DNA from: an uncultured Christensenellaceae bacterium
Lineage (GTDB): Bacteria; Bacillota; Clostridia; Christensenellales; UBA3700
DNA length: 64,000 nucleotides
Assembly (NCBI GenBank): GCA_944376205.1
Contig: CALWBV010000003.1
Span: forward strand, 24,059 to 88,058
Reading direction: 5' to 3'
In this document: piece by piece, positions 1 to 64,000 of the stretch
How positions within the stretch are numbered: the first letter of the stretch is position 1
Layout of the letters: each line of letters starts with the position of its first letter
Made by a program: the position numbers and the translations under genes
Notes under the pieces: model-generated
Seen by the model: only the letters and a program-made list of their open reading frames with translations
Databases searched by the model: none
What the model was told of the DNA's origin: nothing

Positions 1-2
1 GG

Positions 3-164
3 AATTGCGATATATCCAAGTGCAGAAAACCCGAGGATTTGCCCAAGGAAGCAAAAGCATATATCGAATACATCGAAAAAGCAGTAGGCTGTCCTATCAC
101 ATACGTATCCGTAGGCGCAGAGCGTGAGGAATACGTTGTAATGAAAAAGAGCAATATTAAATAA
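3..164 (+). CDS. purA: adenylosuccinate synthetase, C-terminal fragment (5' end lies outside the window)
   Basis: Frame 3 reads ...EDLPKEAKAYIEYIEKAVGCPITYVSVGAEREEYVV... to TAA at 162-164. This fits the conserved PurA C-terminal pattern (ELP..A..Y+..IE...G.P+..+SVGP.R). Confidence 0.7.
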   Translation, partial: NCDISKCRKPEDLPKEAKAYIEYIEKAVGCPITYVSVGAEREEYVVMKKSNIK

Positions 165-178
165 AACACATACGCTTT

Positions 179-820
179 ATGAGCAAAAAATTTACTCAAG
201 GCGAAATCGAGGATATACTCAAAAGGCTTGAAGTCATGCATCCCGATGCGGTTTGCGAACTCGAATACAACACGCCTTTTGAGCTTCTCGTTGCGGTAAT
301 ACTGTCGGCGCAGTGTACGGACAAAAGGGTAAATACCGTTACCAAAAAACTGTTTGCGCTGTACAATACGCCCGAACAGTTTGCGTCGCTGGACGAGAGT
401 ACACTCGAGCCTTTGATTTTCTCGTGCGGTTTTTATCGCAATAAGGCAAAGAATATTATATCTGCAAGCCGTGATATTTGCGAAAAATATGGCGGAGAAG
501 TTCCTTGCGACGTCAAGACTCTGATGACTCTTGCAGGCGTCGGCAAAAAGACTGCAAACGTGGTTTATTCGGTAGCTTTCGGCGGTGACGCCATAGCTGT
601 GGATACTCACGTGTCAAGGCTTGCGGAGAGAATAGGCTTTTGCGATTCCAGAGATCCTTTGAAAGTCGAAGCGGCTTTGAACAGTCAGATTCCTCAAGAC
701 AAATGGTCGCATGCGCATCATCTTCTTATACATCACGGAAGATATACTTGTCATTCTCGCATGCCCGATTGCAACAACTGCCTCATAAGCGAATATTGCC
801 GTTATTACAACAAAAACTGA
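179..820 (+). CDS. nth: endonuclease III (DNA-(apurinic/apyrimidinic site) lyase)
   Basis: HhH-GPD core (LVAVILSAQCTDKRVN, LAGVGKKTANVV) and a C-terminal 4Fe-4S loop C-x6-C-x2-C-x5-C (CHSRMPDCNNCLISEYC). Confidence 0.9.
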   Translation: MSKKFTQGEIEDILKRLEVMHPDAVCELEYNTPFELLVAVILSAQCTDKRVNTVTKKLFALYNTPEQFASLDESTLEPLIFSCGFYRNKAKNIISASRDICEKYGGEVPCDVKTLMTLAGVGKKTANVVYSVAFGGDAIAVDTHVSRLAERIGFCDSRDPLKVEAALNSQIPQDKWSHAHHLLIHHGRYTCHSRMPDCNNCLISEYCRYYNKN

Positions 821-899
821 ATAATAAAATAAAGCAAATAAAAATAGTACATATCAGAAGAATTGAATAAATTCGGGAATAGTCAGGAGAATAAAATAT

Positions 900-1715
900 A
901 TGAACGAACTATTAAAAATCTATGAAGTTGCTCCGAGAGTAAAAAAATATATAGTGCATAATTCCGTAGTATCCAAACATTGTCTGCCCGGTCAGTTTGT
1001 AATCGTTATTGTCAACGAGGGCGGCGAAAGAGTGCCTTTTACTATCTGCGATTACGACAGAGAAAAAGAGACTATCACTTTGCTTGTGCAAGAAGTAGGT
1101 TACTCCACGCACAAAATGGCTGAACTTAAAGAAGGAGACAGCCTTTATGCGCTCGTAGGACCTTTGGGCAATCCTACCGATCTCGATCAATACGAAAATC
1201 TCGTACTTGTCGGCGGCGGTATCGGTTGTGCCGTTATATACCCTCAAGCGAAACTCCGTAAGCAAAAAGGCTTGAAGAGTAACGTCATTATGGGTGCAAG
1301 AACCAAAGATTTGCTTTTCGATATCGACGAATTCAAAGCCAACTGCGAAAACGTCTATATCTCTACCGACGACGGTTCCCTCGGTACGAAAGGCTTTGTT
1401 ACCACCGTACTTCAGGAAAGAATCGACGCAGGCGATAAGATTGACTGCGTACTTGTCGTAGGACCTATGATCATGATGCGCAACGTCGCAGAGCTCACGA
1501 GAAAATACAATATCCCCACAGTCGTATCCATGAACACCATTATGGTAGACGGTACGGGTATGTGCGGAGGTTGCAGACTTACAGTGGGCGGCGAAACAAA
1601 GTACGCTTGCGTAGACGGTCCCGAATTTGACGGACATAAGGTAGATTTCGAAGAAGCTATGAACAGATCGAGATTCTATCGCGAAAAGGAAGAAAAATGC
1701 AGATTGAGAGGTTAA
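900..1715 (+). CDS. nfnA: PyrK/SudB-like FAD/NAD-binding 2Fe-2S subunit (NfnA-type ferredoxin:NADP oxidoreductase small subunit)
   Basis: AGGAG RBS. C-terminal cluster motif DGTGMCGGCRLTVGG..YACVDGPEF. The stop codon lies 2 nt before the GltD-like partner gene, as in NfnAB/SudAB pairs. Confidence 0.6.
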   Translation: MNELLKIYEVAPRVKKYIVHNSVVSKHCLPGQFVIVIVNEGGERVPFTICDYDREKETITLLVQEVGYSTHKMAELKEGDSLYALVGPLGNPTDLDQYENLVLVGGGIGCAVIYPQAKLRKQKGLKSNVIMGARTKDLLFDIDEFKANCENVYISTDDGSLGTKGFVTTVLQERIDAGDKIDCVLVVGPMIMMRNVAELTRKYNIPTVVSMNTIMVDGTGMCGGCRLTVGGETKYACVDGPEFDGHKVDFEEAMNRSRFYREKEEKCRLRG

Positions 1716-1717
1716 AG

Positions 1718-3094
1718 ATGAACAACGGTCCCAGAAATAAAACTCTGCATCAACCCGCAGAGGAGAGAATACACAATTTCAACGAAGTCAATTTAGGTTT
1801 TGACGATACTCTTATGATGGAGGAAGCGTCAAGATGTATCAACTGTAAAAATGCGCCTTGCCGCACGGGTTGTCCCGTAGGAATCAATATTCCCGCATTT
1901 ATCAAATGTCTTACTCAAAACGATAAGGACGGCGCTTTGGCGGTAATAAGCGAAGCTTCGCTTCTTCCTGCAATTTGCGGCAGAGTATGTCCGCAGGAAA
2001 ATCAGTGCGAAGGTAAATGTATCCGCAAGGCTAAATTGGGCGGCAGCGTAGCAATAGGTGCACTCGAAAGATATGTGGGAGACTACGGACTCAAGAAGGG
2101 TACGGGAGATCTCAAAGCTCCTGCTTTCAACGGTAAAAAGGTAGCTGTTATAGGCAGCGGTCCCGCAGGACTCGCTTGTGCGGCTGACTGTGCGCAAAAG
2201 GGATTTAAGGTTACTATATTCGAGGCGTTCCACAAAGCAGGCGGCGTACTCGTTTACGGAATCCCCGAATTCAGACTTCCCAAAGACGACGTCGTTGCCA
2301 AGGAGATTGACAAACTCAAGGCACTCGGCGTAGAGTTCAGACTCAATACCGTAGTAGGTAAAGCCGTTACGTTCGACGAATTGAGAGAAGAATACGACGC
2401 TATATTTATCGGTACGGGCGCAGGACTCCCTATGTTCATGGGAATCAAGGGTGAAAACCTCAACGGCGTTTCGTCTGCAAACGAACTTCTGACAAGAGTC
2501 AACCTCATGCAGGCATACAAAGAAGACGCCGTAACCCCCGTGTATTGCGGTAAGTCGGTAGCCGTTATCGGTGCAGGTAACGTAGCTATGGACGCAGCCC
2601 GTACGGCAAAGAGAATAGGCGGCGGCGAAGTTTACATAATTTACAGAAGAGGCAGAGAGGAAATGCCTGCAAGAGCAGAAGAAATAGAGCATGCTGTCGA
2701 AGAAGGTATCAAACTCGTTCTTCTTACCAACCCTGTTGAAATACTCGGCAACGAAGGTAAGGTATGCGGTATCAAATGCGTAAAGATGGAACTCGGCGAG
2801 CCTGACGCTTCGGGCAGAAGAAGACCTATACCTGTAGAGGGAAGCGAATTCGTAATCGACGTGGATCAGGTAGTAGTAGCACTCGGCACCAGCCCCAATC
2901 CTCTCATCAGAAAGTCTTGCAAGGAGCTTGAATTCAACAAGAAAGGCACGATTATCGTCGATGAAGAGAGTATGTCTACCAACGTTGAGGGAATTTATGC
3001 AGGCGGCGATGCCGTTACCGGCGCCGCAACCGTAATTCTTGCAATGGGTGCAGGCAGAAAGGCTGCAAAGGCAATTATCGAAAAGTTGCTTTAA
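1718..3094 (+). CDS. nfnB: GltD-like NADPH-dependent oxidoreductase, homotetrameric glutamate-synthase-like (NfnB-type large subunit)
   Basis: Two Cys clusters (CINCKNAPCRTGCP; CGRVCPQENQCEGKC) and two Rossmann motifs (VAVIGSGPAGL, VAVIGAGNVAMD). Start moved to ATG 1718 (GAGAGG RBS, just after the nfnA stop) instead of the track start 1697. Confidence 0.65.
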   Translation: MNNGPRNKTLHQPAEERIHNFNEVNLGFDDTLMMEEASRCINCKNAPCRTGCPVGINIPAFIKCLTQNDKDGALAVISEASLLPAICGRVCPQENQCEGKCIRKAKLGGSVAIGALERYVGDYGLKKGTGDLKAPAFNGKKVAVIGSGPAGLACAADCAQKGFKVTIFEAFHKAGGVLVYGIPEFRLPKDDVVAKEIDKLKALGVEFRLNTVVGKAVTFDELREEYDAIFIGTGAGLPMFMGIKGENLNGVSSANELLTRVNLMQAYKEDAVTPVYCGKSVAVIGAGNVAMDAARTAKRIGGGEVYIIYRRGREEMPARAEEIEHAVEEGIKLVLLTNPVEILGNEGKVCGIKCVKMELGEPDASGRRRPIPVEGSEFVIDVDQVVVALGTSPNPLIRKSCKELEFNKKGTIIVDEESMSTNVEGIYAGGDAVTGAATVILAMGAGRKAAKAIIEKLL

Positions 3095-3168
3095 TACATA
3101 TTGCGACGAGTTGTCATGCAGTATAAATTAGCTTAAGATTTCGCAGTATAACGTGAAAATCATCAGAT

Positions 3169-3198
3169 ATTGCGTACGCATATGTATGCGTGCGCAAT
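3169..3198. repeat. inverted repeat attgcgtacgcata-tg-tatgcgtgcgcaat between nfnB and obg (operator, or hairpin without a U-tract)
   Basis: 14-nt arms with one mismatch and a 2-nt spacer. No T-run on either side. Confidence 0.3.
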
Positions 3199-3253
3199 AA
3201 TTAACTAACAATATAAATAATTAACAAAACTTACACAAGAGAGGCAACCAACA

Positions 3254-4513
3254 ATGTTTTTGGATATAGCTACGATTTTCGTAAAAGCAGGCAACGGCGG
3301 TGACGGTATAGTATCTTTCCATACCGAGAAGTATGTTGCACAGGGCGGTCCCGACGGAGGCGACGGCGGTAACGGAGGAGATATAATCTTCACCGTGGAC
3401 AAGAATGCGTCCACGCTGATAGACTTCAAATTTGCCAAGCATTTCCGTGCAGAGGACGGAGAGAGCGGCGGCGCCAAAAACTGCAAAGGCAAAAGCGGCA
3501 AGCCTCTCTATATAAAAGTGCCCAAGGGTACGATAATCAAGGAAAAAAAGAGCGGCAACGTTCTTGCCGATATGTTTTACGACGACAGTGAATTTGTTTT
3601 GCAAAAAGGCGGACTCGGCGGCAAGGGAAACGCACGTTTTGCTACACCCCAGCGTAAAGCGCCCAGATTCAGCCAAAAAGGCGAAAAAACGCAAGAGATT
3701 GAACTCACTCTCGAACTCAAAACAATTGCCGACGTAGGGCTTGTAGGCTTCCCCAATGTAGGCAAGTCCACTATACTTTCGGTAGTTTCGTCTGCAAAAC
3801 CCAAGATAGCCAACTATCATTTTACGACGCTTACCCCCAATCTGGGCGTAGTAAAATACTATGACAAGGATTTTGTCGTTGCGGATATCCCCGGCCTTAT
3901 CGAAGGTGCCAGCGAAGGAGCGGGACTCGGACATAATTTCTTGAGGCATATCGAGAGAGTACGTCTTATTGTGCACGTAGTCGATATATCGGGAATAGAG
4001 GGCAGAGATCCTTACGAAGACTATCTCACGATAAACAAAGAGTTGGAGAGTTATTCTGCAAAACTCGCTTCGCTTGAGCAGATCATAGTCGCCAACAAAT
4101 GCGATCTTCTCGACGATGAGAGTAAAATAGAAGAATTTGAAAAAAAGGTCGGTCAAAAAGTAATACGACTTTCGGCAGTTTCCAACAGCGGCACAAAGGA
4201 TTTGCTTGCTGCAATAAGCAAAAAACTCGATACCTTGCCCGAAATCGAGCCAATGGAAGTTGTGGAATTCAACGAAAACCGCAACGACAGTACGTCTTTT
4301 ATAATTACCGTAGACGAAGACGGCGTATACGAAGTTCACGGAGGACTTATAAATATGCTTGTGCGTAACGTAGTTCTAGACGACTACGAGTCTTTCAGGT
4401 ATTTCCAGAAGACGCTCAAGGACAGAGGGGTAATAAAAGCGCTTTACAACAACGGCTGTAAAGAAGGCGATACCGTCCGCATAGGAGATATAGAATTTGA
4501 CTTTGTCGACTGA
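3254..4513 (+). CDS. obg: GTPase Obg/CgtA
   Basis: Gly-rich Obg fold (GNGGDGIVSF..GGPDGGDGGNGGDIIF), G1 GFPNVGKST, G3 DIPGLIEGA, and a C-terminal OCT-type domain. Confidence 0.95.
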   Translation: MFLDIATIFVKAGNGGDGIVSFHTEKYVAQGGPDGGDGGNGGDIIFTVDKNASTLIDFKFAKHFRAEDGESGGAKNCKGKSGKPLYIKVPKGTIIKEKKSGNVLADMFYDDSEFVLQKGGLGGKGNARFATPQRKAPRFSQKGEKTQEIELTLELKTIADVGLVGFPNVGKSTILSVVSSAKPKIANYHFTTLTPNLGVVKYYDKDFVVADIPGLIEGASEGAGLGHNFLRHIERVRLIVHVVDISGIEGRDPYEDYLTINKELESYSAKLASLEQIIVANKCDLLDDESKIEEFEKKVGQKVIRLSAVSNSGTKDLLAAISKKLDTLPEIEPMEVVEFNENRNDSTSFIITVDEDGVYEVHGGLINMLVRNVVLDDYESFRYFQKTLKDRGVIKALYNNGCKEGDTVRIGDIEFDFVD

Positions 4514-4530
4514 CAAGAGAGGAGATAAAT

Positions 4531-4821
4531 ATGATGAACAGCAATACAAGAGCAAAATTGAGATCGATAGCAATGAACGTTCAGCCGTCCACGCAGGTGG
4601 GTAAAAACGGCATAAGCGATACGCTTATCAGACAGGTTGACGAACAGCTTCAAAGCAGAGAACTCGTCAAAATAGCGGTACTTAAAAATGCCGAAGTAGA
4701 CGCAGGAGCGGTTGCTTTGGAACTTGCAGAAGCGACCTCGTCCGAAGTCGTGCAGGTAATAGGCAGTAAAATAACGCTTTACAGAGTATCTACAAAAGAC
4801 GGCATAAAGCATGTGCTTTGA
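4531..4821 (+). CDS. yhbY: ribosome-assembly RNA-binding protein YhbY (CRM domain)
   Basis: 96 aa; LRSIAMNVQPSTQVGKNGISD..L..RELVKI pattern; conserved position after obg and before nadD (yqeI position in Bacillus). Confidence 0.85.
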   Translation: MMNSNTRAKLRSIAMNVQPSTQVGKNGISDTLIRQVDEQLQSRELVKIAVLKNAEVDAGAVALELAEATSSEVVQVIGSKITLYRVSTKDGIKHVL

Positions 4822-4841
4822 GTTTACGATAGCGCTCATAT

Positions 4842-4864
4842 AAGCCCCGACAGGGGCTTTTTTT
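4842..4864 (+). terminator. intrinsic terminator of obg-yhbY
   Basis: aagcccc-gaca-ggggctt followed by a T-run, 21 nt after the yhbY stop. Confidence 0.85.
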
Positions 4865-4907
4865 ATAATCTGTCATTGAGATAAAGGATTGAAAATGTTT
4901 TGCCGTG

Positions 4908-4936
4908 TTGACAAAAGATATTTTTTTGCTTATAAT
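4908..4936 (+). promoter_or_regulatory. consensus sigma-A promoter of the tandem-repeat sRNA
   Basis: TTGACA (4908-4913), exactly 17 nt, then TATAAT (4931-4936). Confidence 0.8.
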
Positions 4937-4941
4937 GATAT

Positions 4942-5110
4942 ATCCATTAGAACAACGGGTGTACCGCTGCCCGACACAAAGGCGGAAGCAAGATGTCAGG
5001 GGTGTATCGCTACCCATCATAAAGGTGAAAGTAAGATGTTAGAGGTTAATTCGCTACCCGCCAAAAAGCGAAATTCTAGTGGATTGAAGACGACGAAAGT
5101 CGTCTTTTTT
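4942..5110 (+). ncRNA. unclassified small RNA: 11-bp closing helix around about 2.8 tandem 43-44-nt repeats, with its own terminator
   Basis: atccattagaa (4942-4952) pairs with ttctagtggat (5074-5084). Repeat units lie at 4953-4972 (partial), 4973-5015, 5016-5059 and 5060-5073 (partial). Terminator aagacgac-gaaa-gtcgtctt plus T6 at 5087-5110. No plausible ORF. Confidence 0.65.
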
Positions 5111-5188
5111 AATGAGGTTTTATTCTTTATAGCCGATTTTTTATTGTCAATCCTTCAAGCGTAGTTTTTCAAAATACGAATAGGTTTT

Positions 5189-5926
5189 CTATTTTTTAAT
5201 GAAGCTTCTTATAAGGCATATAATTGCCAAAATAAGGTTGATTGAAGCGAGTATGAGATAGTAATCGGAAAAGGGCGTTACGAGACTTATAGCGACCAAT
5301 AAGAGGCTTACAGCTACAAATCTGAAACCGTTTCTTCTTGTAAAAGCGCTTTCGAATATCAAAGAGAGAAGTTGAATTTTGTTTACCTTTTGATTTTGAA
5401 CTTGAGGCAAGCGATTTAGCGATTTGAGTTTGCGATAGAGCGGCTTGAACGATTCAAAGGTAATCACGACGTCCCCGAATCTTTTTACAAACGATAATGA
5501 TTTTTTATCGGAATTGGTGGTAAGTATTTTTGCTTTTTTTATGCCGTCTTTGGCGCAAATTCTGTAAAGTCTCACGAGAGTATCGGCGGACAGTCTTCCG
5601 TACTTCGTCCATAGAAATACGGCGGTATCGTCGGTAAGCAGATATTCGCCTTTGTCTTCAATGTTTTTGCTGTCTGTTACATCGGATAACAAGGTCTTTG
5701 TATAATCTTCGCCTTGCCATATGAGATACGTTATGAAGTTGCGGTAACTCATAGCGTGTTTTTTGTCTCTGAAAAAGATTTTGCAAATACTTCCGATTAT
5801 GACGAAAGTTGTCAGCATGGAAGTAACAAGTTGCATTGCAAAGGGCATTGCAACAAAACTCAATAGTATGTATGTTATGATAAAGATTATGATAGTCAGC
5901 AATATCACGTCAAAAAAATATGCCAT
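5189..5926 (-). CDS. hypothetical integral membrane protein (N-terminal TM helices, about 150-aa soluble domain, C-terminal TM pair)
   Basis: Long ORF with clear hydrophobic segments (YFFDVILLTIIIFIITYILLSFV, FRFVAVSLLLVAISLV, YYLILASINLILAIICLI). Start is uncertain: 5926 was chosen because a nadD promoter-like TTGCTA-17-TAAAAT sits at about 5975-6003. Alternatives 6019 and 6151 would overlap the nadD region. No family recognised. Confidence 0.5.
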   Translation of the reverse strand: MAYFFDVILLTIIIFIITYILLSFVAMPFAMQLVTSMLTTFVIIGSICKIFFRDKKHAMSYRNFITYLIWQGEDYTKTLLSDVTDSKNIEDKGEYLLTDDTAVFLWTKYGRLSADTLVRLYRICAKDGIKKAKILTTNSDKKSLSFVKRFGDVVITFESFKPLYRKLKSLNRLPQVQNQKVNKIQLLSLIFESAFTRRNGFRFVAVSLLLVAISLVTPFSDYYLILASINLILAIICLIRSFIKK

Positions 5927-6025
5927 ATTCGAATTGTAGACAAAAGACAGTAAAATATACAACGCTGTCAATATTCTTGCTAATTTCGCAGATTTTGTGT
6001 AAAATAATATCGAGGTCATACGAAT

Positions 6026-7129
6026 ATGATTATAATTTTCGGCGGGGCTTTCAATCCCGTACACGACGAACATGTCAATATGATAAAATATCTTTTGGAC
6101 AGAAAGGAAGTTGAAAAGGTGGTAGTATTGCCTTCTTTCAATCCTCCGCACAAAAGCTGTCCTACGTCATACTCGCAGCGCAGAGAAATGTTACAATTGG
6201 CGCTACGCGGTATCGACCGAATTGAGATATGCGATTATGAAAACACCGACAATAAAAAGCATTATACGGTAGAAACTCTTCCTTATCTCAAAAATATATA
6301 CAAGGATATTGCGTTTGTCATAGGCGGAGACAGTCTCGAAGCGCTTGACAAATGGAAAAATCCCCAGAAAATAATAAAAATCTGTCCGTTGTACGTGTTT
6401 ACAAGAGGAAAGAGCGAGGGCTTTGACAAAGCGCTTGAATATTGGAGAAGTAAGGGGGCGGATATCGTAGTTTGCGATTATCACCCCGATGACGTGTCGT
6501 CGACGCTGATACGTTACAATATAATGCTGGGCGTCTATGACGATATCAATCCCGACGTGGCGGAATATATCAGAGAAAATAAACTTTACGATTCGTTCAG
6601 AGGTATTCTCGATAAACTCAAAGAATCTCTTATTCCCAAGACATACGAGCATAGTCTGCGCACGGCAAAATATGCTTTGAGACTCAATTACAAGCTGGCG
6701 TTGGGACTTGATTATGACAAAGTTTTTCTTGCGGGAGTATTGCACGACTGCGCAAAGAATATGTGCGCCGAACCTCATGATACGCAATGCGTTCCGAGCG
6801 ACAGTATAGGTTCGCCTGTCGAACATCAGTTTTTAGGAGCGATAGTTGCAAAAAACGGATACGGCATCGAAGATAAAGACGTGCTTAATGCGATAAAGTA
6901 TCACACGACGGGTAAAAAAGAGATGTCTCCGCTTGAGAAATTGATTTTTTGCAGCGATATGCTTGAAGAAAAAAGAGATTTTGAGGGTGTGGAGGAGCTG
7001 CGAAAAAGTATAGAGAAATCCCTTGACGAGGGGTACAGAGATTGCGTATTGCATCAATATGCATATTTGAGTGCAAGAGGCGGCGAAATTTATCCTTTGA
7101 CTTTGCAGGCGGTTGAAGGGGTAAAGTAA
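6026..7129 (+). CDS. nadD: fused nicotinate-nucleotide adenylyltransferase (NadD) and YqeK-type HD phosphohydrolase
   Basis: N-terminal GGAFNPVHDEH nucleotidyltransferase motif. C-terminal HD domain (HSLRTAKYA...GVLHDCAK...KYHTTG), which is a separate yqeK gene in Bacillus. Confidence 0.85.
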   Translation: MIIIFGGAFNPVHDEHVNMIKYLLDRKEVEKVVVLPSFNPPHKSCPTSYSQRREMLQLALRGIDRIEICDYENTDNKKHYTVETLPYLKNIYKDIAFVIGGDSLEALDKWKNPQKIIKICPLYVFTRGKSEGFDKALEYWRSKGADIVVCDYHPDDVSSTLIRYNIMLGVYDDINPDVAEYIRENKLYDSFRGILDKLKESLIPKTYEHSLRTAKYALRLNYKLALGLDYDKVFLAGVLHDCAKNMCAEPHDTQCVPSDSIGSPVEHQFLGAIVAKNGYGIEDKDVLNAIKYHTTGKKEMSPLEKLIFCSDMLEEKRDFEGVEELRKSIEKSLDEGYRDCVLHQYAYLSARGGEIYPLTLQAVEGVK

Positions 7130-7302
7130 ACTTTAATATACAAAAATAAAGATTAAGCGTATTTAATCGTATTCTGACGATATTGACGAATAAGCACTTT
7201 AATATTGCGTATATTTACAAATATATCCGTTTATCGCAAGAACAGACTAATAAATAATATATGTGCAAAAGCGCACAAAGCAATATAAATTAAAGGAGAA
7301 AT

Positions 7303-7671
7303 ATGGAAAAATACCAATTGATTTGCAAACTTCTCGATGAGAAAAAAGCCAGAGATATCACGATTGTGGATATCGAACATCTTACCATAATTGCCGACAA
7401 ATTCGTTATCTGTTCGGCAAGATCGAATACGCAGGTAAAAGCACTTGTGGATATTGTCGACGAGGGAATGAGTAAAGAAGGCTTTGAACCTTTGAGAGTC
7501 GAGGGAAAACAGGAAGGAAGATGGGCGATAATGGATTACGGCGACGTAATAGTCCACATATTCTACGAAGAAACGAGAAAACTTTATTCGCTTGAACAGC
7601 TGTGGTCGGACGGAAGCAATATCACTCATTACGGCACAGAAGAGAGTGTAATAAACGGCGAAAAGGAATAA
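7303..7671 (+). CDS. rsfS: ribosome silencing factor RsfS (iojap family)
   Basis: 122 aa; DITIVDI...ADKFVICSARSNTQVKAL...WAIMDYGDVIVHIF..E.R..Y.LE.LW; AGGAG RBS. Confidence 0.9.
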   Translation: MEKYQLICKLLDEKKARDITIVDIEHLTIIADKFVICSARSNTQVKALVDIVDEGMSKEGFEPLRVEGKQEGRWAIMDYGDVIVHIFYEETRKLYSLEQLWSDGSNITHYGTEESVINGEKE

Positions 7672-7828
7672 TATATCGACCGATATAAAAGACAACGTTT
7701 TGCTGTTTTGAATACTAATATAAGATAAATATTATTTTTTGGAAACTATACCGATGCGTTATGTGTTTTTCAAAAAGCGAAACAATTTTTAATAATATTT
7801 TAAAATTTAAAATACACCAAGATATGCA

Positions 7829-7866
7829 TAAAAAAGACAAATAACTCATTAAAAAGTTATTTGTCT
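7829..7866 (-). terminator. intrinsic terminator of the 566-aa orphan gene
   Basis: Perfect 12-bp stem agacaaataact/agttatttgtct (7835-7846 / 7855-7866). The plus-strand A-run at 7830-7835 gives a U-tract on the minus strand, 29 nt after the stop. Confidence 0.8.
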
Positions 7867-7894
7867 TCAGTTTAACTAAATCACTGTCAGTTTT

Positions 7895-9595
7895 TTATTT
7901 TTCTTCATCCATTGCACTAAACAAATCATAATACGTGTTGTATTTGTCGAGTTTTAATCCATCTACAGTTACTTCATTATAATCTTGGCTATCATAATTT
8001 GTTTTTACCGCACTTAAAATAGCATCTATTACTTCTAGATTTGTTTGATCTTTGCCATTGTTATTATATTTAAATGATGTTGTAAATTCTGAACCATCAA
8101 CATTAACAATAACAGCAGAAATTTCATAATCATTTTTGCTGCCTATCATTGCTCTTGCAATGTCATTATTTGAAAGATATACATTATTAACTTCATAAAA
8201 TTCTCTTAAATTAGAATAATCAGTATAAGTCATTAAACTTTCATTACTAATGTCTGAGATGATTTTTTGCAATTCTCCATCAGTCATTTCATTATCATCA
8301 AGATAATCTTTAATATTTTGGACACTTGCAATTTGCAGACAATTAATCGTTTCAACTAATCCATCCACAATTGAATGTCTTACAGAATAAATTTTTATAT
8401 TATTTATTTCCGCATTAAAATTTATTATTACCTTTTTAACTTTAGAGTTGTTTGGCGAAATATTTGTAAAATCTATTTTTGTTAATTGTTGTTCTTCAAA
8501 TGTTTTTACCAAATACTCTTGTACAGATTGTTCAATCAAATTTAAATCGTTAAGTAAAATATCAGAATATTCTTTAGCAATAGTTGATTGATTTACAAGA
8601 GAAGGAATATCACTGCTTGATAGATCAATATTGGCAAATAAATTTTCCATATATTGTTCTATTATTTCTTGTTCAAGTTCCTTTCCATCATCAGCGCCTA
8701 AAATTTCTTCTGCACTTTTTGGCAACTTGCTAACATCTGCGACAATTTCTTCTTTAGTGAACTTTTCAAAAGCGTTTTTATATATTTCTAAACGCTTTAG
8801 CGCTTCTTCTCCATTTACTTTTGCGTTCCAATTTGCAGAAGCTTTAACTAATGAATTAATTTTATTTTTAACATCGTTTTGCGCTTCAGTAATATTTTGA
8901 ACGTAATCTTCTTTAATTACATTTATTTCTTTATCATATGTGTTAATTTGAGAATTAATAGCTGAAGCAATACTCCAAATCCCCCCTACTGTTGCAGCCA
9001 CAGCAACAACTGTCGATAAAGTGATCAGAGTTGCGTTAGTTTTTGGAAAATATAAATATAATGCTTTGTTGAGTAATAAATTCCAAACAGTCAATCCGCT
9101 TTCAAGATCATCTAAACTGCAAAACAATGTCTTTGCTTTTGTTTTTCCTGATTTGAATATAATATCTTGAGTTGTTTTATGAATAAGCTTAAGTAATTGT
9201 TTTTCATTATTTTTATCAAAATATTCTATTTCTAATTCGGCTTGTTTCTTTGATTTTACTTTTGGGGTATTATCTTTGTTAAGTTTACCAGTATTAACCT
9301 TTACTTCTCCATGGCGAATAAAAGTTATTGCCTTGTCAAAATCATCCTTTGACAAACGTGAAATATATTCACCATTTTTCAAATAAATACTATTTTTTAC
9401 AGCATATTCTAAATTGTCTATATTGTCTTCAATAATCTCTTTTGTTTTTTGTAATGTTGACTTAAATGTTTTGCTTTTTATGAGTCCTTCAAGATTTTCT
9501 CTGAGCTTTTTTATAGTAACTAAATACTCTTCGATAACTTTATTTTTTCTTTCCTCTTCTTTATCGTATTTTAACCAACCAAGTTCTTTTGCCAT
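7895..9595 (-). CDS. orphan hypothetical protein, 566 aa, N/K/I/E-rich, one central TM segment followed by a predicted coiled coil
   Basis: Uninterrupted ORF with a strong RBS (AAAAGGAGAG, 4 nt, ATG) and its own terminator. TM segment LITLSTVVAVAATVGGIWSIASAI. Heptad-like stretch NSQINTYDKEINVIKEDYVQNITEAQNDVKNKINSL. Visibly more AT-rich than the flanks. No domain recognised. Confidence 0.75.
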   Translation of the reverse strand: MAKELGWLKYDKEEERKNKVIEEYLVTIKKLRENLEGLIKSKTFKSTLQKTKEIIEDNIDNLEYAVKNSIYLKNGEYISRLSKDDFDKAITFIRHGEVKVNTGKLNKDNTPKVKSKKQAELEIEYFDKNNEKQLLKLIHKTTQDIIFKSGKTKAKTLFCSLDDLESGLTVWNLLLNKALYLYFPKTNATLITLSTVVAVAATVGGIWSIASAINSQINTYDKEINVIKEDYVQNITEAQNDVKNKINSLVKASANWNAKVNGEEALKRLEIYKNAFEKFTKEEIVADVSKLPKSAEEILGADDGKELEQEIIEQYMENLFANIDLSSSDIPSLVNQSTIAKEYSDILLNDLNLIEQSVQEYLVKTFEEQQLTKIDFTNISPNNSKVKKVIINFNAEINNIKIYSVRHSIVDGLVETINCLQIASVQNIKDYLDDNEMTDGELQKIISDISNESLMTYTDYSNLREFYEVNNVYLSNNDIARAMIGSKNDYEISAVIVNVDGSEFTTSFKYNNNGKDQTNLEVIDAILSAVKTNYDSQDYNEVTVDGLKLDKYNTYYDLFSAMDEEK

Positions 9596-9728
9596 AATTC
9601 TCTCCTTTTATGGCTATATTATATTTATTTTAACATAAAGATTTTATTTTGTAAAGTTATTAAAAAGTAATTCGCCGATGTAAAAAAACGTTTTTATGCG
9701 TTAACTTTAGTATAATTTGCCTTATTTC

Positions 9729-9759
9729 AAAAATCGCCCGTATGACGGGATGACGGGCG
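9729..9759 (-). terminator. terminator-like hairpin on the minus strand at the right edge of the AT-rich segment
   Basis: cgcccgt (9735-9741) pairs with acgggcg (9753-9759). The arm is duplicated in tandem (tgacggga tgacgggc). The A5 run at 9729-9733 gives a U-tract on the minus strand. No minus-strand gene lies directly upstream of it. Confidence 0.4.
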
Positions 9760-9868
9760 GAGGTTTATTCTCTTATCAAGCGCAGGAGTCGTCTGGATTG
9801 AATAGCCTGCAATTGCGCCAATGTATAAATTCTTCAAAATCCGACAAAATATTAATCGGAGGTTAATT

Positions 9869-10243
9869 ATGCAGTTTATACAAAACGTCGATTGTGCGCC
9901 GTGCGCATTAATCGAGCAAAACGATGAGAGCGTAAGACAGAATATAATATCCGAACTGGCAAAGAGTGATAAAATAGAGTTTTGCAATATGGCGGTTTGC
10001 GGTTCGAGAGCGATTATCGGCGTAATACCTTATCCTTTATTTTCTAGAAGCGAAAGAGAAGAGCTCGAGAGGGCTATTGCAAAAGAAGCTTATTCGCTGT
10101 ACGATTTTGACGAAGTAGTTATATCTTTCGATACCGATGTTATCTATTGTCTTTCAAAGTCTGACGGGACTGATATGGAAAAGAAAGTTTTTGACGATTT
10201 GTTCGAAAGCGTTAAAAACCGCAGAAGCGTAAGCGTTCAGTGA
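9869..10243 (+). CDS. hypothetical protein, 124 aa (weak resemblance to the YhcN/YlaJ domain pattern; no signal peptide)
   Basis: GGAGG RBS 7 nt before ATG 9869 (track start 9821 rejected). Ordinary local composition. Followed by the terminator at 10358-10406. Confidence 0.55.
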   Translation: MQFIQNVDCAPCALIEQNDESVRQNIISELAKSDKIEFCNMAVCGSRAIIGVIPYPLFSRSEREELERAIAKEAYSLYDFDEVVISFDTDVIYCLSKSDGTDMEKKVFDDLFESVKNRRSVSVQ

Positions 10244-10357
10244 TTTTTCGGCGTATTCAGAAATCTTTTTTTTGTCGGATATTGTATTTATCAGATTACA
10301 ATTTGTCCGATAAATCATTGAACACGCTTTTGCATGTCACAAAAATTGATATAAAAT

Positions 10358-10406
10358 ACGGCAGGGAAGTACAAATAATTCTCAAAAAAACTTCCTTGCC
10401 GTTTTT
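10358..10406. terminator. bidirectional intrinsic terminator (hypothetical gene on +, ribU on -)
   Basis: 12-bp stem acggcagggaag/cttccttgccgt (one G-U), a 19-nt loop, and T-runs on both strands. Confidence 0.65.
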
Positions 10407-10566
10407 GTTTGTCTAGATATATTCGGGTATTGGTTGACGATGTATAACAACCTGAATATCGTCACTCAAAGCCGTGTTTTCATTATTTGCCTCGGCATAT
10501 CGAATTAAATGAAAATGTCGGTTGCTTGGGTATTGTATGCAGATACCAAAAGATAAGCGCTTGACG

Positions 10567-11325
10567 TCAGTTATTTTTAGATGTATCAGTATCGGAAATC
10601 TTTGTTTCGGATATGTTGTCTTGTGAAGCGTTTTGAGTATCTTCGGTGTTATTTTTCAAATTCTCGCTATTGTCGTCGATATCTTTTTCTATATTCGAAG
10701 AATCGCTTTTGCGGGGCGATTTAGAGAATTTTACGAGTACACCTTGCAGAGGTTTTGCGATTATCACTGCCATAACGCTTATGATTGCGCATTTTAAGAA
10801 CGTATAAGGCATATTGAATATTGCAAGTACTTCCCAAAGACCATTGGACGAAGGACGGATTTGTTGATACATTCCGATTATCGCCGTCATAGGCAAGAGG
10901 AATTTGTCATACAGAGGATATACTATCAAAGCGTTGAGAACGAGTCCTGCGAAAAATCCGCTTACCACGCTACCGACTGCGAGACCGAGAATAAGCCCTT
11001 TGTAGTTGGGGATTTTTTTGTATATTAGAGAAAAGGGGAGGATCATGCAAAGGCAAACGAAAAAGTCTGCCATATCTCCGATGCCGCCTGTTGCGCCGAA
11101 GCCCTTAAAAATAAGATGAATCAAATCCTTAAAAAGCGCAATTGTAATTCCGCTTAAAGGACCGAGTGCCACGCTGCCGATAAGACAGGGTAACAGTGAG
11201 AAATCAAACTGTATAAACGTGGGCATAAGGGGAACGGGCATTTCCCAAAAATACAGAACGCTTGCCATAGCGGCAAGAATAGCCGTGGTAGCAAGCCACT
11301 TGCTTCTAGAAATTGAATTATTCAT
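10567..11325 (-). CDS. ribU: riboflavin ECF-transporter substrate-specific (S) component with a 55-aa low-complexity C-terminal tail
   Basis: Six hydrophobic helices typical of ECF S components. Sits directly behind an FMN riboswitch. Tail: SKSPRKSDSSNIEKDIDDNSENLKNNTEDTQNASQDNISETKISDTDTSKNN. Confidence 0.8.
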   Translation of the reverse strand: MNNSISRSKWLATTAILAAMASVLYFWEMPVPLMPTFIQFDFSLLPCLIGSVALGPLSGITIALFKDLIHLIFKGFGATGGIGDMADFFVCLCMILPFSLIYKKIPNYKGLILGLAVGSVVSGFFAGLVLNALIVYPLYDKFLLPMTAIIGMYQQIRPSSNGLWEVLAIFNMPYTFLKCAIISVMAVIIAKPLQGVLVKFSKSPRKSDSSNIEKDIDDNSENLKNNTEDTQNASQDNISETKISDTDTSKNN

Positions 11326-11332
11326 AAAAGTA

Positions 11333-11454
11333 TCCTTTTCCTATCCAGACTATACTGTCGGTACAAGAATTTCACTTGTTCGGCGCCGTATAAAAAAATT
11401 TGCGGCGTTTGCGGACTTTACCGCCGGTGAGGAATTTCACCTGCCCTCAAAGAA
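11333..11454 (-). promoter_or_regulatory. FMN riboswitch (RFN element) controlling ribU
   Basis: The minus strand reads ..gagggcaggtgaaattcctcaccggcggtaaagtccgc...gaacaagtgaaattcttgtaccgacagtatagtctggataggaaaagga, matching the RFN core. The 3' strand of P1 (aaagga) is also the ribU Shine-Dalgarno, 8 nt before the ATG. Confidence 0.9.
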
Positions 11455-11470
11455 TTATTTGATTATCGAC

Positions 11471-11499
11471 ATTATAATTTAATTGCAAATTAATGTCAA
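11471..11499 (-). promoter_or_regulatory. consensus sigma-A promoter for the FMN riboswitch and ribU
   Basis: On the minus strand: TTGACA (11499-11494), 17 nt, TATAAT (11476-11471). Confidence 0.8.
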
Positions 11500-11511
11500 G
11501 TGTAATATAAT
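11483..11511 (+). promoter_or_regulatory. promoter of tsaE, interdigitated back-to-back with the ribU promoter
   Basis: TTGCAA (11483-11488), 17 nt, TATAAT (11506-11511). Confidence 0.65.
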
Positions 11512-11588
11512 AAATCATAGAAAATACGTATTTACAGGGCATGACGGACTGTAAAAAGCATATGGACAAAACGGTGGAGATTTTACGG

Positions 11589-12005
11589 ATGATTAAGTTT
11601 ACGGCAAAAAACATAGAAGATACGGATGCGCTTGCAGCAAGGATAGCCGAAAAGTTAAAAGGGGGAGAGATTATTCTTCTCAACGGCAATCTCGGCGCCG
11701 GAAAGACAACTTTTACCAAGGGACTTGCAAAGGCGCTCGGCGTAGACGAGGTAGTCACTTCTCCCACGTTTACTTTTATGAAGGAATATCACGGAAGGCT
11801 TGATCTGTATCACTTTGATATGTATAGAGTTGAGGACGAAGACGAGCTTTACGAACTCGGTCTCAATGAGTATTTATACATGAGGGGCGTATGCGTCATC
11901 GAGTGGAATAAATTCAAAGATATTAAGAATTACATAAGGATAGATATACACGTTTGCGATGACGGAGAAACGAGAGAATTTCTCATCGACAATATAGATT
12001 TGTAA
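11589..12005 (+). CDS. tsaE: tRNA t6A37 biosynthesis ATPase TsaE
   Basis: P-loop GNLGAGKTTFTKG, then SPTFT and YHFDMYR motifs. Start set at ATG 11589 (GGTGGAG RBS). The track start 11541 remains possible. Confidence 0.85.
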   Translation: MIKFTAKNIEDTDALAARIAEKLKGGEIILLNGNLGAGKTTFTKGLAKALGVDEVVTSPTFTFMKEYHGRLDLYHFDMYRVEDEDELYELGLNEYLYMRGVCVIEWNKFKDIKNYIRIDIHVCDDGETREFLIDNIDL

Positions 12006-12380
12006 TATAGATTATCAACGTTTTTCTGTCTGATACAAAATCTTTGAAAATGGCGTTTTCAGATAATAGAAAAATGACTTATCGAAGAAGGGGAGCGGAC
12101 GTTTTAGTCAATGCAAAAATCTTGAGATCAAACGCACGATTTGATTCTTAACACGGCAGCTTGAATATGTTGTATGCAGATATGTTGAAATTTGCAGATG
12201 ACAAAATGCAAAATGCGCATATATGCAAAAAGGGGAATATACTTCTAAATTAACTGCACTTTATTCTAAATTAAGTCAAGAGTTAGAATAATTTGCTCAA
12301 AATAGAAAATATACGGCTGAATATTTACACAAATCAAACTAAATTATAATTAATCGCCGAAAAGGATAAATTGACAGAAT

Positions 12381-12983
12381 ATGAAAATACTTGTTGTTGA
12401 TACTACATTCGATAATATGTGCATAGCATGCTTCAACGGAGAAAAAACATTCTCTTACGTCTCATGCGAAAACAGTAAAAAACACAACTCCATGATTATG
12501 CCTTCAATAGACGAATTGCTTGATCGTGCAGGAATGGAAATAGGCAATGTCGATTATTTCGGTTGCGTTGTAGGACCGGGGTCTTTTACGGGTATCAGAA
12601 TAGGAGTAGCTACCGTCAAAGCACTGTCTTTTGCGAGCGGCAAAAAATGCGTTTCAATCACTTCGTTCGAAGAGCTTGCATACGGTGAAGAAAGTCAAAA
12701 ATTTTATACGGCAATCGATTGCCGACACGATTCTTATTATGTGGCAAGATTTGAAAATTTTTCTCTTGTACCTGTATTTGTCGGTGAGATGAGTAAAGAT
12801 CAACTCGATAAAGAAAACTGCAAAGTTATTTTCAAAACGCAAGCAGCCGACGCAGATAAATTGATTGCGCTATCTAAAGACAAAATCGAGGCAAACGACT
12901 TTTCAGAGCTTATGCCGTACTATCTTAAAAAGTCGCAGGCAGAGCGTGAATATGAATTAAAGAATATGGACAAAACGGTTTAA
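12381..12983 (+). CDS. tsaB: tRNA t6A37 biosynthesis protein TsaB
   Basis: ILVVDTT... and GPGSFTGIRIGVATVKAL motifs; lies between tsaE and rimI. Confidence 0.85.
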   Translation: MKILVVDTTFDNMCIACFNGEKTFSYVSCENSKKHNSMIMPSIDELLDRAGMEIGNVDYFGCVVGPGSFTGIRIGVATVKALSFASGKKCVSITSFEELAYGEESQKFYTAIDCRHDSYYVARFENFSLVPVFVGEMSKDQLDKENCKVIFKTQAADADKLIALSKDKIEANDFSELMPYYLKKSQAEREYELKNMDKTV

Positions 12984-12990
12984 TTTTGTT

Positions 12991-13443
12991 ATGTTGGAAA
13001 ATATTGTATTTTGCGATTTGAGAGAAGAAAATCTCGATGAAGTTTTTGCGATAGAAAGAGAAAATATTCTCGAGGCTTGGTCGATGAAAAATCTGCACTC
13101 GCTCATCGGAGACGAAAAGGCAAGAGCGAGAGTGGGAATATACGACGGCAAAGTAATTTGTTATTACAGTTATTATGCAATAGCAGGAGAGGGCTTTATC
13201 AATAATCTTGCCGTCGATAAAAATTTTCAGCACATGGGCGTCGGTAAAAAAATGATGGCTGACATGATTTCATGCGCAAAGAAGGATTTGTTGGATTCGT
13301 TGACTTTGGAAGTCGAAGAAGACAATCAAGCGGCTATTGTGCTTTATAAATCCGCCGGCTTTGTCGAAGAGGGCAGAAGACGAGCTTTTTACAAGAATAA
13401 AAAAGACGCTATAATAATGTGGTTGAGAGATATTTGCAGGTGA
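12991..13443 (+). CDS. rimI: ribosomal-protein-alanine N-acetyltransferase (GNAT)
   Basis: GNAT motif A (LAVDKNFQHMGVGKKMM), 150 aa, canonical tsaB-rimI adjacency. Confidence 0.8.
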   Translation: MLENIVFCDLREENLDEVFAIERENILEAWSMKNLHSLIGDEKARARVGIYDGKVICYYSYYAIAGEGFINNLAVDKNFQHMGVGKKMMADMISCAKKDLLDSLTLEVEEDNQAAIVLYKSAGFVEEGRRRAFYKNKKDAIIMWLRDICR

Positions 13444-13616
13444 ATAAAAATTATCTTCAACACTCAATGACTGAAAAAATTTTTATTTTAATTATTACTG
13501 TCGATAAAGTATTAGCATTATAATATAGACGTGCAGCAAAAAAAGCAGTATCTAAATCAAAAGAATAGTTATTCAATCATAGATATTCGATTTTATTTTA
13601 GTGACTGATATTCAAT

Positions 13617-13642
13617 ATGACGGATTTGATCCGTCATTTTTT
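13617..13642 (+). terminator. intrinsic terminator of tsaB-rimI
   Basis: atgacgga-tttga-tccgtcat followed by T6. Confidence 0.8.
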
Positions 13643-13787
13643 ATGCGTTTTGCTTCAAAATCCTCATTATCCGGTTTTTATACTCAATTCTGACAAAAGC
13701 GCCTTTCAACGGGTGTTTGTATAAGTTTATGTCACAATATTCAGATATTGATTAATATAATATTTTAAGAAGACATGGGAGGCGCTT

Positions 13788-14489
13788 ATTCTCAATCATA
13801 TAATTTCAGGCAAAGGCAAAGATATAATATTTCTCCACGGTTGGGGAGGAAGTACGGAGAGTTTCAGAGGAGCGGCGGAGTACTTTTGCGACAGATACAG
13901 ATGTACTCTCGTGGATTTTTACGGATTCGGCAAAACTCCCGCAACAAAACCGCTCACCTTGTACGATTATGCAGACGGGGTGAAGGAGCTTATCTCGGCA
14001 TACGGAATGAAAGAAGTTGTGCTTGTAGGTCATTCTTTCGGCGGAAGAGTGGCGATTTTGCTTGCCGCAACTTTGGAGTGCGTAAAAGCCGTCGTGCTAG
14101 TAGACAGTGCGGGCATGAAACCCAAACGCACTTTCAAAAAAACTTTGAGACAGCTGAATTATAAATTCAGGCGTGCATTCAAAATTGACGTATCGAAGTG
14201 TGGATCCGAAGATTACAGGGCGCTTGACGACGTGATGAAGATTACATTCAAAAACGTAGTAAATCTTTATCTCGACGATCTTTTGCCTGCCGTAAATTGT
14301 CCTGCGTTGATTATATGGGGCAGATACGACAAGGATACGCCTCTTTATATGGCAAAGAGATTGAAAAAGGGGATTAAGGACAGCGGATTAATCATATTAG
14401 AGGGAGGACATTATAGCTATCTGGACGATTACGGGACGTTTCTTGCGGTGCTGGACAGCTATTTCAGAGATATATGCAGACAGAAGTAA
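13788..14489 (+). CDS. alpha/beta-fold hydrolase; the conserved N-terminus lies upstream of any canonical start codon (proposed ATT start)
   Basis: Nucleophile elbow GHSFGG. The in-frame upstream sequence encodes ..ILNHIISGKGKDIIFLHGWGGS (oxyanion HGxGG motif) back to the stop at 13767, with no ATG/GTG/TTG. GGGAGG (13777-13782) lies 5 nt before ATT 13788. Confidence 0.6.
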   Translation: MLNHIISGKGKDIIFLHGWGGSTESFRGAAEYFCDRYRCTLVDFYGFGKTPATKPLTLYDYADGVKELISAYGMKEVVLVGHSFGGRVAILLAATLECVKAVVLVDSAGMKPKRTFKKTLRQLNYKFRRAFKIDVSKCGSEDYRALDDVMKITFKNVVNLYLDDLLPAVNCPALIIWGRYDKDTPLYMAKRLKKGIKDSGLIILEGGHYSYLDDYGTFLAVLDSYFRDICRQK

Positions 14490-16090
14490 TAATTCTTGTA
14501 GCGGCAGCCTATCTTGCGCTTGCTGTGGTATTGTCGCTCAGGATAATAAATCTGGTACAACTTGAGGGGTACAAACTCGTTAATTCACGCAAAATGAAAG
14601 CTTTGAGACTCAAATTCTGGGGCGGAGCGTTTTGCATAACCCTGTGCAATTTGCTTTTTTTGTTTATAGCAATTGCCGTAGGCAATCCTTACATACAGCT
14701 TGCGGTGCAGGGGCTGTATATCGTTATTCTTTTGGTCAGTCTTACAGACGAAAGAGACAAGTGTATTCATCAGCCGTTGGTATTTACGGCAAGAGCAAGG
14801 CGGCTCATAGCGACATACGCTTTTTTTGCGGCATTGTGCATTGCTGCGACGGTGACTGCGGGTTGTTTTATACGTTCGGGAGATGTATGGGCGTGTTTTA
14901 TATTCATACCGTTAGCAATGGCGCTTTTGCCCGAGTACGTTGCGCTTGCGCTTTTAGCCAACAGACCTATGGAAAAATTCATAGCGAAAAGGTATGTTGC
15001 CAAATGCAAGCAGAAGCTTCAGTCTATGCGTATCGTCAAGATAGGTATCACGGGTAGTTTTGCAAAGACCAGCGTCAAGAATATTCTCACCACTATACTC
15101 GGTGAAAAGTATCGCACATACTGCACTCCGCACAATTATAATACGCCTATGGGTATATGCAAGGCAGTAGCCGAGATGCCTGAAGATACGGAAGTATTCG
15201 TTGCGGAAATGGGTGCAAGACATCAGGGCGATATTGCAGAGCTTTGCGACATAGTAAAGCCTAATTACGGTATTGTCACGGGGGTCGGGAATCAGCATCT
15301 CTCCATGTTCAAATCGCAAGAGAGGATATACGAGACAAAAAAGGAACTCAACGACTATATAGAAACGCGCGGAGGTGAGGGAATTGTTTTCAACGGCGAC
15401 AACGCTTTTACCGAAAAGATGTATTCGGTCAGCAGTGTCAGAGAAAAAACTCTTATATCTTCTTCACGGTGCGAAAATCACGGAGAAGACAGCGCTTATA
15501 TAAGGATAGACAATGCTGTATATGACAGCGACGGGATAAAATTTACGCTTTATATAGGCAAAGAGAAAGCGGAGTGTTCGACAAGACTTATTGGAAAACA
15601 CAATCTTACCAATATACTCATGTGCGTTGCAATGGCGTACAAACTCAATCTCGATATACGCCAGATTGCCAAAGGAATATCCAAACTGTCTCCCGTCGAA
15701 CACCGTCTCGAAGTTATGAGGCTTGCAAGCGGAGTGACGATAATAGACGACAGTTACAACAGTAACTTCGAGGGGGCAAAACTCGCTATCGAGACTTTGG
15801 GAATGTTCAAAGGCAGAAAGGTCGTTGCTACGCAAGGACTTGTGGAACTCGGCAGAGAGCAGATAAAACTCAACTTCGAACTCGGCGAATGTATAGCGGA
15901 AACAGCCGATATAGCAATTCTGATAGGAGTCAACAGAGAAGATTTGAGAATGGGTATGCTTGCAAAGGGCTTTTGCGACAAAAATATTTATACGGTCGAG
16001 CACCTTGACGGAGCAAAGGAAATTTTTTCGGGGATACTCAAAAGCGGCGACGTGCTTCTTATACAAAACGATCTGCCGGATAATTATTGA
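14474..16090 (+). CDS. murF: Mur ligase of the MurF family (UDP-MurNAc-tripeptide--D-Ala-D-Ala ligase) with an N-terminal membrane domain of about 180 aa and 5 TM helices
   Basis: Ligase core GITGSFAKTS, NYNTPMG, AEMGARHQGDIAELC, VTGVGNQHL. Directly followed by ddl. The N-terminus has five hydrophobic helices instead of the usual soluble domain 1. It overlaps the hydrolase gene by 16 nt. Confidence 0.75.
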   Translation: MQTEVIILVAAAYLALAVVLSLRIINLVQLEGYKLVNSRKMKALRLKFWGGAFCITLCNLLFLFIAIAVGNPYIQLAVQGLYIVILLVSLTDERDKCIHQPLVFTARARRLIATYAFFAALCIAATVTAGCFIRSGDVWACFIFIPLAMALLPEYVALALLANRPMEKFIAKRYVAKCKQKLQSMRIVKIGITGSFAKTSVKNILTTILGEKYRTYCTPHNYNTPMGICKAVAEMPEDTEVFVAEMGARHQGDIAELCDIVKPNYGIVTGVGNQHLSMFKSQERIYETKKELNDYIETRGGEGIVFNGDNAFTEKMYSVSSVREKTLISSSRCENHGEDSAYIRIDNAVYDSDGIKFTLYIGKEKAECSTRLIGKHNLTNILMCVAMAYKLNLDIRQIAKGISKLSPVEHRLEVMRLASGVTIIDDSYNSNFEGAKLAIETLGMFKGRKVVATQGLVELGREQIKLNFELGECIAETADIAILIGVNREDLRMGMLAKGFCDKNIYTVEHLDGAKEIFSGILKSGDVLLIQNDLPDNY

Positions 16091-16209
16091 ACGTAGAAGC
16101 TTTTAGCGGGGTTAAAACAAGCGGATTTGAGCCGCAGAGCATGTTTAACGAATTATCCGAGCGGCTTAAGAATATATTTTAATATATTCAGTATTTTAAG
16201 GAGGAGAGT

Positions 16210-17352
16210 ATGCAAAACATAGTCGTACTTTACGGCGGAACGTCGTGCGAAAGAGATATCTCTGTGATAACGGGAGTGCAAGCGGCAGCGGCGGCGGATA
16301 AAACGCAATTCAGGGTTTATCCCGTTTTCTGGGCGGTCGATAACAAATTTTATATTCCCGATAAATATTCGGATCTCGAGGGGTATGCAAAGACTCCGTA
16401 TGAGGACGGCAGAGAGGTCGTATTTGCGAAAAAATCTTTGTGTTATATCAAGAAAAATAAGCTCAAGCCGCTTTGCGACATTGATTGCGTACTTGTATGT
16501 ACTCACGGAGGCAGAGGAGAAAACGGAGCGCTGCAAGGATATTTCGACACGTTGGGGATAGTGTATACGTCGCCCGAAGGACTTGCCTGCGCAGTAGGTA
16601 TGGATAAGGAGATCGCAAAGATATATTGCAAAAAACTCGGTTTGCCCATTCTGCCGTATGCGACGATAAGCGACAAAGAGGAGTGGGAGAGCATAAAAAA
16701 GCGGACGACAAAGTTATCTTATCCGCTCATAGTAAAGCCTGCTTCTCAAGGCTCGTCCATAGGTATCAACGTATGCAGAGACGACGAAGGACTCAAAGAA
16801 GCGCTCGAAGTTGCGTTTGAATACGATTGCAAAGCGGTAGTAGAAAAAGCGCTCGAAAACTTCAGAGAGATCAATTGCGCTTGTATGATATATGATAAAG
16901 AGGTGCTTGCTTCTTCGTTGGAAGAACCTGTTGTGTGGAGAGAATTTTTAAGTTTCGACGATAAGTATATGTCTGGTAAAAAGGGCGGCAAAAACCGAAA
17001 GGCTCGCAATTTTCCTGCCGATCTTGACGAAAAGACTACTCAAAAGATACAGGATATGACGGTAAAACTCTATGCTGTGCTCGATCTCAAGGGAATAGTG
17101 CGCTGCGATTATCTTATAGATAAAAAAGACGGGGCAGTGTATTTCAACGAGATCAATACCGTGCCCGGATCGCTTGCAGGTTATCTATATGAGGACAAGG
17201 GGATTGCTCTCAAAGACATAATTACCGCCGTTATACGGGGCGCAATCGCTAAAAAGAGCGGAATAAAAGAAAAAGGTTATTCGTCGGGAGTGCTGCAATA
17301 TTACGCCAAAGGTGGCTCAAACGCTTGCAAAGCGCCGATAAAAAAGGTATAA
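16210..17352 (+). CDS. ddl: D-alanine--D-alanine ligase
   Basis: ATP-grasp protein: VLYGGTSCERDISVITG, SYPLIVKPASQGSSIGI, FNEINTVPGS. GGAGGAG RBS. Confidence 0.9.
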   Translation: MQNIVVLYGGTSCERDISVITGVQAAAAADKTQFRVYPVFWAVDNKFYIPDKYSDLEGYAKTPYEDGREVVFAKKSLCYIKKNKLKPLCDIDCVLVCTHGGRGENGALQGYFDTLGIVYTSPEGLACAVGMDKEIAKIYCKKLGLPILPYATISDKEEWESIKKRTTKLSYPLIVKPASQGSSIGINVCRDDEGLKEALEVAFEYDCKAVVEKALENFREINCACMIYDKEVLASSLEEPVVWREFLSFDDKYMSGKKGGKNRKARNFPADLDEKTTQKIQDMTVKLYAVLDLKGIVRCDYLIDKKDGAVYFNEINTVPGSLAGYLYEDKGIALKDIITAVIRGAIAKKSGIKEKGYSSGVLQYYAKGGSNACKAPIKKV

Positions 17353-17418
17353 TCTAAAAAGTAAAATCCCCGTCCGATAAAGTGTCGGACGAGGGAAATA
17401 CGCTTTTTGGAGAATTGT

Positions 17419-18621
17419 ATGGAAAAGATAAAGATGACTACGCCGATAGTCGAGTTGGACGGCGACGAAATGACGAGATTGATATGGGCATGGATAAAGG
17501 ATATTCTCATCAACCCTTTCGTGGAACTCAAGAGCGAATATTATGACCTCGGACTCGTCAAGAGAGAGGAAACCAAAGACGCTGTTACCGTCGAAGCTGC
17601 CAACGCTATCAAAAAATACGGTGTAGGAGTCAAGTGTGCTACCATTACTCCCAATGCGCAGAGAGTAAAGGAATACAATCTTTCCCAAATGTGGAAAAGC
17701 CCCAACGGTACCGTAAGAGCGGTGCTCGACGGTACGGTATTCAGAGCTCCTATAATGGTCAAGGGTATCACGCCTTATATCCCCACATGGACAAGTCCTA
17801 TCACTATAGCAAGACATGCTTACGGCGATATATATAAGGATGTCGAAGGCTATGTAAAGCAGGGCGGCAAGGCAAAACTCGTACTCGAAGACAGCGACGG
17901 CACCAGAGAAATCGAAGTTTTCGATTTTGCAAAGACGGCAGGTATCGTCATGGGCATGCACAATACCGATAAGAGTATTTCCTCTTTTGCAAGAAGCTGT
18001 TTCAACTATGCACTCGATACGCATCAACCTCTTTGGTTTGCGGCAAAAGACACTATATCCAAGACTTACGATCACAGATTCAAGGATATTTTCAACGAAA
18101 TATACGAAAAAGAATACAAGGATAAGTTCGAAAAAGCGGGAATCGAATATTTCTATACGCTCATCGACGATGCTGTTGCGAGAGTTATACGTTCAAACGG
18201 CGGAATGATATGGGCATGCAAGAATTACGACGGTGACGTTATGAGCGACATGGTTGCTACGGCATTCGGTTCGCTTGCAATGATGACGTCGGTACTCGTA
18301 TCTCCCGACGGTAACTATGAATTCGAAGCCGCTCACGGCACGGTCACGAGACACTATTACAAGTATTTGAAGGGAGAGCAGACTTCCACAAATCCCGTGG
18401 CTACTATATTTGCATGGAGCGGTGCGCTTAAGAAAAGAGGACAACTCGACAATCTCAAGGACCTCGAAGCTTTCGGAGCTAAACTCGAAAAAGCTACTAT
18501 CGATACTATCGAAGAAGGATATATGACGGGCGATCTTGCGGCTATATACAAGGGCGATAAAAAGGTCGTAAAACTCAATACCGAAGATTTTCTTAAAGAA
18601 ATTGCAAAAAGACTTGCTTAA
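17419..18621 (+). CDS. icd: NADP-dependent isocitrate dehydrogenase (about 400 aa, eukaryote-like subfamily II)
   Basis: [20 protein letters not shown] and [10 protein letters not shown] motifs. Start set at ATG 17419 (GGAG RBS) rather than TTG 17407. Confidence 0.9.
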
Positions 18622-18664
18622 TAGAATATAGAATATAAAATAATCACATAAGCAATGAATTACG

Positions 18665-18693
18665 GCGGAGCGCAGAGCGCTCCGTATTTTTTT
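18665..18693 (+). terminator. intrinsic terminator of icd
   Basis: cggagcgc-aga-gcgctccg followed by T7. Confidence 0.85.
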
Positions 18694-19131
18694 GGTATCA
18701 GAAAACCGCTAGAGTGACAAGTGGATGTTTATTGAATTTTCTGACTGTGACGGATTGACTGATATAGGTGATAGAAAAGCGATAAGTCAAATCGTCACGA
18801 AGACAACAGAGGACACTCTGTGTATTTTTCTTTGTATGTTATAAGGTTTACTATAAAATAAAATATTTACGATTAAAATTTCGATATCAGATTATCACGA
18901 GCAAACCGAAAGGGGAATTTTTATGGAAAATTTGCAACTGTTTTTTTACAAAAAACAAATATTGTGCATAAAAAAGCGATTTAATCTGTTTGAGAGGGTT
19001 GTTTTGTATTCCCGAATGTCTTAAAAATTTATCAAAAATCACCGCTCTTTTGCAATAAATCTCTCAATATGACGAAGAGTATGGAAAAAATAAAATAATC
19101 TTGTTTGAGAAAATTTGAAAATCAAACCGTT

Positions 19132-19290
19132 TTATCCATAAAGCTGAACATGTTCAAAATAAATTTAACCTTAAAATTTGCGACATGTGTAACTTTAAAA
19201 AGTGTGGATAATCCAACACTCATGTGGATAACTTTGTGGATAACCCCACTTTTTCCCGTAAAAACACGTATTTTCCCGTATTGTGGATAA
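19132..19290. promoter_or_regulatory. DnaA-box cluster: four perfect and one near-perfect box
   Basis: tgtggataa (the complement of TTATCCACA) at 19203-19211, 19223-19231, 19235-19243 and 19282-19290, all in the same orientation. ttatccata at 19132-19140 in the opposite orientation. An exact 10-mer direct repeat ttttcccgta at 19251-19260 and 19271-19280. Confidence 0.8.
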
Positions 19291-19450
19291 AAAAAATACA
19301 CAAAACCCGTTATGTCTATATAGTGCTGTAAAAGTCCCGAAAAATGCAAAGTTTTATGTCTGAAAAATCCTTGCTTTTATATATTTTATTGTGCTAATAT
19401 ATTAGTGTAATTTTTTTAGAAGATTTTCTAATTTTAAGGAGAGTTTTATT

Positions 19451-19942
19451 ATGCCTAAAGTTGCAGTTATCATGGGCAGCGTAAGCGACCTCGACGTGGT
19501 AAGACCCGCTATCGACATTCTCAAAAAGTTCGGAGTAGAAGTCGAAGCCAGAGTCATCTCCGCTCACCGTACCCCCGACGACGCGCATCAGTTTGCCGTC
19601 AATGCACTCAAAAACAACATCGAAGTTATCATTTGCGCCGCAGGAAAGGCGGCACACCTCGGCGGAGTAATCGCCGCATATACGCCGCTTCCCGTAATCG
19701 GTCTGCCCGTAAAGAGCTCGACCATGGACGGACTTGACAGCTTGCTTTCTATGGTTCAGATGCCCTCGGGTATTCCCGTAGCATGCGTGGCTATCAACGG
19801 CTCTCAAAACGCAGGACTTCTCGCAGTGCAGATGCTGTCTTTGAAGTACCCCCAACTTATTGAAAAAATGCATGACTACAAGAGAAGCCTTGCAGAAAAA
19901 ATTAAAAGCGATGACGAAAAATTACAAAAGGAGTTAAATTGA
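19451..19942 (+). CDS. purE: N5-carboxyaminoimidazole ribonucleotide mutase
   Basis: VAVIMGSVSDL, ISAHRTPD and AGKAAHLGGVIAA motifs; first gene of the pur operon. Confidence 0.95.
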   Translation: MPKVAVIMGSVSDLDVVRPAIDILKKFGVEVEARVISAHRTPDDAHQFAVNALKNNIEVIICAAGKAAHLGGVIAAYTPLPVIGLPVKSSTMDGLDSLLSMVQMPSGIPVACVAINGSQNAGLLAVQMLSLKYPQLIEKMHDYKRSLAEKIKSDDEKLQKELN

Positions 19943-19945
19943 CTT

Positions 19946-20656
19946 ATGGAAAGAACCGTTCAACTTTACGAAGGTAAAGCTAAAAAAGTTTACGCAACAA
20001 CCGATCCCGATATCGTACTTGTATCTTACAAAGACGACGCAACCGCATTCAACGGTCTCAAAAAGGGTACTATCCTCGGAAAGGGCGTGGTAAACAACGT
20101 ATGCAGCAATCACTTGTTCAGACTTTTGGAGAAAAAGGGCGTACCTACTCACTACGTAGAGGAAATCAACGAGAGAGAAACTTACGTCAAGAAAGTCGAG
20201 ATTGTACCTTTGGAGGTAATTATCCGCAACAGAGCGGCAGGTTCTTTCTCGAAGAGATACGGCGTACCCGAGGGTACCGAACTCGCTACGACTATTATCG
20301 AGTTCAGCTATAAAAACGACGATCTCGGCGACCCCCTTATCAACGACTATCATGCACTCGCATTGAGACTTGCTACCCAAGAAGAAATCGACAAAATCAA
20401 GGAACTTGCTTTTAAGGTCAATGACGTACTCAAAGAATACTTTATGGAAATCGGCGTAGAACTTATCGACTTCAAGCTCGAATTCGGCAGATACAAAGGT
20501 CAAATCATCCTTGCCGACGAAATCTCTCCCGATACTTGCCGTTTCTGGGATGCAAAGACAGGTGAGAAACTCGATAAGGACAGATTCAGAAGAGATATGG
20601 ACGACGTAGACAAGGGCTACAGAGAGATGATGAAGAGAATGGGTCTTTCCAAGTAA
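19946..20656 (+). CDS. purC: SAICAR synthetase
   Basis: [10 protein letters not shown] start, 236 aa, [14 protein letters not shown] motif. Confidence 0.95.
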
Positions 20657-20726
20657 TTATCAAACTATCGCAAATTACTAATTTACTAACGGACAAGCTA
20701 GTTCAATTTTAGGAGAATATATCAAT

Positions 20727-21746
20727 ATGGCAATAGATTACAAGTCCGCAGGCGTTGACGTCGAAGCGGGTTACAAAGCAGTCAAGCTGATGAAAGAATA
20801 TGTCAAGAAGACGTACAACGACAGCGTGCTGGGAGATCTCGGCAGTTTTGGCGGATTTTACGCTCTCGGTGACAAGGAAGACAGCGATTGTCTCGTTGCA
20901 GGTACCGACGGCGTGGGTACCAAACTCAAGTATGCATTCGTACTCGACAAGCACGATACGATAGGTATAGACGCAGTTGCTATGTGCGTCAACGATATCG
21001 TATGTCAGGGCGCAAAGCCTTTGCTTTTCCTCGACTACATCGCACAGTCAAAACTCATACCCGAGAGAGTAGCGGATATCGTCAAGGGCGTCAGCGAAGG
21101 TTGCTGTCAGTCCGGCTGCGCACTCATCGGCGGCGAAACGGCTGAAATGCCCGGATTTTATGCAGAAGACGAATACGATATCGCAGGTTTTGCGGTAGGT
21201 ATCGTCAAGAAAAATAAGATAATCAACGGTAAAAATATCAAAGTCGGAGACAGTCTTATCGGTATCGCTTCGAGCGGTATTCACAGCAACGGCTATTCTC
21301 TCGTGAGAAAGTTGTTCGGCGAAGACAAGGTAAGTCTCATGAAGTACAATGAGACGTTGGGTTGCACTCCCGCAGAACTCGTTCTTACTCCTACCAAGAT
21401 ATACGTCAAGACTATTCTTGCGCTCATCGAGAAATACGAAATAAAGGGTATAGCTCACATTACCGGCGGCGGATTTATCGAAAACATTCCCAGAATCATT
21501 CCCAAGGGAATGGGTATCAGAATTGACCGTACGAGTTATCCTTTGCCCAAGATATTCAAGGCATTGCAGGAGATTGCCGGCATCGACGACAGAAAGATGT
21601 GCAATACGTTCAATATGGGTATCGGTATGGTACTTGCCGTCGATCCTTCTATCAAAGACGAAGTCGTAGCCGAACTCAAGAAACTCGGCGAACAAGCTTA
21701 CGTCATCGGTGAAGTTACCGACAAGGACGGAGAAGTCGAACTGTAA
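20727..21746 (+). CDS. purM: AIR synthetase (phosphoribosylformylglycinamidine cyclo-ligase)
   Basis: [24 protein letters not shown] and GGETAEMPG motifs. Confidence 0.95.
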
Positions 21747-21826
21747 CGTCAAAGCTCCAAGGGAGCAAATCGAAGACATAACTATTTTATAGCTATGTCT
21801 TTCGGCATTTTATCGGGAAAAGAAAA

Positions 21827-22525
21827 ATGAAGAATATAGCGATATTCGCTTCGGGCGGCGGCAGCGACATGCAGTCTGTAATTGACGCCGTAGAAGCAAA
21901 AAAAATCAAAGCGAGAATTGTTGCGGCGGTTGCCAACAAAGAGGGAATCCATGCCCTCGAGAGAGCGAAAAAGCACGGTATCGAAGCGAGAGTTTTCACG
22001 CTCGGCGAATACGGCGACAATGAAAAACGGGACAAGGCTATACTTGAATTTCTCAAAGAGAAAAAGGTTGATTTCATAGTATTGGCAGGATATCTTGCAA
22101 TAGTTACGCCCGTACTCGTGGACGCATATAAAGACAGAATTATCAATATACATCCTTCGCTGATTCCCAACCATTGCGGCAAGGGCATGTACGGACTCAA
22201 CGTACACAAATCCGTACTCGAAGCAAAAGACAAGATAAGCGGTTGTACGGTGCATCGTGTCGATTACGGCGCAGATACGGGCAAGATACTTGCACAAAGA
22301 CGAGTCCCCGTATGCGAAGGCGATACTCCCGAGAGTCTTCAGGCAAGAATACTCAATGTCGAGCACAGGCTTTTGCCCGAGGTAGTAGCGCTTGAGGTAA
22401 ACGGCAACAAACGTACAAACCGCAAAAAGAACAGAGCCTACCGCCTTATCAACGGCGATTGGTCTCAAGAGAATCTCAAAAGACCTTCGAGAAAATTGTC
22501 GGACATAAAGGGCATAAAGTCCTGA
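21827..22525 (+). CDS. purN: GAR formyltransferase with a basic C-terminal extension of about 35 aa
   Basis: IAIFASGGGSD, LAGYL, NIHPSLIP and GCTVH motifs. The extra tail NGNKRTNRKKNRAYRLINGDWSQENLKRPSRKLSDIKGIKS is not part of the usual PurN. Confidence 0.9.
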   Translation: MKNIAIFASGGGSDMQSVIDAVEAKKIKARIVAAVANKEGIHALERAKKHGIEARVFTLGEYGDNEKRDKAILEFLKEKKVDFIVLAGYLAIVTPVLVDAYKDRIINIHPSLIPNHCGKGMYGLNVHKSVLEAKDKISGCTVHRVDYGADTGKILAQRRVPVCEGDTPESLQARILNVEHRLLPEVVALEVNGNKRTNRKKNRAYRLINGDWSQENLKRPSRKLSDIKGIKS

Positions 22526-22647
22526 AATAAGATCGAACCGTTAGAGGTTAAAGTCCTTTTAACGACAAGATACGATACGACTCAAATTCAACAATAAAAT
22601 AAAACACTGATTATTAAACAAGCTAACATATACAGGAGAGGATAAAA

Positions 22648-24186
22648 ATGGCAAAAAAAGCACTTATCAGCGTATCCGATAAAACGGGTATAGTAGATTT
22701 TGCAAAGAGACTCACTTCGTTCGGTTATGAAATAATATCCACGGGCGGCACCCTCAAGGTATTGAACGAGGCGGGTATTAAGGCGGTTGACATATCTTCC
22801 GTCACGGGATTTCCCGAGTGTCTCGACGGCAGAGTAAAGACTTTGCACCCCAAGGTACACGCAGGTCTTCTTGCAATGAGAGACAACAAGGAACATATGG
22901 ACTTCCTCAAGAAGATGGACATTGACCCTATCGACATTGTCGTAGTCAACCTCTATCCTTTCAAGGAAACCGTCAAAAAACCCGGTATAGATTTGCAGAC
23001 GGCGATCGAAAACATTGATATCGGCGGACCTACGATGCTCAGAAGTGCGGCAAAGAACTATCAGGACGTAGCTGTTATGGTAGACCCTCAAGACTATGCC
23101 AAGGTACTTGACGAACTTGCCGACGGCGGTATCACCAAAGAGACAAAATTCTATCTCATGTACAAGGTATATCAGCATACTTCCTATTACGATACTTTGA
23201 TTGCCAACTATCTGCGTCAGAAACTCGGTATCGAATTCCCCGAGAAATTCACCATGGCATTCGACAAGGCGCAGGATATGAGATACGGTGAGAATCCTCA
23301 TCAGAAAGCCGTATTCTATAAGGAAGCGTTTGACGTAAAAGGTTCGCTTGCAACGGCAATCCAACTTCACGGCAAAGAACTTTCTTACAACAACATCAAC
23401 GATACAAACGGTGCGCTCGATCTTTTGAGAGAATTCAGCGAACCCACGATAGTAGCAGTAAAACACGCTAACCCTTGCGGTGTTGCTACGGCAAAGACGA
23501 TAAGCGAAGCATTCTTCAAGGCGAATGCGGCAGACCCCACTTCTATCTTCGGCGGAATAATCGCTTCCAACCGTACGATAGACAAAGATACGGCAGAGCA
23601 GATAAGCAAGATTTTCATCGAGATAGTTGTTGCTCCCGACTTTACGGAGGGAGCGCTTGCGATACTCGAGCAAAAGGCTAATATCCGTCTTTTGAAGCTT
23701 CCCGAAATCGCACAGCCTATTCCCGACAACTGTTACGATATGAAGAAAGTTCTCGGCGGTCTTTTGGTGCAGGAATACGACAAAATGGTAGTTGACGAGA
23801 GCAAGTGCAAAGTCGTTACGAAGGCTCAACCCACAAAAGAGCAGTTTGAAGATATGGTTTTCGCCATGAAGGTCGTCAAGCATACCAAGTCCAACGCCAT
23901 TGTTGTGGCAAAGGATAAGACTATTCTCGGCATAGGATGCGGACAGGTCAACAGAATAAGAGCTACGCAGCAGGCAATCGCTCATTCGCTCACCGATACA
24001 AAGGGAGCAGTACTCGCATCTGACGCATTCTTCCCCTTCGACGATTGCGTTGAAGCGGCTCACGAGGGCGGTATTGCCGCTATCATGCAACCGGGCGGAA
24101 GTATCAGAGATCAACTCTCTATCGACGCTTGCGATAAATACGGCATAGCAATGATTTTCAGCGGAGACAGACACTTCAAACACTGA
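22648..24186 (+). CDS. purH: bifunctional AICAR transformylase / IMP cyclohydrolase
   Basis: [32 protein letters not shown] and QPGGSIRD motifs. Confidence 0.95.
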
Positions 24187-24329
24187 TTTAAGGCGGATTT
24201 TGTGACGGAACGGAGTTATTTAGGCAAATAAATACTGTGTGCGCTAATGACTCGTTTTCCGTCAGACAGCCTTAAGAAACAATTCGGCAAATTATCATAC
24301 GGCGCATTGCGCCGCAAGAGGAGATATAT

Positions 24330-25589
24330 ATGAACAGCGTTCTCGTAATAGGCAGTGGCGGCAGAGAGCATACGATTTGTTGGGCACTGTCCAAGAGTAA
24401 AAAAATTGACAAGATATATTGTTTGCCCGGCAACGGCGGCATAAGCGAGATTGCAGAGTGCGTAAACATAGGCGTTATGGACTTTGACAAAATCGTAGAC
24501 TTTGTGGACAGCCACAAGGACATCACTCTCACGGTAGTTGCTCCCGACGACCCTTTGGCGGCAGGACTCGTTGACCGACTCGAAGCAAAGGGACACAGAG
24601 CTTTCGGACCGAGAGCCAATGCGGCTATAATAGAGGGAAGCAAGGCTTTTTCAAAATATCTTATGAAAAAGTACGGAATTCCCACAGCAAATTACGAGGA
24701 GTTCAACGATTACGATAAAGCCGTCGAATATCTTAAGACGGCAAAATATCCTCTCGTAGTCAAAGCCGACGGACTTGCATTGGGCAAGGGCGTAATAATC
24801 TGCAATACCAAAGAAGAGGGTTTGCAGGCGGCTAAAGACATGATGGTTGACGCAAAATTCAAAGATGCGGGCAAGACCGTTATCGTCGAAGAATTTATGG
24901 TAGGTCAGGAAGTTTCCATTCTTTCATTCTGCGACGGCAAGACTATCGTGCCTATGGTCAACGCAAGAGACCACAAGCGTGCTTATGACAACGATCAGGG
25001 ACTCAACACCGGCGGCATGGGAACATTCTCGCCTTCGGCGATTTATACCGACGAGGTTGCCGACGAAGTTCTTCACAAGATTATTCTGCCTACCGTTGAC
25101 GCTATGAACAAAGAGGGCAGAACGTTCAAGGGCGTTTTGTATTTCGGACTCATGCTTACCGACGAGGGTGCAAAGGTCGTAGAGTACAACGCACGTTTCG
25201 GCGATCCCGAAACGCAGGTAGTGCTTCCCAGACTCAAAACCGATCTTTACGACATTTTCAATGCGGTTGTAGACGGAACTCTCGATAAGATTAATATCGA
25301 ATGGAACGATTTGGCTTGCGTTTGCGTAGTTATGGCGAGCGGAGGTTATCCCGAGAGTTACAAAAAGGGAATGGAAATAACTATCGGAGACATAGACAAA
25401 GACGTGCTTATCTTCCATGCCGGCACAAAACTCGAAAACGGCAAGCTCTATACCAACGGCGGACGCGTACTCGGAGTTACGGCTATGGGCAAGAATATTC
25501 ACGAGGCCAGAGAAAAGGCATATAAAAACGTCAAGAAAATCAGTTTTGACGGTGCTTTCTACCGCACGGACATAGGCATCAAGAAATAA
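24330..25589 (+). CDS. purD: GAR synthetase
   Basis: VLVIGSGGREH, PGNGG, an ATP-grasp core and RFGDPETQ. Confidence 0.95.
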   Translation: MNSVLVIGSGGREHTICWALSKSKKIDKIYCLPGNGGISEIAECVNIGVMDFDKIVDFVDSHKDITLTVVAPDDPLAAGLVDRLEAKGHRAFGPRANAAIIEGSKAFSKYLMKKYGIPTANYEEFNDYDKAVEYLKTAKYPLVVKADGLALGKGVIICNTKEEGLQAAKDMMVDAKFKDAGKTVIVEEFMVGQEVSILSFCDGKTIVPMVNARDHKRAYDNDQGLNTGGMGTFSPSAIYTDEVADEVLHKIILPTVDAMNKEGRTFKGVLYFGLMLTDEGAKVVEYNARFGDPETQVVLPRLKTDLYDIFNAVVDGTLDKINIEWNDLACVCVVMASGGYPESYKKGMEITIGDIDKDVLIFHAGTKLENGKLYTNGGRVLGVTAMGKNIHEAREKAYKNVKKISFDGAFYRTDIGIKK

Positions 25590-25693
25590 TATCTTGCCGC
25601 AAACGAACCGTGTGCAACAATCGGATATACAACAAATATATACATCAACAAATACGGATAAATTAATAATAAATTTTATTTAAGGATAACATT

Positions 25694-28600
25694 ATGGTAA
25701 AGAGAATTTTCGTTGAGAAAAAAGAGGGTTACAACGTATCGGCAAAGAAGACTACCGCCGATATAAAGAACGTGCTGGGTATCAACGTCGACGAAGTACG
25801 TGAATTTATCAGATACGACATCGAAGATCTCGATGACGAAGTCTATGCAAAGGCAAAGACTACGATTTTCAGCGAACAGCCCGTCGATAATCTTTATGAG
25901 GAGCTGCCCGATCTTAATGGATACAGACTTCTCGTGGTAGAATATCTTCCCGGACAGTACGACCAGAGAGCGGACAGCGCTATGCAGTGCGTTCAGCTTC
26001 TGTCAATGGCAAAACGCCCCCTTATCAAATGTGCTAAACTCTATGCGATAAAAGGCGCAGACGAAAGCGGTTTCGAAAAGATAAAGAAGTATATCATCAA
26101 CCCTGTCGAGAGCAGAGAGGGAAGCATGGATATTCCCGTAACGCTTGCGCAGGAAGTTCAGCTCAATCTGACAGTACCCGTAATCGAGGGCTTTACGGAT
26201 ATGAGCGACGAGGAGATAGCCGCATATCACAAGAAGGTCGGATTTGCAATGAGCAAAGAGGACTTGGCTTTTGTAAGAGACTATTTCAAGGGCGAAAAGC
26301 GTAATCCTACCGAAAGCGAAATCAAGGTTATCGACACGTATTGGTCGGACCATTGCAGACACACTACTTTTGCTACCGAGCTTACCGACATCAAAATCGA
26401 CAGCAACAACCCTCACGTAGAAAAGGCACTCGGTCTTTACCGTGATTTGTACAAAGAATTCAATTCGAAGAGAGAGGACAAGTATCCTTGTCTTATGGAT
26501 ATTGCCACGATTGCCGTCAAGAAACTCAAAAAAGAGGGCAAACTCGACAATCTCGACGTAAGCGACGAAATCAATGCTTGTTCAGTCGAAGTGGATGTCG
26601 ACAATGACGGAAAGATTGAAAAGTGGCTGATAATGTTCAAAAACGAAACTCACAACCATCCTACCGAAATCGAACCTTTCGGCGGTGCGGCTACGTGTCT
26701 CGGCGGAGCTATCAGAGATCCGTTGTCGGGAAGAACTTACGTATATCAGGCAATGAGAGTTACGGGAAGCGGCGACCCCACGCAGGACATATCCACCACT
26801 CTCAAAGGCAAACTTCCTCAAAGAGTTATCACAAAGACGGCTGCGGCAGGATATTCCAGCTACGGCAACCAGATAGGACTTTCCACCGGTTTGGTAGCCG
26901 AGATGTATCATGAAAATTACCGTGCAAAGCGTCTCGAGACGGGTTACGTAATCGCAGGCGCACCCAAAGAAAACGTCGTAAGAAGAAAACCCGTTGAGGG
27001 CGATATCATCGTACTTTTGGGCGGCGAAACGGGCAGAGACGGTTGCGGGGGCGCAACGGGTTCGTCAAAGGCTCATACCGAAAAATCCGTTGAAGTCTGC
27101 GGAGCAGAAGTACAAAAGGGTAATCCTCCAACGGAGAGAAAGATACAGAGACTTTTCAGAAACAAAGAAGTTGCTCAACTTATCGTAAAGTGTAACGACT
27201 TCGGTGCCGGCGGCGTAAGCGTAGCAATCGGCGAGCTTGCCGACAGTCTCGATATCTATCTTGACAAAGTACCCAAAAAGTACGAGGGATTGAGCGGTAC
27301 CGAACTTGCAATAAGCGAGTCACAGGAAAGAATGGCAGTCGTTCTCGACAAAAACGACGTCGATAAGTTTATAGAATTTGCCGCAAAGGAAAACTTGCAG
27401 GCAACGGCTGTTGCGGAGGTTACCGACAACGGCAGAATGAGAATGTTCTATGCAGGCAACGTAATAGTTGACCTCAAGAGAAAATTCCTCGACACCAACG
27501 GCGTAAAACAAAAACAAAAGGCTCACGTCGAAGACAACGTAAGCGACTACATGGATAAGATCGACGAGAAGACAGAAGAATTCTTTGACAACGGCGACTT
27601 TGACAAAGCCGTACTCAACGAACTCTCTCGTCTCAACGTTTGCTCTACAAAGGGCTTGGGCGAAATGTTCGACGGCACTATCGGCGCTGCAAGCATACTC
27701 ATGCCTTTCGGAGGCAAATATCAGCTTACTCCCGCAATAGCAATGGCAAGCAAGCCTCCTACAAGCGGATATACAGATACGGCTACAGTCTCCACATACG
27801 GTTGTTCGCCTCAACTCATGACGTCTTCTCCTTTTACGGGAGCAATATATTCTATATTGTTGTCTCTCTCCAAGCAAGTTGCTTGCGGTATAGACGTAAA
27901 TACCGTAAGACTTTCTTTGCAGGAGTATTTCAAGCGCCTCAATCAGGACGCTGACAGATGGGGACAGCCTCTTGCCGCACTTCTCGGCGCACTCTATGCG
28001 CAAATAGGATTCGGTGTCGGCGCAATAGGCGGTAAGGACAGTATGAGCGGAACATTCGAACATATCGACGTACCTCCCACACTCATATCCTTTGCTATGG
28101 GTATCGGCAAGGCTTCCAAGATAATTACCAATACTTTCGACTATAAGTCGGGAGCAAAGAATATATGGCACGTAGCTATCCCCAAGGACGAATACGGTAT
28201 TCCCGATTTTGCAAAGACTCTCGAACTTTACAAAGCAATGGCAGAGGAGTGTGCAAACGGAAACGTCAAGGCTGTCAACGTGGTTGAAGAAGGCGGCGTT
28301 GTCGCAAGCGTATTCAAGGCATGTATGGGTAATAAAGAGGGCACGACTTGGAACGAACTTTCCGAAGACATGTTTGCGCCTTCGTTCGGCGATTTTGCAG
28401 TGCTGGCAGACGATATCGGCAAACTCAAAGAGTTTGAACCCCGGCTTGTAGCTGTACTCAACGGTACTCATACGGCGGACATTTGCGGGAAGGAACTCAA
28501 AATGGACAATGCCGCAAAAGCGTTTGAGGGAACTCTCGAGAGCGTATTCCCCACGACGGCACCCGCAAGCGGAGAAGTGCAAAACCTCATATTCTGTGCA

Positions 28601-29431
28601 AGAAAACAACCTCACGTTGAGCGCAACATAGTTAAACCGCAGGTATTTATTCCCGTATTCCCCGGAACAAACTGCGAATACGATACTGCCAGAGCGTTTG
28701 AAAGAGCGGGAGCAAAAGCGAATATTCTCGTAATCAAAAACCGTTCGCCTAAAGATATCGAGGAGAGTGCAAAGGAAATTGTAAAGGCACTTTCGCAAAG
28801 TCAGATTATCGCATTCCCCGGCGGTTTCAGCGGCGGCGACGAGCCTGACGGCAGCGGTAAATTTATAGCTACGACCTTCAAAAATCCCCGCATCGCAGAA
28901 GCGGTTATGGAGCTTCTCTATAAGAGAGACGGTCTCGCACTCGGTATTTGCAACGGTTTCCAGGCACTTATCAAACTCGGCCTCGTACCTTACGGCGATA
29001 TAAGAGAACAAACTCCAGAAGCGCCTACGCTTACATTCAACAACATATCCCGTCACGTTTCTACGATGGTCAACATAAGAATCGCTACCAACAAGTCACC
29101 TTGGCTCAACAAAGTCCATGTTGACGACGTATTCACCGTACCCGTAAGTCACGGTGAGGGAAGATTCGTTGCAAGCAAAGAAGAACTCGACAAGATCATC
29201 AAGAACGGTCAGGTTGCTACCCAGTACGTCGATATGACGAGAAATGCGACAATGCTTTCTCCTTTCAATCCCAACGGAAGTATGTACGCTATCGAAGGCA
29301 TCATCTCTCCCGACGGCAGAGTACTCGGCAAGATGGGTCACAGCGAACGTTTTGACAAGGATCTTTACAAGAACGTCGAGGGTAACTACGATATGAAGCT
29401 GTTTGAAAGCGGAGTAGAATACTTCAAATAA
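25694..29431 (+). CDS. purL: single-chain (large) FGAM synthase
   Basis: 1245 aa. ETHNHPTEIEPFGGAATCLGG synthetase core plus a C-terminal glutaminase domain (GICNGFQAL, SHGEGRF). Confidence 0.95.
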   Translation: MVKRIFVEKKEGYNVSAKKTTADIKNVLGINVDEVREFIRYDIEDLDDEVYAKAKTTIFSEQPVDNLYEELPDLNGYRLLVVEYLPGQYDQRADSAMQCVQLLSMAKRPLIKCAKLYAIKGADESGFEKIKKYIINPVESREGSMDIPVTLAQEVQLNLTVPVIEGFTDMSDEEIAAYHKKVGFAMSKEDLAFVRDYFKGEKRNPTESEIKVIDTYWSDHCRHTTFATELTDIKIDSNNPHVEKALGLYRDLYKEFNSKREDKYPCLMDIATIAVKKLKKEGKLDNLDVSDEINACSVEVDVDNDGKIEKWLIMFKNETHNHPTEIEPFGGAATCLGGAIRDPLSGRTYVYQAMRVTGSGDPTQDISTTLKGKLPQRVITKTAAAGYSSYGNQIGLSTGLVAEMYHENYRAKRLETGYVIAGAPKENVVRRKPVEGDIIVLLGGETGRDGCGGATGSSKAHTEKSVEVCGAEVQKGNPPTERKIQRLFRNKEVAQLIVKCNDFGAGGVSVAIGELADSLDIYLDKVPKKYEGLSGTELAISESQERMAVVLDKNDVDKFIEFAAKENLQATAVAEVTDNGRMRMFYAGNVIVDLKRKFLDTNGVKQKQKAHVEDNVSDYMDKIDEKTEEFFDNGDFDKAVLNELSRLNVCSTKGLGEMFDGTIGAASILMPFGGKYQLTPAIAMASKPPTSGYTDTATVSTYGCSPQLMTSSPFTGAIYSILLSLSKQVACGIDVNTVRLSLQEYFKRLNQDADRWGQPLAALLGALYAQIGFGVGAIGGKDSMSGTFEHIDVPPTLISFAMGIGKASKIITNTFDYKSGAKNIWHVAIPKDEYGIPDFAKTLELYKAMAEECANGNVKAVNVVEEGGVVASVFKACMGNKEGTTWNELSEDMFAPSFGDFAVLADDIGKLKEFEPRLVAVLNGTHTADICGKELKMDNAAKAFEGTLESVFPTTAPASGEVQNLIFCARKQPHVERNIVKPQVFIPVFPGTNCEYDTARAFERAGAKANILVIKNRSPKDIEESAKEIVKALSQSQIIAFPGGFSGGDEPDGSGKFIATTFKNPRIAEAVMELLYKRDGLALGICNGFQALIKLGLVPYGDIREQTPEAPTLTFNNISRHVSTMVNIRIATNKSPWLNKVHVDDVFTVPVSHGEGRFVASKEELDKIIKNGQVATQYVDMTRNATMLSPFNPNGSMYAIEGIISPDGRVLGKMGHSERFDKDLYKNVEGNYDMKLFESGVEYFK

Positions 29432-29476
29432 GAATACAGTCAATTAAGGCGATATTCTCAATCGGTCACGACTTAA

Positions 29477-29499
29477 AAGCCCGACTTATGTCGGGCTTT
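29477..29499 (+). terminator. probable terminator of the pur operon (short U-tract)
   Basis: aagcccgac-ttat-gtcgggctt, followed only by tta. Confidence 0.55.
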
Positions 29500-29630
29500 A
29501 TCAAACATAAAGCACACAATAGCATATTGAGATTAAAGATATTTTGTGATATAATCTTTTCAGAAGACATAAAAGCGCATTATCTCAATAAAAATTCACA
29601 CGGTATCATACCGTAATAAAAGGCGGATAT

Positions 29631-31625
29631 ATGGCATTTTTACCTATTACGAGAGAAGAAGTTCAGGGAAGACAAGTCGACGTAGTGTACGTCATAGGCG
29701 AAGCCTATGTCGATCATCCTTCTTTCGGACACGCAATCGTGTCTCGTCTTTTGCAATCTCTCGGAGTGGACGTGGCTATCGTGGCGCAACCGCAAAACGA
29801 TGACGACTATAAGCGTTTCGGAGTACCCAAATACGGCTTTATGGTATCGGGCGGCGTTGTCGACAGTATGGTCAACAACTATACTGTTGCAAAAATCAGA
29901 CGTACGAGAGACGTTTACAGTGAGGGAGGCAAGACAGGTATGCGTCCCGACAGATGCGTGGACGTTTACTGTAACAATCTCAAAAGGCTTTTCCCTCAAT
30001 CTCCCGTAGTAATAGGAGGTATCGAAGCGTCACTTCGCAGATTTGCGCATTACGACTACTGGAAAGATTGCGTACTGCCGAGCATTTTAGTATCATCAAA
30101 AGCCGATTTGCTCATCTACGGTATGGGCGAAAAACCTATAAAGGAGATTTTCCGTCTTGCTCAAAAGGGCGTGCCTCTCGACAAGATAAGAGACGTCAGA
30201 GGTACGTGTTATCTGGAGACTTTCGACAAGCTGTCTCAAAAACTCAAAAACGATATTCAAGAACATAAAGCCGACTTTTGTCCTTCTTTCGAGAACGTCA
30301 GAGACGACAAAATGCAATACGTGCATGCTTTTAAGATGCAATATGCCAACAATGACCCTTATTACGGCAAAACTTTGCTTCAGAAGCACGGCGACAAATA
30401 CCTTGTGCAAAATCCTATGCAATATCCTCTTACCGTAAAAGAGATGGACGAGGTGTACGATTTACCTTACGAGAGGACATATCACCCCGTATATAAAGAT
30501 GGTGTGCCTGCGATAGAAGAAGTAAAGTATTCTTTGACTTCGGTCAGAGGTTGTTTCGGGGCGTGCAATTATTGCGCAATAGCTTTTCATCAGGGAAGAA
30601 TAGTACAAAAACGGAGCAAGGAAAATATAGTCAAAGAAGCGCAAATCTTTGTCAAAGACAAAGACTTCAAGGGATATATACACGATGTGGGCGGACCTAC
30701 GGCAAACTTCCGCAATCCTGCGTGCGCAAAGCAGATAGGAAAGGGAATATGTAAAGACAAGCAGTGTATAGGATACAGACCGTGTCCAGCAATGCAGATT
30801 GACCACAGCGAATATCTCGATCTTCTCAAAACATTGAGAGAACTCGAGGGCATCAAAAAAGTTTTTGTGCGTTCGGGAATACGTTTTGACTACGTCTTGT
30901 ATGACAAAAACGACGAATTTTTAAGAGAACTTATCAAACATCACGTCAGCGGTCAGCTGAAAGTTGCGCCCGAACACGTATCCGACAACGTGCTGGAAAA
31001 TATGAATAAGCCGCCGTTTGACGTCTATTTGAGATTTAAGGAAAAGTTTGATGCCATAAACAAAAAATTGGGTAAAAAACAGTACCTTGTACCTTATCTT
31101 ATATCTTCGCATCCGGGATGCACGCTCAAAGACGCAATAAGACTTGCGCTATATCTCAAATCGATAGGATATATGCCTGAACAGGTGCAGGATTTTTATC
31201 CTACGCCGTCCACAAAATCGACTTGCATGTACTATACAGGCATAAATCCCGACACGATGAAAGAAGTTTACGTTGCGAGAAGCAAGCATGAAAAAGCTAT
31301 GCAAAGAGCGCTTATGCAGTATCGCAAAAAGACAAACTATCAAATTGTGGCAGAGGCGCTCAAAGAGGCAGGAAGAGAGGATTTGATAGGCTTTGACGAA
31401 CATTGTCTCATCCGTCCTACCAAAGAACTGGCTGTCGAGAGGGCGGCTGACAGAAAAGCGCATGAGAATTCGGGTAAGTCAGGTAAATCCGTAAAAGCCG
31501 CAAAAGCGATAAAATCTGCCGTCTCTAAAAAAGATAAAGCAGCAAAAACACATTCCGAATACACTAAATCCGCCAATTCGTCTTGGCAACGCCAAGCTGT
31601 CAAAAAGGGCAAGCACAGAGCATAA
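29631..31625 (+). CDS. ygiQ: YgiQ-family (UPF0313) radical SAM protein with a Lys/Ala-rich tail
   Basis: N-terminal AYVDHPSFGHAIVSRLL domain and the radical-SAM triad CFGACNYC. 664 aa, with a basic tail in the last 60 or so residues. Confidence 0.85.
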   Translation: MAFLPITREEVQGRQVDVVYVIGEAYVDHPSFGHAIVSRLLQSLGVDVAIVAQPQNDDDYKRFGVPKYGFMVSGGVVDSMVNNYTVAKIRRTRDVYSEGGKTGMRPDRCVDVYCNNLKRLFPQSPVVIGGIEASLRRFAHYDYWKDCVLPSILVSSKADLLIYGMGEKPIKEIFRLAQKGVPLDKIRDVRGTCYLETFDKLSQKLKNDIQEHKADFCPSFENVRDDKMQYVHAFKMQYANNDPYYGKTLLQKHGDKYLVQNPMQYPLTVKEMDEVYDLPYERTYHPVYKDGVPAIEEVKYSLTSVRGCFGACNYCAIAFHQGRIVQKRSKENIVKEAQIFVKDKDFKGYIHDVGGPTANFRNPACAKQIGKGICKDKQCIGYRPCPAMQIDHSEYLDLLKTLRELEGIKKVFVRSGIRFDYVLYDKNDEFLRELIKHHVSGQLKVAPEHVSDNVLENMNKPPFDVYLRFKEKFDAINKKLGKKQYLVPYLISSHPGCTLKDAIRLALYLKSIGYMPEQVQDFYPTPSTKSTCMYYTGINPDTMKEVYVARSKHEKAMQRALMQYRKKTNYQIVAEALKEAGREDLIGFDEHCLIRPTKELAVERAADRKAHENSGKSGKSVKAAKAIKSAVSKKDKAAKTHSEYTKSANSSWQRQAVKKGKHRA

Positions 31626-31646
31626 TCTTTATATCACGGAGGCACT

Positions 31647-32273
31647 ATGGCAAAACTCACCGACATCACGCTTCAGTCAAAGAATATCGACAGAGTAAAT
31701 CTTTTTGTCGACGGCAAATTCTATGCTGGCGTAAGTCGTATTGCCGTATATAATCATAAACTTACCGTGGGCATGGAGATTGACGAAAAGACTCTCGACA
31801 AGGTTATTTTCGACAGCGACAAGGATAAGGCTTTCGATTATGCTTTGACTTATATCGCACGATACACTCCCACTGCAAAGATACTCACGGGAAAACTCTA
31901 TGACAAAGGGTACGGAAAACTCGTCGTAGACTATACGGTTGACAAGTGCAAGAAGTACGGCTATATCGACGACGGAGAGTATGCTAGGTCATACGTTGCG
32001 CTCAACAGTGCGGTCAAGGGTAAAAACCGTCTTCGTGCCGAACTCAAAGCAAAGGGTATAGAAGATGCGCTTATAGACAAAGCGCTCGAGGGACTGAAAC
32101 AAACGGCTTCATGCAGCGAAGTTGCAAAAAAACACAGCAAAAACCAAGACGTCCACGACCCCAAGTACAGAGCAAAACTCATAAGGTTTTTGCAATACAG
32201 AGGTTATGAATGGGAAGACATAAGTCAGGCGCTTGCATTACTGAAAATCGTTGACGACAGCTTCGGCGATTGA
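31647..32273 (+). CDS. recX: RecA regulator RecX
   Basis: 208 aa of three-helix repeats; ..KLIRFLQYRGYEWEDISQAL.. is a typical RecX repeat. Confidence 0.7.
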   Translation: MAKLTDITLQSKNIDRVNLFVDGKFYAGVSRIAVYNHKLTVGMEIDEKTLDKVIFDSDKDKAFDYALTYIARYTPTAKILTGKLYDKGYGKLVVDYTVDKCKKYGYIDDGEYARSYVALNSAVKGKNRLRAELKAKGIEDALIDKALEGLKQTASCSEVAKKHSKNQDVHDPKYRAKLIRFLQYRGYEWEDISQALALLKIVDDSFGD

Positions 32274-32387
32274 CGTGCATAAGCGATTATGCGGTCAAAG
32301 ATTGATTAAAGACAATAAACCGTTATAAATTCTGACAACACTTATACAATGTTTACTTGATGCGATAAAGAGAGGAGACGTGCACAG

Positions 32388-33866
32388 ATGTTGAACGTAT
32401 TGAAAGCAAAGACAATGGCAGAATGCGACAGAGCAACGATAGAGAGCGGCACGCCCTCGGTTCTTCTTATGCAAAGAGCGGCTCAAAGCATTTATGACAG
32501 TCACGAGTTCAAAGGAAAAGTATATATCGTTTGCGGCAAAGGCAACAACGGCGGAGACGGAGTAGCTTTAGCGGATATCATGACTGACAAGGGGCTTAAG
32601 CCATACGTATTTTTTATTGATAAAAACGTATCCGAGGATTCGTGCTATTTTTACGAAAGACTGAAAAGCAAAGGATACGACAGAATATACGGTATAAGCG
32701 AATGCGATTATAATGCGGATATTATAGTTGACTGTATTTTCGGTACGGGCTTCAAGGGTGTGCCATGCGGAATTTACGCACAAGTAATAGATAATATCAA
32801 TAAGTCGTCCGCATACAAGATTGCAGCAGACATTCCCAGCGGACTCAACGCAGACAACGGACTTTTTGAACTGTGCGTAAAAGCAGATAAGACCGTATCT
32901 ATGCAATTTGCAAAGAGCGGACATTTTCTCAATGACGGCAAGGACATGACGGGAGAATTGATAATTGCCGATATAGGGATATCTCTTTGCAAAGAGGATT
33001 ACAAACTTATCCAGAGAAGCGACGTTGCAAAACTGTTTCCCTTGCGTAAATCAAATACGCATAAGGGAAGTTACGGCAAAAGCGCACTGATAGGCGGTTG
33101 TACTAATTATGCGGGGGCACTTAAACTCGCAAATACGGGGTTATGCGCTTTAAGAAGCGGCGGCGGACTGAATATGCTCATTGTTCCCGAGAGTCTTGCC
33201 AATGTATATGCGCAAGCGGTGTGTGAAAGTACGATTTATCCGATGACAGATAAAAACGGCTATATGCTTTTCGATAAAGAAAAGTTGGACGTTGCGCTCA
33301 AAGGAGTAGATTGTCTTGCGATAGGTATGGGCATAGGTGCAGATTACGGTGAAAACATTAAGATTGTCGAGTATATTCTCAAAAATTACGCTATAAAAGT
33401 GCTTATCGACGCTGACGGTCTCAATTCACTTGCACTCGATACAGATATTCTTAAGGACAAAAAAAGCGAAGTCGTACTTACTCCGCACGTAAAAGAGATG
33501 TCGAGACTTTGCAAAAAGGAAGTCAAAGAAATACTGGCCGATCCGATAGGCGTAGCAAAGGAATTTGCTGAAGAATACGGCGTAACAGTCTTACTTAAAG
33601 GGGCAACAAGCGTAATTACAGACGGAGAAGAAGCATTTTTAGTGGCAAACGGCGGTCCCGAGTTGTCAAAAGGCGGCAGCGGAGACACTTTGAGCGGAGT
33701 CATAACAGGACTTTTGAGTCAGGGTTTTACGCCTGTGCAAAGTGCATATACGGGAGCATATATTACGGCTTATGCCGCACATAAACTCGCTCAAGATTAT
33801 TCGCAGTACGGAGTTTTACCCAGCGACGTTGCAAGGAGTATAGCCGAAATAATAAAGGACATATAA
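32388..33866 (+). CDS. nnr: bifunctional NAD(P)H-hydrate epimerase/dehydratase
   Basis: YjeF-N motif CGKGNNGGDG and the C-terminal carbohydrate-kinase motif GGSGDTLSG. Confidence 0.9.
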   Translation: MLNVLKAKTMAECDRATIESGTPSVLLMQRAAQSIYDSHEFKGKVYIVCGKGNNGGDGVALADIMTDKGLKPYVFFIDKNVSEDSCYFYERLKSKGYDRIYGISECDYNADIIVDCIFGTGFKGVPCGIYAQVIDNINKSSAYKIAADIPSGLNADNGLFELCVKADKTVSMQFAKSGHFLNDGKDMTGELIIADIGISLCKEDYKLIQRSDVAKLFPLRKSNTHKGSYGKSALIGGCTNYAGALKLANTGLCALRSGGGLNMLIVPESLANVYAQAVCESTIYPMTDKNGYMLFDKEKLDVALKGVDCLAIGMGIGADYGENIKIVEYILKNYAIKVLIDADGLNSLALDTDILKDKKSEVVLTPHVKEMSRLCKKEVKEILADPIGVAKEFAEEYGVTVLLKGATSVITDGEEAFLVANGGPELSKGGSGDTLSGVITGLLSQGFTPVQSAYTGAYITAYAAHKLAQDYSQYGVLPSDVARSIAEIIKDI

Positions 33867-33905
33867 ATCAGAAAAAAAACGATAATAACAATAAGGAGAC
33901 GGACA

Positions 33906-34541
33906 ATGAAAGTTTTGCTTATCAACGGAAGCGCCAAACCTCAAGGTTGCACGGCAAGAGCTTTGCAGGAAGTGGTATGTATTCTTGAGGAAAAAGGAGT
34001 CGAATACGAAGTAATAAATATAGGCGGAGCTGCGGTGAGAGATTGTATAGGTTGCAATAAATGTGCCGCCGTGCTTAAAAACAATACATGCATATTTGAT
34101 GACGATATAGTCAATACGCTGATTGCAAAAGCAAAGGAATGCGACGGATTCGTATTCGGTACTCCTGTGTATTATGCGCATCCCAGCGGCAGAGTTTTGT
34201 CTCTTCTCGACAGAATGTTTTATGCGGGCGGCAGGGTATTTAAGCATAAACCCGCTTTTGCCGTTGTGAGCGCAAGAAGAGCAGGAACATCTGCTTCGTT
34301 GGACGTTCTTAACAAATATTTCACCATAGCGCAGATGCCTGTCGCTTCATCGAGTTATTGGACAATGGTACACGGTAATACTCCGCAGGAAGTCGAGGAA
34401 GACAAAGAAGGACTCATGACATTGCGCAACGCCGCACGCAATCTTGTATGGCTTATGGAGTGTATCGGTGCAGGTAAGGAAAAGGGTATTGAGCCGCCTA
34501 AAAACGAAAGCGGAATCCGTACTAATTTTGTGAGAGCTTAA
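33906..34541 (+). CDS. flavodoxin-fold NADPH-dependent FMN reductase / iron-sulfur flavoprotein family
   Basis: MKVLLINGSAKPQG start, CIGCNKC Cys motif, GFVFGTPVYY flavodoxin-like motif. Confidence 0.75.
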   Translation: MKVLLINGSAKPQGCTARALQEVVCILEEKGVEYEVINIGGAAVRDCIGCNKCAAVLKNNTCIFDDDIVNTLIAKAKECDGFVFGTPVYYAHPSGRVLSLLDRMFYAGGRVFKHKPAFAVVSARRAGTSASLDVLNKYFTIAQMPVASSSYWTMVHGNTPQEVEEDKEGLMTLRNAARNLVWLMECIGAGKEKGIEPPKNESGIRTNFVRA

Positions 34542-34547
34542 GAATGC

Positions 34548-34603
34548 GAGAGCGTAAGAAAGGCTTTTCGCATAAGGTCTAAAGGCAAAATAGGCATATA
34601 TAC
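34548..34603 (-). repeat. repeat A-prime: truncated inverted copy of repeat A
   Basis: gagagcgtaagaaaggcttttcgcataag..gtctaaaggcaaaataggcatatatac aligns to the reverse complement of repeat A with an internal deletion. With A1 it can form a long imperfect hairpin right after the flavoprotein stop. Confidence 0.65.
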
Positions 34604-34617
34604 TTTGTTGAGTGACT

Positions 34618-34731
34618 TGACAATACGGCAAGTATTGCCTGCGTCCCTCGCCTAGTCTATATGCCTATTTTACACTTTAGACTGCTGCGCACCGCAAAGC
34701 GGCTTATGCTCAAAGCCTTTCTTCCGCTCAA
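34618..34731 (+). repeat. repeat A, copy 1 (114 nt)
   Basis: tgacaatacggcaagtattgcctgcgtccctcgcctagtctatatgcctattttacactttagactgctgcgcaccgcaaagcggcttatgctcaaagcctttcttccgctcaa. Confidence 0.9.
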
Positions 34732-34757
34732 GTATAATTTCATGTTGGTAGAATGAG

Positions 34758-34788
34758 CGGCAATCTGCATTATTAAATTGCTTTGCAC
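34758..34788 (-). repeat. repeat C, inverted degenerate copy
   Basis: cggcaatctgcattattaaattgctttgcac resembles the reverse complement of repeat C (cgcaatctgcgtatttttaattgcac). Confidence 0.5.
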
Positions 34789-34850
34789 CGAAGGCGCAAG
34801 TTCAGCGCATTTTTTTTCGCTCAAAAAAGATTTATTTTGGTTGAGAGATA

Positions 34851-34964
34851 TGACAATACGGCAAGTATTGCCTGCGTCCCTCGCCTAGTCTATATGCCTA
34901 TTTTACACTTTAGACTGCTGTGCACCGCAAAGCGGCTTATGCTCAAAACCTTTCTTCCGCTCAA
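34851..34964 (+). repeat. repeat A, copy 2 (114 nt; 2 substitutions versus copy 1; 233-nt period)
   Basis: Same 114-mer as 34618-34731, differing only at c/t (34921) and g/a (34948). Confidence 0.9.
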
Positions 34965-34983
34965 TATGAGATATTTTTTTGTT

Positions 34984-35014
34984 GTGCTGTGCAATTAAAA
35001 ATACGCAGATTGCG
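34984..35014 (+). repeat. repeat C, copy 1 (31 nt)
   Basis: gtgctgtgcaattaaaaatacgcagattgcg. Confidence 0.85.
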
Positions 35015-35212
35015 AGTTTCGCAAAACCATATTGTATAATAAAAAAATCATACCGCCGCTATACAAAGAAGACGGAGCTGTAAACAGGGTGGTTTTTGAT
35101 GATTTGCGTTAAGAAAGAAGAAGATATTTGTAAATTGATAATGCGGTAAGAATAATAATAACAAGATAATACCGTCGAAGAGTGATGGGCACTTGCCTTT
35201 GCAATAGCAATG

Positions 35213-35243
35213 GTGCTGTGCAATTAAAAATACGCAGATTGCG
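35213..35243 (+). repeat. repeat C, copy 2 (31/31 identical)
   Basis: gtgctgtgcaattaaaaatacgcagattgcg, identical to 34984-35014. Confidence 0.85.
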
Positions 35244-35311
35244 TGTAGTTACAAGGAGAAGTGCGCAGATAATACTGGAGGTATTTTCAAGTGCTTCAAC
35301 GCAGTAAATGC

Positions 35312-35340
35312 CGCAATATACGTATTTTTAATCTAGTGCA
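35312..35340 (-). repeat. repeat C, inverted degenerate copy next to the mazF stop
   Basis: cgcaatatacgtatttttaatctagtgca can pair with 35213-35243 to form a stem of about 28 bp around a loop of about 70 nt. Confidence 0.55.
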
Positions 35341-35367
35341 TATCGCTTTTCGGCGGTATAGAAAAAA

Positions 35368-35709
35368 TCAATAAAACCCCAGACTTATCATAAGAGCCTG
35401 ATTAATCTTTTGCATGGTGTCGACGGGTACTTCGCCAATTTTGTCCTTGAGTCTTTGTTTGTCAAGGGTACGGATTTGTTCGAGCAGTACGACGGAATCT
35501 TTTTGAAGTCCGTATTCTTTTGCCGATAGTTCGATATGTGTGGGTAACTTTGCTTTGTTTATTTGGCTTGTTACCGCTGCGGCGATAATGGTAGGACTGT
35601 ATTTGTTGCCGACGTCGTTTTGCACTACCAGTACGGGACGAATACCACCTTGTTCACTGCCTACGACGGGACTGAGGTCCGCATAATACAATTCTCCTCT
35701 TTTTATCAT
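35368..35709 (-). CDS. mazF: MazF/EndoA (PemK-family) mRNA interferase toxin, with no adjacent antitoxin gene
   Basis: [61 protein letters not shown]...[13 protein letters not shown] is collinear with B. subtilis EndoA as I recall it. GGAGA RBS before ATG 35709. The 33-codon upstream extension in the track was rejected. Confidence 0.9.
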
Positions 35710-44015: not shown

Positions 44016-45479
44016 TTGTCAGATTTTATTACGGCAGTTGACAGAGTTGCGTTTTATCTCCCCGGCGGACGTCCCGTATATTGGTACGGTATCATGGTTA
44101 CGCTGGCGATACTTTGCGCTTTCGGACTGTTTATGTTGATATCGTATAAAAAGGGAATAGATATTGATTTTTCACTCGAATTGTTTATTTGGGTGGTTCC
44201 GCTTGCGGTCGTATTTTGCAGACTTTTCTATGTTGTTCCCAGATTGGGCACGGAGTATCATCTTGACAGCTGGCAGGGATTTGTCGATACGATAAACATA
44301 TCAAACGGCGGTTTAACGATAATAGGCGGTATTTTCGGCGGAGCGCTGGGAATATTCTTCTGTTGTCTGCGCAATAGAAAATATACGTTTGCGCAAGTTG
44401 CAGACTGCGTGGTAATCGCACTGTTGCTCGGTCAGATCATCGGCAGATGGGGTAATTTTTTCAATCAGGAACTATACGGCGTAGAAGTTACACAGGATTG
44501 GATGAAACACTTCCCCTTGGCGGTATATATCGAGAGTACGGGAACATGGCATTATGCGTCATTCTTCTATGAGGGAGTACTCAATGCAATAGGTCTTGCC
44601 ATTGCGCTTGTAATATTCTTTGTACCTAAAAAACCGATCAAAACAGGTACGATAATGATATTCTACGTAGGTTGGTACGGACTTGTAAGAGGTTCGTTGG
44701 AGTTTATCAAGGGCACGGATCCTATGACGATAGGCAATACCGAGATTAAAATGGTACAGCTTATATGTTATACAATGCTTATAGTCGCAATAGTTCTTAT
44801 GATACTTTTGCAATTGGGTAAGATACGTTTTGAGACGAAGTGGTTCCAAAGACTCTGCGAAAAGAAAAGAGAAGAGACTGCCAAGAAATTGGCAGCCGAA
44901 GGCGTGGATGCAAACGGCGAAAGCGGGGAGCCTTCAGAAATGAACGTTAATCCTGTTTGCGGCGACTCTGTCGCAGAAGAAGTATCGGGCAATGACGAAA
45001 GAGCCGATGAGGTTTCTGTGTCGGATACGTCTTTGAACGACGTTGAAATGAGTGCAGAGATTTCAAAAAATGCTGCGCAGGCAGAAAAAAGCGAAACCGA
45101 CGTAAAAATCTCTCAAGATAACACCACGGATAAGAAAAAATCGTCAAAAAAGAGTCATGCTGATAATCAAGAGACAAATACGGCTCGTCTGGCAGACGTA
45201 AAGACGGCATCTGAAGAAACAGACGGAGTAAAAACCGAAAGTGTTTCTCAAGCTGTTAAAGAAGAAAACCCGACTAAAACGGCGGCTTCAAAGAAAACGA
45301 CAAGTACATCTGTAAAAAAATCGGCTTCAAGCAGTCAGACTGCAAAGAAAAAACCGGCAAATTCTACCGCAAAGAAATCTTCCGATACGGCGGCAACTTC
45401 TTCAAAAACGAAAACGGCTAAAAAGAATGAAGTCCGAGATAATGACAATGCGGATAAAAACACAGATACAATACAATAA
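44016..45479 (+). CDS. lgt: prolipoprotein diacylglyceryl transferase with a low-complexity K/S/T/A/E-rich C-terminal tail of about 210 aa
   Basis: Lgt core (YWYGIM, GQIIGRWGNFFNQELYG). AAGGAG RBS before TTG 44016. The tail begins at about residue 275. Confidence 0.85.
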   Translation: MSDFITAVDRVAFYLPGGRPVYWYGIMVTLAILCAFGLFMLISYKKGIDIDFSLELFIWVVPLAVVFCRLFYVVPRLGTEYHLDSWQGFVDTINISNGGLTIIGGIFGGALGIFFCCLRNRKYTFAQVADCVVIALLLGQIIGRWGNFFNQELYGVEVTQDWMKHFPLAVYIESTGTWHYASFFYEGVLNAIGLAIALVIFFVPKKPIKTGTIMIFYVGWYGLVRGSLEFIKGTDPMTIGNTEIKMVQLICYTMLIVAIVLMILLQLGKIRFETKWFQRLCEKKREETAKKLAAEGVDANGESGEPSEMNVNPVCGDSVAEEVSGNDERADEVSVSDTSLNDVEMSAEISKNAAQAEKSETDVKISQDNTTDKKKSSKKSHADNQETNTARLADVKTASEETDGVKTESVSQAVKEENPTKTAASKKTTSTSVKKSASSSQTAKKKPANSTAKKSSDTAATSSKTKTAKKNEVRDNDNADKNTDTIQ

Positions 45480-45602
45480 ATAAACGTACATTCTCGGCAA
45501 TCTTATGATTGCCGAATTCCAAAGATAGAGAAAGAGTTTTAAGGCAAAGGACAAGAGCGCCTGCCTCCACCGATAAGGCATATCTGAATACAAAGGAGTA
45601 AT

Positions 45603-47033
45603 ATGAGGAATTTAACTTTACTTACAGATTTATATCAACTTACTATGATGTACGGATACAGCAAGTACGAGCAAATGGACAAGGTTGCCGTATTTGACGT
45701 ATTTTACAGAGGAGTTGGTAATAACTATGCGATTGCGTGCGGTTTGGAACAGGTAGTGGATTATGTTCTTAACTTAAAATTCGAGGAAGACGATATTCAA
45801 TATTTGCGTTCGCTCAAGATTTTTGACGAAGATTTTCTCAACCTTCTCAAAAATTTCAAGTTTACAGGAGATATATACGCTGTGCCCGAAGGCACTGTCG
45901 TATTTCCGCAGGAGCCGATTCTTACGGTAAAGGCGAGAATGTTCGAGGCACAGTTTATCGAGACGGCAATACTTTGCATTCTCAATCACCAGACTCTTAT
46001 CGCTACCAAGACGGCAAAGATAGTTTATGCGGCAAAGGGCAGAGCTATTGCAGAATTCGGTTTGCGCCGTGCGCAAGGACCCGATGCCGGCATATACGGC
46101 GCCAGAGCGGCTATGATAGCAGGATGTCAATCTACGTCAAACGTGCTTGCAGGCAAGATGTTTGACGTACCCGTATCGGGAACGCATGCGCATAGCTGGG
46201 TAATGAGTTTTCCTTCCGAACTGGAAGCGTTCAGAGCTTATGCCGATATATATCCCGACAAATGTCTTTTGCTTTGCGATACCTACGATACGCTCGGAAG
46301 CGGTGTTCCCAATGCCATTACGGTATTCAACGAATTGAGAGAAAAAGGCTATGAGCCTCTCGGAATACGTCTTGACAGCGGCGATTTGGCATATCTTTCC
46401 AAAGAGGCGAGAAAGATGCTTGACGCAGCAGGATTTCCCGATGCGAAGATTTTTGCAAGCGGAGACATAGACGAAAACGTTTTGCAGTCGCTTGACAGCC
46501 AGAATGCGGCAATCGATTGCTACGGCATAGGTACAAAGCTTATTACGAGTATGGATTGTCCCAGTCTCGGAGGCGTGTATAAGCTTGCAGGTATAGAGAA
46601 TGATGGTGTACTTCAACCCAAACTCAAGATGAGCGATACTCCTGCGAAGATTACAAATCCAGGCTTTAAGAAGATTGTCAGACTTTACGACAAAAATACC
46701 GATAAAGCAATTGCAGATCTTATATGTCTTATGGATGAGAACTTTGACGGACTCGAAGAATTGGAAATATTCCATCCTGATTTTTCGTGGAAACGCAAGA
46801 CCGTTACCAATTTTTACGCTAAAAATCTTGTAGTGCAGGTAATCAGACAAGGAAAGCTCGTATATGATTTCCCTACCGTAAAAGAGATTGCGGCTTATCA
46901 CAAGACAAGTTACGGAGAATTCTGGAACGAGTACAAGCGTATGCTCAATCCTCATATATATAAAGTGGATTTGTCGCAAAAACTTTACGATCTGAAACAA
47001 AAACTTCTCAAGGACTACAAGCCAAAGGGTTGA
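45603..47033 (+). CDS. pncB: nicotinate phosphoribosyltransferase
   Basis: LLTDLYQLTM start, FGLRRAQG and SGTHAHSWVM motifs; 476 aa. Confidence 0.9.
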   Translation: MRNLTLLTDLYQLTMMYGYSKYEQMDKVAVFDVFYRGVGNNYAIACGLEQVVDYVLNLKFEEDDIQYLRSLKIFDEDFLNLLKNFKFTGDIYAVPEGTVVFPQEPILTVKARMFEAQFIETAILCILNHQTLIATKTAKIVYAAKGRAIAEFGLRRAQGPDAGIYGARAAMIAGCQSTSNVLAGKMFDVPVSGTHAHSWVMSFPSELEAFRAYADIYPDKCLLLCDTYDTLGSGVPNAITVFNELREKGYEPLGIRLDSGDLAYLSKEARKMLDAAGFPDAKIFASGDIDENVLQSLDSQNAAIDCYGIGTKLITSMDCPSLGGVYKLAGIENDGVLQPKLKMSDTPAKITNPGFKKIVRLYDKNTDKAIADLICLMDENFDGLEELEIFHPDFSWKRKTVTNFYAKNLVVQVIRQGKLVYDFPTVKEIAAYHKTSYGEFWNEYKRMLNPHIYKVDLSQKLYDLKQKLLKDYKPKG

Positions 47034-47060
47034 CATTCTATTACAAATTAAGACAAAATA

Positions 47061-47097
47061 ACAGGTTATTGCCAACGGCAAAAGCCTGTTTTTTTTT
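47061..47097 (+). terminator. intrinsic terminator of pncB
   Basis: acagg..ttgcc-aac-ggcaa..cctgt compound stem followed by T9. Confidence 0.8.
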
Positions 47098-47134
47098 GTA
47101 TAATGTACTTACAAAAAATATTAAGAGGTGAGAT

Positions 47135-47611
47135 ATGAATTTTGCAACAGCCAGAAAAGGATACGACAGATTTCAGGTACAGGAATACATCAAGGATATG
47201 ACGGATAAATACGAAAAGACAATTATGGGACTCAGGGACAGAGTAGAAGGATTAAAAAGAGAAAACGGCGAACTTACGCACAAGGTCGATTTGCTCAAAC
47301 ACGATCAGGACAGTATAAACCTTGCGCTCACTCAAGCTATCGACAAGGCAAAGAATATAGAGTATTCGTCAAAAGTAAAATTTGCGCTTGAGGGAGAAAG
47401 ACTCAAGATATTTTCTTCGAAGTGGCAGTCTTATTGCAAGGCAAACTGCAATACCGTCGATAAGAGTCAGCGAGACAACGTAGTGGCAAAACTCAAGGAG
47501 TTTGAGGGAGAACTCGTAGATTTGATGAATAAAGAACTCAATATCGGAGATTATGTCAACGAAGCCGAACAGGATTATTTCAGCGAAAACAGACGTCTCA
47601 ACAAAGATTAA
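47135..47611 (+). CDS. DivIVA-domain protein
   Basis: N-terminal F..ARKGYDRFQVQEYI, matching the DivIVA/GpsB N-domain pattern, then a coiled coil. 158 aa. Confidence 0.65.
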   Translation: MNFATARKGYDRFQVQEYIKDMTDKYEKTIMGLRDRVEGLKRENGELTHKVDLLKHDQDSINLALTQAIDKAKNIEYSSKVKFALEGERLKIFSSKWQSYCKANCNTVDKSQRDNVVAKLKEFEGELVDLMNKELNIGDYVNEAEQDYFSENRRLNKD

Positions 47612-47685
47612 AATAAAAAATCAAGATTAGATGAAGATATATAAATATCAATGTTTATCATAAATCCCCAATATATATCCCTATT

Positions 47686-47715
47686 AAAAAAAGCCCTCTT
47701 TCGAGGGCTTTTTTT
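47686..47715. terminator. bidirectional terminator (DivIVA-domain gene on +, groEL on -)
   Basis: An A6 run, agccctc-tttc-gagggct, then a T7 run. Confidence 0.9.
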
Positions 47716-47732
47716 ATGTTGTGAGCTTTTGA

Positions 47733-49376
<1,644 letters not shown>

Positions 49377-49664
49377 TTATTTTTCTACGATAGCAAGTAC
49401 GTCGCTCTGTTTGAGGATAGTTACTTCTTCTCCGTCGAGTTTGAAGTCACTGCCTGCATACTTATTGTAGAGTACGACATCGCCGACTTTGATTTGCATT
49501 ACGACGTCTTTTCCGTCGATAAGTCCGCCGGGACCGACGGCGAGAACTTTAGCCATCTGGGGCTTTTCTTGTGCAGAGTCGGGCAATACGAGACCGCTTG
49601 AAGTCTTCGTAGCACTTTCTATCTCCTTGATTACTATTCTGTCAAATAACGGTTTTATAGTCAT
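49377..49664 (-). CDS. groS: co-chaperonin GroES
   Basis: 95 aa; IKPLFDRIVIK...GLVLPDSAQEKP. AGGAGG RBS. Confidence 0.98.
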   Translation of the reverse strand: MTIKPLFDRIVIKEIESATKTSSGLVLPDSAQEKPQMAKVLAVGPGGLIDGKDVVMQIKVGDVVLYNKYAGSDFKLDGEEVTILKQSDVLAIVEK

Positions 49665-49685
49665 ATTAAAAACGCCTCCTTTAAT

Positions 49686-49712
49686 TTAGCACTTGACCAT
49701 CTTGACTGCTAA
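49686..49712. promoter_or_regulatory. CIRCE operator (HrcA binding site)
   Basis: ttagcactt-N9-gactgctaa versus the consensus TTAGCACTC-N9-GAGTGCTAA, 22 nt upstream of the groES start. Confidence 0.9.
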
Positions 49713-49887
49713 CAGAGTAATTATAGCACCAAAAATTGAATATGTAAATATTTTTATGTAAAATGTAATAAATATTTTTATAATTTTTATAGAAAAAATA
49801 CAAATAGTTGAATTTGACGTCAAGCTATGATATTATATAGTAAATTCATACAAAAAATGCGTATTTTTTTAATAAAAAGGTGAGAGA

Positions 49888-50346
49888 ATGGATAAATGGG
49901 ATAAAAGATTCGTGCAGATGGCAGACACGGTGGCTACGTGGTCGAGTTGTATCAAGGGAGACAGACATGTAGGCGCTGTGATAGTCAAAGATAAGAGAAT
50001 TTTGACTACGGGATACAACGGCGCTTCCAGCGGAATTTTAAGTTGTGTAGAGAGAGGAGAATGTCTAAGAGTAAAACTCAATATACCTTCGGGTACAAGG
50101 CACGAACTCTGTTATGCCGTGCATGCCGAGCAAAACGCAATTATTCAGGCGGCAAAACTCGGTATATCTGTAGACGGTGCTACGCTTTACTGTACGCATC
50201 AGCCTTGTGTGATATGCGCAAAGATGATAATAAACGCAGGTATAAAGAGGGTTGTATATAAATACGGCTATCCCGACGAATTTTCCATGCATTTGTTCAG
50301 TCAGGCAGGAGTAACTGTCGAACAGTTCAATGACGACGAACAATAA
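49888..50346 (+). CDS. comEB: dCMP deaminase (ComEB family)
   Basis: Zinc motifs HAEQNAI and PCVICAKMI; 152 aa. Confidence 0.85.
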   Translation: MDKWDKRFVQMADTVATWSSCIKGDRHVGAVIVKDKRILTTGYNGASSGILSCVERGECLRVKLNIPSGTRHELCYAVHAEQNAIIQAAKLGISVDGATLYCTHQPCVICAKMIINAGIKRVVYKYGYPDEFSMHLFSQAGVTVEQFNDDEQ

Positions 50347-50457
50347 AATCGTTGTATTCTTGCTGAATCATATTTGAAAAACAAAACGTCAATCGATTAT
50401 TGCCAATTCATCAGAATAGACAACGTACTATGAAACAGCGAACGTTATATTTTATCA

Positions 50458-50481
50458 GATCCGCAATTTTGCGGATTTTTT
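50458..50481 (+). terminator. intrinsic terminator
   Basis: atccgc-aatttt-gcggat followed by T6. Confidence 0.75.
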
Positions 50482-50691
50482 ATGCTTTAATTGGGAATTA
50501 TGAGGTTTTTATATCGAATAAAAGACTGTTATTACGGCGGCGTGAATACGGTGAAAAAACAGAGAGAATATGAAGGGCTTTTGATGACATCGATATATTT
50601 ATGTATATCGTAAGCAAAAAAGTGTCGATATAGCAGATAAAAAATACGGCGTTAATATAATAATCTGTCAAAATACGACATATTCTTTAAT

Positions 50692-51711
50692 ATGGATTAC
50701 AGTAATTATTATCTCAGGAATTATTTCAGATATCACCGTGAAGACGAATTTGACGATGACGAATATACCGTCATAGACGAGCCGTCGGTGGAGGAACCGA
50801 GCGAAGTTAGTGTCGACGAAACTCCCGAACAGCCAAAACCGCATAAATATTACGCGCGAGGAGTGGAAATCGAAGTTGTCCCTCAACTTACCAGTATGGT
50901 AAATACGAATTACCGTGTGAGCGAAGACGATGTTATTATAGACATTGAACCGCAGGTCAGCGACAGATCGGACTCAAGGCGCAGGGGCGTTATAATGACT
51001 TTGGCGATAATTGCGTGTCTGCTGTTGACGATAGTTGTGGGGGATTTTGCGACTGAAGGAGCTTTGCTTGACGGAATTACTTCGCTGTATAAGACGGCAG
51101 AGGTGAGTAAAAGCAATTATTATCTATTGATATATAAGAGTACGTCGAGTTATCAGCAAGCACGTGTATTCAGCGATCAGATGAGATTGCAGGGCGGCGG
51201 AGGTTATATACTCAAAAACGGCGATAACTATTTGCTCATAGCCGATGTGTACGATGATTTGAACGAAGCAAACGCCGTAGTCGAAAAAAACAGCGGAAGC
51301 GAACTGTTGAGTTATAGCATAGAATCTCAAAATTATGCAGATTTGCTTGCGGGGGGCAGTGAATTAATGGTAAGCATGGGCGGCTATTCTGTAAGTATAG
51401 TAGAACAGCTTGCCACGATAGGCGAAAGTCTGACCAAACTCGAGATAGACAAGAGTGAGGCGCTGGAACGTATCAATACGCTGGATAGTAATTTGAGGCT
51501 TAAATATGACGAACTTGCCAAGGAAGACGTTACTTCAAACTATAACATAAAAATACTTATGGCGGATATAGATACTACTTTGGGACTTTTGGAGAATCTT
51601 CTTGCCGATTCGCAGTCACGCCCCAATCTCGTATGCGATATAAGATATACAAAAGTGCAGATCGTATTGAATTATTACACGACAGCACAGAAAATGGCAC
51701 AAGAAATGTAG
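50692..51711 (+). CDS. membrane-anchored protein with a SPOR-like domain
   Basis: Acidic N-terminus, one TM helix (VIMTLAIIACLLLTIVV), then YYLLIYKSTSSYQQARVFSDQMRLQGGGGYILKNGDNYLLIADVYDDLNEANAVV, which fits the SPOR beta-alpha-beta-beta pattern. No clear RBS. Confidence 0.55.
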   Translation: MDYSNYYLRNYFRYHREDEFDDDEYTVIDEPSVEEPSEVSVDETPEQPKPHKYYARGVEIEVVPQLTSMVNTNYRVSEDDVIIDIEPQVSDRSDSRRRGVIMTLAIIACLLLTIVVGDFATEGALLDGITSLYKTAEVSKSNYYLLIYKSTSSYQQARVFSDQMRLQGGGGYILKNGDNYLLIADVYDDLNEANAVVEKNSGSELLSYSIESQNYADLLAGGSELMVSMGGYSVSIVEQLATIGESLTKLEIDKSEALERINTLDSNLRLKYDELAKEDVTSNYNIKILMADIDTTLGLLENLLADSQSRPNLVCDIRYTKVQIVLNYYTTAQKMAQEM

Positions 51712-51724
51712 TTGTAAAACAATA

Positions 51725-51749
51725 AAAGCCTTCGCAAGAAGGCTTTTTG
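51725..51749 (+). terminator. intrinsic terminator
   Basis: aagccttc-gcaa-gaaggctt followed by T5. Confidence 0.85.
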
Positions 51750-51821
51750 TATGTTGATTATGCGGCGGCTGATTGAGAAGCCGATACAAATGTGCTTTGT
51801 CAAAGGCTTTATAAGTCTTTA

Positions 51822-52673
51822 TTATTTTGTACGTATAAGGTAATATACGATATTGCTTTCGGGGTTGGGTCTGGCAGGTTTGATTTCAAAGTCTTTATTG
51901 GCTTTGAAAAGTTCGCTCAATTTTGTGTAACCGTAATTTCTGCTGTCGAAATCGCTGTAAAGTTTATATAAGCGATTGCCTATATCTGCAAGACTTGCCC
52001 AACCGTCCTCGTCTGCGAGTTCGGGAAGAATTTCCGTCTTTATGAGTTTTGCTATTGCAGACCAGGGCATAACGGCGGTTTCCTCGTCTTTTTCGTCTTT
52101 TAAGTCGTCGTCTTTAGTTTCGTTGTTTGCCGTCTTTGAGGACTTTTTGGATTTATCGCTTTTTTCGGGTTTTGCAGGAGCCTTCTTTTCGGCTTTTTTG
52201 TCTTTATCCTTGTCGTTTTCTTTGTTGAGTATATCCAGAAGAATAAATTTTTCGCAAGATTTTCTGAAAGCAAGAGGAGTTTTTTCTTCGCCCATGCCGA
52301 TGACAAACATTCCGGCTTCACGGAGTCTCGAGGCAAGTTTTGTAAAGTCGCTGTCTGAAGACACTATGCAAAAGCCCTCGACGTTGCCTGAATAGAGTAT
52401 ATCCATTGCATCAATGACAAGAGTTATGTCCGAAGAATTTTTGCCTGCGTTTTTATTTTTCTGCGAGGTGTTGGAATATTGCTGGACGGGAGTAAGAGAA
52501 TATTTGAGCATGTCTTCGCTGGTCCAGTTGATTTTACCGGATGTGAAATCGCCGTAAATACGTCTGTATGTCGTAGTGCCGTATTTGGCAAGTTCCTGCA
52601 TGATAATCTTTCTGTAATTGCGTGAAATATTTTCCGCATCTATGAGTAGCGCTATTTTTTTATCCTGATTCAT
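51822..52673 (-). CDS. NYN-domain (LabA-like) protein with a C-terminal OST-HTH/LOTUS-like domain
   Basis: KIALLIDAENIS...YGDF...DITLVIDAMD...FCIVSSDSDFTKLASRLREAGMFVIGMG is the NYN pattern. A K/E-rich linker follows, then WASLADIGNRLYKLYSDFDSRNYGYTKLSELF. Confidence 0.75.
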   Translation of the reverse strand: MNQDKKIALLIDAENISRNYRKIIMQELAKYGTTTYRRIYGDFTSGKINWTSEDMLKYSLTPVQQYSNTSQKNKNAGKNSSDITLVIDAMDILYSGNVEGFCIVSSDSDFTKLASRLREAGMFVIGMGEEKTPLAFRKSCEKFILLDILNKENDKDKDKKAEKKAPAKPEKSDKSKKSSKTANNETKDDDLKDEKDEETAVMPWSAIAKLIKTEILPELADEDGWASLADIGNRLYKLYSDFDSRNYGYTKLSELFKANKDFEIKPARPNPESNIVYYLIRTK

Positions 52674-52883
52674 AAAACTCCTTTTGGGGATAAGGGCACA
52701 AATGCCGACTTATAAAATATACGGTACATTTATAAATTGCCGTATACAATAATTATAATATATTTTTATTATTTTATCAATACTATGCAATCAATGATTT
52801 TCTCTGTAAGGATTATATATTTGAAGAGTTTAGTTTTATAAAGCTTTGATATGAAAAAGATTGTTTTCAAAAGCTTTTTGCAA

Positions 52884-52906
52884 CAAAAAAGCCACTAAAA
52901 AGTGGC
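52884..52906 (-). terminator. intrinsic terminator of the SRP RNA gene
   Basis: gccact-aaaa-agtggc, with a U-tract on the minus strand from the A-run at 52885-52890. Confidence 0.8.
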
Positions 52907-52920
52907 GAATTTGCTAAAAA

Positions 52921-53186
52921 CTGTGCATCTGTTGTCGATAGTGACTACCCAAGCGTTACCAAAACAGTTAACTCCTCCAAAGCTACCTTGTGGCACATCA
53001 AACGGTCTGCTTAATGCTGCTACGGTCAAGTCCTGACATGGTTCACAGTGAATGATTGCACAAGACCTTGGTATCAACATCACTTATTAAGGGCAGGCCT
53101 CACATAGCCAAAACCTCGAACAGCGTTCAGTCCTGCTATTGCGGATTGCAGGTACAGGGCACCGCAAGCTCCCCACCTAGCACAGC
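52921..53186 (-). ncRNA. ffs: signal recognition particle RNA, long Bacillus type (about 266 nt, with an Alu-like domain)
   Basis: The minus strand reads gctgtgctaggtggggagcttgcggtgccctgtacctgcaatccgc...gaaccatgtcaggacttgaccgtagcagcattaagcag...taacgcttgggtagtcactatcgacaacagatgcacag. This is collinear with B. subtilis scRNA as I recall it, including the helix-8 GUCAGG...AGCAGC motif. The ends are approximate. Confidence 0.85.
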
Positions 53187-53192
53187 GATTAT

Positions 53193-53221
53193 AGTATAGA
53201 TTATTTTTGAGAAGTTGTCAA
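53193..53221 (-). promoter_or_regulatory. promoter of the SRP RNA gene
   Basis: On the minus strand: TTGACA (53221-53216), 17 nt, TATACT (53198-53193). Confidence 0.65.
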
Positions 53222-53439
53222 CATCTATATAAATTTTTATGATAAGGCAGTCAAAAATAGTGAAAAAACAACCTCAATCAACAATAAATCCATATTGTAA
53301 GCGGCTTATAAGACATAAAGTCAAAACAAAACTAATATACATTATTGAAGAGCGAAAGCAATTCGTTGAAATAATACAAAATGCGACAATAGCAGACAAA
53401 AACACGCATATGTCAGATGCTATTATCTAGGGGTAAGAA

Positions 53440-54210
53440 ATGTTTGTTTCGATAAGAAAAAAATCAATAGTTGCGTTTGCTGTAATCATTGTGCTGGCGG
53501 CGGTATGTATGATAGGAATATCCAATGAAAACGTTACTGCTGTATTCAATAACAACAGTCTTCGCAAAGTTCCCGTATACAGCGTCGATACGGACGAAAA
53601 GGTTGTGGCTTTGACGTTTGACGCAGCTTGGGGTGCGGATAAAACGCAGGGAATACTCGATATTCTGGAGAAACACGGAGTTGACGGTACTTTCTTTCTT
53701 GTGGGATTCTGGATAGACAAATATCCCGAAATGGTGGAGAAGATAGCGCAAAGCGGTTGTGATATCGGCAATCATTCAAACAATCATCTCAATATGAGTA
53801 CGCTCGATAAGACAAAAATCGAAGATGAACTCGATTATGTGAGCGGCAGAGTTGAGGAGTTGACGGGAAAAACACCGGCATTTTTCAGACCTCCTTTCGG
53901 AGATTACAATAATTCTCTTCTTGAGGTTGTGGAAAGTAAGGGAATGATAGGAGTGCAGTGGTCGGTGGATTCGCTTGACTGGCAGGGGAAAAGTGCGACG
54001 GAGATATTGTCGAGAGTGTCAAAGGGTGTAAAAAACGGATCTATAATCCTTTTCCACAACAACAGTGACAATATATTGGAAGCCTTGCCGTTGGTTATTG
54101 CAAATCTCAAAAATCAGGGATATAAGATGGTAAAGCTTTCGGATATGGTATATACGCAAAACTATACGATAGACAACAACGGCGTACAGCATAAAGCAAA
54201 CGCCGCATGA
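53440..54210 (+). CDS. polysaccharide deacetylase (NodB homology domain, PdaA/PdaB-like) with an N-terminal signal anchor
   Basis: VALTFDAAWG, TFFLVG and GNHSNNH NodB motifs. N-terminal hydrophobic helix SIVAFAVIIVLAAVCMIGI. Confidence 0.85.
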   Translation: MFVSIRKKSIVAFAVIIVLAAVCMIGISNENVTAVFNNNSLRKVPVYSVDTDEKVVALTFDAAWGADKTQGILDILEKHGVDGTFFLVGFWIDKYPEMVEKIAQSGCDIGNHSNNHLNMSTLDKTKIEDELDYVSGRVEELTGKTPAFFRPPFGDYNNSLLEVVESKGMIGVQWSVDSLDWQGKSATEILSRVSKGVKNGSIILFHNNSDNILEALPLVIANLKNQGYKMVKLSDMVYTQNYTIDNNGVQHKANAA

Positions 54211-54232
54211 TTATATAACATTGGAGGGTAGT

Positions 54233-54898
54233 ATGAACTACGAACAGATGAACAACAATAAGTTGCAATTGATCGGCGAGGTTGTAAAAGAGCCGGTTTA
54301 CACACACGAAGTATTCGGAGAGGGATTTTACGAGACGGCTTTGTCTGTGCCCAGATTGTCACAGCAGAAGGATATCATACCTATTACGATATCCGACAGG
54401 CTTTTGACCAGGCACAGCGTTAAAGTAGGAGATAAACTCAATATCGTGGGACAATTCAGAAGTTACAATAAGATCGACGGTGCAAAATCCAAACTTTTGC
54501 TTACGGCTTTCGTGAGAGATATACTTGAAGACGATGTCAATCAAAACCCCAACAGTATAGAGATTACGGGATATATTTGCAAGCCGCCCGTATATCGCAC
54601 AACGCCGTTCAAAAGAGAGATTTGCGATGTATTGATAGCTGTCAACAGGGCATATTACAAGTCTGATTATATACCTTGTATAATGTGGGGCAGAAATGCG
54701 AGATTTGTTCAAAATATGCAAGTCGGAGATAAATTGACCGTAACAGGCAGAGTACAAAGCAGAACATACGTCAAGACGCTGGGAAACAGTGAAGTTGAGG
54801 AGAGAGTTGCGTACGAAGTATCGGTAAGCAAGATAGTAACGGGAGATTTTAAGCATAATTACGATGTGGAGATAGCCAGCACGCTTGTTGAGCAATAA
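54233..54898 (+). CDS. SSB-like protein made of two tandem OB-fold repeats
   Basis: Internal duplication: LQLIGEVVKEPVYTHEVFG...VGDKLNIVGQFRSYN versus IEITGYICKPPVYRTTPFK...VGDKLTVTGRVQSRTY. Each half fits the SSB/PriB OB pattern. Start set at ATG 54233 (GGAGGG RBS). Confidence 0.6.
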   Translation: MNYEQMNNNKLQLIGEVVKEPVYTHEVFGEGFYETALSVPRLSQQKDIIPITISDRLLTRHSVKVGDKLNIVGQFRSYNKIDGAKSKLLLTAFVRDILEDDVNQNPNSIEITGYICKPPVYRTTPFKREICDVLIAVNRAYYKSDYIPCIMWGRNARFVQNMQVGDKLTVTGRVQSRTYVKTLGNSEVEERVAYEVSVSKIVTGDFKHNYDVEIASTLVEQ

Positions 54899-55486
54899 TT
54901 GAAAATAAGAATAATATATTCTAGAATAATTATGAATTAAGTTGATTTTTATAATAATCGACGTAAATTAGAAGTATTTTAGTAAAATAAGGTCAATTTT
55001 TCAAGTTGATAAGACATAGCGAAAATATAGTGACCAACAAACGTCATGACAATATTAGTCAAAAAAGTATTCAAACAGTCTTTCTCTATAAAACATATTT
55101 GAGGAGGGCTGTTTTTCTTATTCGCTTTAGATATCGAATTTATAAAATATCACAATCACAACTTATAACTTGACATATTGTTTTCGCTCGGTTTTTTGTA
55201 TGAAAATCATTGTCCGATATTAATCCGACAATATGAACGTATTGATTGAAAATTGGTTGGTATTTTATTCAAATTGTTTATTTTCATCTTTGTGATCAAT
55301 CGAAAAACAATGCGGCTTTTGAAATTGTTCGGATTAAAATTCAGTAAAAGCATTATACATGGCAAAAGGATGAGTATTGATGTATATTAAGCGGTATTGA
55401 AAATTCGTGCTTCTTATTTTATTATTTTATTTACAAGCGGATATATTTGTGCTATACTCTAAATATAAAGTTACGGCGGTGACGGT

Positions 55487-64000: not shown

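Follow-up and report, generated by a model that had tools for sequence, protein, structure and literature searches.

A candidate stand-alone ToxI-type RNA gene, with two alleles and no adjoining toxin, at a housekeeping locus of a Christensenellaceae chromosome

Type III antitoxins (ToxI, CptI and TenpI) are RNAs whose genes have a common layout, that is, a promoter, tandem repeats of about 34-45 nt and a terminator, followed by the gene for the ToxN, CptN or TenpN RNase. What, then, is a gene of this layout doing in a bacterial chromosome with no toxin gene behind it? Such a gene lies in a 64,000-nt stretch of DNA (hereafter the window) from an uncultured Christensenellaceae species, among housekeeping genes in the order obg-yhbY-[RNA]-nadD/yqeK-rsfS, which is syntenic in the sister species. 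A first reading made from the letters alone (the sequence-only reading) had described it as type III antitoxin architecture, and the present analysis sharpens that description to the template of ToxI, the antitoxin of the toxIN family, and to a likeness to ToxN-linked arrays. The locus is tentatively explained here as a stand-alone ToxI-family RNA gene, namely a toxin-less antitoxin that would act in trans; this is the best of the explanations considered, although it is held with less than firm confidence.

The elements of the gene are collected in Table 1. The promoter, the closing helix and the terminator picked out by the sequence-only reading all stood up: the promoter is the sole perfect TTGACA-17-TATAAT within 4400-6400, the 11-bp helix, including one G-U pair, is present in both the MFE and the centroid folds, and the terminator was confirmed. 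The site occurs in two alleles, A and B, and the window carries A; the fold of the allele A RNA has an MFE of -50.6 kcal/mol (z = -3.4), which none of 200 shuffled sequences equalled. The upstream gene yhbY has a separate terminator of its own, so that the RNA gene is an independent transcription unit by sequence, and in both alleles it possesses its own promoter and Rho-independent terminator, as ToxI does. The closing helix is known from one sequence type only, and allele B has no equivalent helix. Within 4942-5110 an ORF check gave no credible ORF, and a small-protein gene was rejected, the 91-aa and 76-aa ORFs beginning 5' of the promoter or running antisense across the repeats.

Table 1. 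Sequence features of the candidate RNA gene, in positions of the window
Feature	Position	Strand	Remarks
Promoter, sigma-70-type TTGACA-17-TATAAT	4908..4936	+	12/12 consensus
Allelic cassette	4917..5131	.	allele-B strains have an unalignable ~360 nt stretch instead
Predicted primary transcript	4942..5110	+	~165-170 nt: leader, three ToxI-type units, closing helix, terminator
Closing helix 5' arm AUCCAUUAGAA	4942..4952	+	pairs with 5074-5084
Unit 1	4957..4999	+	stem 1 GGUG 4958-4961 / UGCC 4968-4971; stem 2 CCGC 4964-4967 / GCGG 4982-4985; loop 10 nt
Unit 2	5000..5042	+	stem 1 GGUG 5001-5004 / UACC 5011-5014; stem 2 UCGC 5007-5010 / GUGA 5025-5028; loop 10 nt
Unit 3, shortened	5043..5073	+	weakened stem 1 GGU/ACC; stem 2 UCGC 5051-5054 / GCGA 5068-5071; loop 9 nt
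Closing helix 3' arm UUCUAGUGGAU	5074..5084	+	pairs with 4942-4952
Intrinsic terminator AAGACGAC-GAAA-GTCGTCTT + T run	5087..5110	+	8-bp GC-rich stem, GAAA loop

The array was detected by TRF at 4957-5073 with a period of 43, 2.7 copies and a score of 113, in agreement with the earlier description of about 2.8 tandem repeats of 43-44 nt, and it is the only array with a period of more than 24 in the 64-kb window. Alignable ToxI has units of 31-46 nt (PMC3401426), and the 43-nt units of allele A and the 37-nt units of allele B (about three copies) are both inside this range. The units at 4957-4999 and 5000-5042 are 79% identical without a gap and are followed by a third, partial copy. In the GGUG register units 1 and 2 differ at ten positions, nine of them by transitions; the earlier count of seven of ten belongs to a different register.

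The ToxI template can be written as GGUG-NN-(stem 2a)-YRCC-loop-(stem 2b), and a ToxI-type pseudoknot was defined as two interleaved stems of 3-4 bp in which a short loop joins 1a to 2a, 0-2 nt separate 2a from 1b, and the loop from 1b to 2b is longer. In units 1-3 of allele A stem 2 is complementary at 4/4 positions in each, 9-10 nt past stem 1, and a pseudoknot is predicted. The small hairpin GGGUG-N6-URCCC that had been assigned to each unit is real, and this GGGUG...URCCC element is stem 1 of the predicted pseudoknot; in unit 3 the closing helix takes the place of the tail. Relative to unit 1, stem 2 of unit 2 shows a compensatory change from C-G to U-A as well as a change from G-C to G-U, but this within-locus covariation is only suggestive because the chance probability of the two units keeping all eight pairs is about 0.1-0.18. 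In strain L007 an A-to-G change at the equivalent of position 5043 gives GGGGUU, which could add one pair to stem 1 of unit 3.

The pattern GGTGTWYCRCYRCC-N20-32-GGTGTWYCRCYRCC, common to alleles A and B, was scanned in public sequences and retrieved 128 loci, as against an estimated chance expectation of less than one match. A ToxN homologue lies directly downstream on the same strand in 66 of the 128, with the toxin start within ~100 nt of the array. About half of the 128 matches are not RNA arrays, and the ToxN-less matches are mostly proline-rich coding repeats (repeating every 18-30, 72 or 90 nt, or lying in long ORFs), arrays truncated at the end of a contig and toxin-less RNA arrays. 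The arrays were judged by ToxN adjacency, a 100-codon open-frame filter being unsuitable because many true arrays lie in such frames. At one of these loci (L135) toxN is broken into frame-shifted fragments behind an intact array.

The template itself holds in eight of the nine plasmid arrays that were found starting from their ToxN gene, and in ToxI of Pectobacterium atrosepticum pECA1039, the sequence of which was verified at 100%. When 13 units from seven of these plasmid arrays and from pECA1039 are aligned, stem 2 covaries at 4/4 pairs, 94% of the cells are paired and the score was reached by 0/500 shuffles. Model R1, for short-loop ToxI, was built only from arrays found via the ToxN gene, and it scores allele B at 22.2 bits (E 0.0026); in addition, blastn aligns allele B with the toxI array of Bacillus mycoides plasmid p15 at 73% identity over 97 nt (E 2e-4). 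Allele A reaches 11 bits with R1, which is not significant, but genuine long-loop ToxI of E. faecalis also receives only 13.6 bits, and a second model, R2, was built for long-loop ToxI, independently of this locus, because R1 barely recognises this genuine member. With R2, whose calibration is rough, the best match in the 64 kb is unit 2 of allele A (5000-5042) at 16.7 bits with a weak E of ~0.07 (0.069), while the runner-up has 8.9 bits and genuine ToxI arrays of other subfamilies score 12-16 bits. Furthermore, allele A was the best of 5097 windows when compared with the toxI array of E. faecalis pGTC3 (27 against a maximum of 25), and it is 65-72% identical to ToxN-linked 42-nt gut units. 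Measured by models that are independent of the locus, the predicted likeness to ToxN-linked arrays extends to allele B and is borderline for allele A.

Rfam 15 gave nothing at the locus at the gathering score or at E up to 10 beyond noise, which consisted of snoR64a alone (13.8 bits, E 7.1), and the real Rfam matches of the window, an FMN riboswitch and SRP RNA, are both away from the locus. The sequence-only reading had proposed this search with 6S RNA as one family to look for; no match was obtained, 6S RNA included, but as a test the search is uninformative. Rfam 15 found no ToxI on pECA1039 nor on seven other sources of ToxI or ToxI-like arrays, including B. mycoides p15 and five ToxN-linked loci, and because of this the negative result at the locus carries no weight.

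Allele A or allele B is present in 16/16 contigs of the species that were read, with no empty or disrupted site. The flanks of the A and B contigs are ~99% identical (~1% difference), and the left flank is not sorted by allele. The -35 box is common to both alleles and divergence begins right after the shared TTGACAAAA; allele B likewise has a terminator and, at the corresponding position, a perfect TTGACA-17-TATAAT of its own, and the two promoters are recognisably similar and apparently homologous. The single-stranded tails of A and B differ greatly, and the internal polymorphisms of allele B, in our own reading of the variants in the GUG register, fall at positions that stay paired as A-U or G-U. 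To judge from these sequences, two highly diverged ToxI-type alleles share one chromosomal site in one recombining species. The sequence-only reading had held that absence of the repeats from syntenic loci in relatives would speak against it. They are indeed absent from the syntenic site of the sister species, so that the array is dispensable for the lineage, but the site is always occupied within the species, which points to recent acquisition and maintenance and not to an artefact.

The absence of a toxin beside the array, likewise noted earlier, was borne out. Directly 3' of the array there is no plus-strand ORF, where ToxI has toxN downstream; the next gene is a convergent membrane ORF (245/320 aa, 5189-6151, minus strand), and the next plus-strand gene is the fused nadD-yqeK, which starts at 6026, 916 nt from the RNA gene. 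A ToxN profile run against six-frame fragments of the window and of 54 related loci gave nothing, the best E-value being 1.4, and no toxN fragments were detectable at either allele even when the filters were switched off. When 52 ORFs of the window were scanned with PADLOC, none was called as a type III toxin. As for CptN and TenpN, no gene follows the array, with PADLOC covering these 52 ORFs and Pfam selected ORFs. The membrane ORF as a toxin was rejected, since it is also present in the sister species without the array. No partner ToxN was identified in the 64 kb searched, and a ToxN protein search returned 356 homologues, none of which, among the names listed, points to Christensenellaceae, a result that is uninformative either way.

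Allele A may be compared with long-loop ('group II') ToxI of toxIN systems, which includes E. faecalis pGTC3 (41 nt x 3), L. lactis p001F (41 nt x 3.8) and a human-gut class of 42 nt x 2 (for example, L165 and L216). They share units of 41-43 nt, two to four units followed by a terminator, the core GGUG-NN-YCRC-UACC and a 10-12-nt A-rich loop before the 4-nt stem 2b, (A)AAGGUG(G/A)A, and in the best local alignment unit 1 of allele A and the pGTC3 unit match at ~26/33 columns by hand count. However, the long-loop arrays are found on plasmids or mobile contigs with ToxN within ~10-100 nt, whereas allele A has no toxin, a housekeeping chromosomal locus, units only 79% alike and an 11-bp closing helix, which is not a feature of ToxI. 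Characterised B. thuringiensis ToxI has 34-nt units. Allele B shares GGUGUUYCACCGCCAUA..AG.GUGAGG with ToxI of B. mycoides p15 (35-nt units), but differs from Bacillus ToxI in its 37-nt units, only three copies, other tails and the lack of toxN; the window itself carries A.

The founding member, from P. atrosepticum pECA1039, for which TRF gives 5.6 copies of a 36-nt unit, has the same order of elements, GGUG-AU-UUGC-UACC-loop-GCAG, and the same promoter-repeats-terminator layout as allele A, but its loop is shorter than that of allele A, its repeats are nearly identical and toxN follows directly 3' of them. In its published structure, ToxN and ToxI reportedly form a heterohexamer. The ToxI pseudoknot has been described for this RNA, and CptI and TenpI are not alignable with ToxI (PMC3401426); moreover, the CptI pseudoknot is distinctly different from the ToxI fold (PMC5086642). 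The RNA studied here resembles CptI and TenpI in the promoter-tandem repeat-terminator layout and in units of ~40-45 nt, but, unlike them, it carries the ToxI core motif.

ToxI-like repeats without an accompanying toxin gene have a precedent in phages: escape mutants of phage TE carry a pseudo-ToxI, without a toxin gene, that neutralises ToxN made elsewhere and defeats host abortive infection (PMC3475682). The pseudo-ToxI is phage-borne, whereas the present RNA is chromosomal, lying between yhbY and nadD. By blastn allele A had no match in the phage and plasmid collections and allele B none in phages; the viral contigs and the phage collection likewise gave no match for either allele. An allele-B 23-mer had 0 matches in the viral contigs, and 77 single matches of an allele A 16-mer in the same contigs, about the chance expectation, were discarded. 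Pseudo-ToxI may also occur naturally in phages, the viral contigs L252 and L257 being possible cases. Among type II systems, chromosomal ccd set against F-plasmid ccd exemplifies the chromosomal anti-addiction antitoxin, which is usually still paired with a toxin. By analogy, the locus may provide the chromosome with an antitoxin able to counter a toxin brought in by a mobile element; type II anti-addiction antitoxins, however, are proteins, whereas this is a stand-alone RNA with a putative function. In the literature searched, no report of a toxin-less chromosomal ToxI was found.

If the locus is a stand-alone ToxI-family gene, an RNA of ~165 nt would be made constitutively and would fold into three pseudoknots, which in allele A would be clamped by the 11-bp terminal helix. 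The RNA would act in trans by binding a ToxN-family endoribonuclease made elsewhere, either from another locus in the genome or from an incoming plasmid or prophage that carries toxIN; the bound ToxN would possibly cut the RNA into units, and the RNA would occlude the active site of the enzyme as ToxI does. ToxI-ToxN pairing is reported to be selective (PMC5086642), and if this selectivity is valid here, the ToxN variants neutralised by allele A would differ from those neutralised by allele B. A more specific form of this proposal, unlikely as it stands, would make the locus an 'antitoxin-only' immunity gene of the chromosome, i.e., a fixed, constitutive ToxI decoy against plasmid or prophage ToxN whose A and B specificities are kept by balancing selection. 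It would serve as a host-side anti-addiction or anti-abortive-infection device, and selection against different circulating toxIN variants would keep both alleles. To our knowledge no orphan type III antitoxin that functions in its own right is so far known from a bacterial chromosome, and this would then be the first.

It is somewhat unlikely that the array is a decaying remnant, that is, that a full toxIN module was once here, its toxin was deleted, and the array and its strong promoter persist without function. The absence of the toxin agrees with decay, as do the sister species, whose lack of an array makes the element young and dispensable, and loss of toxN behind an intact array has been seen elsewhere (L135), with several further arrays lacking ToxN. 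The weak stem 1 and missing tail of unit 3 in allele A, and the imperfect stem 2 of units 1-2 in allele B, which pairs at only 3/4 positions, are also compatible with it. Nevertheless, no toxN fragment is left at either allele, both alleles keep 12/12 promoters and intact terminators at a site that is never empty, and the differences between units preserve pairing; moreover, a remnant origin for two very different toxin-less arrays at the same site would call for two clean deletions of the toxin, independent of each other, or for a replacement.

An exapted small RNA is improbable, though several features of the window would suit it. A ToxI-derived scaffold would here serve the MazF at 35368-35709, another RNA-binding protein, or antisense action or transcriptional interference with the convergent membrane gene, and no minus-strand terminator is predicted between the stop of that gene (5189) and the RNA gene. 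The closing helix of allele A, which is not ToxI-like, would stabilise an unprocessed RNA, and the units have diverged from each other and are not homogenised. The MazF without antitoxin to which the sequence-only reading drew attention is a genuine PemK/MazF (E 1.8e-37; minus strand) with no antitoxin-sized ORF beside it, and ToxN reportedly has the Kid/MazF fold; yet nothing ties the RNA to MazF. The single-stranded tails of ToxI contact the protein, and tails that differ as greatly as those of A and B on a ~99% identical genome are a poor fit with a single conserved host partner. A CsrA-type sponge was rejected, as GGA motifs are not common to both alleles: the units of B have them, but of those of A only one does.

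Very improbable is a repeat RNA with no relation to ToxI, for instance a known small RNA of another kind or tandem pseudoknots like those of riboswitches, with a likeness to ToxI by convergence or chance: there is no Rfam match, R1 scores allele A at noise level, and preQ1-I and SAM-II riboswitches are also H-type pseudoknots with A-rich loops, but Rfam also misses genuine ToxI, R1 gives the genuine long-loop ToxI of E. faecalis a low score as well, a riboswitch was rejected for want of a downstream gene to control, the motif retrieves ToxN-linked arrays far above chance, allele B at the same site behind a similar promoter is significantly ToxI-like, and both R2 and the pGTC3 comparison rank allele A best in the window.

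What sets the locus apart is the combination of a chromosomally fixed, toxin-less ToxI gene, a consensus promoter and two swapped-in specificities on a 99%-identical background. If it is a remnant, it documents the decay of toxIN, with arrays outliving their toxins. If it is functional as a stand-alone antitoxin, it would show that an RNA antitoxin can spread and come under selection by itself, and lone RNA antitoxins could protect against addiction modules or the toxins of abortive infection, as a counterpart of the mimicry by phage pseudo-ToxI. Several other toxin-less RNA arrays were seen in gut contigs, and, should the immunity proposal be true, they suggest that a recurrent class is possible.

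The RNA gene at 4908-5110 very probably belongs to the ToxI family (ToxI and ToxN being the RNA antitoxin and the toxin of the toxIN type III toxin-antitoxin systems), forms an independent transcription unit, has no toxin in cis and exists in two allelic versions on a near-identical background. The perfect promoter, the 11-bp closing helix around a tandem array and the terminator claimed in the sequence-only reading were all recovered, and both the closing helix and the terminator are present in the MFE and centroid structures of the 169-nt stretch, which folds better than 200 of 200 shuffles (z = -3.4). The array is the only one with a period above 24 in the 64-kb window, and its first two units are 79% identical without gaps and are followed by a third, shortened copy. 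The gene upstream, yhbY, is closed by a terminator of its own, so the RNA gene stands as a transcription unit by itself. On the + strand no ORF comes after it, as had been stated; a convergent membrane ORF adjoins, then a fused nadD-yqeK gene, and the neighbours identified by Pfam (Obg, YhbY, NadD-YqeK and RsfS) are housekeeping. Between the membrane ORF stop and the RNA gene (5111-5188) no terminator is predicted on the - strand, therefore transcripts of the membrane ORF may run antisense into the array; a spacer terminator hairpin is apparently present in some sister species (e.g. contigs L011 and L013).

Features of the RNA gene, its neighbourhood and other parts of the window
Feature	Position	Strand	Remarks
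yhbY terminator	4842-4859		
Promoter	4908-4936	+	TTGACA-17-TATAAT; sole 12/12 match in 2 kb scanned
Closing helix	4942-4952 with 5074-5084	+	11 bp
Tandem array	4957-5073	+	Tandem Repeats Finder period 43, 2.7 copies, score 113
Compared units	4957-4999 and 5000-5042	+	
Terminator	5087-5110	+	8-bp GC-rich hairpin, then T run
Membrane ORF	5189-6151	-	245/320 aa; no Pfam or PADLOC match; kept beside yhbY in sister species
nadD-yqeK fusion	6026-7129	+	one 367-aa ORF; cytidylyltransferase-like and HD domains
566-aa ORF	7895-9595	-	no Pfam or PADLOC match
FMN riboswitch	11329-11458	-	98.9 bits; ordinary
MazF/PemK	35368-35709	-	Pfam E 1.8e-37
Large bacterial SRP RNA	52921-53185	-	168.7 bits; ordinary

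The repeat units can be read in the register GGUG-NN-NNNN-YRCC, in which stem 1 is formed by GGUG with YRCC and stem 2 by the 4 nt between these halves, which are fully complementary to 4 nt lying 9-10 nt downstream (CCGC/GCGG, UCGC/GUGA and UCGC/GCGA in the three units). The units are thus predicted to be H-type pseudoknots whose element order and loop lengths agree with those described for ToxI, namely two 3-4-nt stems and three loops, the first of a few nt, the second very short and the third longer and variable (PMC3401426). The Pectobacterium atrosepticum ToxI unit of 36 nt, found at 100% identity on plasmid pECA1039 ahead of an annotated ToxN gene, follows the same template (GGUG-AU-UUGC-UACC-loop-GCAG). 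The proposed type III antitoxin architecture is therefore supported and sharpened to the ToxI family by the unit template and the comparisons with ToxI.

Public contigs whose YhbY is identical or 99% identical, all of one uncultured Christensenellaceae species, were compared at 16 loci. The window's version with 43-nt units, allele A, occurs in three of them, and the other 13 carry at exactly the same site allele B, which shares the -35 box and then diverges: it has a perfect -10 box of its own, an array of three 37-nt units (GGUGUUCCRCCGCCAUAUAAGUGAGGAGCAGCAAAGA) and a separate terminator, after which come about 190 additional nt. This additional stretch (L002-L010; e.g. L004 3570-3760) is non-coding, has no counterpart in allele A and gave neither a ToxN remnant nor a significant database match. 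Since the flanks differ by about 1% between any two strains, the left flank is not sorted by allele and none of the 16 contigs has an empty site, A and B are alternative cassettes at one site, polymorphic within a single recombining species. In sister species (YhbY identity 91, 82, 71 and 65%) the same convergent membrane gene is retained and the spacer holds a terminator only. The absence of the array from syntenic loci, which had been named as evidence against the proposal, thus holds for the sister species, where neither repeats nor matches to the ToxI models R1 and R2 (below) were found, but not within the species, where all 16 sites are filled.

A degenerate two-unit pattern common to both alleles (GGTGTWYCRCYRCC, a 20-32-nt gap and GGTGTWYCRCYRCC again) was scanned against metagenome and viral contigs and matched at least 128 loci, with less than one estimated by chance. 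ToxN was sought beside these arrays by phmmer with the pECA1039 ToxN and then with a profile from its matches. The question whether homologous arrays precede ToxN was answered positively, a ToxN homologue lying directly downstream on the same strand in 66 of the 128 loci listed; the toxN of a canonical locus begins no further than about 100 nt from the array, and the remaining matches among the loci listed are mostly coding repeats rich in proline or arrays truncated at a contig end. Stem 2 is fully complementary in 43 of 57 distinct ToxN-linked units from the loci listed, compared with 18.5 on average and at most 27 when stem 2a is permuted among the units.

Because this pattern was derived from the RNA locus itself, a second, toxin-first set of twelve ToxN loci was assembled by searching plasmids and phages with ToxN proteins (tblastn). 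In the first batch all nine loci have 34-41-nt tandem arrays and a terminator just upstream of toxN, and eight of the nine arrays satisfy the ToxI template. A 13-unit alignment from seven of these arrays and pECA1039 shows covariation at all four pairs of stem 2, a degree of covariation attained by none of 500 shuffles, with 94% of cells paired. Two models were built only from arrays reached via their ToxN gene, R1 from short-loop members and R2 from two long-loop arrays, those on E. faecalis pGTC3 and L. lactis p001F. R1 gives allele B 22.2 bits (E 0.0026) and 15.8 bits and allele A 11 bits, which is noise; as the genuine long-loop ToxI of pGTC3 receives only 13.6 bits, R1 is blind to the long-loop class. 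With R2, unit 2 of allele A is the best match in the window (16.7 bits, E about 0.07; runner-up 8.9 bits), true ToxI arrays of other subfamilies scoring 12-16 bits. Moreover, the pGTC3 array aligns at the allele A locus with a score of 27 versus at most 25 across 5097 other windows, and allele B is 73% identical over 97 nt (blastn, E 2e-4) to the B. mycoides p15 toxI array, about 100 nt downstream of which lies an annotated ToxN. On these comparisons, placement in the ToxI class by sequence and structure is solid for allele B and good but borderline for allele A, and the RNA gene very probably derives from that class. An unusual mixed-unit antitoxin was also seen on C. perfringens plasmid p5 (L277, about 300-440), where 55-nt ToxI units with a hairpin inserted in the long loop alternate with a 34-nt unit and an annotated ToxN follows.

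The proposed Rfam search gave no match at the RNA locus, a result of little value as a test because the ToxI family of Rfam release 15 also gave no match on pECA1039, the founding locus, or on the array-bearing sources L267, L157, L239, L165, L152 and L213. Type III antitoxins will be missed in RNA-first surveys by Rfam.

The claimed lack of an adjacent toxin was confirmed. A 55-sequence ToxN profile, run with filters off on all six-frame fragments of 20 aa or more in the window and in 54 related loci, found no ToxN (best E-value 1.4), and PADLOC on 52 window ORFs detected neither ToxN nor AbiQ nor any further type III toxin. A broad search for ToxN proteins offered no taxonomic pointer. As the ToxN-profile, PADLOC and Pfam searches yielded no toxin, the gene lacks the adjacent toxin by which type III systems are genetically defined.

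The same two-unit scan gave further toxin-less ToxI-like arrays among the loci listed. In four human gut contigs (L156, L160, L161 and L208) the array has four 39-nt units (GGTGTTCCACTACCAAACAAATGTGGGGCTTTAAAATCA), whose stem 2 covaries, and is followed by a terminator and a convergent gene; R1 scores up to 31 bits in this group, and no ToxN was found in up to 7.9 kb downstream. Arrays without ToxN also include one followed by a HicA-like ORF (L137), a composite of seven units of two subtypes (4+3; L192/L202) and one between Fic and resolvase genes (L230). In L167/L179 the place that ToxN takes in the sibling loci L168/L173/L237 is occupied by a 223-aa ORF, which matched neither Pfam nor ToxN and may be a toxin replacement. 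Furthermore, the IMG/VR viral contigs L252 (2738-2919) and L257 (615-687) have ToxI-like units that R1 scores at up to 30.5 bits; ToxN is absent from the stretch available, and both contigs are candidates for natural phage pseudo-ToxI decoys. Full-text literature searches turned up phage pseudo-ToxI (PMC3475682) but no publication describing a chromosomal ToxI without its toxin. The allelic cassette and the recurring toxin-less arrays offer a concrete, testable case for type III antitoxins having an independent life.

The toxin-less antitoxin RNA would bind a ToxN-family RNase supplied in trans, and a role as antitoxin or decoy acting in trans is put at slightly less than an even chance. ToxI-ToxN pairing is reported to be selective, the Pectobacterium and Bacillus systems showing no cross-talk (PMC5086642); since the alleles resemble different ToxI subclasses, A and B would be directed against different toxins. 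The strongest competing reading is that the RNA is still transcribed from what is left of a toxIN module after loss of its toxin; L135 (845-1371) directly shows that an array can persist beyond its toxin, since an intact three-unit ToxI array is followed there by frame-shifted fragments of toxN. Maintenance of the cassette is suggested by the consensus promoters and intact terminators of both alleles and by the fact that no site is empty or disrupted; in addition, unit-to-unit differences preserve pairing, and allele B polymorphisms, in our own reading of the variants, fall on A-U or G-U-neutral positions. This evidence is suggestive and not strong, because all eight pairs would be kept between units 1 and 2 by chance with a probability of 0.09-0.18. 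Less likely than a remnant is a re-purposed scaffold, including the earlier idea of a link with MazF. Beside the MazF gene there is no antitoxin-sized ORF, either in the AT-rich 270 nt upstream or downstream, and its upstream neighbour is a divergent transporter gene. A non-ToxI origin, with which the noise-level R1 score of allele A would agree, is likewise less likely in view of the match of allele B to the p15 array.

What the first reader, a model, noticed from the sequence alone, without database searches (positions are those of the whole stretch)
7672..9760. AT-rich insertion carrying a single self-contained orphan gene (566-aa TM and coiled-coil protein) next to the conserved yqe cluster
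Seen in the sequence:
- Immediately after the rsfS stop (7671), the sequence becomes markedly more AT-rich until about 9725. This is judged by eye and was not computed.
- The segment holds one gene on the opposite strand to its neighbours. It has a strong RBS (AAAAGGAGAG) and a perfect 12-bp-stem terminator (7835-7866).
- Its amino-acid composition is N/K/I/E-dominated, unlike the neighbouring proteins.
- The protein has an N-terminal region of about 190 aa, one strongly hydrophobic helix (LITLSTVVAVAATVGGIWSIASAI), a heptad-like coiled-coil stretch, and a C-terminal region of about 200 aa. I recognise no motif in any of these.
- The right edge is marked by a minus-strand terminator-like hairpin (9735-9759) whose arm is tandemly duplicated (tgacggga tgacgggc). 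It would insulate the gene from upstream transcription.

Inference: this is a horizontally acquired single-gene cassette. Single membrane/coiled-coil proteins in such islands are often abortive-infection or defence effectors, surface proteins or phage remnants. Nothing in the sequence assigns it to any of these.
Basis: partly seen in the sequence, partly recalled or inferred. Interest (0 to 1): 0.55.

Follow-up and report, generated by a model that had tools for sequence, protein, structure and literature searches.

The report
Foreign AT-rich membrane-protein gene cassette
One gut Christensenellaceae species carries a 2-kb piece of foreign, AT-rich DNA between two housekeeping genes; it holds a single intact gene for a membrane-anchored protein from a tiny, fast-changing family of unknown function, which is an ordinary kind of event involving an undescribed protein.

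Summary
Window 7672-9734 has 26.6% GC against a window mean of 41.8%, the lowest 2-kb stretch in 64 kb. The gene's GC3 is 0.17 against 0.46±0.06 for the other ORFs.

The segment holds one 566-aa ORF (7895-9595, minus strand) with an RBS, an extended -10 promoter and a 15-bp terminator.

Nineteen related Christensenellaceae species keep nadD-yqeK/rsfS/ylaJ-like/ribU/tsaE synteny without the gene. Every sampled strain of this species has it. It is therefore a species-specific horizontal acquisition.

The protein matches nothing in Pfam, NCBIfam, PHROGs, PADLOC, PDB, or the phage and plasmid collections. Among about 15 billion proteins only one other lineage carries relatives. That lineage is a ~30% GC bacterium from the same sample series, where the gene has native composition and follows a phage-type HD hydrolase beside an rRNA operon.

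The protein is predicted to have its N-terminus inside the cell and its C-terminus outside: a basic N-region, one transmembrane helix, a helical stalk and a conserved acidic C-terminal domain.

Alleles are recombination mosaics with dN/dS of 0.4-0.8 but stay intact.

Function is unresolved. My best guess is a cell-surface protein involved in conflict with phages or other mobile elements. Structure prediction failed and no defence link was found. Interest is modest.

The parts
7672..9734 (.). AT-rich inserted segment (26.6% GC) between the rsfS stop codon and host-like DNA
   Evidence: change points at 7660 and 9734; empty sites in 19 related species
7895..9595 (-). 566-aa ORF, the only gene in the segment
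   Evidence: the N-terminal 'MA' start is conserved in all family members; intact, with in-frame indels only, in 8 alleles
9600..9609 (-). Ribosome-binding site AAAAGGAGAG, 4-5 nt before the ATG
   Evidence: read directly from the sequence
9627..9655 (-). Sigma-70-type promoter candidate: TTTACA, 17 nt, TGtTAAAAT (10/12 matches, extended -10). Both hexamers and the spacing are kept in strain L007.
   Evidence: compared with L007 by eye
7827..7868 (-). Intrinsic terminator of the gene: 15-bp AT-rich stem followed by U6. The same hairpin forms on the plus strand behind rsfS with a poor tail.
   Evidence: -17.8 kcal/mol, z -5.2 on the minus strand; -14.0, z -5.5 on the plus strand
9035..9595 (-). 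Codes aa 1-187: the basic N-terminal region (net charge +8), predicted cytoplasmic. It is helical for aa 1-95 and has a small strand-rich part at aa 120-160. This region is swappable between family members.
8963..9034 (-). Codes aa 188-211: the single transmembrane helix, with a conserved face of small residues (A200, G204, S208, A212; V199, A200 and G204/G205 are invariant in the family)
8516..8962 (-). Codes aa 212-360: an acidic helical stalk (AlphaFold2 helices 206-255, 263-281, 309-319, 330-359; best pLDDT about 80)
7898..8515 (-). Codes aa 361-566: the conserved acidic mixed helix/strand C-terminal domain, predicted to lie outside the membrane. It carries invariant motifs LTKIDF, TYTDYS, DIAxAM, YNNNGKDxTN and VKTNYDS.
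9703..9821 (.). 119-nt strain-variable segment of host-like GC (44%; 52% for 9731-9821). It carries the GC-rich hairpin at 9735-9759 with the tandem 8-mer. It borders the cassette but is not needed by it, and may be a relic of the old rsfS-ylaJ spacer.

Best explanation
Origin. A roughly 2-kb piece of foreign low-GC DNA was inserted between the rsfS stop codon and the ylaJ-like gene. This happened on the branch leading to one Christensenellaceae species, and the insert is now fixed in that species. It is a self-contained transcription unit (promoter, RBS, one ORF, terminator) reading against its neighbours.

Product (inferred). The protein is a functional membrane protein with one transmembrane helix, its N-terminus inside the cell and its C-terminus outside. 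A basic N-terminal region of about 187 aa stays in the cytoplasm. The transmembrane helix has a conserved face of small residues that probably packs helices together. A helical stalk holds a conserved acidic domain of about 200 aa outside the membrane.

Family. The family is tiny, evolves fast and is rebuilt by recombination of whole segments. Its home is a low-GC bacterium from the same sample series, where the gene follows a phage-type HD phosphohydrolase next to an rRNA operon.

Function (inferred by analogy, not shown). The protein acts at the cell surface in a conflict-type interaction. The most likely version is interference with phage adsorption or DNA entry, or an infection-triggered membrane effect. 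It is not a housekeeping function.

Confidence by part: horizontal acquisition about 0.95; functional single-pass membrane protein about 0.75; conflict or phage-exclusion role about 0.3.
For: Foreign origin:
- GC is 0.266 against 0.418 and GC3 is 0.171 against 0.464±0.057.
- The gene is absent from the syntenic rsfS-ylaJ interval in 19 related species.
- It is present in every same-species contig that reaches the site.
- Relatives have native composition in ~29-30% GC contigs.
- Both organisms occur in the same three sample series.

Own expression signals.

Evidence that it is functional:
- Eight alleles are intact with in-frame indels only.
- The probability of no stop codon after 63 neutral substitutions is 0.06.
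- dN/dS against the other lineage is about 0.47.

Topology: there is one transmembrane helix, the N-region has net charge +8 and the C-regions -14 and -16, and relatives have KKIRR on the N-side of the helix.

Fast, mosaic evolution:
- Within the species, dN/dS is 0.83 against 0.0-0.4 for most neighbouring genes (the short rimI reaches 0.84).
- Divergent blocks have dS 0.08-0.27, against about 0.05 in the flanks.
- In the low-GC species the first ~1-1.4 kb of the gene is replaced outright, between flanks that are 97.7% identical.
- P0005 is a chimera of the two types.
- A sister organism has an unalignable 751-aa protein of the same build in the same slot.

Phage link: the adjacent HD protein hits phrog_28876 at 7e-50 and is 43-51% identical to genes in 39 phage records.
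Against: - There is no hit to any PADLOC defence model for this gene or for its home-locus neighbours.
- There is no PHROG hit for the protein itself.
- No relative was found in IMG/VR, GenBank phages or plasmids.
- The window neighbours are housekeeping genes, not a defence island.
- No integrase, target duplication or terminal repeat marks the insertion.
- The home locus is syntenic between two sister organisms, so it looks chromosomal rather than freshly mobile.
- Both AlphaFold2 models are unreliable (pLDDT 45 and 42) and Foldseek found nothing.
- The topology rests on charge bias only.
- dN/dS near 0.8 within the species also fits relaxed constraint.
Confidence: 0.4

Rival explanations
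1. It is an accessory surface protein unrelated to phage or mobile-element conflict. For example, it could be an adhesin, or a cell-cell or host-interaction protein. Its variability would then be driven by host immunity or niche differences.
For: - The predicted exposed acidic domain sits on a stalk.
- Alleles are hypervariable and mosaic.
- The next gene in the home locus (317 or 488 aa, with an N-terminal signal-like helix) is also variable.
- No defence signature was found.
Against: - The protein has no signal peptide, cell-wall anchor or known adhesin domain.
- The part swapped most drastically is the predicted cytoplasmic N-terminal two-thirds, not the exposed head.
- The Foldseek hits to Sdr adhesins are meaningless (TM-score at most 0.25, on a model with pLDDT 42).
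Confidence: 0.3
2. It is a single-gene abortive-infection effector that sits in the membrane and, when triggered by infection, oligomerises and collapses the membrane potential. It would work like PdpSau or AbiP.
For: - It is a single autonomous gene of much lower GC than its host.
- The transmembrane helix has a conserved face of small residues, and in the 571-aa relatives a GxxxGxxxG motif (LGVLIGVLAG), which suggests helix packing.
- Membrane-anchored single-gene abortive-infection proteins exist (PMC10127798).
Against: - There are no PADLOC hits.
- PdpSau and AbiP have an N-terminal anchor and a basic cytoplasmic nucleic-acid-binding domain (PMC10127798). Here the transmembrane helix is mid-protein and about 355 acidic residues are predicted to lie outside the cell.
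- No toxicity or phage data exist.
Confidence: 0.12
3. It is a neutral or decaying passenger: the last remnant of a degraded mobile element, with no current function in this host.
For: - Within-species dN/dS is 0.83.
- Base composition has not shifted towards that of the host.
- No partner genes came with it, and the HD gene is absent from the window.
Against: - The gene is fixed in all sampled strains.
- Eight intact alleles show only in-frame indels.
- The probability of staying open under neutrality is 0.06 for one pair alone.
- The promoter, RBS and terminator are conserved between strains.
- The divergent blocks have dN/dS of 0.4-0.6, not 1.
Confidence: 0.1
4. It is a native, vertically inherited member of the yqe/rsfS gene cluster with unusual composition.
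For: It has a fixed position within the species.
Against: - It is absent from 19 related species with conserved synteny.
- Its GC3 lies 5 sd below that of the host genes.
- Its only relatives are in an unrelated low-GC genomic context.
Confidence: 0.01

Closest known systems
Phage 'morons': autonomous accessory cassettes in prophages (as defined in PMC2920897)
   Same: Both are single genes dropped between two otherwise adjacent conserved genes. Both have their own promoter and terminator and a GC content unlike the surroundings.
   Different: The flanking genes here are chromosomal housekeeping genes (rsfS and a ylaJ-like gene), not phage genes. No copy was found in any phage collection.
Membrane-anchored single-gene abortive-infection proteins PdpSau (S. 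aureus prophages) and AbiP (Lactococcus) (PMC10127798)
   Same: All are one gene encoding a membrane-anchored protein, are linked to mobile elements, and need no partner gene.
   Different: PdpSau is 278 aa with an N-terminal anchor and a positively charged cytoplasmic OB-fold domain. This protein is 566 aa with a mid-protein transmembrane helix and a large acidic region predicted to lie outside the cell. There is no sequence similarity and no phenotype data.
Prophage superinfection-exclusion envelope proteins of Gram-positive bacteria, such as Sie2009 and Ltp (from my own knowledge, not checked here)
   Same: These are envelope-located proteins of mobile-element origin with an extracytoplasmic working part. 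They are expressed on their own and evolve in step with phages.
   Different: Those proteins are much smaller and are encoded inside prophages. This gene has no prophage around it, and no PHROG or PADLOC model matches.
The 751-aa protein in the same genomic slot of a sister low-GC organism (L084 9549-11804)
   Same: It occupies the same slot after p160/p129/HD and before tRNA-Ala. It has the same build: a basic helical N-region, one transmembrane helix and an acidic C-region. A weak C-terminal motif matches (F-x-Y-x-N-x-GK; hhalign E 0.008).
   Different: There is no BLAST similarity and the hhalign probability is only 5%, so homology is unproven. It is 185 aa longer.

Membership tests
Known anti-phage defence systems (PADLOC-DB v2, including the Abi families) | Significant match of the protein to a defence-system HMM | tested here: not met
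   No families at E<=1 for the window protein. None for its relatives or home-locus neighbours.
Known anti-phage defence systems (PADLOC-DB v2, including the Abi families) | Reduces phage propagation when present | not testable with these tools
   This needs a phage challenge in an expressing host.
Phage moron | Own promoter and/or terminator | tested here: met
   A 10/12 extended -10 promoter and a 15-bp terminator with z -5.2. These are consensus and folding predictions only.
Phage moron | GC content differs from the surrounding genes | tested here: met
   GC is 0.266 against 0.418; GC3 is 5 sd below that of the other ORFs.
Phage moron | Inserted between genes of a phage or prophage, and found in more than one phage | tested here: not met
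   The flanks are rsfS and a ylaJ-like gene in synteny conserved across 19 species. There is no relative in IMG/VR or GenBank phages.
Superinfection-exclusion or PHROG-catalogued phage proteins | Match to a phage protein family | tested here: not met
   The best PHROG E-value is 0.1.
Curated protein families (Pfam-A, NCBIfam) and solved structures | Score above the family cut-off, or a significant PDB sequence or fold match | tested here: not met
   Best Pfam hit is 14.6 bits against a cut-off of 25. Best NCBIfam E-value is 0.07. The PDB profile search gave E 0.59. Foldseek E-values are at least 0.04, on low-confidence models.
Conserved yqe/rsfS housekeeping cluster | Present at the same position throughout the clade | tested here: not met
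   Absent from L011-L030, where the rsfS-to-ylaJ spacer is only about 80-300 bp.
Genomic islet acquired by horizontal transfer | Atypical composition, patchy phylogenetic distribution, and a closest relative in a distant genome of matching composition | tested here: met
Genomic islet acquired by horizontal transfer | Recognisable mobility signature (integrase, tRNA target, direct or inverted repeats) | tested here: not met
   There is no integrase or tRNA in the interval. The best flank-to-flank direct and inverted matches are no better than shuffles (p about 0.11).

The most novel reading that the evidence does not exclude
The gene is a founding member of an undescribed family of hypervariable, segment-swapping, single-pass membrane proteins of uncultured gut Bacillota. 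The family would work alone as an envelope-level barrier to phages or other mobile elements, and it moves between co-resident species as a promoter-to-terminator cassette without any recognisable mobility gene.
Probability: 0.2. Interest if true: 0.55.

Novelty: new member of a known kind. Interest (0 to 1): 0.33.

Why it matters
As an event this is routine: bacterial genomes are full of AT-rich, horizontally acquired genes with no known relatives.

Three things lift it slightly.
- The family is extremely rare. It forms 17 clusters in two lineages among about 15 billion proteins.
- Whole segments of the gene are exchanged between alleles at a fixed locus in both lineages.
- The gene became fixed in a species of Christensenellaceae, a heritable and health-associated gut family with almost no known phage biology.

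If the protein proved to be an autonomous envelope barrier to phages, it would add a new single-gene defence type and a handle on phage-host dynamics in uncultured gut Clostridia. If not, it remains one more uncharacterised accessory membrane protein.

Tried and rejected
- **Family assignment.** Pfam, NCBIfam, PHROGs and PADLOC gave nothing.
- **Remote homology.** An exhaustive phmmer search of 1.84 billion representatives found only its own cluster and one other. A profile search added nothing. A PDB profile search found nothing.
- **Structure.** AlphaFold2 on the full length (pLDDT 45) and on the C-terminal domain alone (pLDDT 42) failed because the alignment has 17 shallow sequences. Foldseek on these models gave only noise. 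I reject the Sdr-adhesin top hits (TM-score at most 0.25).
- **Mobile-element origin.** There is no relative in IMG/VR, GenBank phages, PLSDB plasmids or JGI metagenomes.
- **Within-species empty site.** A DNA search for the ylaJ leader in JGI metagenomes found no contig. An exact-RsfS look-up found only contigs that carry the gene.
- **Terminal repeats.** The 44-nt, 70%-complementary inverted repeat flanking the gene is no better than chance.
- **Non-coding RNA.** Rfam shows nothing in the cassette.
- **HD neighbour as yqeK.** I considered that the HD neighbour in the home locus might be yqeK, which would have meant conserved linkage to the yqe cluster. I rejected this: there is no yqeK equivalog hit, and the protein matches phage phrog_28876 instead.
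- **Flanking similarity to the donor-like locus.** There is none. The 77% nucleotide identity is confined to the coding sequence.
- **Taxonomy of the low-GC lineage.** This could not be established.
Full report
**1. The observation**

The AT-rich stretch is real and extreme. Window 7672-9725 has GC 0.266. The window mean is 0.418, with sd 0.037 for 2-kb windows, and no other 2-kb stretch of the 64 kb is lower. A cumulative-GC scan puts the edges at 7660 and 9734.

The segment contains one long ORF, 7895-9595 on the minus strand, encoding 566 aa. Its GC3 is 0.171, against 0.464±0.057 for 48 other ORFs of at least 150 aa. Its codon-usage distance from the pool is among the three largest.

- obg, yhbY, a fused nadD-yqeK and rsfS lie upstream on the plus strand.
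- A YhcN/YlaJ-like gene lies downstream on the plus strand.
- An ECF S-component, preceded by an FMN riboswitch (so ribU), follows on the minus strand.
- tsaE, tsaB and rimI come next.

**2. Expression signals**

- The RBS AAAAGGAGAG sits at 9600-9609, 4-5 nt before the ATG.
- The best promoter-like site in the region is TTTACA, 17 nt, TGtTAAAAT at 9655-9627 on the minus strand. Both hexamers and the spacing are kept in another strain.
- Downstream, a 15-bp AT-rich stem at 7833-7868 followed by U6 folds at -17.8 kcal/mol, z -5.2. The same hairpin forms on the plus strand behind rsfS, but with a poor tail.

The right-edge hairpin (9735-9759) with its tandem 8-mer exists but is weak (z -2.5 and -2.0). 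It lies in a 119-nt piece (9703-9821) with 44% GC. This piece is present in the window's strain group and missing in strains L007, L008, L072 and L082, which still carry the gene. It is therefore not a required part of the cassette. It may be a relic of the old rsfS-ylaJ spacer; this is inference.

**3. It is an insertion**

A scan of one genome per GTDB species with RsfS returned 56 loci. The closest are Christensenellaceae and Christensenella metagenome-assembled genomes. In 19 of them (L011, L013-L030; RsfS 73-91% identical), the order nadD-yqeK, rsfS, ylaJ-like, ribU, tsaE is kept. rsfS and ylaJ are only about 80-300 bp apart, and tblastn finds no trace of the 566-aa protein.

By contrast, every contig of the same species that reaches the site carries the gene. 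These contigs have flanks about 97-100% identical in nucleotide sequence. The gene was therefore gained on the branch to this species and is fixed in the sampled population.

No integrase, tRNA, target duplication or significant terminal repeat marks the insertion.

**4. Where it came from**

The family is almost empty.
- A word-seeded search of 5.8 billion clusters found 17 proteins.
- An exhaustive phmmer search of 1.84 billion representatives found only two clusters.
- A profile search added none.

Four clusters (88-100% identical) are alleles in this species. The other 13 come from contigs of 29-30% GC, where the gene's own GC (29%) is native.

In that low-GC organism the gene sits in a fixed locus: 23S-5S rRNA, a 164-aa gene, a 130-aa gene, a 195-aa HD-domain gene, the homolog, then tRNA-Ala on the other strand. 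The HD protein is not yqeK. It matches phage family phrog_28876 at 7e-50, and it is 43-51% identical to genes in 39 phage records, where it lies among early or replication genes.

Both organisms turn up in the same three sample series: BRZ/ERZ247734xx-735xx, ERZ16268xxx and ERR106104xx.

Nucleotide similarity between the window gene and its nearest relative (L010) is 77% and stops at the ends of the coding sequence. The sampled low-GC organism is therefore a cousin of the donor, not the donor itself.

No relative exists in IMG/VR, GenBank phages, PLSDB plasmids or JGI metagenomes.

**5. The protein**

No Pfam, NCBIfam, PHROG, PADLOC or PDB match reaches significance.

There is one transmembrane helix, aa 188-211. 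The N-terminal 186 residues carry net charge +8. The two C-terminal regions carry -14 and -16. In the 571-aa relatives the helix is preceded by KKIRR. By the positive-inside rule the N-terminus is cytoplasmic and the C-terminal ~355 residues lie outside the cell. This is inferred, not shown.

The helix has a conserved face of small residues (A200, G204, S208, A212), and the relatives have GxxxGxxxG at the same place. This hints at helix-helix packing.

AlphaFold2 gives long helices after the transmembrane helix (206-255, with pLDDT up to about 80) and a mixed helix/strand C-terminal domain. Overall confidence is too low to use (pLDDT 45 for the full length, 42 for the domain alone), and Foldseek returns noise.

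The C-terminal 206 residues are the conserved core of the family: 56-57% identity between lineages, against 22-35% for the rest in the 571-aa type. They carry many invariant polar motifs.

**6. How it evolves**

Between the window and strain L007 the gene has the same dS as its flanks (0.044) but a dN/dS of 0.83. Most neighbouring genes lie between 0.0 and 0.4, though the short rimI reaches 0.84.

The divergence is blocky.
- In L007 and L073 only aa 401-566 differ (dS 0.08-0.16).
- In L082 only aa 1-300 differ (dS 0.16-0.27).
- The rest of the gene in each case is nearly identical.

These blocks are older than the species' own diversity (flank dS about 0.05) and have dN/dS of 0.4-0.6. They are therefore imported or long-maintained alleles joined by recombination.

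All eight alleles are intact, and their indels are in frame. Sixty-three neutral substitutions would leave the frame open only 6% of the time. The gene is thus kept functional.

The same behaviour is more extreme in the low-GC organism. L010 and L067 are 97.7% identical up to the start codon and over the last 683 nt of the gene, but the first 1.0-1.4 kb is unalignable. The L010 version of that part resembles the window gene (74% and 66% aa identity).

In a sister organism, the slot after HD holds a 751-aa protein with no BLAST similarity. That organism's rRNA is 98% identical, HD 90%, p130 88%, and Alr and Zip 66-70% identical at the protein level. Yet the 751-aa protein has the same build: a basic helical N-region, one transmembrane helix and an acidic C-region. 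It also shows a weak C-terminal motif match (hhalign E 0.008, probability 5%).

**7. What it most likely does**

Shown:
- The gene is a foreign, autonomous single-gene unit.
- It is fixed in one species.
- It is kept open by selection.
- It encodes a protein with one transmembrane helix.
- Its family is rare, fast-evolving and rebuilt by segment exchange.

Inferred:
- N-in/C-out topology.
- Oligomerisation through the transmembrane helix and stalk.
- Display of a conserved acidic head outside the membrane.

By analogy only: the combination of foreign origin, a self-contained cassette like a phage moron (PMC2920897), envelope location and allele swapping at a fixed locus is what one sees in genes caught in conflicts with phages or other mobile elements. 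Membrane-anchored single-gene abortive-infection proteins are known (PdpSau, AbiP; PMC10127798). I put about 0.3 on a phage or mobile-element exclusion role including the abortive-infection variant, about 0.3 on another surface role, about 0.1 on a functionless passenger, and the rest on something not considered.

Several things count against a defence role. There is no defence-model hit and no defence-island context. The protein has no copy in any phage. The part exchanged most drastically is the predicted cytoplasmic side, not the exposed head.

**8. Verdict**

The event is an ordinary kind: a horizontally acquired gene with almost no relatives, in an AT-rich islet. The protein family is undescribed, and its mosaic evolution is the one feature worth following up. 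The function could not be resolved with the tools available.

Noticed in passing
window 9703-9821: A 119-nt insertion/deletion polymorphism lies just upstream of the cassette's promoter. It has host-like GC (44%) and carries the GC-rich hairpin with a tandem 8-mer (tgacggga tgacgggc). It is present in the window's strain group and absent from L007, L008, L072 and L082. There is no second copy in the window.
   Followed up: partly
L010 2058-4130 compared with L067 2168-3883: Within the low-GC species, two alleles share 97.7%-identical flanks and the last 683 nt of the gene, but have unalignable first 1.0-1.4 kb. The 690-aa allele is a chimera of a window-like N-part and a 571-type C-domain, with an extra ~115-aa N-terminal extension.
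   Followed up: yes
L084 9549-11804 and 12157-13623: A sister low-GC organism has a 751-aa protein of the same build but without BLAST similarity in the slot after the HD gene. The next gene (488 aa there, 317 aa in L067, with a signal-like N-terminus) is also only partly conserved (56% over the first 205 aa). The region downstream of this rRNA operon looks like a hotspot of variable envelope proteins.
   Followed up: partly
L067 1082-2072 compared with L084 8473-9459: The 130-aa and HD proteins are 88-90% identical between the two low-GC organisms. Housekeeping Alr and Zip on the same contigs are only 66-70% identical. This suggests either strong constraint or recent exchange of that block.
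   Followed up: no
L068 6192-7232 (minus strand): A gene with Viral_Rep (PF02407) and RNA_helicase hits lies about 2 kb downstream of the homolog in one low-GC contig. It replaces the chromosomal continuation seen in L067 and L009, so it is a possible small integrated replicon.
   Followed up: no
L076 6308-6735: One metagenome contig matches the window up to 9609, just past the RBS, and then switches to unrelated DNA that looks much more GC-rich. It is probably a chimeric assembly, but it could be a rearranged copy.
   Followed up: partly
window 11329-11458 (minus strand): An FMN riboswitch (98.9 bits) lies directly upstream of the ECF S-component gene 10567-11325. This supports calling that gene ribU.
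   Followed up: yes
window 6026-7129: nadD and yqeK are fused into one 367-aa ORF (CTP_transf_like plus HD domains). The fusion is kept in all close relatives (L011-L030).
   Followed up: partly
window 5189-5926 (minus strand): A 245-aa gene with no Pfam or NCBIfam match, of lowish GC (0.37), reads against the yqe cluster between yhbY and nadD. Unlike the 566-aa gene, it is conserved at this position in the related species checked.
   Followed up: partly
window 18622-19450: An ~830-bp AT-rich (30-34% GC) stretch with only short ORFs (none over 75 aa) lies between the isocitrate dehydrogenase gene and purE. No Rfam family reaches threshold there.
   Followed up: no
window 52921-53185 (minus strand): A bacterial large SRP RNA gene (168.7 bits).
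   Followed up: no

Follow-up and report, generated by a model that had tools for sequence, protein, structure and literature searches.

An array of DnaA-box sequences conserved upstream of the de novo purine operon in Christensenellales

The pur operon, its control region, and the box array

A run of pur genes, from purE to purL, was identified by Pfam matches in the window (the whole 64-kb stretch of DNA that was analyzed; Table 1), with an RBS, AAGGAGAG, at 19436–19443 and a purL product of 1245 aa. Pfam matches to the left of the operon revealed a Mur-ligase-family gene, ddl, and icd. The gap between the end of icd at 18621 and the purE ATG at 19451 measured 829 bp, in place of the 750 bp given in an earlier note made from this sequence. 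Only small ORFs of 20–75 aa were found in the gap, and no gene was placed there in the public gene calls of six contigs from the window species. An Rfam search of 18600–19500 detected no purine aptamer at the gathering threshold or at E ≤ 1; an L20-leader match was the only sign of another known RNA, and was dismissed as being at chance level (E = 0.83). The window also contains recX, dnaX (37830–39395), and recR, with dnaX, ybaB, and recR located 18–20 kb downstream of the array described below.

Searching for DnaA boxes by pattern, we found four exact copies of TGTGGATAA, the complement of the DnaA-box consensus TTATCCACA, all in identical orientation in the gap upstream of purE, at the positions listed in the earlier note. 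No other perfect DnaA box occurs in the 64-kb window. Dinucleotide-preserving shuffles had on average 0.47 and at most 3 perfect boxes, and four or more were reached in 0/100, which upholds the previous argument that the cluster is not due to chance. With four perfect boxes within 88 bp, the array has the make-up of a datA-type cluster, that is, several high-affinity boxes. Boxes 2 and 3, in the same orientation and reading TGTGGATAA-ctt-TGTGGATAA, constitute a double DnaA box, which is defined by a spacer of 2–3 bp. When the window was scanned for double boxes with this spacer range and up to 3 mismatches, the pair was the sole strong one, and among 30 block shuffles, 27 contained no strong double box and 3 contained one. 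A weak double box was located between galT and galK (42636–42656), at a frequency near the chance level. The one-mismatch box in the opposite orientation, also pointed out earlier, was found as described. Two further weak boxes lie within a stretch of ~400 bp found solely in the window species and in its nearest relatives (L001–L003; loci from other genomes and contigs are given L numbers), where a repeat designated D5 has the same flanks as box 4.

Downstream of the array, the promoter-like hexamers TTGCTT and TAATAT that had been noted before were located at the expected place, as the −35 and −10 elements of a predicted proximal σA-type promoter; the boxes lie ~117–204 bp upstream of its expected start site. 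An equivalent of this promoter (TTGnnn-N16-18-TGnTAnnnT) was present in 33/33 related loci. The −35 element of a putative second promoter begins 6 bp after the end of box 4, and five loci of the clade in which icd precedes the array (L007, L009, L011, L012, and L013) have a better promoter match at this position, TTGACR-17-TATATT. Judging from this arrangement, box 4 could act at close range on the putative second promoter in the icd clade. The control region also contains two copies of a conserved motif, CCGTTwTrTCyATAT, and the motif CCCGAAAAATGCAAA, a candidate site for a second, perhaps purine-specific, regulator. The latter was compared by eye with the PurBox, the element of PurR control of the Bacillus/Lactococcus type (consensus AWWWCCGAACWWT), to which only its CCGAA core could be matched, at 10/13 positions. 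No PurR gene was present in the 64-kb window. As purA, located just left of the window, is without DnaA boxes, nothing points to a wider purine regulon.

Table 1. Features of the pur control region and operon (window coordinates)
Feature	Position	Strand	Remarks
Two weak boxes, array orientation	18922..18971	-	TATGGAAAA, 18922–18930; TGTGCATAA, 18963–18971
Terminator-like hairpin 3' of icd	18665..18685	+	Separates transcription of icd from the pur control region
Inverted one-mismatch box TTATCCATA	19132..19140	+	Within repeated motif CCGTTTTATCCATAA (19127–19141)
DnaA box 1 (perfect)	19203..19211	-	First box of the triad; reads TTATCCACA on the - strand; invariant in 34/34 aligned sequences
DnaA boxes 2 and 3 (perfect double DnaA box, TGTGGATAActtTGTGGATAA)	19223..19243	-	19223–19231 and 19235–19243; 3-bp spacer; with box 1 (N11) forms the triad 19203–19243
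TTTTCCCGTA direct repeat, exact 10-mer	19251..19280	+	Copies at 19251–19260 and 19271–19280
DnaA box 4 (perfect)	19282..19290	-	38 bp past box 3; auxiliary, varies by lineage
Possible second promoter (putative), TACACA-16-TATAGT	19297..19324	+	Overlaps conserved motif CCGTTATGTCTATAT (19307–19321)
Conserved motif CCCGAAAAATGCAAA	19336..19350	+	~20 bp upstream of the −35; kept in the icd clade
Proximal pur promoter (predicted)	19371..19400	+	−35 TTGCTT, 19371–19376; 18-nt spacer; extended −10 TGc-TAATAT, 19392–19400 (hexamer 19395–19400); read from the sequence
pur operon (purE, purC, purM, purN, purH, purD, purL)	19451..29431	+	Pfam matches

Conservation of the triad and its linkage to pur genes

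Relatives were collected in a PurE-based scan with one genome per GTDB species, which gave 80 loci. The assessable set consisted of 35 species-representative loci with PurE 77–98% identical, L008 being left out as its upstream sequence was too short; the titles of these genome records read Christensenellaceae or Christensenellales. In one complete genome of the clade (OZ006985.1, 1.815 Mb), purE maps to ~1.60 Mb. The triad TGTGGATAA-N11-TGTGGAWAA-N3-TGTGGATAA was present upstream of purE in 33/35 species, with invariant spacing and orientation, and was missing in L033 and L035. The earlier note had made its reading depend on conservation of the boxes in front of purE in relatives, and the triad is indeed retained there while its surroundings have diverged. 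Among the loci at or above 77% PurE identity (2–8.5 kb each), every perfect box lay no more than ~330 bp upstream of purE, and none lay elsewhere. Across the aligned loci, the information content per column was ~2 bits within exactly the three 9-mers and close to zero in both spacers and flanks, a footprint that, as read from the alignment, matches the 9-bp DnaA box and not a longer operator.

Box 2 reads TGTGGAAAA in eight species and AGTGGATAA in one, and box 3 reads TGTGGACAA in one species. Box 4 is perfect in the window, L001–L003, L007, L012, and L013, reads TGTTGATAA in L006, L009, L010, L011, and L016, and is absent in many others. The inverted box TTATCCATA is found 71–82 bp upstream of box 1 in the window, L006, L007, L010, L014, L015, and L017, and its counterpart in L001–L003 is TTGTCCATA. 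Additional near-consensus boxes around the triad numbered 29 in the array orientation versus 11 in the opposite one. All boxes are retained in contigs of the window species from other samples. The direct repeat ttttcccgta, noted earlier as an exact 10-mer interleaved with the boxes and possibly bound by a second protein, is exact as described; however, it is absent in the nearest species (L001–L003) and polymorphic within the window species (L163 and L166). The idea of a second protein's binding site was therefore rejected, and the repeat is probably non-functional.

Among the more distant relatives (L036–L080, PurE less than 77% identical), no perfect box or double box was found near purE. 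A purine riboswitch occupies the array position in two of these (L040 and L063), out of 12 triad-less loci examined; with only 2/12 loci carrying one, the riboswitch is a weak candidate for a substitute of the triad.

The gene upstream of the array is icd in L001–L017 and L032, a gene for a gdh-like protein or for a protein of 850–1140 aa elsewhere, and a different gene again in L021, L025, and L031. In every clade this neighbor is transcribed in the same direction as the pur genes, so no divergent gene or promoter is served by the array. A metagenome scan for the triad pattern revealed five extra pur loci with the triad, at a GC content of 0.32–0.57. In L148, a divergent lineage with a GC content of 0.33 and a PurL 48% identical to that of the window, the triad precedes purL by 168 bp, its orientation unchanged. 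In its 93-kb sister contig (L168), purE to purD are absent, and the order purL-recX-yjeF-MFS-dnaX-ybaB-recR is as in the window. Since this synteny is kept, the array in both contigs is taken to be the same ancestral control region, now driving purL, and an independent origin of the purL-linked triad by convergence was rejected. The orientation of the array relative to the pur genes is fixed in 33 genomes and six further loci. The array is also dispensable, since it has been lost in the close relatives L033 and L035 and also in L167 (PurL 61% identical). Linkage to the pur genes is not fully separable from linkage to a chromosomal place, as the dnaX-recR neighborhood downstream may be constant throughout.

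The N11/N3 triad was found in 79 metagenome loci, some of which could be placed in the following groups. In 10/79 loci it lies ~50 bp upstream of dnaA, in an orientation relative to the gene opposite to that of the pur array. In 4/79 it is divergent from a DnaB_2-domain gene, which in L121 (annotated by Pfam) is followed by a DnaI/IstB-like ATPase gene, and in 2/79 it is located inside trmE beside yidC, with dnaA ~4 kb off in L116. Several more of the loci lie in phage-like contigs carrying terminase genes, or in long arrays of 32-bp period. Because it recurs upstream of dnaA, beside DnaB_2/DnaI-like genes, and in phage-like contigs, box-N11-box-N3-box is predicted to be a generic, widely used high-affinity docking module for DnaA, and its recurrence helps predict DnaA targets in genomes beyond experimental reach.

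Relation to the replication origin and proposed function

The array lies outside the replication origin. GC skew was positive in 30/32 2-kb bins of the window, the exceptions being a low-GC island at 8–10 kb and a zero bin at 36–38 kb. The cumulative skew rises almost monotonically, with its sole dip at the 8–10 kb island, and skew was also positive over 10 kb further left of the window. DnaA was sought by a signature search and by tblastn with B. subtilis and E. coli DnaA. No homologue was detected in the window, the best tblastn E-value with these queries being 1.2. Public contigs of the same species extended the view 10 kb beyond each end. The left-hand extension carries pheA, aro genes, tyrA, a P-type ATPase gene, and purA, the right-hand one tig, clpP, clpX, lon, and mraZ; no dnaA was found from −29 to +55 kb relative to the array. 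The genes on either side of the array are co-directional, and both the absence of an orientation switch and the non-origin character of the cluster stand as the earlier note had them. In the alignment, the only conserved features flanking the triad were a weak TTTT, located 5–9 bp upstream of the first box, and a run of A residues past box 3.

Several perfect boxes grouped in a long, AT-rich stretch between genes, with tandem boxes resembling the box pair of the origin basal unwinding system (BUS), would also be expected of an oriC not adjacent to dnaA, or of an origin remnant. We give this explanation next to no credence. The skew shows no switch over 64 kb plus the adjoining 10 kb, dnaA is missing from the window and from the 10 kb past either end, and the genes run in the same direction on both sides. 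As far as the alignment shows, no unwinding element or DnaA-trio array is conserved in the flanks of the triad, and the array stays before the pur genes despite its changing upstream neighbors.

We consider it probable that the locus is a non-origin, high-affinity DnaA-binding array in the control region of the de novo purine operon, its occupancy and its effect on transcription being deduced from sequence. This agrees with the earlier proposal of a non-origin cluster, of DnaA-dependent control of purine synthesis, or of both, given the triad in 33/35 species, the linkage to pur genes, and the precedent of the E. coli purH site. DnaA occurs universally, with box recognition conserved across bacteria; since the boxes are perfect and paired, binding of DnaA at the array is very likely. 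DnaA would assemble head-to-tail on the three consensus boxes, occupying box 1 and, after 11 bp, the 3-bp-spaced double box, and the weaker lineage-specific boxes would lengthen this array. The resulting complex, ~120–200 bp upstream, would modulate the σA-type pur promoter, probably by a helix-face-dependent contact or a DNA bend, and purine supply would thereby be tied to how much of the replication initiator is present and in which nucleotide state.

The distances between box 3 and the −10 element fell into discrete classes of 125–128, 149–151, 159–162, 168–171, and 183 nt. The five class centers were best described by a period of 11.25 bp (R = 0.86), with P ~0.05 when the period was scanned over 10–11.6 bp and 0.01–0.02 at a fixed period of 11.0–11.3 bp, the classes being few and phylogenetically non-independent. 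The helical repeat inferred from in vivo looping experiments is close to 11.25 bp. The distance classes thus suggest helical phasing with the promoter, which would favor a helix-face-dependent interaction over a mere sink for DnaA. In 30/33 species no box overlaps the core promoter, and on this ground a positive, activating effect is slightly favored. Simple occlusion cannot work at the distance of the boxes (−117 to −204), which counts against the reading as pur control. Titration of DnaA would be an unavoidable by-product of the array and may be a selected function too. According to a bolder proposal, de novo purine synthesis in Christensenellales is regulated chiefly by DnaA bound to a helically phased array of three boxes, with DnaA taking the place of PurR or a riboswitch; we put this forward tentatively, as something that could be so and that we rather doubt.

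The most serious competitor, which we nevertheless hold to be unlikely, is a locus purely for DnaA titration or inactivation, of the kind seen in the B. subtilis DnaA-box clusters and in datA of E. coli, which would buffer free DnaA and adjoin the pur genes incidentally. Perfect, close, same-orientation boxes should bind both nucleotide forms of DnaA, the array is distant from the core promoter, and it persists in L168 despite the loss of purE to purD. The same module occurs at replication-related places (upstream of dnaA and beside DnaB_2/DnaI-like genes) and in phage-like contigs. In many Firmicutes, dnaX and recR, with ybaB, are origin-proximal, and with these genes downstream of the array, the locus may be so as well. 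Against titration as the sole function stand the fixed orientation to the pur genes in all 33 genomes and the six further loci, the pur promoter that always follows directly, the seemingly phased distances between array and promoter, and the loss of the array in some close relatives; three to four strong boxes are also few for a sink. Moreover, titration does not exclude regulation; in B. subtilis, DnaA-dependent control of transcription takes place at the clusters as well.

A different doubt concerns the identity of the sites, as TGTGGATAA might be the operator of another, purine-specific, factor, or of Spo0A with its DnaA-box-like site, and resemble the DnaA box by coincidence. Neither a PurR nor a riboswitch signal was found, and the further conserved motifs in the region (CCGTTwTrTCyATAT and CCCGAAAAATGCAAA) indicate that more factors probably bind. 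The conserved unit, however, is the exact 9-bp DnaA consensus three times over, including the 3-bp-spaced pair that DnaA requires; the identical triad lies upstream of dnaA in other bacteria, and a universal DnaA with conserved recognition would bind these sites anyway. A coincidence of this kind is very improbable. Hardly any probability attaches to a DARS-like sequence that reactivates DnaA by promoting ADP release. The compact three-box core recalls DARS1 and DARS2, but in a DARS core boxes I and II must be oppositely oriented and separated by 5 bp, for head-to-head contact. The triad is head-to-tail throughout, the sole inverted box is weak and 62 bp away from it, and the arrangement was rejected as a DARS core because the box orientation is incompatible.

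Comparison with known DnaA systems

DnaA is a known transcription factor. Maps of its regulon are available for only a few model species, and the target sets vary from one to another. Its putative link to purine synthesis has so far rested on the purH peaks of E. coli ChIP-seq, and the array in Christensenellales adds independent evolutionary evidence. In a clade of abundant, mostly uncultured gut Clostridia, an array of fixed geometry has been kept before the purine operon through changes of neighbors and of base composition, and this conservation suggests that replication status and purine supply are wired together in the clade. If DnaA were the main regulator, then together with the E. coli purH site it would mean that direct coupling of DnaA to purines arose repeatedly, as a general principle of coordination between cell cycle and metabolism. 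The circuit might even run backwards, the ATP/ADP state of bound DnaA feeding back on purine synthesis. The locus, in which three perfect boxes are combined with a simple promoter and the spacing falls into discrete classes, offers a clean natural test case for DnaA action at a distance, and it allows one to ask whether replication status sets nucleotide supply.

Among Firmicutes, there is a likeness with B. subtilis, in which intergenic multi-box clusters outside oriC bind DnaA strongly and DnaA acts on them as a transcription factor (PMC8203912, PMC4447404). The direct DnaA regulon of B. subtilis includes sda, ywlC, yydA, vpr, ywcI, and trmE (reviewed in PMC8203912; binding mapped in PMC4447404), and no pur gene is among the eight directly regulated gene sets in the review (PMC8203912). 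The boxes of the B. subtilis clusters are more numerous and more degenerate, whereas the triad has a fixed geometry throughout the clade. Our literature search on DnaA and pur operons in Firmicutes found nothing.

The array shares with E. coli datA, DARS1, and DARS2 the character of a compact cluster of high-affinity boxes outside oriC; datA acts by IHF-dependent ATP hydrolysis, and our array is likened to it in its box cluster. With the BUS of oriC it has in common tandem boxes no more than 3 bp apart, and the N11/N3 triad is found elsewhere ~50 bp upstream of dnaA. It differs from the BUS in that the window shows no skew switch or dnaA, and in the alignment no conserved DnaA-trio or AT-rich unwinding element was seen beside the triad. 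Control of DNA-precursor supply by the initiator is itself familiar from E. coli, where DnaA controls nrdAB and nrdDG and was earlier reported to act on guaBA. Of these older cases, the one at the gua operon is a repression by DnaA; the guaB site, however, was not bound in E. coli DnaA ChIP-seq. The boxes at nrdA are part of the promoter region and act by assisting or blocking RNA polymerase, in contrast to an array more than 100 bp upstream.

The closest parallel is the site upstream of E. coli purH. DnaA ChIP-seq in E. coli identified 16 bound regions, nearly all with a double DnaA box with a 2–3-bp spacer, and mutating either box or widening the spacer abolished DnaA binding. The purH site, TTACGCACAgagTTATCCACA, was newly found in that work, among the strongest non-origin peaks, and purH is also listed by a second E. 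coli DnaA ChIP-seq study. Like the array, it is a non-origin DnaA site with a 3-bp-spaced pair far upstream of a de novo purine operon, and boxes 2 and 3 are arranged as in the double boxes of E. coli purH, polA, and DARS2. In MG1655 the distance from the end of the purH double box to the purH ATG is 209 nt, and the pair is read as TTATCCACA in the direction of purH; the corresponding distance in the window, from the end of box 3 to the purE ATG, is 207 nt, with the boxes facing the other way, so that the orientation to the gene is reversed. The two also differ in phylum, in the first gene of the operon (purE in the window), in promoter type, and in box content, with two boxes (7/9 and 9/9) at purH and three to four perfect boxes plus auxiliaries in the window. 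The E. coli site is bound by DnaA in vivo, whereas occupancy of the window array is predicted from its boxes. The conserved array parallels the purH site of E. coli and lies in a phylum and order from which nothing comparable is known to have been described.

Triad-bearing loci beyond purE

Among the metagenome loci L081-L159, which carry the triad pattern of the window (box-N11-box-N3-box, three DnaA boxes in one orientation, there upstream of purE), the triad was present about 50 bp upstream of dnaA in L085, L088, L102, L105, L119, L125, L126, L132, L147, and L158. It was also found divergent from a DnaB_2-domain gene in L113, L115, L121, and L152, the gene being followed in L121 by a DnaI/IstB-like gene, and within trmE, with yidC adjoining, in L116 and L134. 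Further occurrences were on phage-like contigs bearing terminase genes (L098 and L145) and as long arrays with a 32-bp period (L082, L086, and L129).

In a relative with a GC content of 0.33 (L168; also L148 and L169), the locus is without purE-purD, and the triad and a promoter are located immediately before purL (L168, 9793-10001). Upstream of this triad are gyrB/parE-like and gyrA/parC-like genes, a flavin reductase gene, and a gene for a GH2 glycosidase. The related locus L167 is without the GH2 gene and without the triad.

Purine riboswitches, purA, and purE leaders

In two distantly related loci without the triad (L040, 3239-3341, and L063, 3730-3830), a purine riboswitch precedes purE; tests of five loci with the triad gave none. 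The purA gene lies directly left of the window start, at 8697-9986 of L170, a public contig from the same species that covers the 10 kb to the left. No DnaA boxes were found upstream of purA in L170; within this stretch, the array is therefore particular to the purE-purL operon. The 5' leader of purE is longer in the clades without upstream icd (L019-L027, L034, and L021/L025/L031), with 53-83 nt from the -10 element to the ATG. These long leaders contain a GC-rich inverted repeat (e.g., gggcgggtaccgcccg in L021), which may act in attenuation or form a stabilising hairpin and is absent from the window species.

Other features of the window

Several features elsewhere in the window were located (see table). 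Among them, the ECF-transporter S component presumably serves riboflavin transport. A low-GC island (bin 8001-10000, GC 0.29), in which GC skew and AT skew are both negative, coincides with a 566-aa ORF; Pfam gave no match for this ORF or for its two neighbours. Downstream of the box cluster, at a distance of 12-20 kb (31647-40329), lie recX, dnaX, and recR; the gene calls place ybaB between dnaX and recR in L167 and L168 alone, both related loci. In many Firmicutes, this gene set is near the origin. A weak double box with three mismatches summed, which is near chance expectation, lies between divergent galT and galK.

Positions of features within the window
Feature	Position	Strand	Remarks
ORF, neighbour	5189-6151	-	
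ORF, neighbour	7231-7695	-	
566-aa ORF	7895-9595	-	
ECF-transporter S component	10567-11325	-	behind FMN riboswitch
FMN riboswitch	11329-11458	-	98.9 bits; precedes ECF-transporter S component
CCGTTwTrTCyATAT, upstream copy	19127-19141		
CCGTTwTrTCyATAT, downstream copy	19307-19321		
CCCGAAAAATGCAAA	19336-19350		about 20 bp upstream of the pur -35; kept in icd clade
Weak double box TGTAAATAAcaaTGCGGATAA	42636-42656	-	
SRP RNA, large type	52921-53185	-	

Further motifs in the pur control region

About 400 bp of additional non-coding DNA, confined to the window species and L001-3, was present at 18700-19100. It contains two weak boxes in the same orientation (18922 and 18963), and several direct repeats, spaced 183-455 bp apart, are shared with the regulatory region. 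Part of the control region may thus have been duplicated here long ago.

Another motif, CCGTTwTrTCyATAT, is conserved across the icd clade, the relatives with icd upstream of the array (L001-L017). Its two direct copies in the window flank the triad centre at about 90 bp to each side, the upstream copy containing the inverted weak box TTATCCATA, and the downstream copy coinciding with a possible upstream promoter at its spacer and -10. A further element, CCCGAAAAATGCAAA, may be bound by a regulator specific to purines; with the Bacillus/Lactococcus PurBox, it has the CCGAA core alone in common.
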